This document shows positions 1 to 64,000 of a stretch of DNA of 64,000 nucleotides, piece by piece. The notes under the pieces were generated by a model, which searched no databases, was not told the origin of the DNA, and saw only the letters and a list, made by a program, of their open reading frames with translations. The position numbers were made by a program, and so were the translations under genes. Source of the DNA: a virus; the IMG/VR virus record IMGVR_UViG_3300029319_009044, positions 64,001-128,000 of that record; one strand, 5' to 3'. The first letter of the stretch is position 1. Every line of letters starts with the position of its first letter.

Positions 1-348
1 ATTAGGCTTAGTTATAAAACCTTCTTCATATAAATGATATTTAAATTTTACGCCATTACCTTTATATTGTAAATTATTAGAATTAAGTTCAATATCTAAA
101 GATTCTTCTTCAATAGTATCAAGAACATGTCTTAATTTTTTAACATCAGGTATATTAAGAGTTGTATTAAAGTTAAAATTAGATTTATATTCACTATGTA
201 ATATTAAAGTACTATCTAAGCTAGATACTAAACTAACTAACTTATCATCTTTTATTTCAAAGATTACTCCAGTATCATTAATTTTTGATATCGTATCTAA
301 ATACTTTAGATATTCACTCTTACTTTTTATTCTTAGCGCTCTTACCAT
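1..348 (-). CDS. gp45: DNA sliding clamp (T4 gp45-like), 3' end runs off the window
   Basis: Not in the ORF track. Manual translation from ATG at 348 is open to base 1: MVRALRIKSKSEYLKYLDTISKINDTGVIFEIKDDKLVSLVSSLDSTLILHSEY...LNIPDVKKLRHVL...VKFKYHLYEEGFITKPN. The pattern parallels the gp45 N-domain, and it lies in the replication cluster. Confidence 0.6.
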   Translation of the reverse strand, partial: MVRALRIKSKSEYLKYLDTISKINDTGVIFEIKDDKLVSLVSSLDSTLILHSEYKSNFNFNTTLNIPDVKKLRHVLDTIEEESLDIELNSNNLQYKGNGVKFKYHLYEEGFITKPN

Positions 349-784
349 TATCTAATAATAAGCTAATTTTTTCTAAAATCAAATTTTGTTTTTTAACTAG
401 ATCTAAAAGCTCATCTATTTTTGAAGGTTCAGTTAAATTAAATTCCATTTGATTAGGGTCAACTTCATTAACAGCTGAAGGTTGTTCTGTCCTAATAGTA
501 CGTTGTGCTGCAATTTCTTGAGCTGCTTGCTCTGGTGTAACAGTAGCTACTGGTTCAGCTGATTGCTGTACTTCAAGTGCAGGAGGATTAGGGACTACTT
601 GTGGTGGTTGTTGATTATTTTGTGTAGTAGGTAATTGTGCAGTTTGTTCAAAAACTTGTCTCATATTATTTGATTGATGAGTTAGATTATTAGACTCACC
701 TACTATCATTTGATCTTGCTTATGCATCTGCCCGTATGTTTGACCCATAAGTTGCATAACAGCTGCTTTTTCTTCAGGTGTCAT
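320..784 (-). CDS. Hypothetical Gln/Pro-rich protein
   Basis: 154-aa ORF between gp32 and the clamp; no recognisable motif. Confidence 0.6.
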   Translation of the reverse strand: MTPEEKAAVMQLMGQTYGQMHKQDQMIVGESNNLTHQSNNMRQVFEQTAQLPTTQNNQQPPQVVPNPPALEVQQSAEPVATVTPEQAAQEIAAQRTIRTEQPSAVNEVDPNQMEFNLTEPSKIDELLDLVKKQNLILEKISLLLDNGKSAKNKK

Positions 785-786
785 TT

Positions 787-1617
787 TTAAAGATCTTTCA
801 ATAATTCATCAATATCTTCTTCAACTGTATCATTTGATACTACAGCTGGCTCAGGTTCTACAGGAGTCTCACTTGGTACAGGAGCTGATGTAGTAGGAGC
901 CGGCTCCTCAGTTCTACAATAGTAATGCTCATTAAGCATATCTTTAAGCTCATCGTATGACTTAATAGTAAACACTTCAGTTAAGTCATGAGCTCCATCA
1001 TAGATACCTTTTTGCTCATCTTCAGAAAGATCAATTTTACCAGCAGGAGTAAATCTAGAAGATACATAAGTAGGATAATCTCCTTGTTGCTCCACTTTAA
1101 TTTTAAAGTTTACACCTTCAGGTCCTAGATCAAAAATACGAGGACCAAACTCTTCTGCATCTTCACCTTCAATAGCTTCAGTAATAATTTTATGAAGCTG
1201 CTTACCATATCGAAGAATCTTTACAGTACCATTATTATCTGGATTAGTAGGATCATCAATAACGTATATATTTACTAACCACTTTTCTAAGCGGCGAACA
1301 ACACTCATTCTTTCTTTTTCTTCTTCACTACCAGTTCTAAGAACTTTAAAACGTTCTTCAGCAATAGGATCACGCTCACCAAAAGTTTGAGGACTAAGCG
1401 ATTGAACATATTGACCAGTAGCATAAGAAGTCCATCCATGATTATAGTAATGAAAGAAAGTCTTACTAGGATCTTTAGCAAAAGGTAAGAGTCTTACCGT
1501 GTATGTATTACCCGACTTAGTCGGCATAATCTCGTTAAACTTAGCTGACCCCTTACTATCAGAAGTAGCTAGTGCATCTTTTATTGATTGAAACATTGAA
1601 CTATTAAAAGTACTCAT
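787..1617 (-). CDS. gp32: Single-stranded DNA-binding protein
   Basis: VRLLP, YNHGW, NIYVIDDPTNPDNNGTVKILRYGK and FDL..GVNFKIK motifs; acidic C-tail (EEDIDELLKDL). Confidence 0.92.
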   Translation of the reverse strand: MSTFNSSMFQSIKDALATSDSKGSAKFNEIMPTKSGNTYTVRLLPFAKDPSKTFFHYYNHGWTSYATGQYVQSLSPQTFGERDPIAEERFKVLRTGSEEEKERMSVVRRLEKWLVNIYVIDDPTNPDNNGTVKILRYGKQLHKIITEAIEGEDAEEFGPRIFDLGPEGVNFKIKVEQQGDYPTYVSSRFTPAGKIDLSEDEQKGIYDGAHDLTEVFTIKSYDELKDMLNEHYYCRTEEPAPTTSAPVPSETPVEPEPAVVSNDTVEEDIDELLKDL

Positions 1618-1623
1618 ACGCTA

Positions 1624-1651
1624 ATTATAATTACTAAGAACTAAACTTCAA
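1624..1651 (-). promoter_or_regulatory. sigma70-type promoter for gp32
   Basis: Minus strand TTGAAG-N16-TATAAT-N6-ATG. Confidence 0.65.
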
Positions 1652-2293
1652 TAGATTTTGTTCTATTATTTTGAGACCTTTTGTAGCTTTATGTTTTAAC
1701 TTTTTAGAACTAAGGAACTTAGCTCTAGTTTGTGCATATAGGTCATAAAAATCGGAAATTATCCATGTTAATGTTCCAGTTTGTTCCTTAATTACATGAT
1801 CAACTTTTAATGAATGAAGCAGATAAAAATTTATCTTATGATTTTTTAAATGTGTAAATATAATGGGTATAGAGTTAGGAGTATCTACACCTGTATATTG
1901 TTTATATTTTGCTAAAGTTATTTTTTCTTTATTACAATAATCAAATATAAACTTTAAACATTTTTTTAATGTATTGATACTTTCTTCGCTATCTGGGTTC
2001 TCTGTTTCTCTATCTTTACAAAAAATAGAATAACATTTTATTGCTCTTCTAGTATTAAAAAATGATAAATCAAAATAATTATCTGAACCATATACTTTAT
2101 AAGGTGCTATAAAAAAATCACTATAGTTTATATGATTATATTTTGATAAAAGTAAGTTTAGTTTTTTTAACGCAACTTCATCTTTGCTTTCTAAACCATC
2201 AAAATTTTGCCTTAGTCTAACTGGTTTATTTTTAGCCTTACGAGAAGCATATAGATAGCTATTATATATTGACTTCTCTTTTTCTGTAATCAT
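1634..2293 (-). CDS. Probable helicase loader (gp59-like)
   Basis: 219 aa and basic, directly upstream of gp32 as T4 gene 59 is. PIIFTHLKNHKINFYLL resembles the gp59 C-domain segment. Confidence 0.5.
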   Translation of the reverse strand: MITEKEKSIYNSYLYASRKAKNKPVRLRQNFDGLESKDEVALKKLNLLLSKYNHINYSDFFIAPYKVYGSDNYFDLSFFNTRRAIKCYSIFCKDRETENPDSEESINTLKKCLKFIFDYCNKEKITLAKYKQYTGVDTPNSIPIIFTHLKNHKINFYLLHSLKVDHVIKEQTGTLTWIISDFYDLYAQTRAKFLSSKKLKHKATKGLKIIEQNLLKFSS

Positions 2294-2586
2294 AAATTTA
2301 TATCTGAATGAGAATTAAGGAACTTCGTAATATATTTTGATTTAGTAATAGATGGCTCGAAGTCTATAAATAGTTTAACTACATCAAAATTAGTTTCAAT
2401 GGTTAAAAGCTCCTTAAGTACGTTCCTTATTTTTTCTTCTTGTAATACTAATATAAAAATATTTTGTAGAGATAATTTTTTACCTTTTAATTGAGAGCAA
2501 AAAGTACAAAAACATAATAATAGATGTTCAGTTTCATCTTTTATTAAAGTACTTGATGGAGCTTGATTTAAATTTTTATTTAGCAT
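2290..2586 (-). CDS. Hypothetical protein
   Basis: 98-aa ORF overlapping both neighbours; sits in the T4 gene 33 position but has no clear similarity. Confidence 0.55.
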   Translation of the reverse strand: MLNKNLNQAPSSTLIKDETEHLLLCFCTFCSQLKGKKLSLQNIFILVLQEEKIRNVLKELLTIETNFDVVKLFIDFEPSITKSKYITKFLNSHSDINL

Positions 2587-3449
2587 GGTGTAAATTGTTT
2601 AGTTAGAGTTGCAAATCTGTTAGTTAGCTTACCTCCCGCAGAAGCTGTATGTCCCCCTCCATCACATAATTTTTTAGCTATTAAACTTACATCTACACTA
2701 CAATCCTTTTTTCTTCTAAAGGATACAGTTTTAGCTGTTGTATTTACTATAACACTAATATCAGCATTATACTTGCTAAGTAAAAAATGAGCTAATTCTC
2801 CTACTGCATAATTACCAAACGAAGCTATAACATTATAATCTTTAATTTTACCTTTAAAAACTCCGTTAGTATTAATTTGCTCTTTAAATTTTTTGAAAAA
2901 AAGTTTTATAGAGTTTTTTTGCTCTATAGTAAACTCTGTTAAACCATTATAAAAATTACTAATAAAATTTTCTGTTTTAGGAGCATTCAGGTTGTAGTAA
3001 ATTGCATTTAATTTTAAAGATTCATTGTTTGATTTATACCAATCATATTGACTTACTATATTAATTAGGTTCAACTGCTCTTTAGTTAACTTTAAATGTG
3101 TTTTAAATTTGCTATGAATTAACTTAATACAAGAAAAGAAACTATCATCAATTATAACTTTAGCTTTTTTATATAAATGTCTGTTTTTGTAATGATTTGC
3201 ATGCGTATCAATTACTACAACATTTTCTCTATCAGCCAACTCTATTTGTTCTGTATTAAGATCTAAGTCAATAATAAAAACTCTATCATAATGATCAAGA
3301 GATGTTGTAGCTCCTTTGAATCGTCCTGTAAAAGTAGACTCAGTAACGTCATTTATATTAAATGCTTTAGAGTTTTTATATAACCACTTTATCATTAGAG
3401 CACCACCGGCTCCATGAAGATCGGTATCAGTCCATATTTGGATATTCAC
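2580..3449 (-). CDS. DHH/DHHA1-family phosphoesterase (degenerate motifs)
   Basis: TDTDLHG (DxD motif), IIDL, IDTH (DHH variant), VSFR and GGGH..AGG DHHA1 motifs. Confidence 0.75.
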   Translation of the reverse strand: MNIQIWTDTDLHGAGGALMIKWLYKNSKAFNINDVTESTFTGRFKGATTSLDHYDRVFIIDLDLNTEQIELADRENVVVIDTHANHYKNRHLYKKAKVIIDDSFFSCIKLIHSKFKTHLKLTKEQLNLINIVSQYDWYKSNNESLKLNAIYYNLNAPKTENFISNFYNGLTEFTIEQKNSIKLFFKKFKEQINTNGVFKGKIKDYNVIASFGNYAVGELAHFLLSKYNADISVIVNTTAKTVSFRRKKDCSVDVSLIAKKLCDGGGHTASAGGKLTNRFATLTKQFTPC

Positions 3450-3472
3450 TTAATATATTTATAAAAAGTTCC

Positions 3473-4780
3473 TTATGTTGCAAGTCCTACTAACGCGCTA
3501 AGAGTCTCATTGCCATCATCTTCAAACTCCACATCATCTGCTTCTTCAATAGATAGAGTACTATAGTCTATACGCATAGCTTGAGTATTTCCTCGGGGAC
3601 CATACCGGTTTTTCATCATACCAAGTCTTATTATACCAAGTTCTCTATCTTCTTCATTTTGATATATAGATACAATAACATCAGCAGTAGCAGCTAATCC
3701 AATAGATTCAGATATAGTAGCAAGATCCGGATTATCAGTATCAAATCCTGATCTATTTAACTGAGTAGCAGATATAATAGGGCATTCAAATATATAACTC
3801 ATAGCACGCACTTGCTCGGTAACATGCTTAATACGTTCATAAGAATTATTACCCATAGTAGAATGCATTAAGTTAAGATAATCTAAAACTATTGCATCTA
3901 ATTTAATTCCTTTATCTTGAAACTTCTTTACAAACCCTTTTAGTTGACTAGGGGTAATAGTAGAAGGAGGAAACTCTTTAATAAAGATTTTACCTTCTTC
4001 ACTTTTAACGGCTTGTCTAATAGAAGGTGCATTACCAGCTAATTCCTTCATAGGAATTTTAGTTACGTTAGTACATATTCTACGAGCATATAACAGCTCT
4101 GACATCTCTAAAGTTACAAGTAATACATTTTTACCTTGCTGAGCTATATTAGTAGCTACATTACCTAAAAAGATAGACTTACCAATATTAGTTTCACCGG
4201 CAAATACGTATAAAGATTTACCAGCTTCGAGGAAGCCGCCACCTAAAGTTTCATCTAACCAGTCCCAAGTACTAGGAACATGTCGTTCAACAGAGTTAAT
4301 ATCATCAATAAGTAAGTCAATATCACTATAAAGATCTAAACCTAAATCAGTTACTAAATTAATATTACAAGATTTTTCAAATTTATCTAATACAACAGAT
4401 GTATCAACTTTGCCGCTTGATACATCTTCAGCTACATTAAGCATAGTATGATAAACAGCTTTTTCTTTAAGAAACTGTTCAGTATTATCATACAATTCGT
4501 CCTTATCTAAATCTTTATCAATATCATTAAACGATACTACTAACTCTTTAAAGGATTCTTTTTGTTCATCAGATACTAAATGCGACTTAATCTCAGTAGT
4601 AGTAGGGAGCTTGTTACGTTTTTCAGAAAACTCTTTAATAATAGCAAATATACTAGCTATAGATTTATTCTTAAAAAATTCAGGCTTTACAAAATCAGCT
4701 ACAGAAGCAAGATAAGTCCCGTCAGTAAGAGACTTATAGATTAAGACATTTTCAAAATAATCTAAGTCTAATTTACTCAC
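3473..4780 (-). CDS. gp41: Replicative DnaB-like helicase
   Basis: Walker A AGETNIGKS, TLEMSE, IKEFPP, VLDYLNLM, SATQLNRSG, ISESIGLAATAD, KNRYG. Confidence 0.95.
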   Translation of the reverse strand: MSKLDLDYFENVLIYKSLTDGTYLASVADFVKPEFFKNKSIASIFAIIKEFSEKRNKLPTTTEIKSHLVSDEQKESFKELVVSFNDIDKDLDKDELYDNTEQFLKEKAVYHTMLNVAEDVSSGKVDTSVVLDKFEKSCNINLVTDLGLDLYSDIDLLIDDINSVERHVPSTWDWLDETLGGGFLEAGKSLYVFAGETNIGKSIFLGNVATNIAQQGKNVLLVTLEMSELLYARRICTNVTKIPMKELAGNAPSIRQAVKSEEGKIFIKEFPPSTITPSQLKGFVKKFQDKGIKLDAIVLDYLNLMHSTMGNNSYERIKHVTEQVRAMSYIFECPIISATQLNRSGFDTDNPDLATISESIGLAATADVIVSIYQNEEDRELGIIRLGMMKNRYGPRGNTQAMRIDYSTLSIEEADDVEFEDDGNETLSALVGLAT

Positions 4781-4799
4781 AATAATATAATATATTCTT

Positions 4800-5451
4800 T
4801 TACTTAGTTTTCCACTTATTCAAAAACCACTCTTGACCTTTATTAAACTCTTCTGTAAAAGAAGTAAGACCGGGAGAGTTATGTGTCACTAAAATATCAC
4901 CAACACCTACTTTAAATCCAGCTTTATGACATTGCATAGAGTAATCTAAATCGTAAAAATGCCATTTTGAAGGGCATGATTCATCAAATTTAATTTTTGT
5001 AAATACTTTTCTTTTTATAGCCATAAAAACCCCATCAATAATAATAGTTCTATGTGGGTAAGAACCAAATGGGGTCATATGTTTTTCTTTTTCATCCCCA
5101 TGAGCTACTGCTCCATGTAAATTTTTAGATCCAAATCCACCACCCATAATATGCCAAAGTGCCGGTGGTGATAAGTTAACTTGAGAACAACCAGCACAAC
5201 CTATTAAGTCATATTTTTTAAATAATTTTTCTAGTCTTTCATCAGAAAAATTTTCTAAAATTAAATCATCATGTACTAATATTAAATTTTGAACATTTTC
5301 TTGAATAGCAAAATCAATAGCTTTATTATATACCTTATGTAAAGAGTCGGTATTATTTTGCTTAAATACTACTTGAGAGTTTTCAGAAGTTTTCCAAAGT
5401 AATGTATCTATGTCTTTACCAGCAGTAGCTGAAAATATCATATTTTGCATC
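4800..5451 (-). CDS. GT-A fold glycosyltransferase (family 2-like)
   Basis: VYNKAI, LVHDD, IGCAG, IDGVFMA, FDE..WHFYDLDYS and H.SPG motifs. The start is probably the ATG overlapping the amidotransferase stop rather than 5489. Confidence 0.8.
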
Positions 5452-6121
5452 ATATAAATGAAAAAGGTGAATCGTGTTGAAACTCGCAAACTTTATTCCA
5501 TCTTCGAGTTTTATTATTAAGTTTTACTAATACACCTTCTTGTAATTGTTTAAGACCTTCACCTGATAATGTAGAGTAATCTCCATTATTATTGTAATGC
5601 AATAAAGATCCAGAACGAGCTAAAAATACTTCATTCGTATCACAAAAAACTATACTTAACGCATATGTACCGGATAACTGCTCTAATGTTCTTTTAATTA
5701 TCTTTTTAGGGTTGACTAAAACTTTACCTTTCTTATGTTCAATGTGAGTAAAATACTCTAACATATTCACTATAGTCTCAGTATCTACTTTTGTTTTAAG
5801 ACCGTACATATTATTTAACTTTTTATGATTAGTTAAAACTCCATTATGTGATACAAGCCACGATAATGATTCAAATGGATGTGATGTATCGTAACTATAT
5901 TCTCTCATTGATGAGGTAGGAGCTTGTACGTGACCTAAGTAATAATTAGTTTTAGGTTGATGTGTATACTTATCGAAATCTATATCACCTTTTTTCTTTT
6001 TAATAAATTGATCGTCTTCAGACAGACTAATTATACTACTAGCAAAATTACCTCTTTGTTTATTTGCTTCGTACAAGACTTCAAACATAGAAGTATTAAA
6101 AGAACCAAAAATAGCGCACAT
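5450..6121 (-). CDS. Class II (Ntn) glutamine amidotransferase domain protein
   Basis: N-terminal MCAIFG nucleophile Cys, RG, GHVQAPT, HPF, HNGVLTN, DTE, GTYA. Confidence 0.85.
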   Translation of the reverse strand: MCAIFGSFNTSMFEVLYEANKQRGNFASSIISLSEDDQFIKKKKGDIDFDKYTHQPKTNYYLGHVQAPTSSMREYSYDTSHPFESLSWLVSHNGVLTNHKKLNNMYGLKTKVDTETIVNMLEYFTHIEHKKGKVLVNPKKIIKRTLEQLSGTYALSIVFCDTNEVFLARSGSLLHYNNNGDYSTLSGEGLKQLQEGVLVKLNNKTRRWNKVCEFQHDSPFSFI

Positions 6122-6150
6122 AATATATGTTATTATATTTTATGCAATAA

Positions 6151-6603
6151 TCAATCTTCCCATGGAAACTTAAAACCTTCTTCCCACATATACGAGTTAT
6201 CTACATACCTACTTCTTGGTCCATCAGGACCTTCAGCTCTAATTCGTTCACTCAATCTACGCATTTGTAATATCCATGATGTAGGTTCACTAATACTCTC
6301 TCTATTATCTTTATCTATACGCCAAAAGAAGTCAATAGTTCCGTAACGCTTGTCTTTAGATAAGCAATTATCAGGATAATCAATACCATCAATTGTATAC
6401 CATTTCTTTTTTTTCTTTTTAGTTTTCTGTATTCCTAAATTTTTTAAAGTCTTTATTCCAAGACCTTTTACCTTAAAAAGATCATCATTATTTCTAAAAG
6501 GTCTGAATCCCATTATTCTTGCAGCTGTGGTTCTACCTACTCCGGGTATTTTACACAGTTCTCTTCTATTCATCTTGTTAAAATCTTTATAATTCAGCTT
6601 CAT
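6151..6603 (-). CDS. Helix-hairpin-helix (ComEA-like) DNA-binding protein with C-terminal extension
   Basis: Tandem HhH motifs ELCKIPGVGRTTAARI and DLFKVKGLGIKTL. Confidence 0.7.
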   Translation of the reverse strand: MKLNYKDFNKMNRRELCKIPGVGRTTAARIMGFRPFRNNDDLFKVKGLGIKTLKNLGIQKTKKKKKKWYTIDGIDYPDNCLSKDKRYGTIDFFWRIDKDNRESISEPTSWILQMRRLSERIRAEGPDGPRSRYVDNSYMWEEGFKFPWED

Positions 6604-6606
6604 AGA

Positions 6607-6614
6607 TATAAATA
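6607..6614 (+). promoter_or_regulatory. T4-type late promoter
   Basis: TATAAATA, 6 nt before ATG 6621. Confidence 0.7.
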
Positions 6615-6620
6615 TATTAT

Positions 6621-7967
6621 ATGAGTTCCTTTAATATTTACGATAATTATAGCTCCTTTAATCATTTAATCAACAGAACTGAGTTATTAGAAGAAAAAAC
6701 TTACAAAGCAATGGTTAAAGGTGCTAATCTAGGACCAGAGCTTAAAAAATATAAGACAGAAGATGGTAAAGGTTTAAGTGCTACTTCAAGAATTAAAAAT
6801 CTTATTTTAATAAGTGCTTTAGTACGTATGGATATGTTGGATGAAGATGTAGCTAAAGCTTTAAGAAAGAAAGCTACTTCATCTACTTATATTACTAATA
6901 CACTAAAGGAACTCGCACCTAAGGTACATGCTGAATTATTTGATGGTGATAACCCGGGTAGTGAAAAAGTAGTAAAGTATGTTCAAGATAATATAGAACA
7001 GTTATTACCGTTTGCAGTAAAGAATGTTACTCGTGGAGAGTTTGAAATAAAGGAAGTTGATACAGAAGAGCCAGATGATAGTGAAGCTAAAGAGTTAGAA
7101 GATGAGGTATCTGATGAAGTTAAGATAGCTCAAGGCTTAATGAGTAGTGGTGCTGATCGAGTAAAGTTAGATTTTGATGATGTTGATGTAAACATTGAAG
7201 GGTTAAATAATAAGAATGAAGTAGCTGCTAAGGTTGTAGATTTAATTAATACTACTAATAACTTAAAAGCTGAACCTACAGGGGTTGGTCTTAATATAGA
7301 AGGACCGATCGGAGCATTTGGTTCCCAAACTGATATATCTGATATGTTAACTAGAATTATTACTAGTCATTTTCCTGATGTAAGTGAAAGTGAAGTTAAG
7401 GTTACTCTTAACACTAATGAAGAGGATTATGAAGAAGGCCCTGAGCCCATAGAGCCTGAAGGACCTACTAATGAGTACGAGGAAGATATAAATGATGTAG
7501 AGGAAGATGCAGAATATAAAGGAATAAAACAAAAGTTTTCACCAAAATATGCTAAGAAGGTTGAAGATGAGTTTAAGGATCATGTAAAGCTTAGAAAGGG
7601 TAATTTAGGTGTTAAGCTACCTCCTGGTAATAAAGATGAAATTGAAGATTACAAGAAAAGAGGATATGTTGAAGATAATGAGTTTGATGACTTTGATATT
7701 GGACCTCAGTCAGATGAAAATGTACCTGATGATTATGAAGAGGTTTTAAAAGCAATGATAACAAAAGATAAAGAGAATTTTGCTAAAAATATGATCGAAG
7801 ATGAAGAAGAACTTCAAGTTGAGAGTACTACTGCAGCTTACTTAACTGAGCAAAAGCAAAGTGACAAGCGTAATAAAAAAGCAGAAGTTAAAAATCAATC
7901 CTTTAAGGAAAGATATAAGCCTAAAACACATTGGCAGTTAGAAGAGCTTAGACGTTACGGTCTTTAA
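6621..7967 (+). CDS. Acidic late protein, probable internal head protein
   Basis: 448 aa, very Glu/Asp-rich, late promoter, EEDAE/EDNE motifs shared with the 20-23 kb cluster. Confidence 0.55.
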   Translation: MSSFNIYDNYSSFNHLINRTELLEEKTYKAMVKGANLGPELKKYKTEDGKGLSATSRIKNLILISALVRMDMLDEDVAKALRKKATSSTYITNTLKELAPKVHAELFDGDNPGSEKVVKYVQDNIEQLLPFAVKNVTRGEFEIKEVDTEEPDDSEAKELEDEVSDEVKIAQGLMSSGADRVKLDFDDVDVNIEGLNNKNEVAAKVVDLINTTNNLKAEPTGVGLNIEGPIGAFGSQTDISDMLTRIITSHFPDVSESEVKVTLNTNEEDYEEGPEPIEPEGPTNEYEEDINDVEEDAEYKGIKQKFSPKYAKKVEDEFKDHVKLRKGNLGVKLPPGNKDEIEDYKKRGYVEDNEFDDFDIGPQSDENVPDDYEEVLKAMITKDKENFAKNMIEDEEELQVESTTAAYLTEQKQSDKRNKKAEVKNQSFKERYKPKTHWQLEELRRYGL

Positions 7968-8722
7968 GCGCATTTCTTACATTTGTTCTCATCATATAGT
8001 TTATCTATTTTATCTTGTTGAACATATGCTATAGGGTCTCTATAACCTGCACTTACAAAGCCTTTTACTCTCATACTACTTGATGGTGTAGTAGCATCTG
8101 CTAGTTTATCTTCTCTATCAGAATAACAAGTCCAGGTATCTCCAAACTTTACACCTAATCGAACACCTTCTTTAATAATTTCTTCTTTAGACATATCTAA
8201 TAGAGGTGCTTCTACTTTAATTCTATTCTCTCTATTAAGATCAGTTACATTATTAAGAGTATCAACAAACTCTTCACTACCATCCCAATAACCAGCAAGC
8301 GAATCAACTTGTGCTGCTCCATACCATACAGTATCAGCACCTACACTTTCTGCATAAGCAGAGCAAATAGATAAAAACATTAAGTTTCTAAACGGTACGT
8401 AAGATACAGGTTGAGCATCCCCAGCTATTTTACTAATATCAGGGTTATCAATATCGGTATTAGTTAAAGAAGATGTAGGAGCTATATCTCTAATATAATT
8501 TACATCAAGAACTTTATTAGTTACCTTTAAATTAAACCAACCACTAAACTGAACATTAAAGTTTGTTATCTGTTTCTTAACACAATCAAGCTCTCGTTTA
8601 TGTCTTTGACCGTAATCAAAGGTTACAGTATGTATTTCTTCAAAGCCTCTATCCTGTGCCATATACAACAGCACAGATGAGTCCATTCCTCCACTAAGAG
8701 TCAGTACTAGTTTCTTTTTCAT
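7964..8722 (-). CDS. queC: 7-cyano-7-deazaguanine synthase QueC family (Zn ligands altered)
   Basis: PP-loop LSGGMDS, FDYGQRH, YVPFRN, APLL.MSK, TWTCY. The CGxCxxC motif is replaced by DATTPSS. Confidence 0.88.
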   Translation of the reverse strand: MKKKLVLTLSGGMDSSVLLYMAQDRGFEEIHTVTFDYGQRHKRELDCVKKQITNFNVQFSGWFNLKVTNKVLDVNYIRDIAPTSSLTNTDIDNPDISKIAGDAQPVSYVPFRNLMFLSICSAYAESVGADTVWYGAAQVDSLAGYWDGSEEFVDTLNNVTDLNRENRIKVEAPLLDMSKEEIIKEGVRLGVKFGDTWTCYSDREDKLADATTPSSSMRVKGFVSAGYRDPIAYVQQDKIDKLYDENKCKKCA

Positions 8723-9824
8723 TAATTAAATTATCTAATTCACCTAATTCATCAGGTATTTCTTCTTCTTTATTACTATAAGACCATTCTTGGCTTATAC
8801 GTTTTTCAACTTTAGGTAAAATAGTATCTTCCCAAAGCTTAGTATCCTTTCTCCAATTTTTATAATAACCTAGCTTAGTACCATCTTCAAGCTGATAAGT
8901 AGCACCAGTTTGAATTACAGCACCTACACCAACAGCTAAGTCAACTAAACCGTAATATCTATCAAGACCAGAAGAGAAAGAGAGATACATTTCACCTTCT
9001 AAGTATTGCTTAATAAATCTATTCTTACGAGTAAGAGCTCTAATAATAATACCAGAGTATTTCTTTTGACCTACAGCTAACTCCCCGTCTACAGTCTTAC
9101 CACCGTCATCTTTCATTGGTTTACGAGCTAATTGTACAGTTACTGAAGGTAAATAGATACAAGACTTACCACCAGGCATATTCTTTTCAATAGAAGGAAA
9201 CAGAGCTGCGGGATCATCATAAACATGATTAGTACAAAGGATAGTAGTTTGAGTTACTGAACCTAAATTAGTACAAGTCTGCATTAACGTCTTCATAGCT
9301 CGAGCTTTAGTACCCATATCTGATGAAGTACTATCTTTACTCATACGAGTTAGTTCCAATTCAGATTGTAGGTTAGCAAGAGAGTCAATAGCTACGATAA
9401 ATTTACCTTCAAGACCTTTTTCTTTAACAGAAGTAAGAAACTTATACAACGAGTTTCTAGCTTGCTCAATGCTAGTACATGGAACATATTTTACCTTACT
9501 AATATCAAGACCAAGTCTTTCAGCGCCTTCAGGATCAATAGCATTTTCAGTATCAAAGATAACTGGAATAAGACCTTCTTCTTGAGCTTTAGCTAAAATC
9601 TTTTGAACAAACAATGACTTACCTGTCATAGACTCACCAGCAAGCATAGTTACTCTTCCCTTAGGAATACCACCATTAATAGAGCCAGAAATGATAGCGT
9701 TCAGTACATATGACCCTGTATCAATCCACTCTCCAACATGACTTAAAGTATTATTATCAAGGTAAGTAGCGAAAGGGTTAACTTTATCGATAGCGTCTAA
9801 AGCACTAGTAATATCTTTATCCAT
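8694..9824 (-). CDS. uvsX: RecA-like recombinase
   Basis: DTGSYVLNAIISGS..GGIP, AGESMTGKS, FDTENA, IDSLANL, DMGTKA, TNHVY. Confidence 0.93.
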   Translation of the reverse strand: MDKDITSALDAIDKVNPFATYLDNNTLSHVGEWIDTGSYVLNAIISGSINGGIPKGRVTMLAGESMTGKSLFVQKILAKAQEEGLIPVIFDTENAIDPEGAERLGLDISKVKYVPCTSIEQARNSLYKFLTSVKEKGLEGKFIVAIDSLANLQSELELTRMSKDSTSSDMGTKARAMKTLMQTCTNLGSVTQTTILCTNHVYDDPAALFPSIEKNMPGGKSCIYLPSVTVQLARKPMKDDGGKTVDGELAVGQKKYSGIIIRALTRKNRFIKQYLEGEMYLSFSSGLDRYYGLVDLAVGVGAVIQTGATYQLEDGTKLGYYKNWRKDTKLWEDTILPKVEKRISQEWSYSNKEEEIPDELGELDNLINEKETSTDS

Positions 9825-9831
9825 ATAGATG

Positions 9832-9859
9832 ATTATATAATATAAGTTTTAAATTTCAA
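9832..9859 (-). promoter_or_regulatory. sigma70-type promoter for uvsX
   Basis: TTGAAA-N16-TATAAT-N7-ATG on the minus strand. Confidence 0.65.
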
Positions 9860-9860
9860 T

Positions 9861-9891
9861 AAAAAAAGCCTCGGATTAATCCGAGGCTTTT
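9861..9891 (-). terminator. Intrinsic terminator (possibly bidirectional) after hsp20
   Basis: Perfect 28-bp palindrome AAAAGCCTCGGATTAATCCGAGGCTTTT (9864-9891), with a 7-U tail on the minus strand. Confidence 0.85.
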
Positions 9892-9916
9892 AGTCGAGTT
9901 TTATCTCTGTTAATTG

Positions 9917-10327
9917 TTAAACTGTGTATGTTTTAATATACTCTTCTTTCTTTCTACGAGGTACATCTACCTCAAGAACTCCGTTAATATAAGTAAAGTT
10001 AATCTTATTAAGATCAAACTCTCTTCCAACTGAAAAGGATCTGTTATAAGTTTGTTCCTTTTCTCCGTCATGAGCTTTTACTTTACGCTTAGCTTTTATA
10101 TAAACTTCGCGTTGATCAGAGTCTGTAGAAAGATCTAAATCTTCTTTATTGACTCCTGGTAGATCAATCTGAACGCTAAGTGCATTCTCGTCTTGAGAAA
10201 AACGAACTTGATCTCCTGTTTTATATACTTCTTCCAGCTGGTGGAAGACTGGTGTTAGATTGAAAAATCCATCAAAGGCTCTTTCAATTTCTGCGATTGG
10301 ATTGTGTGTGTATTTAGTTAGTTTCAT
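9917..10327 (-). CDS. Small heat-shock protein (Hsp20)
   Basis: IDLPGVNKEDL, YNRSF and YINGVLEVDVP alpha-crystallin motifs. Confidence 0.88.
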   Translation of the reverse strand: MKLTKYTHNPIAEIERAFDGFFNLTPVFHQLEEVYKTGDQVRFSQDENALSVQIDLPGVNKEDLDLSTDSDQREVYIKAKRKVKAHDGEKEQTYNRSFSVGREFDLNKINFTYINGVLEVDVPRRKKEEYIKTYTV

Positions 10328-10368
10328 AGTAAAATTATTTATTACACAATACTGCTTTCTGCTACTAA

Positions 10369-10770
10369 TTAATTAGTAGCAGCAGTAGCAGTAGCTTCAA
10401 CGACTTCTTCTTCATCTTCGTCGTCAAACAGTTTTACAACTTCACCATCACCTACAGCTGGTTGAGTAAGCGGTGGTTTAGGATCATTAATATTTTCATA
10501 TTGCTGGATAATACGTTCATCAAGCTCTACATCTGAAATACTAATTGCGCTTTTTGAAAAAGTCCAATGATTCTTATCTTTATCTTTGAGAAATTCCATA
10601 AAGATATAAGGAAAGGATTGCACTTGAAGTTGGCCTGTTTGTTGATCAGGCTGTACGTGAATGATCACAGGATTAAAAAGAGTAATACTGTCTTTAGTAT
10701 CTTCTTTAACAACACCTAGTACAGTTCTACCAATGTGATCAACAATAGTTTTAATTTGTTTGTCTGCCAT
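10369..10770 (-). CDS. Hypothetical protein (small beta-barrel-like, acidic tail)
   Basis: 133-aa ORF with its own TTGCAA-N15-TATAAT-N6-ATG promoter. Confidence 0.6.
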   Translation of the reverse strand: MADKQIKTIVDHIGRTVLGVVKEDTKDSITLFNPVIIHVQPDQQTGQLQVQSFPYIFMEFLKDKDKNHWTFSKSAISISDVELDERIIQQYENINDPKPPLTQPAVGDGEVVKLFDDEDEEEVVEATATAATN

Positions 10771-10803
10771 GTCTTAATTATAGTTAATTAAAATAAATTG
10801 CAA

Positions 10804-11115
10804 CTATTGAAAACGTAAAGTATTTGCTATTTCAGTAGCTTGCTCTAGAGCCTCTTTACATTGTTTAGATAAGTAAGTAGATTTATCTTGTGCATGATCA
10901 AGAGTACTTCTCATTAAAAAAATCGCCCTTCTAATTTTTTCTAACTCTTCGTTATTGTTTGTACCTGAACCATTATCTGTTCCAACAATAACATTTCTTA
11001 AAATAGCTAATGTTTCCAAAATACCGTTAATTTTACCTCTATTAAATGCAGGATGTGCACGTGCTGTATTATCATCTTCAGGTCTGTCTGTATATCCGCC
11101 GGGTTGTAATGCCAT
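10804..11115 (-). CDS. Hypothetical late protein
   Basis: 103-aa ORF preceded by TTAAATA-N5-ATG. Confidence 0.6.
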   Translation of the reverse strand: MALQPGGYTDRPEDDNTARAHPAFNRGKINGILETLAILRNVIVGTDNGSGTNNNEELEKIRRAIFLMRSTLDHAQDKSTYLSKQCKEALEQATEIANTLRFQ

Positions 11116-11123
11116 GTGTCTAT

Positions 11124-13697
11124 TTAAGCAAAGAGGTCAAATAATTCAACTTGTACATTTTCCGCAGGCTTTCTTATCTTCCAGCCAACACAATCATAGA
11201 AACGTTCAATACCTTGAAAGAGAATCTTTTCAAACATCTTATCATAATCAATTTTAAAGATATCGTTAAACTCTTTCGGATAGTCATACTTGAATCCAAT
11301 ACTATCTAAACCATACTTATTAGGTTTTTCAACATACATATATCTTACCTTATCACCAGATCCGAGATCTTCATATCTGTTACCAGTATTGAGTTTATCT
11401 AATAGTAAGTTATAGAAGTAAGCAGACTTAACATGAATAGGCATGCTCTTTACAGTATTAAACTCATTACAAGCTACTGCATACTTTTCATACCCTTTTA
11501 CACCCATAACAAAAGCTAACTCTTCAGGAGTAAGCTTCTTAAAAATATCATAAGTTTTATTTAACACTCTATTAGTCTCCGTAAGAGACTGAGTACTAAG
11601 CATAGTCTCAATAATTTTCTTAGCATAAGGTTTAATAGCATTAGGCATAGTAGTACGTACTACTTCAACCCCAGTATACTTAAATTTATTTTCTTTAATA
11701 CCTTCGTCATCTAAAATATGCATCACATATCTTTTCTTCTGCAAGAATACTCCCACATCGGCAATGCATTCCCGTTTAAATACAAATCGACTATCTTGAG
11801 ATAATAAAGACTTTTTAGCCCATTCATGAACTCCTTCATTAAGATAGTTCTCAATCTCCTGAATCTTATCATGCGTATCTTGATGCACATCACTCCCGTC
11901 TAAAAAGTTTAAGCCCTTATTAACAAGAGGTGTAATAGAAACATAGGAAGAATCCGTATCATTATATATAATACAACCTTCAAGTTCTCTATCAGAGATA
12001 TCAGGGATTTCTTTTTTGATAAATTCCTTAATAAGCTCATTTGAATATTTAATAACTGCTTGACCAGTTAGCGTTACTGACGAAGCAATATCATCATCAC
12101 CAATAGGAGCATTTTTATTACCCATATAACCATAACAAGAGTTAATAAGAATTTTAATAACCATTTGCGAAGTATTAAGTCTTTCTACTTCATATTTAGC
12201 TTCAATATATTCAGGAGTATCTTTCTTAAGTTTCTTAAGTTTAGTTTTAGCCTTAAAAAGCTCTTTTTTAATAATTACACGTTGATTATAATAGTACTCT
12301 AAAAACTCGGGTATAATACCTTTTTTCTTTTGCGTAAATAAAAAACCAGCCTTAGACAAAGCACACTGCTCATCTTTTAAGAACTTAGCAAATGCAGGTC
12401 TATCAAGTTCGAACAACTTACCACTTACATGCTGTATAACTACTTTTTTATCAGTAGTATTTTCTACTTTACCTACTTTAGTTTCAGGCGAAGTATTTAA
12501 AGATATCATCACATTAGGATATAGAGAGTTAGCATCAAAAGAAACTATATGATTCTTAAATCCGTTCTTAGGTTCAGCAACATAAGCACCAGGATTTTTA
12601 CCAGTATCAGCATTACGTAAAAATGTAGCAATAACTTCACCTCGTTTTCTAGCTTTTATACATAGCGCACCATTAATTACTTGAATCGTACCCATCGCAC
12701 CTTCAAGCGTAGTTAAACCTACGTAAGATAATTTTCGTAGTAAAGGAACGTATTGTAGTTTTTCTTCTAAACGAACTAACAAATTAACGTCTTGAATATT
12801 ATAATCAATAAAAGTATCCCAGTCTTCATCAGATAAAGTAGCCAAGTTACTGTCACCATAGTCAATCTTTCGTTGACCTAATTCTACTTCACCAATAGCA
12901 TCAAGTTTATAAGACTCTCTAAGTTTAAGACAAAATCGCTTGTATACATCTAGATAATCTAAACATGCAACTCCGTCAATATAGTAACGTTTTTGCTCTT
13001 TACCAAACTTACCTTTTATAGCTCTAAAATGAACCCTACCTAAAGGTGAAAGTCTATTAACATAATCTTGACCTAAGATTCTTTCAATACGGTTAATAAT
13101 ATAAGGTATATCAAAAAATTCAGAGTTCCAACCACTTAAGATATCCGGGTAATCGCTTTCGAGATATTCAATAAATTTAATAAACATCTCACGTTCATCT
13201 CTACAATGAACGTAATTAAGATTATCAGCTCCTTTACCATTATAAGGCTTGATACCAAATGTATGAAACTTTTTACTAAAATTATCATAACAAGTTATTA
13301 CATTTACTACATGAGTAGGATCTTCAGGATCAGGAAATGTATCTGGAGAATAAGTCTCAATATCAAGTAAACACGTTTTAAGAGGGTGTGAACTAAACTC
13401 TTCTTGTTCGTTTTGCTCCCAATATAAATCAAGCAAGAACTGCTGAGCCGGGGGCATATTTTCAAATACTCTCTTAACGTTAGATTCTCTTACAAATCGT
13501 GACCTATCATAACTAGTATTAAACTTACGTTTTCTAATCTTAGTACCATATATTGATGTCTTATCTCCAGAGGGATTTTCTAAATACAAATAAGGTTCAA
13601 ACGAACATTCATGCATTACTCGTTTACCATCAGTATCCCAAGTAAATAGATTTACACTTCTATTTCTACCGTTATAAACAACATTACGATACGACAT
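11124..13697 (-). CDS. gp43: Family B DNA polymerase
   Basis: Exonuclease motifs DIET, GWNSEFFDIPY, YNIQDV; polymerase motifs SFDANSLYP, KILINSCYG, YNDTDS, KKRY. Confidence 0.97.
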   Translation of the reverse strand: MSYRNVVYNGRNRSVNLFTWDTDGKRVMHECSFEPYLYLENPSGDKTSIYGTKIRKRKFNTSYDRSRFVRESNVKRVFENMPPAQQFLLDLYWEQNEQEEFSSHPLKTCLLDIETYSPDTFPDPEDPTHVVNVITCYDNFSKKFHTFGIKPYNGKGADNLNYVHCRDEREMFIKFIEYLESDYPDILSGWNSEFFDIPYIINRIERILGQDYVNRLSPLGRVHFRAIKGKFGKEQKRYYIDGVACLDYLDVYKRFCLKLRESYKLDAIGEVELGQRKIDYGDSNLATLSDEDWDTFIDYNIQDVNLLVRLEEKLQYVPLLRKLSYVGLTTLEGAMGTIQVINGALCIKARKRGEVIATFLRNADTGKNPGAYVAEPKNGFKNHIVSFDANSLYPNVMISLNTSPETKVGKVENTTDKKVVIQHVSGKLFELDRPAFAKFLKDEQCALSKAGFLFTQKKKGIIPEFLEYYYNQRVIIKKELFKAKTKLKKLKKDTPEYIEAKYEVERLNTSQMVIKILINSCYGYMGNKNAPIGDDDIASSVTLTGQAVIKYSNELIKEFIKKEIPDISDRELEGCIIYNDTDSSYVSITPLVNKGLNFLDGSDVHQDTHDKIQEIENYLNEGVHEWAKKSLLSQDSRFVFKRECIADVGVFLQKKRYVMHILDDEGIKENKFKYTGVEVVRTTMPNAIKPYAKKIIETMLSTQSLTETNRVLNKTYDIFKKLTPEELAFVMGVKGYEKYAVACNEFNTVKSMPIHVKSAYFYNLLLDKLNTGNRYEDLGSGDKVRYMYVEKPNKYGLDSIGFKYDYPKEFNDIFKIDYDKMFEKILFQGIERFYDCVGWKIRKPAENVQVELFDLFA

Positions 13698-13719
13698 CTA
13701 TCTTATTATAATAAGATAG
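13698..13719. promoter_or_regulatory. 22-bp perfect palindrome covering the gp43 -10 box and abutting its ATG
   Basis: CTATCTTATTATAATAAGATAG is its own reverse complement and contains TATAAT 7 nt upstream of the ATG. Confidence 0.6.
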
Positions 13720-13722
13720 TTC

Positions 13723-14937
13723 CTAATTCCACTTATTTAAAAATTTTCTTTCTGGGCTTCCCCACGGTGTATTTAGAGCTTCAAGGTGACAGCCAATATT
13801 TTCATCTATCTCTAATATTCTTTTTTCACCTATTCTTCTTAATCTATGAATATTTTGTATATACTTATTTTTCTTTCTAAGAGTACGTTCTATTTTATCT
13901 GCAAACTCTTCAACAGTATCAAATCTTAATTGCTTCGGAGCTGTAAAATATGTTTCAATGTTTTGACATAAACAAGGTATACCTAAAGTACATGCTTCAA
14001 TAAATTTAATATCAGATTTAGCTTTATTAAAATCATTAGGTAATAAAGGTGCAACCATTAATTGTGCATCTAAATTAGCAATAAAATATGGATACTTTAA
14101 TAATTGCTGCCAAGGATAAAACTCTATTTTTCTATCTTGTACTAAATCTACTAATTGGGGTGGAAAAGCACCAACGAAAATCCATTGATACTTATTAACT
14201 GTTTTTCTAATATAATCTCTTACCCCTGCTAAATCATCATTACCACCTACTTTATTATCAACATCATAATGTGCACCAGACCCAGTATATAATATTCTAG
14301 GTTTCTTTTTATTATTTTCATATGCTCTTTCAACCTTACTAGGGTTAAATAATTGACCCATCCAACTATTAGGAACAAAATTAGGTATAACTGTTATTTT
14401 TTGCTGGCCGGTCTTTTCAATATATAGCTGTTTCATAAAGTCACATGTAACAGTTACCTCATCAACCATATTAATTATATCTATACAATTTTGACGTACT
14501 TCATCATTATCAAACGCAAATTTAAATTTATTGTAATCGGGTATTACTTCTCTAAATACAACATCATCGACTTCATATATAATTTTAAAATCATGTTCTT
14601 TTTGTACTTCTTTAAGAAACTTTACAAATTCTTTCTGGGATGAGGAAGCCTGTCGTTGTAGCTTTACACACTTTACACCGGTATACCAAGGAGGCTGCGT
14701 AACCATAGCTGTGGTAGATTGTGACATTCCATCACCTCTAGCATTTATTACTGCTTCTGGCCATAAAATTCTCCAATGACCACAACCTGAATAATCAGCT
14801 AAATAATTTACATATCTAGGTAAATTAGCCTCGTTAGGTACAGGTATATCTTTAGGTTTTTCAGGTTCAATCTGAACGTGATTAACAGCGTATGGAGACG
14901 CAATAGGTGTAGGAAAAGGCGACGGACCTGTAATCAT
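13723..14937 (-). CDS. GT-B fold glycosyltransferase
   Basis: SGCGHWRI.WP, YEVDD, VIPNF, APL..NDFNKAKSDIKFIEA..GIP (GT4-like C-terminal motif). Confidence 0.8.
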   Translation of the reverse strand: MITGPSPFPTPIASPYAVNHVQIEPEKPKDIPVPNEANLPRYVNYLADYSGCGHWRILWPEAVINARGDGMSQSTTAMVTQPPWYTGVKCVKLQRQASSSQKEFVKFLKEVQKEHDFKIIYEVDDVVFREVIPDYNKFKFAFDNDEVRQNCIDIINMVDEVTVTCDFMKQLYIEKTGQQKITVIPNFVPNSWMGQLFNPSKVERAYENNKKKPRILYTGSGAHYDVDNKVGGNDDLAGVRDYIRKTVNKYQWIFVGAFPPQLVDLVQDRKIEFYPWQQLLKYPYFIANLDAQLMVAPLLPNDFNKAKSDIKFIEACTLGIPCLCQNIETYFTAPKQLRFDTVEEFADKIERTLRKKNKYIQNIHRLRRIGEKRILEIDENIGCHLEALNTPWGSPERKFLNKWN

Positions 14938-14949
14938 AATATATATAGT

Positions 14950-16755
14950 TTAAATTTCTTTGTAATCTAGTCTCTTAGTTATACCATTTTCTTTCTCAAG
15001 GTATATTACATCACCAGTCACAGCTTTAATAGACTCTTTTCTATGAGAAATTACTATTGAACATTCATCTAACTCTTCAACTCTATCTTGTAATATATGA
15101 GTTATTAATTCGATTCCTTTTTCATCAAATGAAGAATCAAATAACTCATCATATATTGCAATATTATACTGTACTCCGCCTTGTAGTCTTCTTATGTCAG
15201 AAAATGTAAATAAGCATGCCAAATCTATTGACTTACGTTCAGCGCCTGAAAAGTTAAAATAAGAACATACCTTGTTTTTTTCATTTAATATTTCTTCCTC
15301 AAAATATTCATTGAAGATACAAATAGAGTTAGAATCTAATCTTTTAAGATAATGCAATAATTTATTATTAAGCAACTCGAGTAGTTTATTAACTATATAT
15401 GATTTTACCCCTTCTTCAGATACTATATATTTAACGATATCTAACTTAGCTAGCTCATCTCTATATTGCTTTACTTTTTTAGCTAATTTATCTACCCGTT
15501 TTTTAGTTTCAATAATTAAAGAATCAAAATCTGTATCTGTAGATTTTATAACTTCTAAATCGCCTTCGAGCTCAATTTGCCATTTATCTAATTGTTCTAT
15601 TCTTTGCTCAATGTTAATTTTATTTTGTTCTTGAAGTTTAGCTTCTGATAGCTTATTGCGGCATTCATTTATAGCTTTTAAGAATCTATCCTTTCTTACT
15701 TTTAACTCTTTTAAATCATCAGAATAATTTTTTATGTTACTAATAGCTTCATGAATATATTCTTTGAGATTTTTCTTTTCAGTGGCAATTAATTCAGCAT
15801 CATGTTCTTCCATAGGTCGGAGACATACAGGGCATTTTTCTTCTTCAGTTCCCATCTTCTTATATCTCTCTTTCCTTTCTGCTGCTATAGCTTTATTACG
15901 AGCTACTGCTTCTAAATTAGTTTCAATTTTTATATCTTGATTGTTAACAGCTTCTTCTAATGAGTTTATTTGACTTTCAATCTTATTAGTATCTATTTTT
16001 TTAACTTCACTAATTTCTTTTTGAAGTTTTTCCTTTTCTTTGGTATTATCTTCTTGACGTCCAAGGTATTTTTGTTTTTTCTCTTCCCTTGTTTGCAATA
16101 TCTTTTGCTTTTGATCTTCATAATTTTTATATGCTTTTTCGATTTCTTCTAATTTAGTTAAGCGAGTATCATGCTCTCTAGAGATTTCATTATATTCATT
16201 TCTAAGAGTAGATAGCATAGTACTAAATATTTCCATACCAAAAATATCTTCAATAAACTTTCGTTTTTCAATTTTATTTTTAGCCATAAAAGGAACAGCA
16301 TTATTTACTGTCATAATAACACAGTTTTGAAAGATAGAAGGTGAAGCACTTAGTACTTGATTAATATATGTAGTAGTATTTTTTATACTATCACGAGTTC
16401 TATCAACACCATCTTTAAAAATTAAAACTTTCGAAGGTGAGAGTGTTCTAATAATCTTATAGTTATTTGTACCCTTAGATGAGTCTAGTTCGAAGTCTAA
16501 TTCAACATGAGTCTTACCATTAGTAAGGTTATTAGGTATAAGATCTTTTTTGAGCTCACGCAACGTTTCACCAAATATAGCAAAGTATAAGGCATCTGCT
16601 ATAGTACTCTTACCAATAGCGTTTCTACGGTCAGGCTTGTCTTTATTTTTACCTGTAATAACATGTAAACCTTTTCGAAACTCAATAGTTACAGGCTCAT
16701 CACCAACTGATAAAAAATTTACTAAGCTTAGTTTTTTAAAGTTTACTCTTTTCAT
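14950..16755 (-). CDS. gp46: Recombination nuclease ATPase subunit (SbcC/Rad50-like)
   Basis: NFLSVG, NAIGKST, coiled coil with CPVC hook, FSGAE signature, YDELFDSSFD, ISH. Confidence 0.95.
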   Translation of the reverse strand: MKRVNFKKLSLVNFLSVGDEPVTIEFRKGLHVITGKNKDKPDRRNAIGKSTIADALYFAIFGETLRELKKDLIPNNLTNGKTHVELDFELDSSKGTNNYKIIRTLSPSKVLIFKDGVDRTRDSIKNTTTYINQVLSASPSIFQNCVIMTVNNAVPFMAKNKIEKRKFIEDIFGMEIFSTMLSTLRNEYNEISREHDTRLTKLEEIEKAYKNYEDQKQKILQTREEKKQKYLGRQEDNTKEKEKLQKEISEVKKIDTNKIESQINSLEEAVNNQDIKIETNLEAVARNKAIAAERKERYKKMGTEEEKCPVCLRPMEEHDAELIATEKKNLKEYIHEAISNIKNYSDDLKELKVRKDRFLKAINECRNKLSEAKLQEQNKINIEQRIEQLDKWQIELEGDLEVIKSTDTDFDSLIIETKKRVDKLAKKVKQYRDELAKLDIVKYIVSEEGVKSYIVNKLLELLNNKLLHYLKRLDSNSICIFNEYFEEEILNEKNKVCSYFNFSGAERKSIDLACLFTFSDIRRLQGGVQYNIAIYDELFDSSFDEKGIELITHILQDRVEELDECSIVISHRKESIKAVTGDVIYLEKENGITKRLDYKEI

Positions 16756-17785
16756 ATAGATCTAGAGTGTAATTTATTATCTCCTTTTTATTCTTAATTT
16801 CAAGTAAGTTTACAAACTCTTCTATAGCTTGTGGTATATCAATACCTGATAAATCTTCCTTATTTTCAGTATCGTCAAGTAAGCGATTAAAATTTATATC
16901 ATAATCTATAGTAAGTACTTCAGGCTTTAGTAAAGTAAGCTTCTTAACTAATATATCCATATCTACTTGAGATATATTCATATCAACTTTTAGTTTAGCT
17001 ATATTACCAGAAAAATCATTAATAACTTTTTTAGTTATACTACCTTCCTGTACAAGTTCGCTTAAAGATACCTTTTTATAAGTAGGAGATACGTTATTAT
17101 AAGTAAAATCATACTCCATAGTATCTAAGTCAAGAATATAATAACCTTTACGATTACCCGCATCACCAAAATCCATTTGAAATGGATTACCTACATACAA
17201 TATAGTACCTTTACCAAACTTCTTTTCATGTCTAGTATGAAAATGCCCTGATATAACTAACGGGCTCTTATTAAGTAAATCTTTAACCTTAAGTCCTTCT
17301 TCACAAACCTTATACGAGTTCATCTTGAAAGTTTCTATCTCAAAATGGCCAAAGATAATATCACTTTCAGGTATGTCTTGTACTTTTGTATTCCAAGGAC
17401 AGAAGGTAATAGTACGATCAAATGCTTCGATCGTATCAAACCTATCTAAAATAGTAACATTTTTACGTTTTTTAAATATAGAAAGAGAGTTAACATCTGT
17501 TCTATGCTTATAATAGATATCATGATTACCAGTTATAGCTATAATATTAAAATCACATAATATATCTAATATATCTGCAGATACTTGCAGAGTATTAACT
17601 GATATCTCACTTCTGTTATGATGCCAATCACCACAAAAGATTAAATCTTTGATATTTTTTCTTTTACACTCTTCTTTAAACCAATGAGCCCATTCTATAG
17701 CGTAATTATGCCAATCAGAACTATTCGAATGAACGCCTAAATGAAGATCAGAAAAAATAGCAACTCTAGGCTTATTAATCTTCAA
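16736..17785 (-). CDS. gp47: Recombination nuclease subunit (SbcD/Mre11-like)
   Basis: SDLHLG, GDWHH, GNHD, GHFE and SGHFH metallophosphoesterase motifs. Confidence 0.95.
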   Translation of the reverse strand: MKINKPRVAIFSDLHLGVHSNSSDWHNYAIEWAHWFKEECKRKNIKDLIFCGDWHHNRSEISVNTLQVSADILDILCDFNIIAITGNHDIYYKHRTDVNSLSIFKKRKNVTILDRFDTIEAFDRTITFCPWNTKVQDIPESDIIFGHFEIETFKMNSYKVCEEGLKVKDLLNKSPLVISGHFHTRHEKKFGKGTILYVGNPFQMDFGDAGNRKGYYILDLDTMEYDFTYNNVSPTYKKVSLSELVQEGSITKKVINDFSGNIAKLKVDMNISQVDMDILVKKLTLLKPEVLTIDYDINFNRLLDDTENKEDLSGIDIPQAIEEFVNLLEIKNKKEIINYTLDLYEKSKL

Positions 17786-18212
17786 AAGAATTTTCTTCGT
17801 CTGCGGGTTTCACGTATACATGCCCATGTGTATTAGTTGGATCGGACATATAATCTTCATACACTCGTTCTTTATACTTCGTAACTGCTTCATGATGCTT
17901 TTTCTCTTTCTTTATACGGTTTATAAATGCATGATATGCTATAGTTGTAAAATAAGAAAAAGGATTAGTAGCTTTTTCGAAGTTAAACTTTTTATGTTTA
18001 AGAGCTGAATACATTTTAATTAAAGCGTCTCCTATCATATCGTCTTTATATGTATAATTGATAAAAGATGCATTATAACTTAGACCATAAGCAATTTTTT
18101 TAATATTTTCTGCTAGATCATCTGTTAATATATCAGTATCGTAATACTTTTGTAAAGACTCTTTAAAGACTTTAGGTTCTATATAATATGGTTTTTTCTC
18201 TTTTGCGGCCAT
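17775..18212 (-). CDS. gp55: Late-transcription sigma factor
   Basis: KIA.GLS...FINYTYKDDMIGDA and NPFSYFTTIAYHAFINRIKKEKK; adjacent to gp47. Confidence 0.92.
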   Translation of the reverse strand: MAAKEKKPYYIEPKVFKESLQKYYDTDILTDDLAENIKKIAYGLSYNASFINYTYKDDMIGDALIKMYSALKHKKFNFEKATNPFSYFTTIAYHAFINRIKKEKKHHEAVTKYKERVYEDYMSDPTNTHGHVYVKPADEENSFED

Positions 18213-18219
18213 TTGATAA

Positions 18220-18247
18220 ATTATAATATATGTTTATGATTTTTCAA
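18220..18247 (-). promoter_or_regulatory. sigma70-type promoter for gp55
   Basis: TTGAAA-N16-TATAAT-N7-ATG. Confidence 0.65.
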
Positions 18248-19670
18248 GAATTTTACTCTCTGTATACTTGATCTTCTCCGCCTTGTATATATCTTTACGT
18301 TTTTCACAATGACGTAATCCATATCTTAAGTTATCACATATATCAAATATAACTAGTTTATTTTTTGAAGCGTGTTTACGTAAACCACGACCTACAGACT
18401 GGACTGTTCTAATAAACGACTTTCCTCCCGCCGCAAATATAATATTGTGTAGATTTTTAATGTTAACCCCGGTAGAGAAGATAGAACTCATAGCTACACA
18501 TATTACATTATTATCTTTCTCCATTATTCTCTTTATATCTTCACGTGTCTCTACTTCTACTTCACCTCTAATAAAGTAGATTTGCTTATTTTCGCATTCA
18601 GTAAGATATTCTGATAGCTCCACCCCTTGAGAAATATGATTAACTAGTATTAATGTGTTATTCTCTAATTTACTGCATAGCTTAGTTAAAAATGTATTAC
18701 GAAAATGACTTTCATATATAAAATCTAACTCTTCTCTATAAGCATTGTCAGTAAGGTAGCGTGGAGGTGTGTTATATTCTAAATTTAGTATCTTAACAGT
18801 AACATTAGCTAGATAATCTTCTAATCTTAGTTCATAACTCGTTTTTTCGTATATAACTGGGCCTAATTTACCTATAATTGACCACTTATCTAAGTTATTT
18901 TCAGGTAAAGTACCTGTAAAGCCATATTTGTTATGTGTTCGTATGTTAGATACTATCTTACTAACCTTATTTGTTGCTTTTATCTTATGACACTCATCGA
19001 CTATAAGTAAATCTACATATTTCATCCAATCGTTGTTATCAAACTGACTTTGAACAATGCCTATATTACAAATTACAACATTTGACGTTAAGTCGGGCTT
19101 AGTTTTACCTGTCCATTTAGTCATTTTAAACGTAGTACCTACGTCATTAAACTCGTCATACGTCTGACTTACTAATCCTAAGTCTGGAACTAATACTATA
19201 CACTTAAAAGTATCTTTATCTGTGCAATTTTGAAAGTAATTTTCAATTAATGCTGCTGTAGTTAACGTTTTTCCAGCACCGGTGCCTAATACACATGTAC
19301 CTCTACCTAGTTTTAAAGCCTTTTTTATTACTTCTTCTTGATATTCACGTAGTTCCAGCGTAAAGTCTTTATACAACTCTACATCTTTACCTACATTTAG
19401 TATTTTTTTAAGTTTATCTGTTATCTTAATATCTACTTTAATCTGTTCTTGTATTAGATACTGTCTTATATCCCAATATAGCCCAGGTTCACAATTACCT
19501 GTACCAGTTATTGCATATTTTCTCCTAGCAGCAAAGCGACCTCTATATCTCGCAAAACGAGCGCCTTCATTTTCAACACTAAAATGCTCGCGTATCTTAT
19601 CAAATAAAGAACTATCTTCAGTTCTTATCTGAATCTTTCTATTGCTTGTATTATAATCAAAGGTTAACAT
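18234..19670 (-). CDS. uvsW: SF2 DNA helicase
   Basis: LREYQ, GTGAGKT, DECH, GFTGT, FSTGVNIKNLH, QSVGRGLR. Confidence 0.93.
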   Translation of the reverse strand: MLTFDYNTSNRKIQIRTEDSSLFDKIREHFSVENEGARFARYRGRFAARRKYAITGTGNCEPGLYWDIRQYLIQEQIKVDIKITDKLKKILNVGKDVELYKDFTLELREYQEEVIKKALKLGRGTCVLGTGAGKTLTTAALIENYFQNCTDKDTFKCIVLVPDLGLVSQTYDEFNDVGTTFKMTKWTGKTKPDLTSNVVICNIGIVQSQFDNNDWMKYVDLLIVDECHKIKATNKVSKIVSNIRTHNKYGFTGTLPENNLDKWSIIGKLGPVIYEKTSYELRLEDYLANVTVKILNLEYNTPPRYLTDNAYREELDFIYESHFRNTFLTKLCSKLENNTLILVNHISQGVELSEYLTECENKQIYFIRGEVEVETREDIKRIMEKDNNVICVAMSSIFSTGVNIKNLHNIIFAAGGKSFIRTVQSVGRGLRKHASKNKLVIFDICDNLRYGLRHCEKRKDIYKAEKIKYTESKILEKS

Positions 19671-20065
19671 TAGAGTTGCTCCATTTTATTAATATCAATA
19701 ATATTTTTAATCTCCCAATGCATTTGACCCATAATCTTCTCTACCTTTTCTAAGTATTCGATAATAGAATCTTGTTCATGTATTGAATCATTAATTTTAC
19801 CAATTGAATCATGTCTTTCAGCTGCTGATTCAGCAGCAGATTGACTAATCTTTACTGGTGAATCGGCAATAACCTTTTTAACTACTTCTTTTTTAAGTTG
19901 TTTCTTTTTTCTTAACAAAGAGTTACGGTTAATTTTTGCATCCATAAGCCTTGCTACCCAGAAATGCTTCTTAGCTGGTAATCTCATTTGAGATTCTTTA
20001 ATATTGAAATCATCTAAATATAAATCTTTAGTAATTTCTTCAATATACTTTTTTAGCAATTCCAT
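19670..20065 (-). CDS. uvsY: Recombination mediator
   Basis: 131-aa helical protein next to uvsW; ends IEYLEKVEK..WEIKNIID. Confidence 0.75.
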   Translation of the reverse strand: MELLKKYIEEITKDLYLDDFNIKESQMRLPAKKHFWVARLMDAKINRNSLLRKKKQLKKEVVKKVIADSPVKISQSAAESAAERHDSIGKINDSIHEQDSIIEYLEKVEKIMGQMHWEIKNIIDINKMEQL

Positions 20066-20089
20066 CCATATATTATAAATATATATAGA

Positions 20090-20758
20090 ATGGAATCAAT
20101 GGGTAAATTTGAAAAGATCTTTTATAAGTTACTGGAAAACAATATTGCTGGTGGTGGTGGAGCTTTAGGAGATACAGCAGCCGTATACGATCCTGCAGCA
20201 GGTAGAATATCTTCTAATGATGATGTTTATGCACCAGGAGACGCTAGGAGACCTAAAGTATTAGGAAAGGTCGTATCAAGAGCTGGTACAGTTGGAAGTA
20301 AGAAAAAGAAAAAGAAGAAGGAAAAAGACGGTTTAGATGGAGTATATTTAACTGGTGAGAATGAAGAAAATGAAGTGGTGAGTGAAATTGCTCCAGTAGT
20401 ATTAGGTCTTGCTAGAGGTGCTGCAGCAGCTGGTAGAGGTGTTGCTGCTACTGGTAAAGCTTTATCAAGGGGAGCTAGAGTGGTAGCTCCTAAAGTAAAA
20501 AGTGCTGTTAAAAAAGCCGGGGAGTTAGCTATGGCTTCTCCTGTAGATGATATAGCTGCTGCAGCTGTAGATAGTGTAGTTAAAAAATTTAAAAAGAAAG
20601 ATAAAGAAGAAGAGGTGCCTGAGGAAGATGCAGAAAAGAAAAAAGCTGATAGATGTAAGCGTAGAGCAGATTCAGTTTATGGTAAAAAGACATCAGCTTA
20701 CAAGTCTGGGGCCATTGTAAGATGTAGACAAGGTAAAATTTGGAAGAAGAAAAAATGA
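20090..20758 (+). CDS. Modular late protein, probable internal head protein
   Basis: TATAAATA at 20074-20081; YAPGDARRPK segment, basic modules and an EEDAE linker. Confidence 0.6.
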   Translation: MESMGKFEKIFYKLLENNIAGGGGALGDTAAVYDPAAGRISSNDDVYAPGDARRPKVLGKVVSRAGTVGSKKKKKKKEKDGLDGVYLTGENEENEVVSEIAPVVLGLARGAAAAGRGVAATGKALSRGARVVAPKVKSAVKKAGELAMASPVDDIAAAAVDSVVKKFKKKDKEEEVPEEDAEKKKADRCKRRADSVYGKKTSAYKSGAIVRCRQGKIWKKKK

Positions 20759-21501
20759 CCCAAAAAGAACTACTCGAAGCTAGCGACTCTCTTCGTCAAT
20801 GGTTTAAGAGAGGTGGGACTGATCCTAAGACTGGTAAAAAGTTTAAGGGTTGGATAAATTGTAAGACAGGAGGACCTTGTGGACGTAAGTCTAAAAAATC
20901 AGGAGGTAGTTACCCTGCTTGCAGACCTACTAAAGCTGCATGTAATAAGATAAAGGGTAAAATGTATAAAAAGAAAAGCTCAAAGAGAGTTAATTGGAAG
21001 AAAAAGAGTGAAAATGCTGAAGAGCCTAAAAAAGGTACTGGTAAAAAACCAAAGGGTTCAAGTAGAAGATTATATACTGATGAAAATCCTAAGGATACAG
21101 TAAGTGTAAAATATAGTACAGTGGGGGATATAAGAGAGACTCTTAACAAATCTTCGTTTAAGAGTAAGTCTCATGCAAGACAGTCACAAATAATTAATTT
21201 GATACATCAAAGAGTAAGAGCAGCTCGTGGTAGAGTAAAAGATCCACAAAAGAAAAAAAGTTTAGCTGCTGCTTTTGAATACATTACAAAGAAAAAAGAA
21301 GCTAGTAAGCGTAAGACTAAACGTATGAGAGAAGAAGATGCTGAAAAGAAAAATATACATAAGCCCGTAAAGCCCGGTATACTTAAAAAGCGTTTAGGTA
21401 GCTTATCATGTAGTAAGGTAAGAGGTGCTAAAAGTAAATTAAAAAATAAAGGTACACATTATGCAAAGGCTTTACAGCGCTATTTAAATTATCATTGTTA
21501 G
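20755..21501 (+). CDS. Highly basic modular late protein
   Basis: ATG at 20755 overlaps the upstream TGA. Modules LRQWF..GWINCKTGGPCGR..YPACRP, RRLYTDENPKDTV and a C-terminal Cys module are separated by ENAE/EDAE. Confidence 0.65.
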   Translation: MTQKELLEASDSLRQWFKRGGTDPKTGKKFKGWINCKTGGPCGRKSKKSGGSYPACRPTKAACNKIKGKMYKKKSSKRVNWKKKSENAEEPKKGTGKKPKGSSRRLYTDENPKDTVSVKYSTVGDIRETLNKSSFKSKSHARQSQIINLIHQRVRAARGRVKDPQKKKSLAAAFEYITKKKEASKRKTKRMREEDAEKKNIHKPVKPGILKKRLGSLSCSKVRGAKSKLKNKGTHYAKALQRYLNYHC

Positions 21502-21514
21502 AATAAATATTGTT

Positions 21515-22210
21515 ATGAAATTCGACGACCTAGTAAAGCGTATAATAGAAGAAAATTGGGAAAAGGGTACTTCTAAAGCTCCAAAAGGTAAATCATTTGA
21601 TATGGAAAGAGGTGGAGCTCCTAGTAATGTAGATGCAGCTAGGGATGGTTCGGGGGGTAGATACAGACGGACTCGTCCTCCTAGTGCACCTTCGAAAAAG
21701 ACCCATGGTGAAATGGAAGAATCACCTAAAGAGGATAATGAAAAGAAAAAATCTGATAAGGTAAAAATTTATAGAGGTAAAGATTATAAAGTAAAAGTCG
21801 AGAAGGGTAAAAGATTTACAAAGAATGGTATTTATATGAAAGTATATTATCAAAATCCTAGTCTATCTAAAGAGAGACATAAACAAATAGCTAATCAAAT
21901 ACATAGAGCTATATCAGATGAAGAGTCGCCTGAAGAAGATGCAGAATATAGAGGGAGAAAAGTAAAACTTAACAAACCTACGAGAGGTGATGTTAAAAAG
22001 TTTAAAGTATACGTTAAAGATCCGAAAACAGGTAACGTTAAAAAGGTAAACTTCGGTCATGGAGGTACATCTGCTAAAAGAAAGGGTGAAAAGACGATGA
22101 AGATTCGTAAAAGTAATCCAAAAGCTCGTAAATCATTTAGAGCTAGACATAATTGTGATAATCCTGGTCCAAAGACTAAAGCTAGGTATTGGTCTTGTAG
22201 AAAGTGGTAG
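21515..22210 (+). CDS. Basic modular late protein ending in the RKSFRARHNC...ARYWSCRKW module seen in T4-like phages
   Basis: AATAAATA-N5-ATG; EDNE and EDAE linkers; YRGRKVKLNKP...KKVNFG module. Confidence 0.65.
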   Translation: MKFDDLVKRIIEENWEKGTSKAPKGKSFDMERGGAPSNVDAARDGSGGRYRRTRPPSAPSKKTHGEMEESPKEDNEKKKSDKVKIYRGKDYKVKVEKGKRFTKNGIYMKVYYQNPSLSKERHKQIANQIHRAISDEESPEEDAEYRGRKVKLNKPTRGDVKKFKVYVKDPKTGNVKKVNFGHGGTSAKRKGEKTMKIRKSNPKARKSFRARHNCDNPGPKTKARYWSCRKW

Positions 22211-22602
22211 ATTTAGGTCATTGGGAGGGGGTTCTAGAGGAAAATGTGGACCTACCTTATGGTTTCATTTATAAGATAACTAATCTTACTAATGATAAAA
22301 AATATATTGGTAAGAAGCAGTGTCAATCAATAAAAAAACGACCTCCTTTGAAAGGTAAAAAGAATAAACGTCACGAAAAAATAGAAACAGATTGGAAAAC
22401 CTACACTTCTTCATCAAATGAACTTAATAAAGACTTAGAACAGTTAGGAAAGGATAATTTTAAGTTTGAAATACTTAGATGGTGTGATTCTAAGTGGGAG
22501 TTGAGTTATTACGAAGCTAGATTACAATTTAAAGAAGAAGTATTGCTACGTAATGACTACTATAACGGAATCATCAATGTTAGAATCGGAGGCCGTAAGT
22601 GA
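22204..22602 (+). CDS. GIY-YIG endonuclease (stand-alone)
   Basis: YGFIYKITN..KKYIGKK, WKTYTSS, FKFEIL, YYN. Confidence 0.85.
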   Translation: MVDLGHWEGVLEENVDLPYGFIYKITNLTNDKKYIGKKQCQSIKKRPPLKGKKNKRHEKIETDWKTYTSSSNELNKDLEQLGKDNFKFEILRWCDSKWELSYYEARLQFKEEVLLRNDYYNGIINVRIGGRK

Positions 22603-23047
22603 TCCTGTACGTGGTTTTGAGTTTATTGATCTTAATAAGTGTCTAGCGAGGTCTTTTAACCAATATTTGTTGTATATTACTGAAAATGAGCTAAAATTAA
22701 CAAGAAAAGATAAGAATAAGCTTGGTATTCACTTTATTATAAAAGAGTTAGTTAAAGTTTGTAAAAAAACTAATAATAAAAAATGGTTTTACTACAAAAC
22801 TAACGGTAAATCTATTGAACATACGCTTATAAAACGTATTTTTAATGCTTTACCTACTAATATCACTTACAATGAAGGTAGTTTTAGTACATTTCTAGAA
22901 GAAAGAGATTACATTTCATTTGCTAAGAAGGATACATCAGCAGTTTCTTTCTATAAGTTTAGATTATTTCTTCGTAGATATGAATTACAACAAATAGAAA
23001 AAGAGTTTCTATCTAATATAAATATAAAACTCTCGTTACTTCCATAA
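22553..23047 (+). CDS. Hypothetical protein
   Basis: 164-aa ORF; the true start may be downstream. Confidence 0.55.
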   Translation: MTTITESSMLESEAVSDPVRGFEFIDLNKCLARSFNQYLLYITENELKLTRKDKNKLGIHFIIKELVKVCKKTNNKKWFYYKTNGKSIEHTLIKRIFNALPTNITYNEGSFSTFLEERDYISFAKKDTSAVSFYKFRLFLRRYELQQIEKEFLSNINIKLSLLP

Positions 23048-23055
23048 ATATATAC

Positions 23056-23403
23056 ATGAGTAAATTTTTGAATTTGGTTGAAGATAATAGACCAGAAAAA
23101 GACATTGATGAACTTACTAATGCTAAAAGATCTTTGCAGCGGCTTTTACTAAAAAATAAAATCGAAGCACATGGAATAGCTTTTCAAGATATATTACGAG
23201 TAAGATTAGATGATGGTCGAGTTGTTGAACTAGAGGTTAAAGATGTTCAACGTCCAGAGGATAATGAAATGCTCAATAAAGAATTTGAAAGTAAAGCAAA
23301 AACTGATCAAAGATATGCTAAGGCTTTAAAAGATAGAAAAGATGCTTTAGATAAAAAGTTAATGGACTTTGAAAAAGAAACGCAAGAAATAGAAACATCG
23401 TGA
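23056..23403 (+). CDS. Hypothetical late protein
   Basis: CATAAATA-N5-ATG; N-terminus MSKFLNLVE; contains EDNE. Confidence 0.6.
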   Translation: MSKFLNLVEDNRPEKDIDELTNAKRSLQRLLLKNKIEAHGIAFQDILRVRLDDGRVVELEVKDVQRPEDNEMLNKEFESKAKTDQRYAKALKDRKDALDKKLMDFEKETQEIETS

Positions 23404-23933
23404 AAACTTTAAAATTAATAGAAAGTTACATGCGTATACTTGAGCAGGATGATACTGAAGTAGAGGATGTAAAAATAGATGCTGAGGTTGATAAGTCTGA
23501 ACCTTCTCCTGGCGAACAATCTATCGCAGAGTTGATTGCCTCAGCTTTCGCTTATTTACCTACTGATCAAGAAGCTGAAACTGTAGAGGAATTAGAAATA
23601 AAAAAGGTTGGTACACATAATCAAGCTCCTCCAACTAAAGATATTAATCCTCGTTCTGTAATAAAGAGTGTTATTTCAAGATTACCTGTTGGTTTAAGAG
23701 CAGTATATACTAGAGGACCTGGTTTAGGTGGCATTACACCTGAATCGGAGATATATTTAGCTCAAATATTAGCTGATGCGTTTAGATATAAACCAACTTC
23801 ACAAGATGCTCATATAGCTAGTACAGTTAATAAACAATTTAATGATACTGAACCAATGAAAGTAATTGAAACTATTGAAAGATTACTTCAGTTTTCAGAT
23901 GAACCCTTAGAAGATGAACTTTTAGACAATTAA
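23400..23933 (+). CDS. Hypothetical protein with internal duplication
   Basis: EQSIAELIASAFAYLPT and EIYLAQILADAFRYKPT are two copies of one helical unit. Confidence 0.6.
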   Translation: MKTLKLIESYMRILEQDDTEVEDVKIDAEVDKSEPSPGEQSIAELIASAFAYLPTDQEAETVEELEIKKVGTHNQAPPTKDINPRSVIKSVISRLPVGLRAVYTRGPGLGGITPESEIYLAQILADAFRYKPTSQDAHIASTVNKQFNDTEPMKVIETIERLLQFSDEPLEDELLDN

Positions 23934-23937
23934 TATT

Positions 23938-24993
23938 ATGCAGTGGGAATTAGAAAAGATTTATAAAGAACAAGTTAAAGGTAATATACCTCCTCGTAAA
24001 CATTTACGTGTTATAGGAGAGAATGTAGGTTTATATACTAAAGGAGAAGAAGGTTATAATCATATTGGAGATGTTTCAGATGATAACTTTAAAAAAATTA
24101 CTAGATTAGCGTCAGACGGAAATGCTAAAGATGAAATAGAAGATTATTTAACTAAAAAATCTTATACTACAGATTCCTTTAAAGGTGAAGATGATTATAG
24201 AGTTTTGGTAGACTTACTTGATGATGGTGCTTTTGAAGAATATATTGGTCAAGATAAACCTTCACTAGAAAAAAATAAATTAGGTAATATTATTAACATA
24301 TCTTCTAAAGTGGGTTTAGATACAAAGATGGCAGAGCGCTTAGCAAGATTTACACCTATTGATAAAGGTGGTAGCAATGTAGGACCTGGAGAAATTTTAC
24401 TCGCGTTAACGTTTAATGATGTATCTAATTCAACTATTGGGGGTGATTTAATGTTAGGTGATCAAAAGCTTGAAGTTAAAGGTCAAGGAGGTAGATTTGG
24501 TCAACAACCTGGTAGAGGAGGAGTAGCTTTTTCTGTTAATCAAGTTGAGGAAGGGTTAGATAAGAAACTTGATCTCGATAATGTAGTTTCTTTAGAGAAA
24601 CTTATAAGTTCTTTATATAACGCTTATAAGCAAGAAGGAAAAGAAAAAGAGTTTATTCCTAGATTACATGAAACTTTAAAAACAGCTTACCCTGGAGCTG
24701 ATTTAAATTATTTAAACAATTCTACTGATTTTAACGACTTAGGTACAAGGCAAGGTAGACGAATTCTACCAGGAGCTATTAGAAAAGCTTTAGGTAAAAT
24801 TAATTTTGATTACTATTCATCTAAATATGATACTGATTTATATATTTTTATTGATAAGAAAAGTTTAAATTACGCTCTATTTACTAAAGATGATGTTTTA
24901 AAAGATGGGGGTTTAATAGATCAAAATATTTTAAAATCTGATAGTTTTTCTAGAAACACCTTATATCCAAACTTTATATACATTTTTAAATGA
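23938..24993 (+). CDS. Putative PD-(D/E)xK nuclease-fold protein
   Basis: VGPGEILLAL...GGDL.....LEVKG fits the E..D..(E)xK pattern. Confidence 0.55.
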   Translation: MQWELEKIYKEQVKGNIPPRKHLRVIGENVGLYTKGEEGYNHIGDVSDDNFKKITRLASDGNAKDEIEDYLTKKSYTTDSFKGEDDYRVLVDLLDDGAFEEYIGQDKPSLEKNKLGNIINISSKVGLDTKMAERLARFTPIDKGGSNVGPGEILLALTFNDVSNSTIGGDLMLGDQKLEVKGQGGRFGQQPGRGGVAFSVNQVEEGLDKKLDLDNVVSLEKLISSLYNAYKQEGKEKEFIPRLHETLKTAYPGADLNYLNNSTDFNDLGTRQGRRILPGAIRKALGKINFDYYSSKYDTDLYIFIDKKSLNYALFTKDDVLKDGGLIDQNILKSDSFSRNTLYPNFIYIFK

Positions 24994-26201
24994 AAAGCTT
25001 TAAACTATATTTCGAACAATACGAGCTTTTAAACGAAGCTAAGGCTAATACTCACCTTACACATTTAGAAGAGCTTATCCTTACTAAGGGAGAAGGCGGC
25101 TATAAGACTGCAAGAGGTTTTATAACCGATTTGCTTTCACATTTACAGGGTAAGAGTAAAAGAAAAGTAAATACATCAGTTAAATGGGATGGCGCTCCTG
25201 CTATTTTTGCTGGTAAGCATCCAGAGACTGGTAAATTTTTTGTAGGTACTAAATCTATATTCAATAGAGAGCCTAAAATTAATTATACAGATAACGACGT
25301 TGAGATGAATCATGGTCATGCTCCTGGTTTAGCAGATAAATTAAAGAAAGCTCTTAAGTATCTTCCTAAGCTTGGTATTAAAGGTATACTTCAAGGTGAT
25401 TTTATGTTTGATTCTTCATCTGTTAACAAGGAAGTTATTGATGGAGTAGATCATTTTACATTTAAACCAAACACTATTAAGTATGCTGTAGAGAAAGATT
25501 CTAAATTAGGTCGTGAAATAGCTAATTCAGTATTTGGTATTGTATTTCATACAGGATATGCTGACTTAAATAGTCCTCCACAATATGGTATTAATGTAAA
25601 AGGACTTAAAAAGGTACCAGGTGTATGGGTTGATGATGCTATATTTACTGATTCTACTGGAACAGTTACACTTACGACAGATGAAGCAAAACAAGTAAGA
25701 GATTATGTAAAGACAGCAGATTCAATAAAAGTTGATTATAGAGATTTACCTTTAGATTTACTAAACATTTACGCTAATTCTGAGATTCAAAAGGGTATGT
25801 TTTTAGAAGACCCTGAAGTTTCATTTAATAACTTTGTTGATTGGTTCAAAGGTAGAATGACTAAAGAGATTGAAAAGAGAAAGTCTAAAGCTGGAAAACT
25901 TAAAGTAGAAGAAAGTTTTAAGAAGAAAATGGCTGAATTCAATCAGCAAAAAGATGATATAGTAAATATTTTTAAGGTAAGTAAATTACTTTCACAAGCT
26001 AAACAAATCTTTATTAACAAGTATAATAATGCTGTATATAATACTAAGCATTTCTTAGATGCAGAAGATGGTACATTAAAAGTAACTTCACCAGAAGGTT
26101 ACGTAAGTGTATCTAAAGCTGGTGATGCTGTAAAGCTTGTAGATAGATTAGAGTTTAGTCGTGCTAACTTTAGTGGAGGTCAAACAAGTACAAAAAAATG
26201 A
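24990..26201 (+). CDS. RNA-ligase-like nucleotidyltransferase (DUF6267-like)
   Basis: HLTHLEE, motif I KWDG, LQGDFMF, motif IV EGYV, motif V VKLVDR. Confidence 0.65.
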   Translation: MKSFKLYFEQYELLNEAKANTHLTHLEELILTKGEGGYKTARGFITDLLSHLQGKSKRKVNTSVKWDGAPAIFAGKHPETGKFFVGTKSIFNREPKINYTDNDVEMNHGHAPGLADKLKKALKYLPKLGIKGILQGDFMFDSSSVNKEVIDGVDHFTFKPNTIKYAVEKDSKLGREIANSVFGIVFHTGYADLNSPPQYGINVKGLKKVPGVWVDDAIFTDSTGTVTLTTDEAKQVRDYVKTADSIKVDYRDLPLDLLNIYANSEIQKGMFLEDPEVSFNNFVDWFKGRMTKEIEKRKSKAGKLKVEESFKKKMAEFNQQKDDIVNIFKVSKLLSQAKQIFINKYNNAVYNTKHFLDAEDGTLKVTSPEGYVSVSKAGDAVKLVDRLEFSRANFSGGQTSTKK

Positions 26202-26701
26202 AAACATTTAGAGAATATTTTGAAGAAAACAAAGCTATTGAGTCACTTAAAGGGTGGAAGCATGATGATGCTCAAAAATATGCAATAAAATTAATTAAGC
26301 AATTTGGTGAACCTGATGAGGTAACTGAAAGTATGCTACTTTGGAATAATATAGAGCCGCCATTTGAATCTGTTTATATAAAAGATGAAAGTATACCTCA
26401 TGATTTTCCAGCTTCTCATAGAGATTTTGTTTATTCAACTATGAATATAGACGTACCAGCTGATATGTTAGATACGTTAGGTCATGTTACTGGTAGTATT
26501 ATTTATGATGGTCTTAAAAAAGAAGTAACTGCAAGATGCGGTGACTTATATGCTAATGCAGCTACTTTAGGTTTTGTAAAAGATATGGTTGATGGTAAGA
26601 TTTCAACTGATTTTGAAGAAGCTAAAAAAGAGTATGCTAATAGGATTCAAAAAGCTCCTCTACCTGATTGGTATCCAGATAGTATGGAGGAAGATAAATG
26701 A
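26198..26701 (+). CDS. Hypothetical protein with capsid-targeting-like N-terminus
   Basis: Begins MKTFREYFEE; contains IPHDFP..H.DF and ARC. Confidence 0.6.
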   Translation: MKTFREYFEENKAIESLKGWKHDDAQKYAIKLIKQFGEPDEVTESMLLWNNIEPPFESVYIKDESIPHDFPASHRDFVYSTMNIDVPADMLDTLGHVTGSIIYDGLKKEVTARCGDLYANAATLGFVKDMVDGKISTDFEEAKKEYANRIQKAPLPDWYPDSMEEDK

Positions 26702-27237
26702 AGACTTTTAAAGAATATTTTGAAGATCAAGAATCTACTTCAGAAAAAGTAGCTCTTTTACCTGGTGGGTTTAAACCTCCTACTAAAGGTCACTTTAATG
26801 CTTTAAGGTATTTGCTACAGGATACAGATAAAGGTGTTGTTTTTATAGGAGGTAAAGAGAGAGACGGTATAACCCCTGAGCAATCAGAAAAAATATGGAA
26901 CATATATTCTAACTACTTAGGTAAACCTGTTAACGTTGTAGATGTACCAAATCCAGTTAGAGCAGTATACGAGTTTGCAGATGATAACTTAGATAAGACT
27001 TTATTTGTAGGTGCAGGAGCAAAAGATGAAGATGTAAAACGATATGCTTACTTTATCAATAATGTTGATAAGTACCCATTAGTTAATGTTGTAAAAATAC
27101 CTATGCAAGAAGGTGGTATTTCCGGAAGTCAAACACGTGAATTAATTAGTAAAGATATAGATAAAGCTTTAAATTATTTTGTTCCAGAAGAAGTTTCGTC
27201 TGATGATAAAGAACGAATAAAAAACATACTTGCATAA
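26698..27237 (+). CDS. HxGH-class nucleotidyltransferase (cytidyltransferase-like)
   Basis: LPGGFKPPTKGH and ISGSQTRE motifs. Confidence 0.8.
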   Translation: MKTFKEYFEDQESTSEKVALLPGGFKPPTKGHFNALRYLLQDTDKGVVFIGGKERDGITPEQSEKIWNIYSNYLGKPVNVVDVPNPVRAVYEFADDNLDKTLFVGAGAKDEDVKRYAYFINNVDKYPLVNVVKIPMQEGGISGSQTRELISKDIDKALNYFVPEEVSSDDKERIKNILA

Positions 27238-27245
27238 ATATTAAT

Positions 27246-27620
27246 ATGAGAGATCAAAAGCGTAAAGAAATGGCTTTAATGGAAGCTGCATATATGAATG
27301 TAGGGCATGGCTCAGATTGTCAATGCTCTAGTTGTATGGGTGAACATGATCAATCTGAAATAGATATGGCAGGTCGCGATCTTCTTAAAGCTAGAGAGTA
27401 CGCTGAAAAATTAAGTATGATGGTTCAACAATTACCTGGTCTCGAAGGGTGGGTAGCTTCTAAAATTACTAAAGCATCTGATTATCTTTCTTCTGTATTT
27501 CATTATCTAGATTATGAAATGAACGAAAAGGGTCATCATCAAAATGATCATGAGCAACAAATAGCTATAGTAGTTAAACCAGATCAAGGTAATTTTAACA
27601 AAGGATATGAAGAAGTTTAA
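27246..27620 (+). CDS. Hypothetical late protein
   Basis: CATAAATA-N5-ATG; LEGWVASKITKASDYLSSVFHYLDY module seen in T4-like phages. Confidence 0.6.
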   Translation: MRDQKRKEMALMEAAYMNVGHGSDCQCSSCMGEHDQSEIDMAGRDLLKAREYAEKLSMMVQQLPGLEGWVASKITKASDYLSSVFHYLDYEMNEKGHHQNDHEQQIAIVVKPDQGNFNKGYEEV

Positions 27621-28047
27621 ACAGTTCTTTGCAGAAAAGACTGTATTAGGTCTTATTGAATTTTTTGATGTAGATGGTGTAGGTAAGATTCCATCTAAAT
27701 TAGATTCTGGTAATGGTGCATTTAACGTTATACATGGTGAAGATATCCAAATACAAGGTAATAAGGTTCATTTCAAGACTGTTAATAATAAACGTCTAAT
27801 GAAAGATAAGGTTGACGATATTACTATTAATGTTGGAGCAGGTCATACTGAAGATAGACCTGTAGTTAATTTTGATTTAAAAATTGGTAACAAGGAATAT
27901 AAAGATATTCCATTTTCTGTAGGAGATAGAACTACTAACCTATTTAAAATATTAGTTAGTAAAGATTTTATTGAAAAAGAGCTTGACGCTCTAATAGATG
28001 TCAGTAAAGAAAATATAGCCCATAAGGATATAGAGGCAAATTATTAA
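27607..28047 (+). CDS. Retropepsin-like aspartic protease (RimK-associated type)
   Basis: KLDSGN catalytic motif, RPVV, F...DR, ILV..DF. Confidence 0.75.
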   Translation: MKKFKQFFAEKTVLGLIEFFDVDGVGKIPSKLDSGNGAFNVIHGEDIQIQGNKVHFKTVNNKRLMKDKVDDITINVGAGHTEDRPVVNFDLKIGNKEYKDIPFSVGDRTTNLFKILVSKDFIEKELDALIDVSKENIAHKDIEANY

Positions 28048-28574
28048 TACCAAGTTGGCTTCCATCTTGTAGTCCAGGTTGCGAAAGGTTTATCATAACG
28101 AATATATTCTCTATATTTGTCAATCGTTGAAAGATTATCAAAATTATCTATAAGTCTACAATCACAATCATTACTGATAGCTAGAGCATAACTAGTTAAA
28201 CCAGTCTTACTCATAATAGTATTATGAATATTTTTACCACACCATTCAATAAACGTTTTTGTAAAATGCTCTTTTGATTCAGGCCATCTATACATACGCT
28301 CATTAAACATTTCTAACGTGTGATCAACTAACCATTTAAAGTTATCTTTAGTTTCTCTAGCCCATATAGAGCATTGATGGTTAAAATAACCTTTACCTCT
28401 ACGTCTAGGTTTACCAGTAGAAGTTCTAGGTGTAGATGAATGATCTAATACTTCTTGCGGAAATGCATGCGCTAACATGATAGCACCTTCAATTTGCATT
28501 TTAGATCTTACGTGTTGATCACACAGATTATATGTAGAGACGATAGGATCGTCATCCGTCACAAAAATATTCAT
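28044..28574 (-). CDS. Pyrimidine-dimer DNA glycosylase/DenV-related family protein
   Basis: MNIF..DDDP....CDQHV.KM.IE, NHQCSIWARE, YREY..K. Confidence 0.75.
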   Translation of the reverse strand: MNIFVTDDDPIVSTYNLCDQHVRSKMQIEGAIMLAHAFPQEVLDHSSTPRTSTGKPRRRGKGYFNHQCSIWARETKDNFKWLVDHTLEMFNERMYRWPESKEHFTKTFIEWCGKNIHNTIMSKTGLTSYALAISNDCDCRLIDNFDNLSTIDKYREYIRYDKPFATWTTRWKPTWY

Positions 28575-28596
28575 TCCTTTATTGTAAAAATGTTCC

Positions 28597-29646
28597 TTAT
28601 CTTAATCCAGTAGATTCGAAAACATCTCTAGTAACACCAGCTTTAAAGCCACCTTCAATACCTTTTACTATAACTGATACAGCATTATGACTATGTAAGC
28701 TTTCGTTATGAGAAGCAACAATCTTAAAGTCTAAAATACGAGATTCATTAGTAAGCTTTTCATAAAGCAATCTAACAGCATCTTCTACAAACTTTAGATA
28801 AGCACCATTTTTCTCTGCAAATGCTTGCTCATCTTCTCTCTTAACCATAACTTGCGTTTCAGTTTGTAAAGCAGCTAAACATAACTCTTGAATATCTTCA
28901 ATCCAAAGCATATCTTCAAATCTAACACTTACACGAGCAACACTTCTTTGACTATGAGGTACAGTAGCTCTATTGCGATACTTTTCTGCATGCTCACTTA
29001 ACTCGAAGCTACAAGGACAAGCAGATGAATAAACAAAATCGAAATGAATATACTTTTTAAATTCACCTTCTTTAGTTAAATCACCTTCAAATACTACATC
29101 GTAATATTGATAACCTTCTAACCCGCTGCGTAAACTATTTTGTTTAATAGGGTAAGAAATCTTAAGCATTATTCTAGAATCAAAACATTTAAGATTATTT
29201 TTATAAGTTTCTAAAACATCTTTGATCTTATCAATACTAAATGTCTCATCTTTATGATCGTAAAAACTTCTCATAATACGTGACATATTGATACCTTTCT
29301 TATGAGCTTCTAAACTAACACTACCGGTAACACTTGTTTCTAGTTCAATAGTTTTACCGTTTCGCTTTTTATAAGTAAGAGGTAATTTAAAGTTATGAAT
29401 ACCTACTTGTTGTATAGGTACTGCTGCTCCTTGAATTAAACTAGAAGGTCCATTTTGTAGATCAGGTAAAGAGGAAATATATTTTTTAGTAGCATTAACT
29501 TTATCATCATAAACTCTAATAGGAGGAAAATAACTCTTACTATATTCACTACCCATTATTTCTTTTGCTACAATATCCTTTTCACCAGTTAGTTCATCAT
29601 CTTCACCTAACCACTCATAATTAGAATCTTCTTTACTTTTACTCAT
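28597..29646 (-). CDS. folE2: GTP cyclohydrolase IB
   Basis: LPDLQ, IQQVGI, KGINMSR, SACPCS, HSQRS, VKREDEQAFAE, FVEDAVR, ESLHSHNA. Confidence 0.92.
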   Translation of the reverse strand: MSKSKEDSNYEWLGEDDELTGEKDIVAKEIMGSEYSKSYFPPIRVYDDKVNATKKYISSLPDLQNGPSSLIQGAAVPIQQVGIHNFKLPLTYKKRNGKTIELETSVTGSVSLEAHKKGINMSRIMRSFYDHKDETFSIDKIKDVLETYKNNLKCFDSRIMLKISYPIKQNSLRSGLEGYQYYDVVFEGDLTKEGEFKKYIHFDFVYSSACPCSFELSEHAEKYRNRATVPHSQRSVARVSVRFEDMLWIEDIQELCLAALQTETQVMVKREDEQAFAEKNGAYLKFVEDAVRLLYEKLTNESRILDFKIVASHNESLHSHNAVSVIVKGIEGGFKAGVTRDVFESTGLR

Positions 29647-29698
29647 TTATAGCTATATTATAGTTACAATATTTTATTTTCAAGACTAAATATTGTAT

Positions 29699-30124
29699 AT
29701 GGCTAAATTGTCACAAAAAGAATTAGTACAGGAAGGCATAACTAGCCTTATTAGTAAGGGTTTAAAGAAGGGTGCCCAGGCAGTAGGTGCTGTAGGTGGT
29801 GCTCTTAAAGCAGTTTCTGATGCTGGTATAGATGCAGGAGTAGGTAATGTTGTAAGAGGAGCAAAAGCTGGTTCGGAAGGAACTAAAAAATTTTTAACAG
29901 GTAAAGATAAAAAGCTTAATGATACTATAGAAGATTTAGGTTACTATAAAGATGAAGATTCTATAGTTAAAGGTAAAGGCGATATAAGGGTTGTAGATGT
30001 AAATGATTTAGATTATGATTCTGAAGGTAAACAAAAAGCAGGTAAAAATAATTACAATCTTATTATTAAGTGGGATAAAGACTCTAAATCATGGTCGTTA
30101 GTTAGAGCTAAAAAAACTTCCTAG
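29699..30124 (+). CDS. Hypothetical late protein
   Basis: CTAAATA-N6-ATG(29699); begins MAKLSQKELVQE, followed by a Gly/Ala-rich helix. Confidence 0.6.
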   Translation: MAKLSQKELVQEGITSLISKGLKKGAQAVGAVGGALKAVSDAGIDAGVGNVVRGAKAGSEGTKKFLTGKDKKLNDTIEDLGYYKDEDSIVKGKGDIRVVDVNDLDYDSEGKQKAGKNNYNLIIKWDKDSKSWSLVRAKKTS

Positions 30125-30204
30125 TAAAAGTTGCAATCGAAAAAATAAGATATAATTATCCGAGATTGGGACGAGGGAGACTACTTTAAATTTCTTCAAG
30201 GTAG

Positions 30205-30232
30205 TTGATTTATTTTTTATTCTTACTATAAT
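30205..30232 (+). promoter_or_regulatory. sigma70-type promoter for queD
   Basis: TTGATT-N16-TATAAT-N6-ATG. Confidence 0.65.
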
Positions 30233-30238
30233 ACCTGT

Positions 30239-30850
30239 ATGACTTATACTTCATCAAAAGTAATTGAACTAGGATCTGCAGCTTTTCGTCAACCTAATGC
30301 TAGTTCACATTGCAAATATTTACATGGATATCAATTAAAAGCAGAGTTAACATTTGGTTGTAAAGAACTAGATGATAATAATTGGGTATACGACTTTGGT
30401 GGTTTAAAAGATCTCAAAACTATTTTCAATAATCAATTTGATCATACTACTGTTATATCAGGTAGTGATCCTGAGTTAGATACATTTAAAGAATTAGCTA
30501 ATAAAGATATTATTCAATTAAGAATTATGGATGGTGGTGTAGGTATTGAAAAATTTGCTGAATGGTGTTTTAAGACTGCAGATACTTTCGTTGATGAAGC
30601 TTCTGAAGGTCGTGTTTGGGTAGAAAATGTTACAGTATATGAGCATAGTAATAATTTTGCTTCTATTGGTAAAAGGCCTAAAGCTTCAACATTATATGTA
30701 AATGAAGAAGGTACCAAAACATATGTAGAAGTTGAAGAAGAAGCAACTGAAGAAACTTCAGCTCATAACCCTCGCGCTGCTAGAGTAGGTTCAGATGTAA
30801 GAGAAGGTAACTTTAGCGATCCCTTTGCAGGTACTTCATGGGGTAATTAA
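30239..30850 (+). CDS. queD: 6-carboxy-5,6,7,8-tetrahydropterin synthase
   Basis: SHCKYLHGY, WVYDFGGLK, FDHT, G.EKFAE, V.EH..N; acidic C-terminal extension. Confidence 0.88.
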   Translation: MTYTSSKVIELGSAAFRQPNASSHCKYLHGYQLKAELTFGCKELDDNNWVYDFGGLKDLKTIFNNQFDHTTVISGSDPELDTFKELANKDIIQLRIMDGGVGIEKFAEWCFKTADTFVDEASEGRVWVENVTVYEHSNNFASIGKRPKASTLYVNEEGTKTYVEVEEEATEETSAHNPRAARVGSDVREGNFSDPFAGTSWGN

Positions 30851-31575
30851 GCACCTAATACTGAGCAAATAAATCTTAGTATTTTACTTCTCGCTATTTC
30901 GGTATTACCAAACTTAAAAGAATATATATTATTTTCAGCACATTTATCTGTATTAAAAGAATTGAATATTTCTTTGTAGCCTGATTTATTAACATCAGCT
31001 TGGTTACAATCACCAATAACTACATATCTAGAATCTCTTCCAAATCTAGTTAATATAGTAGTAAGCTCTTTACGTGATAAATTTTGCGCTTCGTCTACAA
31101 TTACTAAAGATTTATTGAATGTTAAACCTCTTACAAAATTTACTGGTATAGCTTCAATCAAGCCTTGCTTCTTTAAATTGCTACATACACCTGGACCAGC
31201 TATTTCAGATACCTTTTCATCTAAAGGTATAGCATAAGGTGAAAATTTATCATCTATTTCACCAGGTAATGAACCTAAACTCTTCTCTGCTGATTCAGCT
31301 ATGGATCTAATATAGACTAATCTGCTAAAAGATTCATCTCTTATTAATTCTAAACCAGCATATACAGCGATATATGTTTTCATGCTACCTGCTGGACCAT
31401 CTACAAAAGCCATTTTAGTATTTGTATCTTTTAAACAGTTATAAAATTGCTTATGTGCAGGATTAAAATAAAACGGTCGCTTTATTTTAAAGGAGAAAAG
31501 ATGATTATGTTCAAATGCTTCCGCGAGATCTAAATCAGAACTCGCCCGACGTTTACGAACGGTCTTTATACTCAT
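30847..31575 (-). CDS. phoH: PhoH-family ATPase
   Basis: GPAGSMKT, LGSLPG...K, RGLTF, IVDEAQN, TRFG, GD..Q.D. Confidence 0.92.
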   Translation of the reverse strand: MSIKTVRKRRASSDLDLAEAFEHNHLFSFKIKRPFYFNPAHKQFYNCLKDTNTKMAFVDGPAGSMKTYIAVYAGLELIRDESFSRLVYIRSIAESAEKSLGSLPGEIDDKFSPYAIPLDEKVSEIAGPGVCSNLKKQGLIEAIPVNFVRGLTFNKSLVIVDEAQNLSRKELTTILTRFGRDSRYVVIGDCNQADVNKSGYKEIFNSFNTDKCAENNIYSFKFGNTEIARSKILRFICSVLGA

Positions 31576-31591
31576 ATATATTATTATTTAG

Positions 31592-31619
31592 TTGAAAACT
31601 CCCTCTAACCCTATATAAT
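31592..31619 (+). promoter_or_regulatory. sigma70-type promoter for the queE operon
   Basis: TTGAAA-N16-TATAAT-N7-ATG. Confidence 0.65.
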
Positions 31620-31626
31620 TTTATAT

Positions 31627-32385
31627 ATGTCTATAGATTGTGATAAAGAAACGTTACTAGTATCTGATGATAAAGCCTTTTATACTTTAGAGGGTGAAGG
31701 TGAATTTGTGGGTATGCCTTCAGTATTCTTTAGGTTATCGATGTGTAATCTTACATGTAAGGGATTTGCTTCTGAAGATTCACCTCATGGTTGTGATTCT
31801 TATATTTCATGGTCAGTAAAGAATAAAATGACCTTTAATGAGATATTCGAATACTTTGAAAAACATAATCTGGTAGAGAAGTTAAAGAATGGGGCTATTT
31901 TTAAATTAACTGGTGGTGAACCTATGGTACAGCAAAAGCAATTGCTTAAGTTTATTGGTGCATTTATTGAAAAGTATGATTTTCATCCGTTAATTGACTT
32001 TGAAACTAATGCTACTATTAAGCCTGATGAAAAATGGATCGAACTTTATAGAGCTACTTTTACTACTTCACCTAAGTTAACTTCAAATGGTGACCCTGAA
32101 AGTAGAACGTATAAGCCCGAAGTATTAAAATGGCATAAAGAAGTAGGTTCAGGTTTTAAGTTTGTTATTACTACTGATAAAGATATAGAGGAGATTTGGC
32201 AAAAATATGTTGAAGATGATGTAGTACAAGTTCCTAAATCGAGAATTTGGTTTATGCCTTGTAGTGGTAGTAGAGCTGAGCATGTTGAAAAAGCTCCTGC
32301 AGTAGCTGAATATGCTAAAGCTATGAACGTTAATTTTTCACCGAGGCTACATCTACTATTATGGGATATGGCATTAAAGGTTTAA
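31627..32385 (+). CDS. queE: 7-carboxy-7-deazaguanine synthase (radical SAM)
   Basis: FYTLEGEG..G.PSVFFR, CNLTC-x11-CDS, TGGEP, ETN, SPK, KFV, SPRLH. Confidence 0.88.
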   Translation: MSIDCDKETLLVSDDKAFYTLEGEGEFVGMPSVFFRLSMCNLTCKGFASEDSPHGCDSYISWSVKNKMTFNEIFEYFEKHNLVEKLKNGAIFKLTGGEPMVQQKQLLKFIGAFIEKYDFHPLIDFETNATIKPDEKWIELYRATFTTSPKLTSNGDPESRTYKPEVLKWHKEVGSGFKFVITTDKDIEEIWQKYVEDDVVQVPKSRIWFMPCSGSRAEHVEKAPAVAEYAKAMNVNFSPRLHLLLWDMALKV

Positions 32386-32400
32386 TAACCTATATATAAT

Positions 32401-33147
32401 ATGAGAATAGCATTTTCGGGAACGGGTAATAGTGGTAAATCTGAAACTATAAGAAGTTTCTTATATACATGGACACAATATAAACAACCAAAAAAGACTT
32501 ATAGGGATATTTTAAAGGAAGAAAATTTAGATCATTCTACTAAGACTTCAAAAGATACACAAATTAAAATTTTAGAATCTCTTATAGAACAAGTTGAAGG
32601 TTATACGGCAGAAGATTTAGTAGTTCATGATAGATGTCCTTTAGATAATATTGCATATACTATGTGGTGTTATGATAAAAATAAAGAAGACTTTACAAAA
32701 GATTTCGTTGGAGAGCAAATTGCTTTAATGAGAGAATCAATGAGACATTTAGATATTATTTTCTTATGTCGTTTTGACCCTAGTTTATCTAATGAGGATC
32801 CTGGACCAGATATGTTTATCGGTGATAATATTAAAAAAATAGATAAGCAATATATCACCGAAGTAGATAATATTTTTAACTCAATACTAAATCAGTATAT
32901 GCAAAATCCTGAAGCTGATATATTTTTTCCAAAGGGTGATTCGCCTGTGTTAATAGATTTACCTAATAGTGCACAAGAAAGAATAGATTTAATTCAACAA
33001 TATCTTGGTAACGACGGTACTTTAATTGAAGATGAACCATCTATTTTAAGTAATGTTGATGAATTAGAAAAACTTTTGTTACAACAAGAAAATGCTTTAG
33101 GAGCAGAAAAGAAAGAACAAGAATTATATAAGAGATTTGGTATATGA
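32401..33147 (+). CDS. P-loop nucleotide kinase-like protein (AAA_28/NMP-kinase type)
   Basis: GTGNSGKS Walker A; HDRCPLDNIAY. Confidence 0.65.
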   Translation: MRIAFSGTGNSGKSETIRSFLYTWTQYKQPKKTYRDILKEENLDHSTKTSKDTQIKILESLIEQVEGYTAEDLVVHDRCPLDNIAYTMWCYDKNKEDFTKDFVGEQIALMRESMRHLDIIFLCRFDPSLSNEDPGPDMFIGDNIKKIDKQYITEVDNIFNSILNQYMQNPEADIFFPKGDSPVLIDLPNSAQERIDLIQQYLGNDGTLIEDEPSILSNVDELEKLLLQQENALGAEKKEQELYKRFGI

Positions 33148-34730
33148 GTATAGGAGTAGGTATAATTACATGCAATAGACCTGACTTTTTTGGAAAATGT
33201 CACAAGTCAATAAAGAGAGAGTGGTATGATTATTTAGTTGTTGTAAATGATGGTGAGGATGTAGATTATAAAAAAAATGATCAATTCCACCATTATATAA
33301 AAACTAAAGGAGGTGAAGGTGTCGGTAAGGCTAAAAATAAAGCTTTGAGACATTTATTAGGAAAGGAGTGTGATTACATCATATTAGTTGAAGATGATAT
33401 GCTTTTTAAAGGTGATATATTTAAAGAGTATATAAATGCTTATAAAAAAACAGGCATAGAGCATTTTATGTTTGGTTATCACGGTCCTGCTAATAAAGGT
33501 ATGGTAAGTAAAGGTGAGCCAATGCCTCGAAAAATTATAGACTATTATGGGGGATTACAAATAGCTTTGAACGAACATTGTGTTGGTGCAGTTTGTTTTT
33601 ATACTAAAGAAAGTTTAGAGAAGGTTGGTTTATATGATGAATCATACACTAATGCTTTCGAGCATGTAGATCATTCCTTCAAGTTAGCTAAGCAAGGTTA
33701 TACCTTACCATACTGGTGGTGGCCTGATATAGCTAATAGTTTAGATTTTGTAGAAGAACAAGCATGCTCAGAAGAGAGTTCTGCTATAAGACCGAGAAAA
33801 GATTGGCAAAACAATATTAACGATTCGTGGTCTATATTTGAAAATAAGCATGGTATAGGACCTACAGATATTCCAGATACACCTTTTAATCAAGTTGCAG
33901 ATTTTTTAAAAGTTAAAAAACCTAAATCAAATATTTCTTTTATAGTTCATTTTAGAAAAGATACACAACATAGAATGGATAATTTAGATATTGTATACAA
34001 CTATTATAAGTCTATATATCCAAGAAGTGAGTTTATTTTTGTAGAAGATGATTCAGAAGAGAGAATTAAAGATTTAGTTAGACCGGAAGATAAGTATATA
34101 TTCTTTAAAAATGATAGTACTTATAATAAATGTATTGGTTATAACAAAGGATTAAAACAAGCTTCTAATGATATAATATGCTTTTTAGATATAGATTGTT
34201 TAGTTAGTATTGATAGCTTAATTAAGGGAGTTAGTTTAGCTAAAAAGGGAATGATTATAATTGGTTATAATGGAACAGCAATTTACGTAGAGCATCCATT
34301 AAAAGATAAAATTAATAATAATGGTACTGAATTGTTTAAATTTTTATCAAGTTATATTGATGAAGATAATGTTGTAACTGGTTATTATGATAGACAAACT
34401 TACTGTGTTGGTAATACAAATGCCGTAGGTGGCTGTTTAATAGGTAGCAAAGAGACATTTAAAAAGATAAATGGATTTAATCCTAACTTTATAGGGTGGG
34501 GATATGAAGATAATGAAATTATTTCAAGAGCTGGTGCATTAGGAGTACCGGTAGCTAAAGTCGGTAATAATAACCCTAACTGGTTTTTATTCCATCTACC
34601 TCATGAAGAGGGTGGCGTCGCAATAAAAGACAAAGATAAACATGATTATTATCTTCATAATGAAAAAGAAGTTCAAAAAGTTGAAGCAATGAGTCAAGAA
34701 CAATTAAAAGAGTATATTAAGTCATGGTAG
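33144..34730 (+). CDS. Two-domain GT-A glycosyltransferase
   Basis: Domain 1: IITCNRP, VVNDG, VEDD, FEHVD. Domain 2: FLDIDC, GFNPNFIGWGYED, FHLPH. Confidence 0.85.
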   Translation: MSIGVGIITCNRPDFFGKCHKSIKREWYDYLVVVNDGEDVDYKKNDQFHHYIKTKGGEGVGKAKNKALRHLLGKECDYIILVEDDMLFKGDIFKEYINAYKKTGIEHFMFGYHGPANKGMVSKGEPMPRKIIDYYGGLQIALNEHCVGAVCFYTKESLEKVGLYDESYTNAFEHVDHSFKLAKQGYTLPYWWWPDIANSLDFVEEQACSEESSAIRPRKDWQNNINDSWSIFENKHGIGPTDIPDTPFNQVADFLKVKKPKSNISFIVHFRKDTQHRMDNLDIVYNYYKSIYPRSEFIFVEDDSEERIKDLVRPEDKYIFFKNDSTYNKCIGYNKGLKQASNDIICFLDIDCLVSIDSLIKGVSLAKKGMIIIGYNGTAIYVEHPLKDKINNNGTELFKFLSSYIDEDNVVTGYYDRQTYCVGNTNAVGGCLIGSKETFKKINGFNPNFIGWGYEDNEIISRAGALGVPVAKVGNNNPNWFLFHLPHEEGGVAIKDKDKHDYYLHNEKEVQKVEAMSQEQLKEYIKSW

Positions 34731-35542
34731 AGGTAAATATTAGAGATAAAAATTTTGGTGGTGAGCCTTCATCGTGTCATCAAGGTGTTAATAAGTATGT
34801 AAAATGGAACTTTGGTAACAAGCCGGTAAGTGATACTTGCTTTATTACAGACATGTGTTTAGACGACGTGCATAAAGCATCTGGTGTTAAGAGAAAAGTA
34901 GCTTGGTTATTAGAACCACGAGCAATTCATCCACATATCTATCAATGGATAGAGCAAAACAACAAATTATATGATTTTGTTTTAACTTTTGATGAATATC
35001 TTTTATTAAAAGGTCAAAATTATCTTTATTACCCACATGGAAGATGTTGGATTAATCACTATAAAGAAACAAAAAAAGAAAATAAAATATCAACAATAGC
35101 TTCCGGTAAAAATACTACTGAGGGTCATCAATTAAGACATAAAATTATCTCAAAGTATAGAGACGATATTAGTGTGTATGGCCATGGCTACAATCCAGTT
35201 GAGTTTAAAGAAGAATCTTTACTAAAGTATATGTATTCTATAACTATAGAGAACTGCAGACAGCCTGGTTACTGGACAGAAAAAATTGTTGATTGTTTCG
35301 CGAGTAAAAGTATTCCCTTATTTTGGGGAGACGATGCTGTAAACGATTATTTTGATAAAGAAGGTATTATATATTTTGAGAACGAAGAAGAATTAGGTAA
35401 CATAATAAAAGATCTTAAAGAGAATGGTAAAGAAATTTATAATTCAAAGAAAGAAGCTATTGAATATAATTTCAAAAAGGTTGAAGAGTACAGAATCCCG
35501 GAAGATTGGATGTATTTAAATTACCCATTTTTATTTAAATAA
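34724..35542 (+). CDS. GT10 (fucosyltransferase-like) glycosyltransferase
   Basis: LLEP, GHQLRH, YMYSITIEN...YWTEKIVDCF...PLFWG. Confidence 0.8.
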   Translation: MVEVNIRDKNFGGEPSSCHQGVNKYVKWNFGNKPVSDTCFITDMCLDDVHKASGVKRKVAWLLEPRAIHPHIYQWIEQNNKLYDFVLTFDEYLLLKGQNYLYYPHGRCWINHYKETKKENKISTIASGKNTTEGHQLRHKIISKYRDDISVYGHGYNPVEFKEESLLKYMYSITIENCRQPGYWTEKIVDCFASKSIPLFWGDDAVNDYFDKEGIIYFENEEELGNIIKDLKENGKEIYNSKKEAIEYNFKKVEEYRIPEDWMYLNYPFLFK

Positions 35543-36294
35543 TGAATAAAATTTGTATTATAAGGCAGCCAGCAGGATTAGGAGATATTTTACATCTCTT
35601 TAAAGTTGCTGTAAAACTTCTAGAGCAAAATAAGGTGAAAGAAGTTATATGGCCTGTTTATAGCGGCTACAACTATATAGGTGATTATATAAAGCACCCG
35701 GGTATTACATTTATAGATAGTAACGAGGACTACCCATTTAAAGATTTTTTAGAATCTAATGAACCTCGTGAGATTATTAATAATGATGAGCTTATCTATA
35801 TACCTTTTCAGATTGCTGATCAATTAGTTAGAAGTAATAAACCAGGTCCGTTGTACTGTAAATATGAGTTTGTAGGTCTAGACTATACAGATTGGTATAA
35901 GTACCCTAAGATTGAACGTAATTTAGAACGCGAGCAAGAATTAGAAAATTTTTTACAAAAAGAAAATTCATTTGATGTAGAAGATTTTATTTTAGTAAAT
36001 AGATTTTACGGAACAACTCATCAGGAACGACGTGAAGCTAATATACCAAAATTTAATAATGAAATTACTATAAAAGAATATGATTTTGATAGACCTTTTG
36101 ATTGGATAGGGTTAGCTCTTAAAGCTAAAGAGATACATACAGTAGATACTTCATTTTGTTGGTTATTTAGATTATTCAATATTACTAATTTAACTCTATA
36201 TGGTAGAGGAATAAAGACAAATTTTGAGTATTGCAGAGGTTATTGTGATGATAGATGGGAGTTTTGTGGAGATTATTTTGGTCATGTAGATTGA
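35542..36294 (+). CDS. Putative GT-B glycosyltransferase
   Basis: GLGDI N-terminal motif and AKEIHTVDTS (GT9/GT11-like). Confidence 0.55.
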   Translation: MNKICIIRQPAGLGDILHLFKVAVKLLEQNKVKEVIWPVYSGYNYIGDYIKHPGITFIDSNEDYPFKDFLESNEPREIINNDELIYIPFQIADQLVRSNKPGPLYCKYEFVGLDYTDWYKYPKIERNLEREQELENFLQKENSFDVEDFILVNRFYGTTHQERREANIPKFNNEITIKEYDFDRPFDWIGLALKAKEIHTVDTSFCWLFRLFNITNLTLYGRGIKTNFEYCRGYCDDRWEFCGDYFGHVD

Positions 36295-36322
36295 TTTTAT
36301 AAACTTTATACTATAATATTAT

Positions 36323-36679
36323 ATGGTAAATTTACTTGTGGATGAAGCTTTTGCTTTCGACTATATTGCTATTTTAAAGCTTAAAGCTGATAAAGGTTAT
36401 ATAAGTGAAGAAAGTATTGAACAAAACTTTAACCATTTGAGAGACCAAATTGGTAGTGATCTATTTGATACAATTATTAATTCTAATCAATTTAAAAAAT
36501 TATATGATGCTAATAGTGTAACTTTTGATGCTGTGGATGCCGCTAAAGAAGATAAAATGCTAGCTAGTGAAGTAGATAAAACAAATTACTTTAGAATGTT
36601 AGCTAAGACTGAATTGCAAAAACATTTTTTTGAAACTGATTTACAAGAAGTTAAAATCGGTTATGAGAGATTAAAATGA
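36323..36679 (+). CDS. Small helical protein associated with glycosyltransferase clusters
   Basis: FDYIAILKLK resembles the DUF6165-like N-terminus; own TTGATT-N15-TATAAT-N5-ATG promoter. Confidence 0.5.
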   Translation: MVNLLVDEAFAFDYIAILKLKADKGYISEESIEQNFNHLRDQIGSDLFDTIINSNQFKKLYDANSVTFDAVDAAKEDKMLASEVDKTNYFRMLAKTELQKHFFETDLQEVKIGYERLK

Positions 36680-37722
36680 AAAAAAATATTATAGTAACAG
36701 GAGTAACTGGTCAGGATGGTAGCTATATGGTAGAGCATCTTTTAGCTAATACTGATTATAATATATTAGGAGGAGTAAGAAGATTAAGTGTACCTAATTA
36801 TAAAAATATTCAACATATAAAAAATAAAAGATTTAAGCTAATAGATTTAGATCTTTCAGATGTTCATAGTATACACGAGTCTATTACTAAATATGTTCCA
36901 AGTTATTTTATTAATTTTGCCGCACAATCATTTGTAGGAGCTAGCTGGTCATTTCCACAACAAACTTTTGATGTTAATGCAACTGCAGTTTTACATATAC
37001 TAGAGTGTTTAAGAAAACATGCACCTGATTGCAGACTCTATAATGCAGGATCAAGTGAAGAATTTGGAAATATTAAATATGTTCCACAAGATGAAAAACA
37101 CCCATCTGAACCAAGAAATCCTTATGCTGTTTCAAAATGCTCAGCTAGGCAGTTTATAAAGATATATAGAGATTCATTTAATTTATTTGCTATTCAATGT
37201 TGGTTGTTTAATCATGAAAGTCCTAGAAGAGGAATTGAATTCGTTACGCGTAAAATTACTAACGGTGTAGCAAAAATACATTTAGCTTATAAAAATAAAA
37301 AAGCTGTAGAACCTATAACATTAGGTAATTTGAATGCACAGAGAGATTGGACTGATGCTCGTGATTGTGTAAGGCTTATTTGGGATATTCTTAATTTAAG
37401 AAGTCCTAATGAATATGTTATTGGTAGTGGTATATCTTATACCATAAAAGACTTTATTAATCCTTCTTTTGAATCTGTTGGTATTAAAGGTAAGTGGGTA
37501 GGAGAAGGTATAAATGAGAAATATATATATAAAGACGATGTATTAATACAGGTCTCTCCAGAGTTTTATAGGCCGGATGCTATTAATTCGTGGCAAGATA
37601 TACGTACAGCTGATATAAGCAAAGCACAAGCTGATTTAAACTGGAACTTAGATTCAAGTTTAAAGGATTTAGCCTATAGTATGGTAGAGAATGATATTAG
37701 CCTTTTACAAAATCTTGATTAA
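36676..37722 (+). CDS. gmd: GDP-mannose 4,6-dehydratase
   Basis: TGVTGQDGSY, AAQSFV, SSEEFG, PYAVSK, FNHESPRRG.EFVTRKI, LGNL...RDW. Confidence 0.92.
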   Translation: MKKNIIVTGVTGQDGSYMVEHLLANTDYNILGGVRRLSVPNYKNIQHIKNKRFKLIDLDLSDVHSIHESITKYVPSYFINFAAQSFVGASWSFPQQTFDVNATAVLHILECLRKHAPDCRLYNAGSSEEFGNIKYVPQDEKHPSEPRNPYAVSKCSARQFIKIYRDSFNLFAIQCWLFNHESPRRGIEFVTRKITNGVAKIHLAYKNKKAVEPITLGNLNAQRDWTDARDCVRLIWDILNLRSPNEYVIGSGISYTIKDFINPSFESVGIKGKWVGEGINEKYIYKDDVLIQVSPEFYRPDAINSWQDIRTADISKAQADLNWNLDSSLKDLAYSMVENDISLLQNLD

Positions 37723-37748
37723 AAATTTATAGTAGCTAATTAATATAT

Positions 37749-39017
37749 ATGTTAGTACATAAACAAAAATGTCGTGTTTGTGGTAATACAAATCTTAAAG
37801 AGGTTATTGATTTAGGAGAGCAATACTTTCAAGGTTGCTTTGTAAAGGATGGTGTACAACCACCACCTCGAAGACCGATGCCTAATGTTATTGTACGTTG
37901 TTGCCCAGAAAGTTATGAAGATGCTTGCGGATTAGTTCAGACGCTGCACAGTATCGACACAGATTTATTATATTGCAATTATTGGTATGAAAGTGGAATA
38001 AGCCAAACTATGCGCGATCATTTAAAGAGTATAGTTGATACTGCGTTAAATATTACTGGATCTACTTCCGGTAAAGTTTTAGATATTGCTTCAAATGATA
38101 ATACTCTTCTTAGAAACTACCCTAAAGAATTTACAAAGATAGGTATTGATCCATCAAGTATTGCAGCGAGACAAACTGATAAAGATATTGAAGTTATTAA
38201 TACAACCTTTCCTTCTAAACAAGTTAATAATTTAATTGAAGATAATTCTGCTGATATAATTACTTCAATTGCTTGTTATTATGATATTGACGACCCTGTA
38301 CATTTTGCAAAAGAAATAAAAAACCTTCTTTCAGAAAAAGGAATCTGGATTTTTGAAGTAGCGTATTGGAAGTCTTTATTAGATAATTTAGCTTATGATT
38401 CTATAGTAAATGAGCATATAGTACATTACCATTTACAACCATTGCAGAAAATTATGGAGTTAGCAGATCTTAAACTTTTTGATGTGCAAAAAACTCCTAC
38501 AAATGGAGGAGCTATTATGTGTTATGTTACGCATAAAGATAATTTTGAATATGATAATCGTGAAAGAAAGCAAAATATACTTAATTTAAAAATTGAAGAA
38601 TATGAAGCATATTTAGATACAGATAAGCCATATATAGAGTTTAGAAATAAAGTCGAAAAGCATAAAGAAGACCTTACAAAATTAGTAGATGATATTGTTA
38701 ATAGACAAAATAAAACTATTCATATATGCGGTGCTTCAACTAAATTGAACACTATTTTAAATTACTGTGGTATAGGGCCTGAATTAATTCCATATGCTTC
38801 TGAGCGCAGTCCAGAAAAACATGGAGCTGAAACTATAAGTGGTATTAAGCTCATATCTGAAGAAGAGAGTAGAGCTATGAAGCCTGATTATTACTTAGTT
38901 GGGCCCTACCACTTTAAAGATGAAATAATAAAAAGAGAGACTGAATTTATAGAAAACGGTGGAGGTTTTATATTCCCATTACCAGAATTAACAGTAGTAA
39001 CTAAAGATAATATATGA
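37749..39017 (+). CDS. NDP-hexose C-methyltransferase
   Basis: N-terminal CRVCG zinc domain, DIASNDNTLL, GIDP, EH, GASTK.NT.L, PDY C-terminal domain. Confidence 0.85.
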   Translation: MLVHKQKCRVCGNTNLKEVIDLGEQYFQGCFVKDGVQPPPRRPMPNVIVRCCPESYEDACGLVQTLHSIDTDLLYCNYWYESGISQTMRDHLKSIVDTALNITGSTSGKVLDIASNDNTLLRNYPKEFTKIGIDPSSIAARQTDKDIEVINTTFPSKQVNNLIEDNSADIITSIACYYDIDDPVHFAKEIKNLLSEKGIWIFEVAYWKSLLDNLAYDSIVNEHIVHYHLQPLQKIMELADLKLFDVQKTPTNGGAIMCYVTHKDNFEYDNRERKQNILNLKIEEYEAYLDTDKPYIEFRNKVEKHKEDLTKLVDDIVNRQNKTIHICGASTKLNTILNYCGIGPELIPYASERSPEKHGAETISGIKLISEEESRAMKPDYYLVGPYHFKDEIIKRETEFIENGGGFIFPLPELTVVTKDNI

Positions 39018-39742
39018 AACACGATAAAAAATTATTAAAAACAGTTCATGGATCGCATGAAGGTATAGATAAGCAAGTATATACTAACAGCGTTATACCG
39101 TTAGAAGACATGAAAAAGATAGGTCGTCGGTTTATGGGAGCTGGAATGTCGCAAAGCTATTCAGCTATTTATTGGCAAGAATATTTTATTGAGTCGAATA
39201 GATTTCAATATATAGTAGAATTAGGAAGTCAAAAAGGAGCTTTAAGTACATACTTAGCTAATATGGCAGCAATTACAGAATCTTATTTCTTTGATACTTA
39301 TGAAGCTTTTCCTTATCCACAAGAAGAAACTGATGGAAGTGATATGCAAGCCCGGGCTCATTATAATGGTACAGGTCATTGGTTTAGTAGAGAGCATGAA
39401 GGAGTAGGTCATTGGTTTGAAAAATTAGCTGAAATATCACCATATATAAATATTCACTATAAAAATGTTTTTGATAAAAAGACTTTTAAGCACATCGAAG
39501 AAAATATTAAAGAGTATAAAACTTATATTTTTTGCGATGGAGGTAATAAATTAAGAGAATTAAATTTATATGCAAGATTACTTAAAAGTGGAGATAGAAT
39601 AGCAGTACATGATTGGGGTGTTGAGATTCACCCTGAGCAAGTACAACCAATTCTAGATAAATTTGATTTAGTTTATGATGAACCTTTTGCAAAATCTGCT
39701 ACTGATTTAGGTACATGGATAATGCCTTTTCGGAAAAAATAA
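39014..39742 (+). CDS. SAM-dependent O-methyltransferase-like protein (CmcI-like)
   Basis: IVELGSQKG, FCDGGNK..E, GDRIAVHDW. Confidence 0.6.
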   Translation: MKHDKKLLKTVHGSHEGIDKQVYTNSVIPLEDMKKIGRRFMGAGMSQSYSAIYWQEYFIESNRFQYIVELGSQKGALSTYLANMAAITESYFFDTYEAFPYPQEETDGSDMQARAHYNGTGHWFSREHEGVGHWFEKLAEISPYINIHYKNVFDKKTFKHIEENIKEYKTYIFCDGGNKLRELNLYARLLKSGDRIAVHDWGVEIHPEQVQPILDKFDLVYDEPFAKSATDLGTWIMPFRKK

Positions 39743-40482
39743 TGAAATATAATCTTAATGATATTTGTTCTGAAGAAGAAGATTTATGGCAAGATCCTTT
39801 AAAGACAAAAATATTTTCATCACTACCAACTAACAGTATCATAATTGATGGAGGTTGCAGAGACGGAGATTGGATTCATGCAGTTACTCACTACTTAAAA
39901 TTAAATTTAAATATAGAAAAAGAAAAATTTATTCTGGTTGGGATAGATCCTATTTACTCACCGAGTATTTTTAGATATAACTTTTATGTAGAGGGAGCAA
40001 TATCTAATGAAAATAAAAAACAGGCTTCCTTTTTTATAGTAGAAAACGAACCTGGTTGTAATTCTCTTAAAAGACCGAGTGATTGTTTACAAGAAAGTAT
40101 ATACGGTAATAAAAAAAGAGAAATTTCTAAAGTAGAAAAAATTAAAACATATAGATTAGATAAAATTATTAGTAATATAATTAATAGAACAGAAGGCTCC
40201 CCCGGTTATCTTAAATTAGATGTACAAGGGTCGGAACTTGAGTGCTTAGAAGGAGCTGGAAAATTTTTAAAAGAATTTATGTTTATTGAAACAGAAATAG
40301 GTTTAGATAAAAATAAAAATTTTTATGATCAAGGTAGTAAATTAGATGAAGTAATAGAAGTATTAAATAATAAAAATTTTGAACCTATACTATATACTAA
40401 ATACTCTAGCAGCCCATTGCCAGAAGGTGAAATAATATTTAAAAATAAAAATTGGAATTTAGATAAAAAGAAATGGATATAG
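39742..40482 (+). CDS. FkbM-family methyltransferase
   Basis: IDGG..DG, GIDP, AIS, NSL, RLD, LKLDVQGSELECLEGA. The start is probably the ATG overlapping the upstream stop. Confidence 0.8.
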   Translation: MKYNLNDICSEEEDLWQDPLKTKIFSSLPTNSIIIDGGCRDGDWIHAVTHYLKLNLNIEKEKFILVGIDPIYSPSIFRYNFYVEGAISNENKKQASFFIVENEPGCNSLKRPSDCLQESIYGNKKREISKVEKIKTYRLDKIISNIINRTEGSPGYLKLDVQGSELECLEGAGKFLKEFMFIETEIGLDKNKNFYDQGSKLDEVIEVLNNKNFEPILYTKYSSSPLPEGEIIFKNKNWNLDKKKWI

Positions 40483-41258
40483 TTATACAAGGTAAAGTAT
40501 TTCCAAATACTTACGAAACTGCTAAATGTTATACTACATTAGATTTTATAGATAAAGTAATTATATCTACTTGGGATAATGAAACGTTAGAATCAGATAA
40601 TAAAAATGTAGTAGTTGTTAAGAGCCCTGTGCCTTATACTCCACCTATGAATTTAAATTTGCAATTAGTATCTGTCAATGAAGGACTAAAACATGTCACT
40701 TCTGAATATACTATGAAGTTTAGAAGTGATCAAATGGTCATGAAAAGTAGTATGAAAATGCTAAAGAGATTTGTAGATAAAAAAGGTTTTGATTGCGATA
40801 TAAAATATACTGATGGTTCAGGTCCTAAAGGTAAAATTTATGCGGTGGGTATGGGTAGTCATTTTCCTTACCACCCTCAGGATCATATCTTTTGGGGTCA
40901 TACTGAAGATATTAAATCTCTATATAGTTGCCCTCTTTATAAAGAAGGGGAGCCAATAACACCAACATGGGAAGGTGGTTTTGAAAATGAAACAGTAAGA
41001 ATACCTTGTTATTTTGGATCACATTATTTTGCTAAATTTAATTCTGAAGTATATGAGCATATAGAAAATTATAAAGATTTTTTATTAGATACATCTCCAA
41101 GTAGATATAGAGCTATGCAAATATCAGAAGAATTAAGAGATAAAATTTTTGGTGTGTTTCCTAGAATTAAAATGTGGTGGGAGAAATACAATACAGGATA
41201 CAAGTATGATCTATATGAACCACAAGGAGAATATTATTATGACGAAGAGTGGGAATAA
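40473..41258 (+). CDS. WavE-like polysaccharide synthesis protein
   Basis: IVIQG, IISTW, NLNLQL.S..GL, K.RSD, DHIFWG. Confidence 0.75.
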   Translation: MDIVIQGKVFPNTYETAKCYTTLDFIDKVIISTWDNETLESDNKNVVVVKSPVPYTPPMNLNLQLVSVNEGLKHVTSEYTMKFRSDQMVMKSSMKMLKRFVDKKGFDCDIKYTDGSGPKGKIYAVGMGSHFPYHPQDHIFWGHTEDIKSLYSCPLYKEGEPITPTWEGGFENETVRIPCYFGSHYFAKFNSEVYEHIENYKDFLLDTSPSRYRAMQISEELRDKIFGVFPRIKMWWEKYNTGYKYDLYEPQGEYYYDEEWE

Positions 41259-41724
41259 GCTTATTGCACATAGAGGTAATACTACTGGAAAATCAAAGCA
41301 CGAGAATGACCCTCAATATATTTTAAATGCTTTAGATCAAGGTTATGATGTAGAAGTGGATGTAAGTTATAGAGATAAAAACTTTTGGTTAGGTCATGAC
41401 AATAATAAATATAGAGTAAATTTAGATTTTTTAAGCGATGAAAGAATATGGTGTCATTTAAAAGATAAAGAAAGTTTAAAGCAAATAATTGACATTATAG
41501 GTAGCGAAGAAATAAATTACTTTTGGCATACTTCTGAAGATTTTGTAATAACTTCAAAAGGATTTTTATGGCATCATTCTAAATGCCCTCTTTCAGATCT
41601 TACAAGTAAATCTATTATAGTACTTCCGGAAAATAAAAAAATATTTCCAAGAAGAAATAAACTATACAAAAAAATAAATCATTGCTATGGCATATGTAGT
41701 GATTATATTAAGATGTATGTTTAA
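41239..41724 (+). CDS. Glycerophosphodiester phosphodiesterase-like protein
   Basis: IAHRGN, EN.P.YI..AL..GYDVEVDV, LGHD, WCH.K, FWH, GICSDY; start approximate. Confidence 0.75.
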   Translation: MTKSGNKLIAHRGNTTGKSKHENDPQYILNALDQGYDVEVDVSYRDKNFWLGHDNNKYRVNLDFLSDERIWCHLKDKESLKQIIDIIGSEEINYFWHTSEDFVITSKGFLWHHSKCPLSDLTSKSIIVLPENKKIFPRRNKLYKKINHCYGICSDYIKMYV

Positions 41725-42184
41725 GCTTTTAATTTTAGATGTAGATGGGGTACTTACAACAGGCTGTAAAACATATGACCTCGAAGGTAATGTTATTAGT
41801 AAGGAATTTAACGATAAAGACTTTACTGCAATAAAACGTTTTAAAGAGAAGGGATTAAAGGTATGTTTCTTAACTGCTGATGATAGAGTTAATCGTATAG
41901 TAGCAAAAAATAGAAATATTGATTTCTACTACGTAAGAGAAATGACTAAAAAAAATAAAGTTGAGACACTTCCTTATCTTACTAGTAAATATAAAGTTAC
42001 TTTAGATGAGATAGCATATATAGGTGATGATCTACCTGATTTTGATATTATAAAAAAATTAAAACATACTTACTGTCCAAGTGATGCAATACTAAAAATT
42101 AAAAACCAAGTTAAAACGATCCTCGAAAGAAGGGGTGGTACTGGAGTTATTGCAGAACTATATGATAATATATTTAATGAATAG
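41718..42184 (+). CDS. KdsC-like HAD phosphatase
   Basis: LILDVDGVLT, K.FN.KD, AYIGDDLPD, GG.GV; start approximate. Confidence 0.8.
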
Positions 42185-42866
42185 TATCTCTCTATATGGG
42201 CATTTAACTACTGATACTATTTTTGATGGTAATACAACTTATAATTCGGTAGGAGGTTTAGGTAATGTATGGTTTATGTTATCTAAAATCTGTAAGAATT
42301 ATCAAGTAAATGTTGAGCCTACAAATGTTGGAGAAGCATTAATTTTAGTCAATAAAGATAAAGCAGAAAGATCATCAATAGCAAATTTAAATAAAATAAA
42401 AAGAACACCAGTCATTAAAGATTCAGAATGGTCACATATACTTTACGTAAATGAATTAGATGATATATCATTTATTAAAGATGTAAGAAATAAAAGTAAG
42501 ATAGTTTCTATAGATATTTGTAAAGGTAGACCATTTAAACAGTTTGATATTTTAAAATATATTGATTACTTTTTTATATCTGATGAAGATTTATTTATGG
42601 ATGTAAATGAGTTAGCTAAAAAAGTTAAGGGTTGGGTTATCTTACATCATAAAGGCGGTAGTAGTTGTTTAAGTAAAGATAAAGTATTTGATACATCTAC
42701 ACCAGTTATTGATGGTATAAATGTTTTAGGAGCAGGGGATATGTTTGCTGCAGCAACAATAAACTGCATTCTCAATACAGTTGATAAATCTAATTTGCAG
42801 TATAATATAAAAGAAGCGCACTCTATTACTTCAAAAATTTTAGCTGAAATAAATGAAAAAAACTAA
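42177..42866 (+). CDS. PfkB-family carbohydrate kinase
   Basis: GG..N, FISDED, C-terminal GAGDMFAA; start approximate. Confidence 0.75.
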   Translation: MNSISLYGHLTTDTIFDGNTTYNSVGGLGNVWFMLSKICKNYQVNVEPTNVGEALILVNKDKAERSSIANLNKIKRTPVIKDSEWSHILYVNELDDISFIKDVRNKSKIVSIDICKGRPFKQFDILKYIDYFFISDEDLFMDVNELAKKVKGWVILHHKGGSSCLSKDKVFDTSTPVIDGINVLGAGDMFAAATINCILNTVDKSNLQYNIKEAHSITSKILAEINEKN

Positions 42867-44019
42867 TATACTAATTCCTATAGCTGGTAGAGGTCAACGT
42901 TTTGTTGATCAAGGCTATGTAATGCCTAAACAACTTATAATGGTTGATGATAAGCAAATGATTGATTGGAGTTTAGATTCAATTCTTAAGAAAGAAGAAT
43001 GTAATCTTATATTTGCTATAAGAAGGGATCATATAAGTAACTTTTCATTAGATAAAATTTTAAAGAGTAGGTATGGAGATGATATTAAAATTATTATTAT
43101 AGATAAGATTACTAGAGGGTCAGTAGAGACCTGCTTACAAGCAGAAAAATATATTGATAATGATAATCCTTTAATAGTATATACTCTAGATGTTTTCTTT
43201 GAACCATCTTTTGATCCTACAAAAATAGATCATAATATTAATGGTTCAATTTTAACATTTAAAAGTAACAACCCTGCTTACAGTTATGCATCACTAGATA
43301 AAAATAAAAACGTAATAAAAACAGCTGAAAAAGAAGTTATCAGTGAAAATGCTGCTGTTGGTGTATATACGTTTACTAAAGGTAGTGAATTTGTAAAGTA
43401 TGCTAAGTTAATGATAGACTTAGATCTTACTACAAATAATGAATTTTATATTTGCCCATTATATAATTTAATGATTGAGGATGGTTGTACTATCAAGACT
43501 AAAGATGTAGAAAAAATGCATCTCATGGGAACGCCTGAAGAGCTAAATTTTTTCGTAACTCATACATTAAAAACTTTTGGTGATAAACCAATCGCTCTCT
43601 GTGCAGATCATTCAGGATGGGATCTTAAAGAACAAGCTAAATCTATTTTAGATAAATACGAGTTACCATATACTGATTTTGGTACTTTTGTTAATAAAGA
43701 TTGCGATTATAATGATTACGTTTTTCAGGTTACAGATTTTATTAATAAAGGTAATTGTGATTTTGCTTTAGCTTTTTGTAGAACTGGTCAAGGTATGAAT
43801 ATATCTGGTAATAAGCAAAAAGGTATCCGAAGTGCTTTAGTATTTAATGAATACACAGCTGAATATGCTGTTAGGCATAATTGCGCAAATTATTTTTCTA
43901 TACCAAGTAAATTTGTAGATAAAGAGTTATTAGATGATATGATTTATATCTGGATAACTACTACTTTTGATGGAGGTAGACATGCGACCCGTATTCAAAA
44001 AGCAGAAACTGGTAAGTAA
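42853..44019 (+). CDS. Sugar-phosphate nucleotidyltransferase fused to an RpiB-family isomerase
   Basis: N-domain: IPIAGRGQRF...PKQLI, NEFYICP.YN, MGTPEEL. C-domain: ADHSG..LK, DY.DY, CRTGQGM, NK..GIR, HNCAN, FDGGRH..R. Confidence 0.85.
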   Translation: MKKTNILIPIAGRGQRFVDQGYVMPKQLIMVDDKQMIDWSLDSILKKEECNLIFAIRRDHISNFSLDKILKSRYGDDIKIIIIDKITRGSVETCLQAEKYIDNDNPLIVYTLDVFFEPSFDPTKIDHNINGSILTFKSNNPAYSYASLDKNKNVIKTAEKEVISENAAVGVYTFTKGSEFVKYAKLMIDLDLTTNNEFYICPLYNLMIEDGCTIKTKDVEKMHLMGTPEELNFFVTHTLKTFGDKPIALCADHSGWDLKEQAKSILDKYELPYTDFGTFVNKDCDYNDYVFQVTDFINKGNCDFALAFCRTGQGMNISGNKQKGIRSALVFNEYTAEYAVRHNCANYFSIPSKFVDKELLDDMIYIWITTTFDGGRHATRIQKAETGK

Positions 44020-44363
44020 TGGAAGTAAAGCATATAGATAATTTTACTAATGGTTGGTTTATTGGTGATTTTGAACCATCATTATTTAAAAATCCTTTTT
44101 TTGAGGTCGCTCATCAACACCATAAAAAAGGTAAAATAGGTGATAAACATTTTCATAAACTTACAACTGAGGTTACGTATATTGTTACTGGTTCAATGAA
44201 GATAAATGATCTTGCACTTAATAGAGAGCGATTTTTAAAAGCTGGTAATATGTTTACTTTCTTTCCTAACGAAGTATCTGATGTAGAGTTTTTAGAGGAT
44301 TCTGATCTTATAGTAGTAAGATGGCCATCTATACCTACTGATAAATATATGGTTGAACTATAA
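44019..44363 (+). CDS. Cupin-domain protein
   Basis: GWFIGDFEP, HFHK...E, G.M, PSIPTDKY. Confidence 0.75.
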   Translation: MEVKHIDNFTNGWFIGDFEPSLFKNPFFEVAHQHHKKGKIGDKHFHKLTTEVTYIVTGSMKINDLALNRERFLKAGNMFTFFPNEVSDVEFLEDSDLIVVRWPSIPTDKYMVEL

Positions 44364-44380
44364 TAACCAGTTACTATAAT
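44353..44380 (+). promoter_or_regulatory. sigma70-type promoter
   Basis: TTGAAC-N16-TATAAT-N6-ATG(44387). Confidence 0.6.
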
Positions 44381-44386
44381 AATTGT

Positions 44387-45463
44387 ATGAAGAAAGCTTT
44401 AGTTTTAGGTGCCGGTGGCTTTATCGGTAATCATTTAGTATCACGTCTTAAAAAAGAAGGTTATTGGGTAAGAGGAGTTGATTTAAAAACTCCTGATTAT
44501 TGTGAATCTGAAGCAGATGAATTTATCTATGGTGCTGCTGGTGATTTAAGAGATCAAAATAACTGTAAACGTTTAGTAAAGTTTGATGGTGAGCAAGGTA
44601 ATTATTATAAAAGTGTACCTGAGCAATATAAAAGACCATTTGATGAAATTTATCAACTAGCTGCTGATATGGGCGGTGCTGGTTTTATTTTTACTGGAGA
44701 AAATGATGCTGATATTATGCATAATTCTGCTTCTATAAATCTTAATATTTTAAATGCAGTAAAAGAATTTAATGAACATAGATTTAATGATAATGTAGAT
44801 AATGCTGATGCATATAATAAAAGCAAAACTAATGACACTAAAATATTTTATAGTAGTAGTGCTTGTATGTATCCTGAACATAATCAGTTAGATCCTGATA
44901 ATCCTAATTGTGAGGAATCATCAGCATACCCCGCTAACCCGGATTCAGAATATGGTTGGGAAAAACTATTTAGCGAACGACTTTATTTAACTTATAATAG
45001 AAATCATGGCATACCAGTTCGCGTAGCTAGATTTCATAATATTTTTGGACCACTAGGTACATGGAATGGTGGTAGAGAAAAAGCACCAGCTGCTATTTGC
45101 AGAAAGGTAATTGAAAGTAGTGGTGAAATTGAAATATGGGGTGACGGAAAACAAACTAGAAGCTTTCTATACGTAGATGAATGTGTTGAAGGTATTAGAC
45201 GTTTAATGGATTCTGATTTTACTGGTCCTGTTAATATTGGTTCAGATGAAATGGTAACTATTAACGAGTTAGTAGATATAGCCTGTTCAGTAGAAAATAA
45301 ACAAATTACTAAAAAGCATATTGATGGTCCATTGGGTGTAGCTGGTAGAAATTCTGATAATAAGCTTATTAGTGAAAAGGTTGGCTGGGCTCCAAATTAC
45401 CCTTTAGCTAAAGGTATTGAAAAAACATATAAGTGGATTAAAGAGCAAGTTAATTTAAAATAA
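44387..45463 (+). CDS. NAD-dependent epimerase, GDP-mannose 3,5-epimerase type
   Basis: GAGGFIG, LAADMGGAGFI, SSSACMYP, YGWEKL, RFHNIFGP, GGREKAPAA.CRK, WGDG.QTRSF. Confidence 0.88.
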   Translation: MKKALVLGAGGFIGNHLVSRLKKEGYWVRGVDLKTPDYCESEADEFIYGAAGDLRDQNNCKRLVKFDGEQGNYYKSVPEQYKRPFDEIYQLAADMGGAGFIFTGENDADIMHNSASINLNILNAVKEFNEHRFNDNVDNADAYNKSKTNDTKIFYSSSACMYPEHNQLDPDNPNCEESSAYPANPDSEYGWEKLFSERLYLTYNRNHGIPVRVARFHNIFGPLGTWNGGREKAPAAICRKVIESSGEIEIWGDGKQTRSFLYVDECVEGIRRLMDSDFTGPVNIGSDEMVTINELVDIACSVENKQITKKHIDGPLGVAGRNSDNKLISEKVGWAPNYPLAKGIEKTYKWIKEQVNLK

Positions 45464-45466
45464 GAT

Positions 45467-46048
45467 ATGGTTATTAAGCAAGGAGTATACGACGGTAATT
45501 TTATTCATAATAGATTTGCATACGAACAATTTCGTAAAGAAGTTTCTCCGTATGGTAATATTGTAGCTTTTAGAGCTCCGATGTATGTAAAAGATGCTTT
45601 AATAGATCTTGAAGATACACTGAGTAACGACTTTATTCATAGTCAAGATGCGGTTAATTTTTGTTGGGAAATACCTGGCTTGTGTCCATTAGGTGCAGTA
45701 TCTTTTCAAAGACTTTTTAATACAGCAGTAGCTAATATATTGGCTGGTTATATTAATAAAGGTATCGTAATTGATGGTGATGATCTTATGGTGCAAGATG
45801 AGTTTGTGGGTATAGATAATAAAGTTAGACAGTCCGGTAAGGTAAGCGTTTCTATTACTTACTCTAAAGATAATGTTACTCTTGGTCATACTGGTATTAA
45901 TATTACAGCTGGAGATAAAGCGCCGGCTTTTGCTTATTCTTCGAATCTAAGTGATAATGAAGTAAATGATTTTATGCTTAATGTTATTGACTATTTTAAC
46001 GCTGAGGTAAAGGATCAGTTTATTGCGACTACTAAAATTATTGTATGA
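45467..46048 (+). CDS. DUF366-like protein (lipoate/biotin-ligase-related fold)
   Basis: YDG, IVAFR.P, IDLED, FQRLF, GDDL, KVSVSI, HTGINI. Confidence 0.6.
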   Translation: MVIKQGVYDGNFIHNRFAYEQFRKEVSPYGNIVAFRAPMYVKDALIDLEDTLSNDFIHSQDAVNFCWEIPGLCPLGAVSFQRLFNTAVANILAGYINKGIVIDGDDLMVQDEFVGIDNKVRQSGKVSVSITYSKDNVTLGHTGINITAGDKAPAFAYSSNLSDNEVNDFMLNVIDYFNAEVKDQFIATTKIIV

Positions 46049-46197
46049 CAATTTGGAGACTTTGGGCTAAAGCATTAGGTGAAAAATCAGGATCTAATAA
46101 CGAAGCAGATATAATTGCTTTAATACGTACATTAATTATATTACAAGCTATATTATGTAACTTTTTTATTGTAGCTAATATTGTAAAAAATTGGTAA
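46045..46197 (+). CDS. Small membrane protein (50 aa)
   Basis: Not in the ORF track: MTIWRLWAKALGEKSGSNNEADIIALIRTLIILQAILCNFFIVANIVKNW. It overlaps both neighbours (ATGA, TAATG). Confidence 0.7.
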   Translation: MTIWRLWAKALGEKSGSNNEADIIALIRTLIILQAILCNFFIVANIVKNW

Positions 46198-46571
46198 TGA
46201 ACTTTTTTCAATTACAAAATAAATTATTTTATTCTAAAAAGAATGAAGCTGGTGAATTAGACTCAGAAGGCGAGCAAGCTTTTGTACCGTTCCTTTTTAA
46301 TAGATGGCTTTCCTTTTATAGTAAGGAACTACCTGGTTTTGTTAATGAGACTTTAAATAAATTTGGAAATATATTTGACGATAAACAAGAAGTATATAAA
46401 TTATATTATTATCTTATACCTCGTCTAAAATGGAAGCGCATTTCCTATATTAAGAAAAAGAAAAAAGATAAAGAAGAGATTGAAGGTCTATATAATATAG
46501 CAAAAAATAAAAATATATCTACAAGAGAGATAGAGCAATACGTTGAATTAGATAAAATTTTATGTAAATAG
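46197..46571 (+). CDS. Clamp loader small subunit (gp62-like)
   Basis: FVPFLFNRWLSF..VNE.LN, YYYLIPR.K, I.KNKNISTRE...Y. Confidence 0.7.
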   Translation: MNFFQLQNKLFYSKKNEAGELDSEGEQAFVPFLFNRWLSFYSKELPGFVNETLNKFGNIFDDKQEVYKLYYYLIPRLKWKRISYIKKKKKDKEEIEGLYNIAKNKNISTREIEQYVELDKILCK

Positions 46572-46575
46572 CTGT

Positions 46576-46995
46576 ATGGCGATGGCAAGTATTGATAATT
46601 TAGCACCTACAAAAAGCTTAATCGACTTAACTCAAAAAGATAAAGGAGATTTTGGACTTGATGATTATGATTTAGACTTTATTTTTGATGATATTCTTTT
46701 AGTTGAATATGTAGATGAAACTGATGAAGGCGATGAAGTTATTCGTAATGGAATTGTAGTACCTACAAATGCTTTAACTAAAGCTTGGCGAAAGGGTAGA
46801 GTTATTCTTGCAGGTCCAGATACTAAACACGCAAAAGAAGGTGATATTGTAATCTTTCCAAATAATATGGGTGTTACTATTTCTAACATTTCAGTACGTG
46901 GCAAAGGTAAAGTTGCTAAAGGTATTTTCTTAAACGAAGAGAGAATGTTTGGTATTTGTAAACATAAAGATGATAATACAAAAAGCAACTCTTGA
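46576..46995 (+). CDS. GroES-like co-chaperonin
   Basis: DDILLVE, NGIVVP, GRVILAGP, K.GDIVIF, FLNEERMFG; late promoter GTAAATA-N5-ATG. Confidence 0.75.
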   Translation: MAMASIDNLAPTKSLIDLTQKDKGDFGLDDYDLDFIFDDILLVEYVDETDEGDEVIRNGIVVPTNALTKAWRKGRVILAGPDTKHAKEGDIVIFPNNMGVTISNISVRGKGKVAKGIFLNEERMFGICKHKDDNTKSNS

Positions 46996-47347
46996 TACCC
47001 TTCTTCAGAATAACGTACTTGAAGTGAGATTTCCTAGAAGAATAGTTAAAGCTGGTTTAGCTGCTACTAGAAGAATGCTTTGTACCAACTCTTTAACTTT
47101 ACTTAATTCAGTTAATGGTAGGATATCTTTAAATTATTTTGCACCTAAAGGACCTCCTAAGCCGTATCTCGGGCCTGATAATTTATCTGTTGCTTGGGAT
47201 ATTATAATGCAAGATTATAGAAATATAAATTGTAATCAAGTAGATTTAATACAAGAAATACCAGCAAATGATGACTTTTGGGTTTATTTTAACGAAAATA
47301 TATATCCAATGTCAGCACAGCAAAAATTAAATTTTATGAATTCATGA
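46970..47347 (+). CDS. SH3-like/WYL_2 (DUF2693-like) protein
   Basis: LLQNNVLEVRF....RRMLCT...VAWDI...YR; start approximate. Confidence 0.5.
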   Translation: MIIQKATLDTLLQNNVLEVRFPRRIVKAGLAATRRMLCTNSLTLLNSVNGRISLNYFAPKGPPKPYLGPDNLSVAWDIIMQDYRNINCNQVDLIQEIPANDDFWVYFNENIYPMSAQQKLNFMNS

Positions 47348-47697
47348 ACGTAAGTTTAGAAAGAGTATCAGATTTTTTAAAGCCCTTTTTATTAAAAGAT
47401 ATAATTATTAGAACTAATAAGAAAGTTCTTAAAAAAGGTAAATTTAAAATATTTCAAATTAAGCAATATTATATTAATTTTACTCTTGAAATAAACGGTG
47501 TTAATAAGAATTACGAAATTCCATATCCTTATAGCTTACAAAATGAAGAAGATATTGGTGTTTTAAATTACCATTTAAGCTCTTTTATACCTAAAGGACA
47601 AATGACAAGAGTAAAATTTTTAGATAGTTCTTCTAAATCAAAACTATATGACAGCCTTGTATATATATTGCCTTCAGATGGAAATATTATAAAATAA
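47344..47697 (+). CDS. Hypothetical protein
   Basis: 117-aa ORF with ATGA coupling. Confidence 0.55.
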   Translation: MNVSLERVSDFLKPFLLKDIIIRTNKKVLKKGKFKIFQIKQYYINFTLEINGVNKNYEIPYPYSLQNEEDIGVLNYHLSSFIPKGQMTRVKFLDSSSKSKLYDSLVYILPSDGNIIK

Positions 47698-47700
47698 AGT

Positions 47701-49335
47701 GTGATAGGTGGTTTATTAAAAAGCTTTCCGGATAAGTATAATCCGAATCCCGCTCAAATAAAATTGCTTAAAAATATTGATCAAGCATTTACTGATGGTT
47801 ATAAATTTGTTATTTGTAATGCCCCTACAGGATCTGGGAAGTCATTTATATCAAAAACTATAGGTAATGTATCTAGAGAACCAACAAAAGAGTTTAGAGA
47901 GATTGTAACAAATTATTTAGTATATAAGAGATCCCATGGAGGTGGGTATATGTATGAAGATGAATGTAATAGTGAGCAAGCTTTTGGATGTACAGCTTTA
48001 ACTATAACTAAGGCATTACAAGATCAATATAAAGAGTTATTTAATGATATAAAGATTTTAAAAGGAAAATCAAACTATCAATGCGAAGTGGATGATAGAT
48101 TTACTGTTGAGCTAGCTCCTTGCTTGCATTTACCTAAAATTAAAGAAGAATGTTGGGCTAAAAATAAGTGTCCTTATTATGAGGATAGAAATACTGCACT
48201 AACTTCAACTTTTAGTACTTTAAATTATAATATGTTTTTCTCTTTACCGGATCATTTAAAAAAGAGACAATACATTATATGTGATGAAGCTGCTGAATTA
48301 GAAGATCAATTAGTAAAAGAATTTTCTTGTTCTATTAATTTTGAAAGCTTAACTAGAATGGAAGTTAACATTAGACCTTTTTATTCTAGAAATAGTTTAC
48401 AAGTAGTAAAGTGGATAAATGAACTTATTTTAGATTTAAATGATAGAATAGAAGAATTAAAAGATGTAACAAACAATAATAAAATAAGTAAAAAATTTAT
48501 TATTGAGTCAAAGAAGAATTTGATTTCGTTGAGAAATTTACATTCAAAACTATCGCTTATAATAGATACTTGGAATGAAAGTGAATACCTATATGAAACT
48601 GATAAAAAAGGTATCAATTTTATGCCTTTAAAGGTTGATAAATTGGCTAATCATTTATTTAAACATGCTGATAAGGTAATATTAATGTCAGCTACTATTA
48701 TTGATCCTAATAATTTTAGTAAAAGTTTAGGTATTAAAAAATTTAAATATATAGAAGCTGAATCTTCATTTGATTCTAAAAATGCTCCTATCTACTGTAA
48801 TACTAAAGTTAAATTAAATTACCATAATTTAAAACGCAGTCTACCTAAAGTTGTAAAACAAATAGAAGAAATTTGCGATTTTCATAAAAGTGATAAAGGT
48901 ATTATTCATACTCATAATAATATTATTACATCTTTCTTATCAGATAAATTAACTGATTCAAGATTTTTAATAAGAGAGCCCGGAGTTAGAAATGAAGTTA
49001 TATTAGAGCAACATTTTTTAAATAATGACCCTACTGTTTTAATATCCCCTTCTATGTCTCATGGTGTTGATTTAAGAGATGATCTTGCAAGATTTCAAAT
49101 CATAGTTAAAGCTCCATTTTTACCTACTAAAGATAAACGAATAGAAAAATTAATGAAAGATAACTTTGATTGGTATATCAATAAGATGCTTTGTTCGTTA
49201 ATTCAATCATGTGGAAGAGGTGTAAGATCTCATAAAGATCACTGTGTTACTTATATTTTAGATGGTTCTATTGCTGAGAGTGTAGTTAATAATAGACATA
49301 AGCTACCTAAATATTTCATTGATAGGTTTTTGTAA
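47701..49335 (+). CDS. DinG/XPD-family SF2 helicase
   Basis: Q motif, APTGSGKS, LQDQY, KGKSNYQC with four-Cys cluster, DEAA, MSAT, GVD, Q..GRGVRS..D. Confidence 0.85.
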   Translation: MIGGLLKSFPDKYNPNPAQIKLLKNIDQAFTDGYKFVICNAPTGSGKSFISKTIGNVSREPTKEFREIVTNYLVYKRSHGGGYMYEDECNSEQAFGCTALTITKALQDQYKELFNDIKILKGKSNYQCEVDDRFTVELAPCLHLPKIKEECWAKNKCPYYEDRNTALTSTFSTLNYNMFFSLPDHLKKRQYIICDEAAELEDQLVKEFSCSINFESLTRMEVNIRPFYSRNSLQVVKWINELILDLNDRIEELKDVTNNNKISKKFIIESKKNLISLRNLHSKLSLIIDTWNESEYLYETDKKGINFMPLKVDKLANHLFKHADKVILMSATIIDPNNFSKSLGIKKFKYIEAESSFDSKNAPIYCNTKVKLNYHNLKRSLPKVVKQIEEICDFHKSDKGIIHTHNNIITSFLSDKLTDSRFLIREPGVRNEVILEQHFLNNDPTVLISPSMSHGVDLRDDLARFQIIVKAPFLPTKDKRIEKLMKDNFDWYINKMLCSLIQSCGRGVRSHKDHCVTYILDGSIAESVVNNRHKLPKYFIDRFL

Positions 49336-49352
49336 TAAATATATAAGACGGT

Positions 49353-50525
49353 ATGAAGAATAGAGCTTTTCATTTTGAAATTAAAAATTTACTAACCCAG
49401 TTTGTTGCTGCATTTGATGATACAGTAATAAGTAGGTTTGATAAAAACAGAAATGCGAAGTCAAATATAGAGGTTAGATATGTCTTTGCGCCTAAGCAGC
49501 GCGTTATGTACGATATAGTAAATAAAGCTCAAAATTTAACCCTTCCAGTTGTAGCAATTAATTTAGATAGTGTATCACGAGATGAAACAAGAGTTTTTAA
49601 TAAACTAGCTACTTCAATGATACCTGCTCAAGAAAAAGATGATCCTAAATCCTCTACTAAATTTCTAATGCCGGTACCAGTAAATCTTGAAGTTAGTATG
49701 TCTATTCTTGCAAGATACATGCAAGATGTAGATCAAATAGTTTCAAATTTTGTTCCATATAATAATCCTTATATTATACTTTCTTGGAAAGTACCCGAAG
49801 ATATAGGTGCAGAGTATGATCAAGAGATAAGAAGTGAAGTTCTTTGGAATGGAAATTTAACTTACTCTACTCCAACAGATACAACTTATTCCGAAAAATT
49901 TAGAATAACAGTTGATACATCTTTTACTATAAAGGGTTGGTTATTTCCAGAAGAAAAAAGTAACGTTGGTAATATATATCAAATCGATAATAATTTTATA
50001 GCAGTAGATTTACAAAATAGAATATACTCTCCTCTTGAAGAGCAGATATCAGTAGAATCTTATACCAATCAAGGTTATGGAGCTTTATCGGGTTATGATA
50101 ATAGTGTACCTACTAATTATTCAGAAACTATATCTATATCAGGTGTACCTACATTTACAAATATATTTTATACTACTTCAGGTGTTTTTGAACAATTAAG
50201 AAATGAAACATCTGTACTATCCTCTCAAACTAATAATTTTATATTATATGGAAAATCATTAAATTATAGTAATTCACTTTACATAAGTGCTAATAGATTA
50301 AATTTCTTTACAGATTTCCAAAAAGTAACTTCTGCTAAATTAGATACTATAAGCGCATATAAACTTGATGATAGTCTTTATAATATAGCTACTGATAATA
50401 TAGTAAGTATATTCTTACCAACTTCTACTTTAAGTGGTACCGGTAAGTTTACTTTTGTAACAGCTAACGAAGCTGGATGGGCTTCTTCTTATCAAGCTGC
50501 TAGCTCTATCCTTAACTTAGAATAA
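49353..50525 (+). CDS. gp15: Tail sheath stabiliser/terminator with Ser/Thr-rich C-terminal extension
   Basis: FVAAFDD, YVFAPKQR, LTLP, PVPVNL, QIVSNF.P, SFTIKGWLF. Confidence 0.8.
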   Translation: MKNRAFHFEIKNLLTQFVAAFDDTVISRFDKNRNAKSNIEVRYVFAPKQRVMYDIVNKAQNLTLPVVAINLDSVSRDETRVFNKLATSMIPAQEKDDPKSSTKFLMPVPVNLEVSMSILARYMQDVDQIVSNFVPYNNPYIILSWKVPEDIGAEYDQEIRSEVLWNGNLTYSTPTDTTYSEKFRITVDTSFTIKGWLFPEEKSNVGNIYQIDNNFIAVDLQNRIYSPLEEQISVESYTNQGYGALSGYDNSVPTNYSETISISGVPTFTNIFYTTSGVFEQLRNETSVLSSQTNNFILYGKSLNYSNSLYISANRLNFFTDFQKVTSAKLDTISAYKLDDSLYNIATDNIVSIFLPTSTLSGTGKFTFVTANEAGWASSYQAASSILNLE

Positions 50526-50534
50526 ATATAAATA

Positions 50535-52346
50535 ATGGCAAGACCTGATTCATCAACATCATCTCCTACTAATCGTTCTTATGTAACGAACGATGGGCGG
50601 GCATCTACATTTGGTAGAAATTTAATTCAATATATTCAAAATAGATTACCATATTCAAATGTAGCTCCTGAACAAGATAATCTCAATCCTAAGTATAATA
50701 TATTTAAAAAGACAGGAATGAAGAGAGCAGAAGCTTTAGCAAAAGCTTCAGTTTCTTCTTCTAATCCATACAACAATATACCTATAGGTGATTTCGCAAA
50801 AGACTCGTCTTTTGGCGATGTAATGTATGCTAATATACAAGAAGATAAACAAGGTAGGTTAAGAGATTATAGAATAATTGCTGCTTATTCTGAAGTAGCT
50901 GATGCATTAGATGAAATTTGTGATGAAACAATTAATCCAGATGAATCTGGGTGGGTTACAAAATTACATTTAAAAGAAATTGATTTAACTATAGAAGAAA
51001 AAGCTGAACTAGATAAACAGTTTCATAGATATGTAGAATATTATGATTTAAAAAATAAAGGCTGGCAATATTTTAGACAGCTTCTTGTAGAAGGAGAGTT
51101 ATTTTTTGAACAAATAGTTCATGAAGGGTATTTAGAGGATGGTATATTAGGGGTAATTAATTTACCTGCTGAGATAATTGACCCGGTTTATAACAATATT
51201 CAAAATATGCTAGTAAAGGGCTTTATTTACAGAAAGCCTATTTTTAGTATAGATAAACCTAATAAGATTGAAAAAATTGAATTTATTCCTATGGATCAAA
51301 ACCAGATTACTTATGTTAACTCTGGTGTATATAATGAAACTAAAAACTTTGTTGTACCATTTTTAGAAAATGCTAGAAGACCTTATAGGCAATTATCTTT
51401 AATTGAAGATGCTATTGTAATATATAGATTAGTAAGAGCGCCAGAGAGATTAGTTTTTAATGTTGACGTAGGAAACATGGCACCTCCTAAAGCAGAAGCT
51501 TATCTAAGAAAACTCATATCAAATTATTGGTCAAAGAAAACTTTTGATTTGGATCAAGATAATGTAGTTAAAAAATTTAACCCTCAATCAATGCTTGATG
51601 CATTTTGGTTTGCTAGGAGACAAGGTTCTGAAGGTACAACTGTATCACAATTAGCTGGAGGTGCTAATTTAGGAGAACTATCTGACTTAATGTATTTTAT
51701 TAAAAAGCTTTATAGAGCTCTTAAAGTACCTTCAACTAGACTTGATCCTAATGACCAGGCTTCTGCTGACGGATCAACTATATTAAGAGAGGAGTTAAAA
51801 TTTGCTCGTTTTGTAATGAGACAGCAACAAAGATTTGGAGCTGGTCTTAAAAAAGGGTTTATTACACATTTAACATTAATGGGTCTATTTAAGAAATATG
51901 ACTTAAATGAGCAAAATTTAGAAATAGAGTTTAATGTACCTACTAATTTTTATGAATTAAGAGAAAATCAAAGATTAGAATTAAAAGCAGGTAATTTTAA
52001 CAATCTAGCCTCATCAGAATTTGTATCAGCTACATATGCACAAAAAAAATATCTTGGTTGGAGAGATAAGGATATTCTAGCTAATAGAGAGTTTTTAAGA
52101 AAAGATGCTGAATTACAGTGGGAGTTATCTCAAATACAAGCAGCAGGACCGGCATGGAAAGAGCAAGCAGTAGCTGGAGAAGTAGCAGGAGGTGAAGCTG
52201 CTGTTGGCGGTGAAGGTGCTGGGGTAGGAGCTAGTGGAGGAGAAGGTGGTATTCCTGAGTTTGGTGGAGGACCAGCAGATACAGGAGATAATGTAGAAGT
52301 AGCAGCTGAAGCTGAACCTGATACAGCTGAAACAGCTGAGATTTAA
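50535..52346 (+). CDS. gp20: Portal protein
   Basis: EVADALDEI, LSLIEDAIVIYRLVRAPERLVFNVDVGNM..KAE.Y, IKKLYRALKVP.TRL, REELKF. Confidence 0.96.
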   Translation: MARPDSSTSSPTNRSYVTNDGRASTFGRNLIQYIQNRLPYSNVAPEQDNLNPKYNIFKKTGMKRAEALAKASVSSSNPYNNIPIGDFAKDSSFGDVMYANIQEDKQGRLRDYRIIAAYSEVADALDEICDETINPDESGWVTKLHLKEIDLTIEEKAELDKQFHRYVEYYDLKNKGWQYFRQLLVEGELFFEQIVHEGYLEDGILGVINLPAEIIDPVYNNIQNMLVKGFIYRKPIFSIDKPNKIEKIEFIPMDQNQITYVNSGVYNETKNFVVPFLENARRPYRQLSLIEDAIVIYRLVRAPERLVFNVDVGNMAPPKAEAYLRKLISNYWSKKTFDLDQDNVVKKFNPQSMLDAFWFARRQGSEGTTVSQLAGGANLGELSDLMYFIKKLYRALKVPSTRLDPNDQASADGSTILREELKFARFVMRQQQRFGAGLKKGFITHLTLMGLFKKYDLNEQNLEIEFNVPTNFYELRENQRLELKAGNFNNLASSEFVSATYAQKKYLGWRDKDILANREFLRKDAELQWELSQIQAAGPAWKEQAVAGEVAGGEAAVGGEGAGVGASGGEGGIPEFGGGPADTGDNVEVAAEAEPDTAETAEI

Positions 52347-52721
52347 TTATCTTATTGGATTAGAGCTAAAGAACTGAGTCCTATAATAAAGAGTACCAGC
52401 TCCAGTACCAGTTTTAGCTGAAACTTGATTAACGTTAGTTAAACCTCTTAAAGTAATACTGTCATTATCATCAAGTAAAAAACCTCTGCTTACATTTATA
52501 GCTTCGGCATCACCCCAAGCATCTGATCTATCAAATAAAGTAACTGTTTGACCTGTCTTATTTACTATGTATACTTCTGAGCATAATTGACCTAAAAATG
52601 GTTTAACTGAATCAACACCTGATAAACGAGTCATACCTGTAGTTACACGAATATTAAATGATCTACACTCATTATTATTAAAATATGTACTTCCGTTATT
52701 AGTAGTTAGAGCTTCTGGCAT
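52347..52721 (-). CDS. Hypothetical late (probably structural) protein
   Basis: CATAAATA-N5-ATG; beta-rich, 124 aa. Confidence 0.6.
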   Translation of the reverse strand: MPEALTTNNGSTYFNNNECRSFNIRVTTGMTRLSGVDSVKPFLGQLCSEVYIVNKTGQTVTLFDRSDAWGDAEAINVSRGFLLDDNDSITLRGLTNVNQVSAKTGTGAGTLYYRTQFFSSNPIR

Positions 52722-52726
52722 ATTAT

Positions 52727-52746
52727 TATTTATGCTAGAATAAATA
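52727..52746. promoter_or_regulatory. Back-to-back divergent late promoters
   Basis: Minus CATAAATA (52727-52734) and plus AATAAATA (52739-52746), each exactly 5 nt from an ATG. Confidence 0.75.
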
Positions 52747-52751
52747 ATTTT

Positions 52752-53984
52752 ATGGCACTTGCATGTACTATTCAGCCTCTTTCAGCATTTTTATCTACTA
52801 ATTTAAATTCTAAAGTAGAGACTTACGATAGACTCGGAGATAGAATTAAAAGAGCTCTAGGTTACCCGATAGTAAGTTTAGAGATTCATACTGATCAATT
52901 AAGAGAAAATATTCAAATAGCAGTAGAATATTTTACTAAATATGCTGGGTTTACACAAGAATATCTAATCTTTGATTCTAATATGTATGAAAAAAATAAA
53001 GGTATTCGTTTAGATTTATTATATACGTTAGCTAATACAAATTTAACTACTAATGCAAGAAAAGTAGCTGGTACTAATCCATTAGGACCGGGGCCTGAAT
53101 TTATAGGCTCAACTCCTGAATCAGTTTATGTAAGTACATCATCAATATTATCAGGTAATTTTCATACATCAAAGTACCCAGTATATTCTGGTAGTACTGC
53201 AGTTTTATCAGGCTCTCTTTCAGCCACATTTACTCCTTTAACTGGAGGTCAAAACGGTATTAGGAAATTTGAATTGTTTGATCAAACATTAGTCTCAACT
53301 ATTACATCTCTTAAAACAACAAGTGGTTCACTTTTAGGTCAATCGCTATCGAGTCACTTTACAAAAACCACTAGACAAACTATAACTCAACAAGGATCAG
53401 CTTCAGAAGCTGTTTCTTTTCAAAATGTATTTGATTACGATATTATGGATTATAGAAAAGTAGTTGATGTTACTGACTTTGAAGAAGGTTCCACTACTGG
53501 TATTAATACATTGTTTACATTAGAGCAAACTCTAGCTCAACAAACGTATTTTAGTTATGCTATGGGTAATTATGGATTTGATTTAATTTCGTGGTATACA
53601 TTAAAAAATTGGATAGATACTCGTGAAAAGGTATTAGCTATAAAAAGAGACGTAAAATTTGATGCTCGAACTCAGTATATGACAATGTACCCACAACCTG
53701 GTAACGAAAGATTTTACGGAGTCGTTTCATGTTATTTAGAAAAACCTATAAGAAATGTTATTATGGAACAATGGGTTTATGAATATTCACTAGCTCTTTC
53801 AATGATAACTATAGGAAGAGTAAGAGGTAAGTTTGGTTCAGTTAATCTTTTAGGTGGAGGTGCTCTTAATTATGATTTACTTCAAGAAGGTCAGCAGAAA
53901 AAAGCTGAATTAGAGCAAAAATTATTAGATGGAGCATCACCTGGACTTGGCGATTCTGATCCTACAATGTTCTTTGTCGGGTAA
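52752..53984 (+). CDS. gp13: Neck protein with Ser/Thr-rich insertion
   Basis: RALGYPIV..E...DQL...I..AVEYF, WVYEY..AL...GRVRGKF....L.GG..LN. Confidence 0.82.
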   Translation: MALACTIQPLSAFLSTNLNSKVETYDRLGDRIKRALGYPIVSLEIHTDQLRENIQIAVEYFTKYAGFTQEYLIFDSNMYEKNKGIRLDLLYTLANTNLTTNARKVAGTNPLGPGPEFIGSTPESVYVSTSSILSGNFHTSKYPVYSGSTAVLSGSLSATFTPLTGGQNGIRKFELFDQTLVSTITSLKTTSGSLLGQSLSSHFTKTTRQTITQQGSASEAVSFQNVFDYDIMDYRKVVDVTDFEEGSTTGINTLFTLEQTLAQQTYFSYAMGNYGFDLISWYTLKNWIDTREKVLAIKRDVKFDARTQYMTMYPQPGNERFYGVVSCYLEKPIRNVIMEQWVYEYSLALSMITIGRVRGKFGSVNLLGGGALNYDLLQEGQQKKAELEQKLLDGASPGLGDSDPTMFFVG

Positions 53985-54421
53985 TGAACAAGTGGCGACA
54001 AGGTATATTTATACCTAAAAATTCTCATAAATTTATAGGTGATAAAGCTATTTATAGATCCGGATTAGAATTAAAATTTTTTCGATTCTGTGATAATAAT
54101 AATAATGTTAAAAAATGGGGTAGCGAAAATGTAATAGTACCATATTATAACCCTTTAGATAATAAAGGTCATAAGTATTACGTTGATAATTATATTGAAA
54201 TTTTAGAAGGTAATAAATTAGTTAAATACTTAGTAGAAATAAAACATTCAAGGGAAACAAAACCACCAAGAACGAAGTATAGAAACCGTAAACATCTAAT
54301 TTATGAACAAAAAACTTTTGTAACTAATCAAGCAAAATGGAAAGCAGCTAAAGAATATAGTAAAAAAAGAGGGTATAAGTTTATTATTTTAACAGAAAAA
54401 GAGCTTATTTTTAAAAGATGA
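53984..54421 (+). CDS. gp4: Head completion nuclease
   Basis: G.F.PKN..KF.GD..IYRS.LE, WGSE..VPY, Y.VD, VEIK, NQAKWKAA, F.ILTE. Confidence 0.9.
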   Translation: MNKWRQGIFIPKNSHKFIGDKAIYRSGLELKFFRFCDNNNNVKKWGSENVIVPYYNPLDNKGHKYYVDNYIEILEGNKLVKYLVEIKHSRETKPPRTKYRNRKHLIYEQKTFVTNQAKWKAAKEYSKKRGYKFIILTEKELIFKR

Positions 54422-54433
54422 ATAAATAATTGT

Positions 54434-55099
54434 ATGGCTTTAAAACTTAATTTAGTTGTAGAAAAACCTGACATAAACGATGAGTTCGAATATATTGAAG
54501 AACAAGCAGATAGAAATGCTGAATCGAGTCTTTTTATAAAAGGTCCTTATATGATGGCAGAAGGTGTAAATCGTAATAATAGGCTTTACCCTTTAGATGA
54601 ATTAAAAAGAGAAACTGAACGTTATATTGAAGAAATGGTTAAACCGGGAAGAGCTATGGGAGAACTTAATCACCCAACTACAGCAGATGTAGATCTAGAA
54701 AGAGCATGTCATATGGTTACTGAATTAACACAAGAAGGTAATATATTCTATGGTAAATCTAAAGTTCTATCAACTCCTTGCGGGCAGGTAGTAAGATCGC
54801 TTATAAATGATGGAGTAAAAGTAGGTATGTCTTCAAGAGCTTTGGGAACTTTAGAAGAGGGATCAGATCACAGTACAGTTAAAAATATGAAACTGGTTGC
54901 TATTGATTGTGTAGCTGATCCATCTTATCCAAGTGCTTTTGTAGATGGAATTTTAGAATCTAAACAATGGGTTGTCACAGGTGATAATAGATATGAAGAA
55001 ATATATGAAGATTTTGAAAAATCTATAAAAACATTACCTAAAAAAGAAGTAGATTCATTTTTACGTAACAGAATTTTAAACTTTATTAAATCTTTATAA
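54434..55099 (+). CDS. gp21: Prohead protease
   Basis: NRNNRLYP, RAMGELNHP, TPCG, GMSSRALG, D.VADPS.PSAFV.GILE. Confidence 0.95.
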   Translation: MALKLNLVVEKPDINDEFEYIEEQADRNAESSLFIKGPYMMAEGVNRNNRLYPLDELKRETERYIEEMVKPGRAMGELNHPTTADVDLERACHMVTELTQEGNIFYGKSKVLSTPCGQVVRSLINDGVKVGMSSRALGTLEEGSDHSTVKNMKLVAIDCVADPSYPSAFVDGILESKQWVVTGDNRYEEIYEDFEKSIKTLPKKEVDSFLRNRILNFIKSL

Positions 55100-55110
55100 T
55101 AAATAATATT

Positions 55111-55257
55111 ATGGCTAATCAAAAAAACAAAATTATAAAGTTTATTCAAGAACTTTCTAGTAAAAATTATGCCGAGGCACATAAATATTTAAAGAGCGTA
55201 ATTGAAGACAAGATTACAAAGAAAATCAATAACGCTACAGAAAAACCACTCTTTTAA
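55111..55257 (+). CDS. Small prohead core protein (gp67-like)
   Basis: Not in the ORF track: MANQKNKIIKFIQELSSKNYAEAHKYLKSVIEDKITKKINNATEKPLF; AATAAATA-N5-ATG. Confidence 0.6.
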   Translation: MANQKNKIIKFIQELSSKNYAEAHKYLKSVIEDKITKKINNATEKPLF

Positions 55258-55258
55258 T

Positions 55259-56113
55259 ATGAAAAACGAAAAATCATTACCCGAGCAGGCAGAAGAAGTA
55301 CTTACTGAAGATTCAGTAAAAGAAATAGAAACTGCCATTGAAGAAAAAATTCAATTATCAGTTGAAGCAGCACTGACTAATCAAGACGAGTTATATGCAG
55401 AAAAACTTGAAGAGTTAGTAACAGCAATTGATAAAGATCATACTGATAAATTAAAAAGAGTGGTTGAAGCAGTAGATCATAATAACGCTAATAAGCTTGT
55501 ACATGTAGTTAAAAAGTATGAAAATGAACTTAACGATAAAGCAGATTCATTTAAAAATACTTTAGTAGAAAGTGTTTCAGATTATTTAGATGAATATCTA
55601 GAAGAGTCAGTTCCAACACAAGCTATTGAAGAAGCTACTAAAAATAGAACAGCTAGAGAAGTTCTTTCTAATTTAAGAAAGGTACTTGCTGTTGATTCAA
55701 GTCTTATGAGTGAGTCAGTCAAAGAAGCGGTATTAGATGGTAAAACTCAAATTGATGAATTAACCTCTAAAGTTGATGAATTACATAAAGAAAATGTACT
55801 TCTAAAAGAAGCTTATGATAAGCAAACTTCTACTTTACTGTTAGAAAATAAAACTGCAGGTATAAATGGTAAGAAGAAAGAATATCTACTTAAGATTTTA
55901 AGTGATAAATCGCCTAAGTTTATTGAAGAGAATTTCGAATATACTTGTAAATTGTTTGATAAAAAAGAAAATGAAAGACTTTCAGTACTAAAAGAGGAAG
56001 CATACAAAAAGCGTAAAGTTAAAACAGATGCTCCAGTACAACCAATTACAGAGGAGAAAAAGCCTGAGATTTCTAACCCTTATTTAGCGGAATTAAAAAG
56101 ATCTCACAAATAA
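55259..56113 (+). CDS. gp22: Prohead core scaffold protein
   Basis: Acidic coiled coil between gp21 and gp23, with LVESVSDYLDEY; ATG start at 55259. Confidence 0.85.
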   Translation: MKNEKSLPEQAEEVLTEDSVKEIETAIEEKIQLSVEAALTNQDELYAEKLEELVTAIDKDHTDKLKRVVEAVDHNNANKLVHVVKKYENELNDKADSFKNTLVESVSDYLDEYLEESVPTQAIEEATKNRTAREVLSNLRKVLAVDSSLMSESVKEAVLDGKTQIDELTSKVDELHKENVLLKEAYDKQTSTLLLENKTAGINGKKKEYLLKILSDKSPKFIEENFEYTCKLFDKKENERLSVLKEEAYKKRKVKTDAPVQPITEEKKPEISNPYLAELKRSHK

Positions 56114-56190
56114 TTTCACCCCTGAACAATGAGGTGCTTGCCACCTGAGTAACTTGGGACTAGATCCCATGAGGTAAAATGAAAGGAAAC
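56113..56190 (+). promoter_or_regulatory. Structured 5' leader of the major capsid gene
   Basis: Hairpins AGGTG/CACCT and TGGGA/TCCCA enclosed by ATTTCACC/GGTAAAAT, then an SD-like AAGGA. Confidence 0.5.
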
Positions 56191-56195
56191 GTCTA

Positions 56196-57692
56196 ATGAA
56201 TAAACCACAATCATTTATTGATAGAGATAGAGCAGATTCACTTCTTGAGAAGTGGGCACCTGTTCTTGAGTACTCTTCCGATAGTGTTAAGCCCATTGAA
56301 GACGATCACACCCGCCTTAATACTGCTATTCTTCTTGAGAACCAAGAGCAGTGGTGTATTGAGGAAGCCAATTCCGCTGGTAACGGCGGAGCTCTTGGTA
56401 GTGGTGGTACTAACTCTGGTATTTATAATCCAACAGCTGCTGGTAACTCCTATGTAGGAGCTCCTAACGCTGATACTTATGCTGCTGGAGATGCTCGTCT
56501 TCCTAAAGTGCTTATCCCAATGATTCGTCGTACGTTCCCTGAGCTTATTACTAACGAAATCGTCGGTGTTCAGCCAATGTCTGGTCCTGTTGGATTAGCA
56601 TTTGCTCTTCGCTACGCTTATCAGTCTACTACTCTTGGTAGTGGTATTGATGGTGGTGCTTCCGGCGGTGGAAGTGGTGCTGGTATTTCGCATGCTAAGT
56701 ATGCGGGAGCTGGTGGACTTCCTGGTGATGAGCTTGGATACCAGCTTCTTGATACTCGCTTTACTGGTTCATCTGCTCACAATCTTAGTGGTGTAGGTGG
56801 TTACTGGGAATTCGCAGATCAAGATAAAGGTGTTGCGCAAATTCTTTCTGCTTTTGAAATCACTGGATCCATTCCTCAGGTTGAGGTTAAGTTCGAAAAG
56901 ACCGCAGTTGAGGCCGGTACACGCCGCCTTGGTGCTCGCTGGTCTGTTGAACTTGAGCAAGACCTTAAGAACATGAACGGTATTGATATTGATGCTGAGA
57001 TCACGAATGCTATGTCATACGAGATTCAAGCTGAGATCGACCGTGAAATGCTCATGAGAATGATTCAAGCTGCTTTCAGTGGTGGACTGAACAAAGGCTA
57101 CTCCGTATGGTCACCTGCTTCTGCAGATGGTCGTTGGATGGTCGAGCGTAATAGGGACTTTTATCAGCGTCTTATCATTGAAGCCAATCGTATTGCTGTA
57201 CGTAACAGACGTGGAGCTGCTAACTTTATTGTTGCTACTCCTCGTGTTTGCGCCATCCTTGAGATGCTCCCTGAATTCCAGTGGGTACCTGTACAGGGTG
57301 ATGTAAATACCCAGCCTGTTGGTATTGCTAAGGTTGGTTCGCTTGGTGGAAGATTCAACGTTTACCGTGATACTCGTACAGAGGTTCAGAATAGCACTAA
57401 CTACGGAGGTGACAACGCTGGTGAATACAGCGGTGGTACATCTGGAGTTGAATATGCACTCCTTGGTTACAAGGGACCTGAATTCTACGATACTGGTATC
57501 ATTTATTGTCCTTACATTCCTGTCATGGTTCAGAGAACTATCGGTCCTAACGACTTCGCTCCACGTGTTGGATTGCTTACTCGTTATGGTGTTGTTGACA
57601 ACATCTTCGGTGCTGATCTCTACTACCATGTCATTATTGTTCAGGGACTTGGTACTGCGTTTACGCCAGCTTCACAGTCGGTGTACTTCTAA
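56196..57692 (+). CDS. gp23: Major capsid protein
   Basis: LLEKWAPVL, AILLENQ, GVQPMSGPVGLAFALR, SVELEQDLKNMNGID, EIDRE, YCPYIP, PRVGLLTRYG. Confidence 0.97.
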   Translation: MNKPQSFIDRDRADSLLEKWAPVLEYSSDSVKPIEDDHTRLNTAILLENQEQWCIEEANSAGNGGALGSGGTNSGIYNPTAAGNSYVGAPNADTYAAGDARLPKVLIPMIRRTFPELITNEIVGVQPMSGPVGLAFALRYAYQSTTLGSGIDGGASGGGSGAGISHAKYAGAGGLPGDELGYQLLDTRFTGSSAHNLSGVGGYWEFADQDKGVAQILSAFEITGSIPQVEVKFEKTAVEAGTRRLGARWSVELEQDLKNMNGIDIDAEITNAMSYEIQAEIDREMLMRMIQAAFSGGLNKGYSVWSPASADGRWMVERNRDFYQRLIIEANRIAVRNRRGAANFIVATPRVCAILEMLPEFQWVPVQGDVNTQPVGIAKVGSLGGRFNVYRDTRTEVQNSTNYGGDNAGEYSGGTSGVEYALLGYKGPEFYDTGIIYCPYIPVMVQRTIGPNDFAPRVGLLTRYGVVDNIFGADLYYHVIIVQGLGTAFTPASQSVYF

Positions 57693-57738
57693 TAGGAGTC
57701 ATCGCTGGTTGAAGCAGCAGTCGCAAGACACAATCACT

Positions 57739-57772
57739 AAACAGCAGAGCGAAAGCTCTGCTGTTTTTTTTT
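57739..57772 (+). terminator. Intrinsic terminator after gp23
   Basis: AAACAGCAGAGC-GAAA-GCTCTGCTGTTT followed by a long T run. Confidence 0.92.
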
Positions 57773-57825
57773 ATTTTTATTGACATAAAGCTTATAAAAG
57801 AAGTTAAAAAGCTATAAATATTCAT

Positions 57826-58425
57826 ATGGCCGATTACACAGACATTAATAAAGCTTTTACAGACGCACTATACGGACAGCGTATTTCAGCAGATTCAACA
57901 AACACAGGTTTATCTGCATTTGGTTCTCCAGCACCACTTAACAATACTGATAGAAGTGATGGTAGAGGAGGATTTTTCTCTCTAAGTGCAGCTAATAATT
58001 CAATGCAACTATTATCTTCTTCTGAATATCATACATTTGCTGATGATCCGGTAGTTGGTCTACTTTATAACTTAGTTCCAACTGCTAGTGGTGCTCATAA
58101 ATTTACTCATCACCTTGCTGATCCAGTAACCGGAGGTGGTACTGCTGGCACTAACAAGCATGCTGCTGCTACTATTAAATTTGCAGGTACTTACTTTAAC
58201 GGTGGGTTCCATGGCAAACATAGAAAACTCGCTTTAGTTACTAAAAAGGGTAATACTATTTTCTATACTATTAATAAGCATGAAACAGCACATGGTAGAC
58301 ATACTTTCACACCTACTGGTTCAGCAGGATCAGACTTCAACCTAGGCCTTGGAGCTGGTGCAACTGGTGATCCTCCAGCTATTGGTGATAATATGCGTAG
58401 ATTAGTACAATTAGGTTATCGCTAA
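57826..58425 (+). CDS. Late structural protein (possible capsid decoration protein)
   Basis: TATAAATA-N5-ATG directly after gp23; Gly/Thr/His-rich. Confidence 0.55.
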   Translation: MADYTDINKAFTDALYGQRISADSTNTGLSAFGSPAPLNNTDRSDGRGGFFSLSAANNSMQLLSSSEYHTFADDPVVGLLYNLVPTASGAHKFTHHLADPVTGGGTAGTNKHAAATIKFAGTYFNGGFHGKHRKLALVTKKGNTIFYTINKHETAHGRHTFTPTGSAGSDFNLGLGAGATGDPPAIGDNMRRLVQLGYR

Positions 58426-58459
58426 GCGTCTCCCTTATTCTCCACGTAATAAAGTATAT

Positions 58460-58708
58460 TTACAGCTGTTGATCTCGAGCTTGTCTTACTATCTCTATTT
58501 CATTATATAAAATATAATGATCTTGTTTATTACTGTCCCAATATGCTGATGCTGTAGCATAATCGCTAAAGTGATGCTCTTGCAAGAAGTTATCTGATAC
58601 TCTAAAGCCAGTATCATCTACTGTATATTCTACTAGATCTACGTAATAACCACTTAAAGGCTCTCTACGAGGATCGCATTTTGTTATATTCCAATCGTAT
58701 TCTTTCAT
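58460..58708 (-). CDS. Hypothetical protein
   Basis: 82-aa ORF coupled to the upstream gene. Confidence 0.55.
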   Translation of the reverse strand: MKEYDWNITKCDPRREPLSGYYVDLVEYTVDDTGFRVSDNFLQEHHFSDYATASAYWDSNKQDHYILYNEIEIVRQARDQQL

Positions 58709-59553
58709 TAGCTTATATTATAAAAGTCCATTATATTTTTTTCTAGAGCTGATTTTACAGTACTACAGTCTTCTCTATATACTAGTACCTCAGCAACCCT
58801 ACCATCAAGTGGATAAGCTGCGACACTACTAGCACCTCCTATACCATACACACCACCAGAATCATTACTCTCTAGAGGAGTGGTTCCAATAGAAGAACCG
58901 TCAATAGAAGGTTGCCAGTTACCTTGTGTAGAACCAGCTATACCTGTAAATAGATGTACATTTGTATCAGCTGTTTGATCTTCTGCATCAAAATCATCTG
59001 CGTATCCAAAGTTAAAATTACCTTGCCACCCACTAGGCATAAACCATCTACCATTATTATTAGTCCACCCTAAAGAAAGCATCATCTGCTGTGCACTAAA
59101 AGTTGTTGTATCAAATTGACCTACACAAAAAGAACTACATTCTCCAACGTTAATATCAGGTAATGCACTATTCAAAGGCATAAAATCATTACCACCATCA
59201 AAATCCATTGCTGGTAAGCCATTACACGTTTGTAATGTACCAGATGAATTTACAATTTCCGGCATGTTAAATCTAGAAGTTTGTGAGGCATCGTTACCGT
59301 TTCCACTCTGATCATATAATATTTTAACTCGAACTTTTCCTCCCCCACCAAATGTTGTTAATGTACCATCAATAATGTCAGTAACACTCATATCTTGTGT
59401 TGCTCCATTACTATCTTTATACGCCTGAATGATTGGCCCGTTATACGCTCTATTTAAATATCTTGCAGTACTATACATACCATACGCATCAGTAGAAAAT
59501 ATATCCATTAAAAGATCTCTCCTAGAACTAAGTATACCTGCTTTACTTCTCAT
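58708..59553 (-). CDS. LamG/concanavalin-A-like (arabinofuranosidase-B-type) lectin-domain virion protein
   Basis: YST.R.LN.AY.GP.I, LYDQSGNGNDASQ, FDGGND, G.VAEVLVY. Confidence 0.65.
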   Translation of the reverse strand: MRSKAGILSSRRDLLMDIFSTDAYGMYSTARYLNRAYNGPIIQAYKDSNGATQDMSVTDIIDGTLTTFGGGGKVRVKILYDQSGNGNDASQTSRFNMPEIVNSSGTLQTCNGLPAMDFDGGNDFMPLNSALPDINVGECSSFCVGQFDTTTFSAQQMMLSLGWTNNNGRWFMPSGWQGNFNFGYADDFDAEDQTADTNVHLFTGIAGSTQGNWQPSIDGSSIGTTPLESNDSGGVYGIGGASSVAAYPLDGRVAEVLVYREDCSTVKSALEKNIMDFYNIS

Positions 59554-59556
59554 ATT

Positions 59557-62500
59557 TTATGCTGTTAAATCACCTGCTATTAGCCATTCGTCAGTAGCTA
59601 TTTTAGTTAACACTGCTGTACTATATTGGACACGAGTTTTTAATTCATTATCAGCTGAACGTGCTGTTACTCCAGAACCTGCTAATATTGTAACTTGACC
59701 TGCTCCTCCTTGAAATAGTGTAACTTCAGCTCCAACAGGGAAAGCTACCGAACTATTAGGAGGTATTGTCACGCATACTGCACTTGATTTATTCATTTCT
59801 ACTAATTTACCATGATCAGCTAATGCTAATGTATAATCAGCAGTATTACAGCTAATACCAACTGCTTGCCTTACCATTCCAGTAACACATACATTATTGT
59901 TAAATGTTGCAGTACCAGCATCAGAACCATCGATTGTGAGAGCAGTTATACCACTACCACCATCGTTAACTTGAAATTTTATATCACCGTTCAATATTGG
60001 ATTTTTTAAAAAGAAATGATCACTAGATTTGAATAAGTCAGCAAAATTTGTACCATCAGCTAGTAAGCAAATATTATTACCTGCAGCATCTAGATTAATA
60101 TCTCCACCTACATCAATATAAAAATCCCCAGCATCAGTAATATTAGACCCATTAAAAGTCATATCATCTACAACTAAAGAACCAGTTATAGTTGCATCTG
60201 CAACTACACTTAATCCATCTGCTGTAACAGTACCATCAAAGTATGCATCTTTAAATTCATTACTTGAACTACCTAAATCTATGCTATCATCAGCAACAGG
60301 TAGTATAGCTCCATCTGTAATTTTTAACTGTGTATCACCATCTGTACCACCAGAACCTAGATGTACTTCACCGCTAACAGAGGTTAAAATTAAATCACCG
60401 CTAGTAGTTTCATTTCTAATAACTACATCACCTAAAGCTGCACCATTAGAAAAGGCACCACCACCGCTAGGTATACCAATTCTAAGAACACCACTATCTG
60501 TAACACTACAGTTACAACCAGTAAGAATTGTACAGTTACCGCTACCTGCTGGATTTAATTGAAGAGATGTATTCCCTCCTGTAACACAAAGACGACCGGT
60601 TACTACTGTACCAGACGCATCTGTGTTAAGCATTGTTGATCCATTATGCATTAAGAAAGATGAACCACCATCGGTGAACTGTGCCATTGCATTACCATCA
60701 GTATCTTGCAAATAAATTGCAGGGCCATCTGTTTGTAGGTATAAACCTCCATCACCTATATCTTTTATATAACTATGGCTTCCATCGTGGTAAAGTTGTA
60801 GATCATTCCCACCACCTAAAGATAACCTTGTATTATCCGTCAGTTTTAACCTATCCTCTGACTGAACCCATCTTAAAAAACGATCTGCAGTAGCTCCATA
60901 AAACTTTACATCATAGCCTGTATCATTAACACCAACGGTTAGGGTACCATCTAGTTGTACATTCCCATCAATATCAACTGCATCAAGATTAGTAGTACCG
61001 TCGACGTCTAAATCAGTTCCAACATATAATTTTTTAGCTATTCCTACTCCACCTAGGAAACGAGCTGCTCCTGTAGATGAACTTGATGCATCAGTTGCAG
61101 TACAAACGCAAAATAATCCTGTTTCAACATCTAAGTTTCCAACTGATACATCATTCAAAGTTGAATTACTAACAACAGTAATATTGTCTAAGTGACCGGA
61201 TTTCCATCTAGCAGAACTAGTACCTAAATCTACATCACTATCTGTTTCAGGACCAAAAACACCATCAGAAACATAGACTTGTTCGGCGTTAGCAGCATAA
61301 AAATGTATTTCATCAGCTGTCTCGAAGTCAATCTTGGTCTGATCATCTTCACCTATCTTAAGATCAGTTGCAAGGATAGATGTTATACCTGTTTGAGCTG
61401 CAGTAACAGCAACATCGTTTGCATTAACTGTTATACCAGTTCCTGCACCAACTGCTAAATTACCCGATGAAGTAACAGAACCTGTTAATCCATCTCCGCC
61501 TCCTACACATGTTACTAAAGAAGATTTTCCATCTAATAAGTTAAGCTCTGCTGCTGTAGCATCAACTGCTGTACCATTAAGAACCAGCTTACTGTTACCC
61601 ATACAAACTTCATCTGCGAAAGTTGCCTTTTGTGTAGGAGATAAAGTTAAAGCATGAGTATCATTAGTAAATATAACAACTTCGCCATCGCTCTGACAAG
61701 ATCCTATATAAAACCCGTCGGCTCCTCCACCACTAGTTGGATCAGTTGTTCTTATTTCATAATCTACGGCACCAGTGTTATTCACAAATTGAATACTATG
61801 ATCATCATCATCTGTAGAATCAATTAAACATAACTTAGGTCCCCCGTTCTCAATACAAATATTACCACCGGTATGAATTGTATTATTAAAGCATGCCATA
61901 CCGGCATTAGACATATCTAATGTTAAAGCTGTTATAGTTGCCCCATCATCATTACCTTTAAATAATATGTCTTTATTGCTTGTTGCAGATTTGATAACGA
62001 AATCAGAAGATACCCTTTTGAAACTGCCAAATTCAGTACCGCCGTCTTTTAATATTATATCAGTTCCATCTGCATCAAGTATAATATCCCCACCAGCATC
62101 AATAGTAAGATCACCAGCATCTGATATAGTAGAATCGTTAATAGTAATATCATCTACAGTAAGAGTTGTAAGCGTACCTAAAGATGTTATATTGGTTTGA
62201 CTTGCTTGTGTTATACAACCACTGAAATTACCCGAAAATACTGTAGCTGTTACGGTTCCAGTAGAAGGGTTATAATGAAAATCACCATCTGATTCTAAAG
62301 CAACATTACCGGTTGAACCAGCATCAGCAATGAAAGGTATTAAGTCATTTTCATCTGTACTTTCATTGTCAGCTATATTCAACTTACAAGAGTTAGTAGC
62401 ATTTTGAGCATTAGTTACAGTAACTCCAGCAATAACCGTATTAAGTGCTGTACCACCTACTGTTATTGCATCCGCTTCAAGAGTGCCATCAAAATCACCA

Positions 62501-63999
62501 TCTACTGCGTCAATGTTACCTTTAAATACTGTAGCTGTTACAGTACCTGATGATGGATTATAAGTAAAGTCTCCATCAGCTTCAAGACCTCTGTTAGCGG
62601 TACCACCCGCAGCGTTCTCTACGAAAGCAATTTGATTTTCTTCGTTAGTGCTTTCATTATCAGTAATACATACATGAGCTGCGTTAGTTGCATTAGTTGC
62701 ATTAGTAACAGTTGTACCTTCAATAACAGATGCTAAAGTAGCGCCTCCAACTGTTATTGCATCAGCTTCAAGAGTGCCATCAAAATCCCCATCAACGGCA
62801 TCTATATTACCTTTGAAAATAGTAGCTGTTACGGTTCCAGTAGAAGGATTATAATGAAAATCACCATCTGATTCTAAAGCAACATTACCGGTTGAACCAG
62901 CATCAGCAATGAAAGGTATTAAGTCATTTTCATCTGTACTTTCATTATCAGCTATATTTAAGTTGCAAGAGTTAGTAGCATTTTGAGCATTAGTTACAGT
63001 AACTCCAGCAATAACCGTATTAAGTGCTGTACCACCTACTGTTATTGCATCCGCTTCTAATGTACCGTCGATGTCTGCGTTACCGGCGACACATAACCCA
63101 GCAGCGCCCCCGAGTATTAAGTCATCTGCTGAAGCATCCCATAACATATATGCGCTAGCTGTATCACCAAAGAACTTAACGTCGTAGCCTGTATCGTCAG
63201 CACCTACATTAATAGTATTATCTATTTGTACAGCACCGTCGATATCAACTGCATCAAGATTAGTTGTACCGTCGACGTCTATATTACCAGGCAGAGTTAA
63301 ATTACCACCCTGAGACAAAGTCATAGCAGTTGCTAGACTACCTCCACTACCATTACCATGCATCCATTTCCACGTAGCATTGGTGTCAGATGTATTACTA
63401 TCCCACTGTAGAAACCTTGTTTCCATTGAACCACTAGTTTCATCTTGCCTATGTATTATGTTTGCGCATCTATCATTAACAACAACACCGTAATATTGAT
63501 TTGTACCTCTACCAACTTTTAATTGAGGCTGTGAAGATTGTTCAGCCGCATTAGTGTAAACTTCAAGACCTACACTTTCGTCTGTATGAACGATTTTAAG
63601 TTTTGCTTCACTAGTATCCCATTGCATGTATTCTCCAGAAGCATCGCCAAAGAATTTTACATCGTATCCTGTACCATCAGAACCTACGCATAAAGTACCA
63701 TCTACTTGAACATTACCGTCGATATCAACTGCATCAAGATTAGTAGTACCATCAACATCTAAATCTGTTCCAACATATAATTTTTTAGCTATTCCTACTC
63801 CACCTAGGAAACGAGCTGCTCCTGTAGATGAACTTGATGCATCAGTAGTATTACAGCTGCAAAATAAACTAGTATTTATGATGAGATTATCATTAACGGT
63901 AATATCGTCAAAATGACCATGTTTCCATCTGACACTGTTAGTACCTAAATCTACATCACTATCAGTTTGAGGACCAAAAACACCATCAGCAACATAAAC
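59557..63999 (-). CDS. Long tail fibre/spike protein (5' end beyond the window)
   Basis: The frame stays open from 63627 to the window end (VYVADGVFGPQTDSDVDLG...). Gly/Asp/Thr-rich beta-repeats; C-terminal YTLALAD.GK..VTIP.N.SVAFPVG...W...GDL module. Confidence 0.85.
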   Translation of the reverse strand, partial: VYVADGVFGPQTDSDVDLGTNSVRWKHGHFDDITVNDNLIINTSLFCSCNTTDASSSSTGAARFLGGVGIAKKLYVGTDLDVDGTTNLDAVDIDGNVQVDGTLCVGSDGTGYDVKFFGDASGEYMQWDTSEAKLKIVHTDESVGLEVYTNAAEQSSQPQLKVGRGTNQYYGVVVNDRCANIIHRQDETSGSMETRFLQWDSNTSDTNATWKWMHGNGSGGSLATAMTLSQGGNLTLPGNIDVDGTTNLDAVDIDGAVQIDNTINVGADDTGYDVKFFGDTASAYMLWDASADDLILGGAAGLCVAGNADIDGTLEADAITVGGTALNTVIAGVTVTNAQNATNSCNLNIADNESTDENDLIPFIADAGSTGNVALESDGDFHYNPSTGTVTATIFKGNIDAVDGDFDGTLEADAITVGGATLASVIEGTTVTNATNATNAAHVCITDNESTNEENQIAFVENAAGGTANRGLEADGDFTYNPSSGTVTATVFKGNIDAVDGDFDGTLEADAITVGGTALNTVIAGVTVTNAQNATNSCKLNIADNESTDENDLIPFIADAGSTGNVALESDGDFHYNPSTGTVTATVFSGNFSGCITQASQTNITSLGTLTTLTVDDITINDSTISDAGDLTIDAGGDIILDADGTDIILKDGGTEFGSFKRVSSDFVIKSATSNKDILFKGNDDGATITALTLDMSNAGMACFNNTIHTGGNICIENGGPKLCLIDSTDDDDHSIQFVNNTGAVDYEIRTTDPTSGGGADGFYIGSCQSDGEVVIFTNDTHALTLSPTQKATFADEVCMGNSKLVLNGTAVDATAAELNLLDGKSSLVTCVGGGDGLTGSVTSSGNLAVGAGTGITVNANDVAVTAAQTGITSILATDLKIGEDDQTKIDFETADEIHFYAANAEQVYVSDGVFGPETDSDVDLGTSSARWKSGHLDNITVVSNSTLNDVSVGNLDVETGLFCVCTATDASSSSTGAARFLGGVGIAKKLYVGTDLDVDGTTNLDAVDIDGNVQLDGTLTVGVNDTGYDVKFYGATADRFLRWVQSEDRLKLTDNTRLSLGGGNDLQLYHDGSHSYIKDIGDGGLYLQTDGPAIYLQDTDGNAMAQFTDGGSSFLMHNGSTMLNTDASGTVVTGRLCVTGGNTSLQLNPAGSGNCTILTGCNCSVTDSGVLRIGIPSGGGAFSNGAALGDVVIRNETTSGDLILTSVSGEVHLGSGGTDGDTQLKITDGAILPVADDSIDLGSSSNEFKDAYFDGTVTADGLSVVADATITGSLVVDDMTFNGSNITDAGDFYIDVGGDINLDAAGNNICLLADGTNFADLFKSSDHFFLKNPILNGDIKFQVNDGGSGITALTIDGSDAGTATFNNNVCVTGMVRQAVGISCNTADYTLALADHGKLVEMNKSSAVCVTIPPNSSVAFPVGAEVTLFQGGAGQVTILAGSGVTARSADNELKTRVQYSTAVLTKIATDEWLIAGDLTA
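60971..63846. repeat. Intragenic direct repeat (60971-61095 and 63722-63846)
   Basis: Offset 2751 bp; includes an 80-bp identical stretch (61016-61095 = 63767-63846). Confidence 0.9.
62243..63057. repeat. Intragenic direct repeat, 236 bp x2 (62243-62478, 62822-63057), with a diverged copy between
   Basis: The copies are 579 bp apart and differ at 5 positions by my comparison. Confidence 0.9.
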
Positions 64000-64000
64000 T

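What the first reader, a model, noticed from the sequence alone, without database searches (positions are those of the whole stretch)
23056..28047. Enzymes tagged with a T4 capsid-targeting-like N-terminus: a packaged, injected toolkit
Seen: MKSFKLYFEQ (ligase-like), MKTFREYFEE (unknown), MKTFKEYFED (HxGH nucleotidyltransferase) and MKKFKQFFAE (aspartic protease). Looser versions occur in neighbours (MSKFLNLVE, MKTLKLIE, MKFDDLVKRIIEE, MGKFEKIFYKLLE). The proteins are otherwise unrelated and lie downstream of late promoters. Known: T4 internal proteins use the 10-aa CTS MKTYQEFIAE, which gp21 removes. Inference: a ligase, nucleotidyltransferase, protease and perhaps the adjacent nuclease-fold protein are encapsidated and delivered with the DNA, for example for anti-defence or host takeover.
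Basis: partly seen in the sequence, partly recalled or inferred. Interest (0 to 1): 0.8.

Follow-up and report, generated by a model that had tools for sequence, protein, structure and literature searches.

The report
T4-type capsid-loading tags on phage enzymes
An uncultured marine T4-like phage starts four unrelated enzymes with a near-copy of the ten-residue tag that phage T4 uses to load proteins into its head, so it probably packages and injects a small enzyme kit, though no experiment has shown this.

Summary
Four proteins at 24990, 26198, 26698 and 27607 start with MK[STK]F[KR]x[YF]F[EA][EDQ]. A fifth lies elsewhere in the 171-kb genome. That is 5 of 193 ORFs against 0.035 expected, with no internal copies. 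The tag closely matches T4 IPI (MKTFKEFTST) and IPII/IPIII (MKTYQEFIAE). Residues 4 and 7, T4's targeting determinants, are aromatic in all 45 distinct tags collected.

The tag is portable. In related marine phage contigs it heads about eleven cargo families. Cyanophage orthologues lack this 16-19-residue extension. The distant DUF6267 family has the N-terminal consensus MKSFKQ[YF]LSE|SK. A matrix built from those N-termini ranks the four tags first in this genome and T4's three internal proteins first in a T4 locus.

All tagged genes sit in operons behind T4-type late promoters, and the phage has gp20-gp23 homologues. Published proteomes of cyanophages S-SM1 and S-SZBM1 contain the syntenic nucleotidyltransferase.

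The cargo is an RNA-ligase-like DUF6267 protein, a HIGH nucleotidyltransferase (fused to DUF6267 in other phages), a retropepsin-like protease and a 167-residue unknown.

Packaging, tag removal and any anti-defence role remain untested. The looser neighbour tags are not supported as tags. This scan has reported similar CTS-like tags in several huge phages.

The parts
24990..26201 (+). DUF6267 protein (403 aa), RNA-ligase-like nucleotidyltransferase. Tag MKSFKLYFEQ (24990-25019) is followed by a conserved LLNE|A site (residues 13-16).
   Evidence: PF19782 E 1e-95. K65, D67 and G68 are invariant in 100 sequences. AF2 pLDDT 92.6, with the tag as a separate helix (4-14) and a low-confidence linker (15-24). 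Top VIA matches are RNA ligases: 5cot Z 8.9, Trl1 8.0, T4 Rnl2 7.3. Orthologues keep L[LI]xE|[AS] in front of the conserved ANTHL start of the domain.
26198..26701 (+). 167-aa protein of unknown function with tag MKTFREYFEE (26198-26227).
   Evidence: No Pfam or PHROG hit. AF2 pLDDT 92.8; residues 1-10 average 62 and the fold begins at about residue 11. Only weak YbjN / type III chaperone-like matches, Z 5.8 or less. Homologues start with variants of the tag, one of them MKTYKEFIAE.
26698..27237 (+). HIGH-signature (cytidylyltransferase-like) nucleotidyltransferase, 179 aa, with tag MKTFKEYFED (26698-26727) and linker QESTSE.
   Evidence: TKGH at 29-32 and ISGSQTR at 141-147. PF01467 is sub-threshold. 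PPAT structures match at E 0.02-0.04. hhalign against cyanophage T4-GC190 and its relatives gives 90% probability, E 1.6e-6.
27607..28047 (+). Retropepsin-like (PF05618 / RimB-type) protease, 146 aa, with tag MKKFKQFFAE (27607-27636).
   Evidence: DSG at 33-35. PF05618 E 1.3e-4, below the cut-off. PDB 9g58 E 3e-4. Highest PSSM score in the genome, 18.3.
23938..24993 (+). Untagged 351-aa protein, translationally coupled to the ligase-like gene; possibly a PD-(D/E)xK nuclease.
   Evidence: Starts MQWELEKIYK. No Pfam or PHROG hit. The Atlas offers only weak restriction-endonuclease leads at 0.79-0.80. The proteins in the same position in Melnitz and HTVC008M are not clearly homologous, although the Melnitz one starts MQGFKTFLSE|A (PSSM 18.0).
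27246..27620 (+). Untagged 124-aa acidic protein with its own late promoter.
   Evidence: CATAAATA at 27233-27240. No family hit.
23043..23050 (+). Late-promoter-like CATAAATA (plus TATAAATA at 23017-23024) heading the operon 23056-27237.
   Evidence: The same motif at the same distance precedes gp21, the portal-region genes, and the sheath and baseplate genes.
20090..22210 (+). Three very basic late proteins (net charge +20, +53 and +34) at the head of the same cluster; candidate DNA-associated internal proteins with N-proximal LLE or IIE.
   Evidence: Charges. Late promoters at 20074 and 21502. [LI][LIV]E near the N-terminus. They are not PSSM-supported tags.
54434..55099 (+). gp21 prohead protease homologue, the presumed processing enzyme.
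   Evidence: 33% identical to T4 gp21. The ELNHP and SSR blocks are conserved, and the N-terminal LVVE aligns with T4 LLIE.
55202..57692 (+). gp22 scaffold-position gene (55202-56113) and gp23 major capsid protein homologue (56196-57692): the core and shell into which CTS cargo would be loaded.
   Evidence: gp23 is 33% identical to T4 gp23; a candidate maturation site is CIEE|ANS. The gp22 assignment rests on its position between gp21 and gp23 and its late promoter.

Best explanation
The shared decapeptide is a T4-type capsid targeting sequence. During late infection the tagged proteins co-assemble, through the N-terminal amphipathic helix with aromatic residues at positions 4 and 7, into the gp22-based scaffolding core. 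The gp23 shell then closes around that core. The gp21-type protease digests the scaffold and probably trims at least some tags. For the ligase-like protein the likely cut is at the conserved LLNE|A. For the 167-aa protein and the protease it is possibly after E10. The enzymes then stay in the head with the DNA and enter the host with it, where they can act before any phage gene is expressed. The cargo is a functionally linked ligase-like/HIGH-nucleotidyltransferase pair, a retropepsin-like protease and an unknown 167-aa protein. What is shown here: the tag exists, is non-random, is portable, is conserved at protein level, and matches the T4 CTS at its known determinants; the genes have late-promoter motifs; the head machinery is present. 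What is inferred: physical packaging, cleavage, injection and the role in the host.
For: (1) T4 IPII and IPIII start MKTYQEFIAE and IPI starts MKTFKEFTST, read from NC_000866. The tags here share 6 of the first 7 residues with IPI. (2) T4 mutagenesis places targeting at residues 4 and 7 and processing at 8 and 10 (PMC9026906). F4 and [YF]7 are invariant in 45 distinct tags. (3) There are 5 tags against 0.035 expected, and none internal. A PSSM from distant DUF6267 N-termini ranks the four tags 1-4 of 193. The same PSSM ranks T4 IPII, IPIII and IPI 1-3 of 47 ORFs in a T4 locus. (4) The tag is portable. A scan of IMG/VR for DNA encoding MKTF[KR]EYFE gave 34 matches in 29 contigs, all at ORF starts and on at least 6 cargo families. 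A looser motif raises this to about 11 families, including a Pol-beta-type nucleotidyltransferase. (5) The tag is an add-on. P-HM2 and S-PM2 orthologues start directly at the conserved core, whereas the proteins here have 16-19 extra residues. AF2 shows a separate helix followed by a flexible linker. (6) Selection acts on the protein. Synonymous codons vary, K/R and F/Y exchange, and the upstream DNA is not conserved. (7) Among 116 unfused DUF6267 representatives, 46 have a CTS-like start with consensus M-[KIL]-[SNT]-F-K-[QE]-[YF]-[LI]-[ST]-E-[SA]-K. Fused forms carry LxE just before the domain. (8) All five tagged genes lie in operons behind NATAAATA late-promoter motifs, and gp21 and gp23 homologues are present. 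(9) Published virion proteomes contain the syntenic cytidylyltransferase-like protein: T4-GC190 in S-SM1 (PMC3037559) and SSZBM1_140 plus its neighbour SSZBM1_139 in S-SZBM1 (PMC9146016). SSZBM1_140 starts MRFRQFIIE|A, a CTS-like start one residue shorter.
Against: There are no proteomic or N-terminal sequencing data for this phage or any close relative. Position 8 is F in all four tags, and position 10 is Q (ligase-like) or D (nucleotidyltransferase). Under T4 rules D10 blocks cleavage, so removal of residues 1-10 may not happen. DUF6267 (T4-GC71, SSZBM1_141) is not flagged or listed as a virion protein in the two cyanophage data sets, though those orthologues lack the tag. P-HM2 GC190 has no tag, so in some cyanophages virion association, if it occurs, does not need it. 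The homology between this nucleotidyltransferase and GC190 is only at profile level, over the N-terminal 107 columns. No cargo protein matches a known defence or anti-defence family.
Confidence: 0.65

Rival explanations
1. The tag does load the proteins into the prohead, but they act there or during assembly rather than being an injected toolkit. Examples would be sealing nicks in packaged DNA or trimming core proteins. Alternatively they are degraded and expelled like scaffold.
For: A ligase-like enzyme and a protease could plausibly act on packaged DNA or on core proteins. Three very basic proteins with acidic linkers lie in the same cluster. In T4 most core proteins are degraded after assembly (PMC8442874).
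Against: In T4, proteins carrying the CTS stay in the head and are delivered into the cell, foreign enzymes included (PMC9026906). The cyanophage nucleotidyltransferase is found in mature virions.
Confidence: 0.12
2. The shared start is an address or interaction helix for something other than the capsid. Possibilities include docking to a phage or host complex, oligomerisation, or a stability signal. Its likeness to the T4 CTS would then be convergent.
For: Packaging has not been shown. Positions 8-10 differ from T4's processing determinants. Short amphipathic N-terminal helices serve many purposes.
Against: The phage is T4-like and has the cognate head machinery. The match to the T4 CTS lies at the experimentally defined targeting positions. 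Environmental T4-like contigs carry an almost exact T4 CTS (MKTYKEFIAE) on varied cargo, including a homologue of the 167-aa protein. All tagged genes are late.
Confidence: 0.13
3. The similarity is a by-product of nucleic-acid-level processes. These could be a shuffled 5' gene cassette or recombination linker, or an AT-rich start region selected for efficient or coupled translation. The peptide itself would have no function.
For: Three of the four genes overlap the upstream stop codon (ATGA), so initiation is coupled. T4-type genomes do shuffle modules through short conserved sequences (PMC2839356, listed). The codons are A/T-rich.
Against: The upstream sequences differ. Synonymous codons vary freely while the amino acids, or conservative K/R and F/Y exchanges, are kept. 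The pattern persists in DUF6267 proteins below 50% identity. Highly expressed late genes such as gp23 and the sheath gene lack it. It is never internal.
Confidence: 0.05

Closest known systems
[quoted passage not shown]
   Same: It sits at the extreme N-terminus and is about 10 residues long: M-K-T-[YF]-x-E-[FY]. Residues 4 and 7 are aromatic and an acidic residue lies at 9/10. It occurs on otherwise unrelated proteins. The genes are non-essential-looking late genes in a variable locus, and the phage has gp21, gp22 and gp23.
   Different: Position 8 is F rather than I, and position 10 is not always E. The cargo is made of folded enzymes of 146-403 aa, not small basic proteins. The host phage is a distant marine lineage of about 32% G+C. 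No experimental evidence exists.
T4 Alt (ADP-ribosyltransferase) and the cleaved ejection/inner-body proteins of phiKZ and SPN3US (PMC5694885, PMC7411985)
   Same: Enzymes or large proteins are packaged in the head, processed after Glu by a gp21-type prohead protease, and delivered with the DNA.
   Different: Those proteins use longer, dissimilar propeptides with an S/A/G-x-E or LxE site. They do not use a shared decapeptide of the IP type.
Virion-associated cytidylyltransferase-like protein of T4-like cyanophages (T4-GC190; S-SM1 in PMC3037559, S-SZBM1 in PMC9146016)
   Same: It occupies the same genomic neighbourhood (DUF6267/T4-GC71 followed by a HIGH nucleotidyltransferase downstream of gp41/mazG). 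It has the same enzyme superfamily signature and is physically detected in virions.
   Different: It is related to the protein here only at profile level (90% probability over 107 columns). It is often longer (about 360-385 aa). P-HM2's copy has no tag, while S-SZBM1's has a one-residue-shorter CTS-like start.
ATP-dependent RNA ligases (Naegleria NgrRnl/Rnl5, fungal Trl1 ligase domain, T4 Rnl1 and Rnl2)
   Same: DUF6267 has an invariant KxDG, EG[YF]V and a downstream lysine block. The adenylyltransferase fold is its best structural match.
   Different: Z is only 7-9. A helical insert of about 130 residues (230-346) lies between the strand blocks. No OB or known C-terminal domain is present. 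No activity has been shown.

Membership tests
T4-type capsid targeting sequence (CTS) | Sits at the extreme N-terminus of the precursor | tested here: met
   All four tags start their ORFs. All 34 IMG/VR matches are at ORF starts. There are no internal [MK]K-tag copies in 55,580 residues.
T4-type capsid targeting sequence (CTS) | Decapeptide like MKTYQEFIAE / MKTFKEF..., with the targeting determinants at residues 4 and 7 | tested here: met
   T4 sequences were read. F4 is present in 45/45 and Y/F7 in 45/45 distinct tags. T4 IPII/III score 12.6 and IPI 7.7 with the marine PSSM, the top 3 of 47 ORFs. The determinants are taken from PMC9026906.
T4-type capsid targeting sequence (CTS) | Processing determinants: I/L at 8 and E at 10 (the gp21 site [LI]-x-E) | tested here: inconclusive
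   Position 8 is F in all four tags. Position 10 is Q, E, D and E respectively. The ligase-like protein has a conserved LLNE|A at 13-16. The wider DUF6267 family has [LI]8-x-E10. The specificity of this phage's gp21 is unknown.
T4-type capsid targeting sequence (CTS) | Portable: the same tag on unrelated cargo | tested here: met
   Four unrelated proteins here, and about 11 cargo families in related contigs. Cyanophage orthologues lack it.
T4-type capsid targeting sequence (CTS) | The phage has the gp21 protease, the scaffolding core and the gp23 shell | tested here: met
   gp21 and gp23 are each 33% identical to T4, with the ELNHP and SSR blocks kept. The gp22 assignment is by position only.
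T4-type capsid targeting sequence (CTS) | Made late, together with the head proteins | tested here: met
   In silico only: NATAAATA lies 6-8 nt upstream of the first gene of each operon that holds a tagged gene, as it does for head and tail genes.
T4-type capsid targeting sequence (CTS) | The protein is found inside virions and the tag is removed | not testable with these tools
   Indirect evidence only: the syntenic nucleotidyltransferase is in the S-SM1 and S-SZBM1 virion proteomes.
ATP-dependent polynucleotide ligase / capping-enzyme nucleotidyltransferases (for DUF6267) | Motif I KxDG with the catalytic lysine | tested here: met
   KWDG at 65-68. K65, D67 and G68 are invariant in 100 sequences.
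ATP-dependent polynucleotide ligase / capping-enzyme nucleotidyltransferases (for DUF6267) | Adenylyltransferase fold | tested here: inconclusive
   VIA-align: 5cot Z 8.9 (186 aligned, rmsd 3.8), Trl1 8.0, Rnl2 7.3, Rnl1 6.7, DNA ligases 5.3-6.5. More than 20 of the top 40 rows are ligases. Foldseek gave nothing at E of 0.001 or better.
ATP-dependent polynucleotide ligase / capping-enzyme nucleotidyltransferases (for DUF6267) | Motif IV (EGxx) and motif V (lysine block) | tested here: met
   EGYV at 369 and VKLVDR at 381. E369, G370 and K382 are invariant. This is a pattern-level reading.
HIGH-signature cytidylyltransferase-like nucleotidyltransferases (PF01467 clan) | (H/T)xGH and ISxTxxR signatures; family model score | tested here: inconclusive
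   TKGH at 29-32 and ISGSQTR at 141-147 are present. PF01467 scores 13.3 bits against a cut-off of 21. PPAT structures match at E 0.02-0.04. hhalign against GC190-type proteins gives 90%.
Retropepsin-like PF05618 (RimB-type) proteases | Catalytic D-[ST]-G and family model score | tested here: inconclusive
   DSG at 33-35. PF05618 scores 22.3 bits against a cut-off of 27 and covers only residues 66-140. PDB 9g58 matches at E 3e-4.

The most novel reading that the evidence does not exclude
DUF6267, a core gene of T4-like cyanophages (T4-GC71) with thousands of marine relatives, would be a virion-delivered RNA/DNA ligase. It would work with the HIGH nucleotidyltransferase to which it is fused in other phages. 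Together with a protease, and in relatives a Pol-beta-type nucleotidyltransferase, the pair would form a pre-made repair kit injected with the DNA. The kit would undo nucleic-acid- or cofactor-targeting host defences, such as tRNA cleavage or nicking, before any phage gene is expressed. The packaged proteome of a very abundant ocean phage group would then be readable from a ten-residue tag.
Probability: 0.2. Interest if true: 0.8.

Novelty: new variant of a known kind. Interest (0 to 1): 0.6.

Why it matters
If the tag works as in T4, the set of proteins that an abundant group of marine T4-like phages carries in its head and injects can be predicted from sequence alone. In this case that set consists of enzymes rather than small basic proteins. 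The reading offers a concrete, testable function for two long-unexplained observations. One is the cytidylyltransferase-like protein found in cyanophage virions since 2010. The other is the conserved cyanophage core gene T4-GC71 (DUF6267), shown here to be RNA-ligase-like and repeatedly fused to that nucleotidyltransferase. It also shows that the T4 CTS is an old and widespread loading signal, not a peculiarity of the T-even phages.

Tried and rejected
No DNA-level relative exists in the isolate phage collection. By protein search the nucleotidyltransferase matches only Flavobacterium phage immuto, where it is an internal domain of a 907-aa multidomain protein with no tag.

Foldseek against the PDB gave nothing at E of 0.001 or better for either model. 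The 167-aa protein got only weak YbjN / type III chaperone-like matches (Z 5.8 or less), and the Atlas gave only unnamed clusters, so its function stays unknown.

The 351-aa neighbour could not be shown to be a nuclease. The Atlas leads score 0.79-0.80 only. It is not clearly homologous to the gene in the same position in HTVC008M or Melnitz.

PADLOC found no defence-related family for any cluster protein. No paper mentions DUF6267, and none links a CTS to cyanophages or marine phages.

The looser neighbour tags failed the PSSM test.

I rejected the idea that the tag is a DNA cassette or a translation signal, on the grounds of codon variation and non-conserved upstream DNA. I also rejected a signal peptide, because the tag has no hydrophobic stretch.


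Full report
**What the DNA is.** The window is bases 64001-128000 of a 170,908-bp contig with 32% G+C. It belongs to a T4-like marine myovirus. It encodes homologues of the T4 portal, the gp21 prohead protease, the gp23 major capsid protein, DNA polymerase, gp46/47 and many tail proteins. gp21 and gp23 are each 33% identical to T4. Its nearest isolates, all distant, are Kyanoviridae: Pelagibacter phage HTVC008M, the Methylophilales phage Melnitz and T4-like cyanophages. Nothing similar at DNA level is in the isolate collection. Thousands of close protein relatives exist in marine metagenomes.

**The observation.** The four N-termini are exactly as reported:
- MKSFKLYFEQ at 24990
- MKTFREYFEE at 26198
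- MKTFKEYFED at 26698
- MKKFKQFFAE at 27607

Across the genome the strict pattern matches 5 of 193 ORFs. The fifth is at G000 168815-169432(-). A column shuffle of the N-termini, conservative because it includes the tagged genes, expects 0.035. The pattern never occurs internally with a preceding M or K in 55,580 residues.

**Comparison with T4.** I read the T4 internal-protein genes from NC_000866. IPII and IPIII start MKTYQEFIAE, and IPI starts MKTFKEFTST. The tags here share six of the first seven residues with IPI. A review of the T4 work reports that targeting depends mainly on residues 4 and 7 and processing on residues 8 and 10. It also reports that Asp at position 10 blocks processing but not targeting (PMC9026906). 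In 45 distinct tag-coding sequences from this phage and its relatives, F4 and Y/F7 are invariant.

**An independent matrix.** I built a position matrix only from the N-termini of DUF6267 proteins that are 47% identical or less to the one here. It ranks the four tags first to fourth among 193 N-termini of this genome. Three of those four belong to unrelated proteins. The same matrix ranks T4 IPII, IPIII and IPI first to third among 47 ORFs of a 16-kb T4 stretch. The likeness to the T4 CTS is therefore measurable, not just an impression.

**The tag is a portable add-on.**
- A scan of IMG/VR for DNA encoding MKTF[KR]EYFE found 34 matches in 29 contigs. Every one sits at the start of an ORF, on at least six different protein families.
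- A looser pattern on the same contigs brings the number of cargo families to about eleven. They include a second nucleotidyltransferase variant and a Pol-beta-type nucleotidyltransferase.
- The order of the cluster is kept while cargo genes come and go, much as at the variable internal-protein loci of the T-even phages.
- Cyanophage orthologues start directly at the conserved cores: P-HM2 MSKNTHLEHLED for DUF6267 and MKKVYVTFGRLNPP for the nucleotidyltransferase. The proteins here carry 16-19 extra residues.
- In the AlphaFold model of the DUF6267 protein (pLDDT 92.6), the tag is a separate helix (residues 4-14) joined to the fold by a low-confidence linker.
- Codons for the tag vary synonymously, K/R and F/Y exchange, and the upstream DNA is not conserved. 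Selection therefore acts on the peptide.

**The wider DUF6267 family.** Among 150 representatives clustered at 50% identity, 116 are unfused. Of these, 46 have a CTS-like start and 10 have essentially no extension. The consensus is M-[KIL]-[SNT]-F-K-[QE]-[YF]-[LI]-[ST]-E-[SA]-K. That is the T4 CTS including its [LI]-x-E cleavage motif. Close orthologues of the protein here keep L[LI]xE|[AS] immediately before the conserved domain. Fused forms also have LxE at the junction. A homologue of the 167-aa protein starts MKTYKEFIAE. A scan for that exact peptide finds it both in classical T-even genomes, on IPII- and IPIII-like proteins, and in environmental contigs on other cargo.

**Timing and machinery.** ATAAATA occurs only 97 times on both strands of the genome. 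Forty-one of those lie within 45 nt upstream of an ORF, typically 6-8 nt before the start codon of head, tail and baseplate genes. This motif precedes 20090, 21515, 23056 and 27246, and it also precedes the operon that holds the fifth tagged gene. The gp21 homologue keeps the conserved ELNHP and SSR blocks. Its N-terminal LVVE aligns with T4's LLIE.

**Outside experimental evidence.** Sullivan et al. 2010 detected a 'cytitidyltransferase', T4-GC190, in S-SM1 virions. The supplementary table marks it YES (PMC3037559). In P-HM2 this gene lies immediately downstream of DUF6267, which is T4-GC71. In S-SZBM1, LC-MS of virions found the cytidylyltransferase SSZBM1_140 and the next gene, SSZBM1_139 (PMC9146016). 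These lie directly after the DUF6267 gene SSZBM1_141. SSZBM1_140 starts MRFRQFIIE|A, a CTS-like start one residue shorter, followed by about 25 residues before the conserved core. The nucleotidyltransferase here is related to this group at profile level, with 90% probability and E 1.6e-6 over 107 columns. DUF6267 itself is not flagged or listed as a virion protein in either data set. Those cyanophage copies lack the tag.

**The cargo.**
- DUF6267 has an invariant KxDG, EG[YF]V and a lysine block. Its best structural matches are RNA ligases: Naegleria NgrRnl Z 8.9, Trl1 8.0, T4 Rnl2 7.3 and Rnl1 6.7. DNA ligases follow at 5.3-6.5. Foldseek gave no significant match.
- The 179-aa protein has the TKGH and ISGSQTR signatures and weak matches to PPAT.
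- In other phages DUF6267 and the cytidylyltransferase-like domain are fused, in both orders (P0121, P0204, P0128). This argues that the two work together.
- The 146-aa protein has DSG and sub-threshold matches to PF05618 and to PDB entry 9g58.
- The 167-aa protein folds confidently but resembles nothing convincingly.
- The untagged 351-aa neighbour has only weak restriction-endonuclease leads.

**What remains open.** No data show that these proteins are in particles. Whether gp21 removes the tag is doubtful in T4's register. Position 8 is F, and position 10 is Q or D in two tags. The ligase-like protein has a better site at LLNE|A. In the 167-aa protein the fold starts at about residue 11, so a cut after E10 is sterically plausible.

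The four looser tags in neighbouring genes fail the matrix test. However, 10 of the 13 cluster ORFs have [LI]-x-E in residues 4-18, against 33 of 180 elsewhere (p = 2e-5). This test was chosen after seeing the data. The three genes at 20090-22210 encode very basic proteins, with net charges of +20 to +53. They may be the true counterparts of T4's basic internal proteins.

**Verdict.** The reading that this is a T4-type capsid targeting sequence is the best-supported explanation, at about 0.65. The 'injected toolkit' function is inference. The principle is known from T4, and reviews already suggest that T4-like phages use the CTS to load varied proteins. What is new is its presence in a distant, abundant marine lineage and on enzymes. 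I found no paper describing this. Other agents of this scan have reported similar CTS-like tag sets in several huge phages.

Noticed in passing
window 20090-22210: Three adjacent late genes encode extremely basic proteins (net charge +20, +53 and +34; 22-29% K+R), with acidic EEDAE-type linkers noted by another reader. The C-terminal module of 21515-22210 matches phrog_7595. A 130-aa relative in IMG/VR contig L016 carries the canonical MKTFKEYFEQ tag. They are candidate DNA-binding internal head proteins.
   Followed up: partly
P0121, P0128, P0204 (representatives found with window 24990-26201): DUF6267 is fused to a cytidylyltransferase-like domain in both orders in other phages, and in P0204 also to DUF5824. 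DUF5824 also precedes a tag-like peptide and the 167-aa domain in P0291. These modules form a recurring cassette and possibly polyproteins.
   Followed up: partly
window 22204-23047: An ORF with a GIY-YIG-like start (YGFIYKITNL...KYIGKK) and an overlapping second ORF sit inside the late cluster just upstream of a late promoter. This may be a homing endonuclease, whole or split.
   Followed up: no
G000 152707-152940 (-), outside the window: A 77-aa ORF starts MSKTKQFIAQ, ranks fifth with the CTS matrix (score 7.5) and has a late-promoter-like motif upstream. It is a further possible small cargo protein.
   Followed up: no
L035 7158-9881 (Flavobacterium phage immuto, NC_055915): A 907-aa protein combines a Pol-beta-type nucleotidyltransferase start, the HIGH nucleotidyltransferase domain and a C-terminal HExxH-like region. 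It is annotated only as NMN adenylyltransferase.
   Followed up: no
window 7964-9824, 28597-32385: The window holds genes for 7-deazaguanine synthesis: QueC-like, a GTP cyclohydrolase-like 349-aa protein, QueD-like and a radical-SAM QueE-like protein. A PhoH gene lies among them, which suggests modified DNA.
   Followed up: no
whole genome (G000): ATAAATA occurs only 97 times on both strands, and 41 of these lie within 45 nt upstream of an ORF start, nearly all before structural genes. It is a clean late-promoter marker that could be used to classify all genes of this clade.
   Followed up: partly
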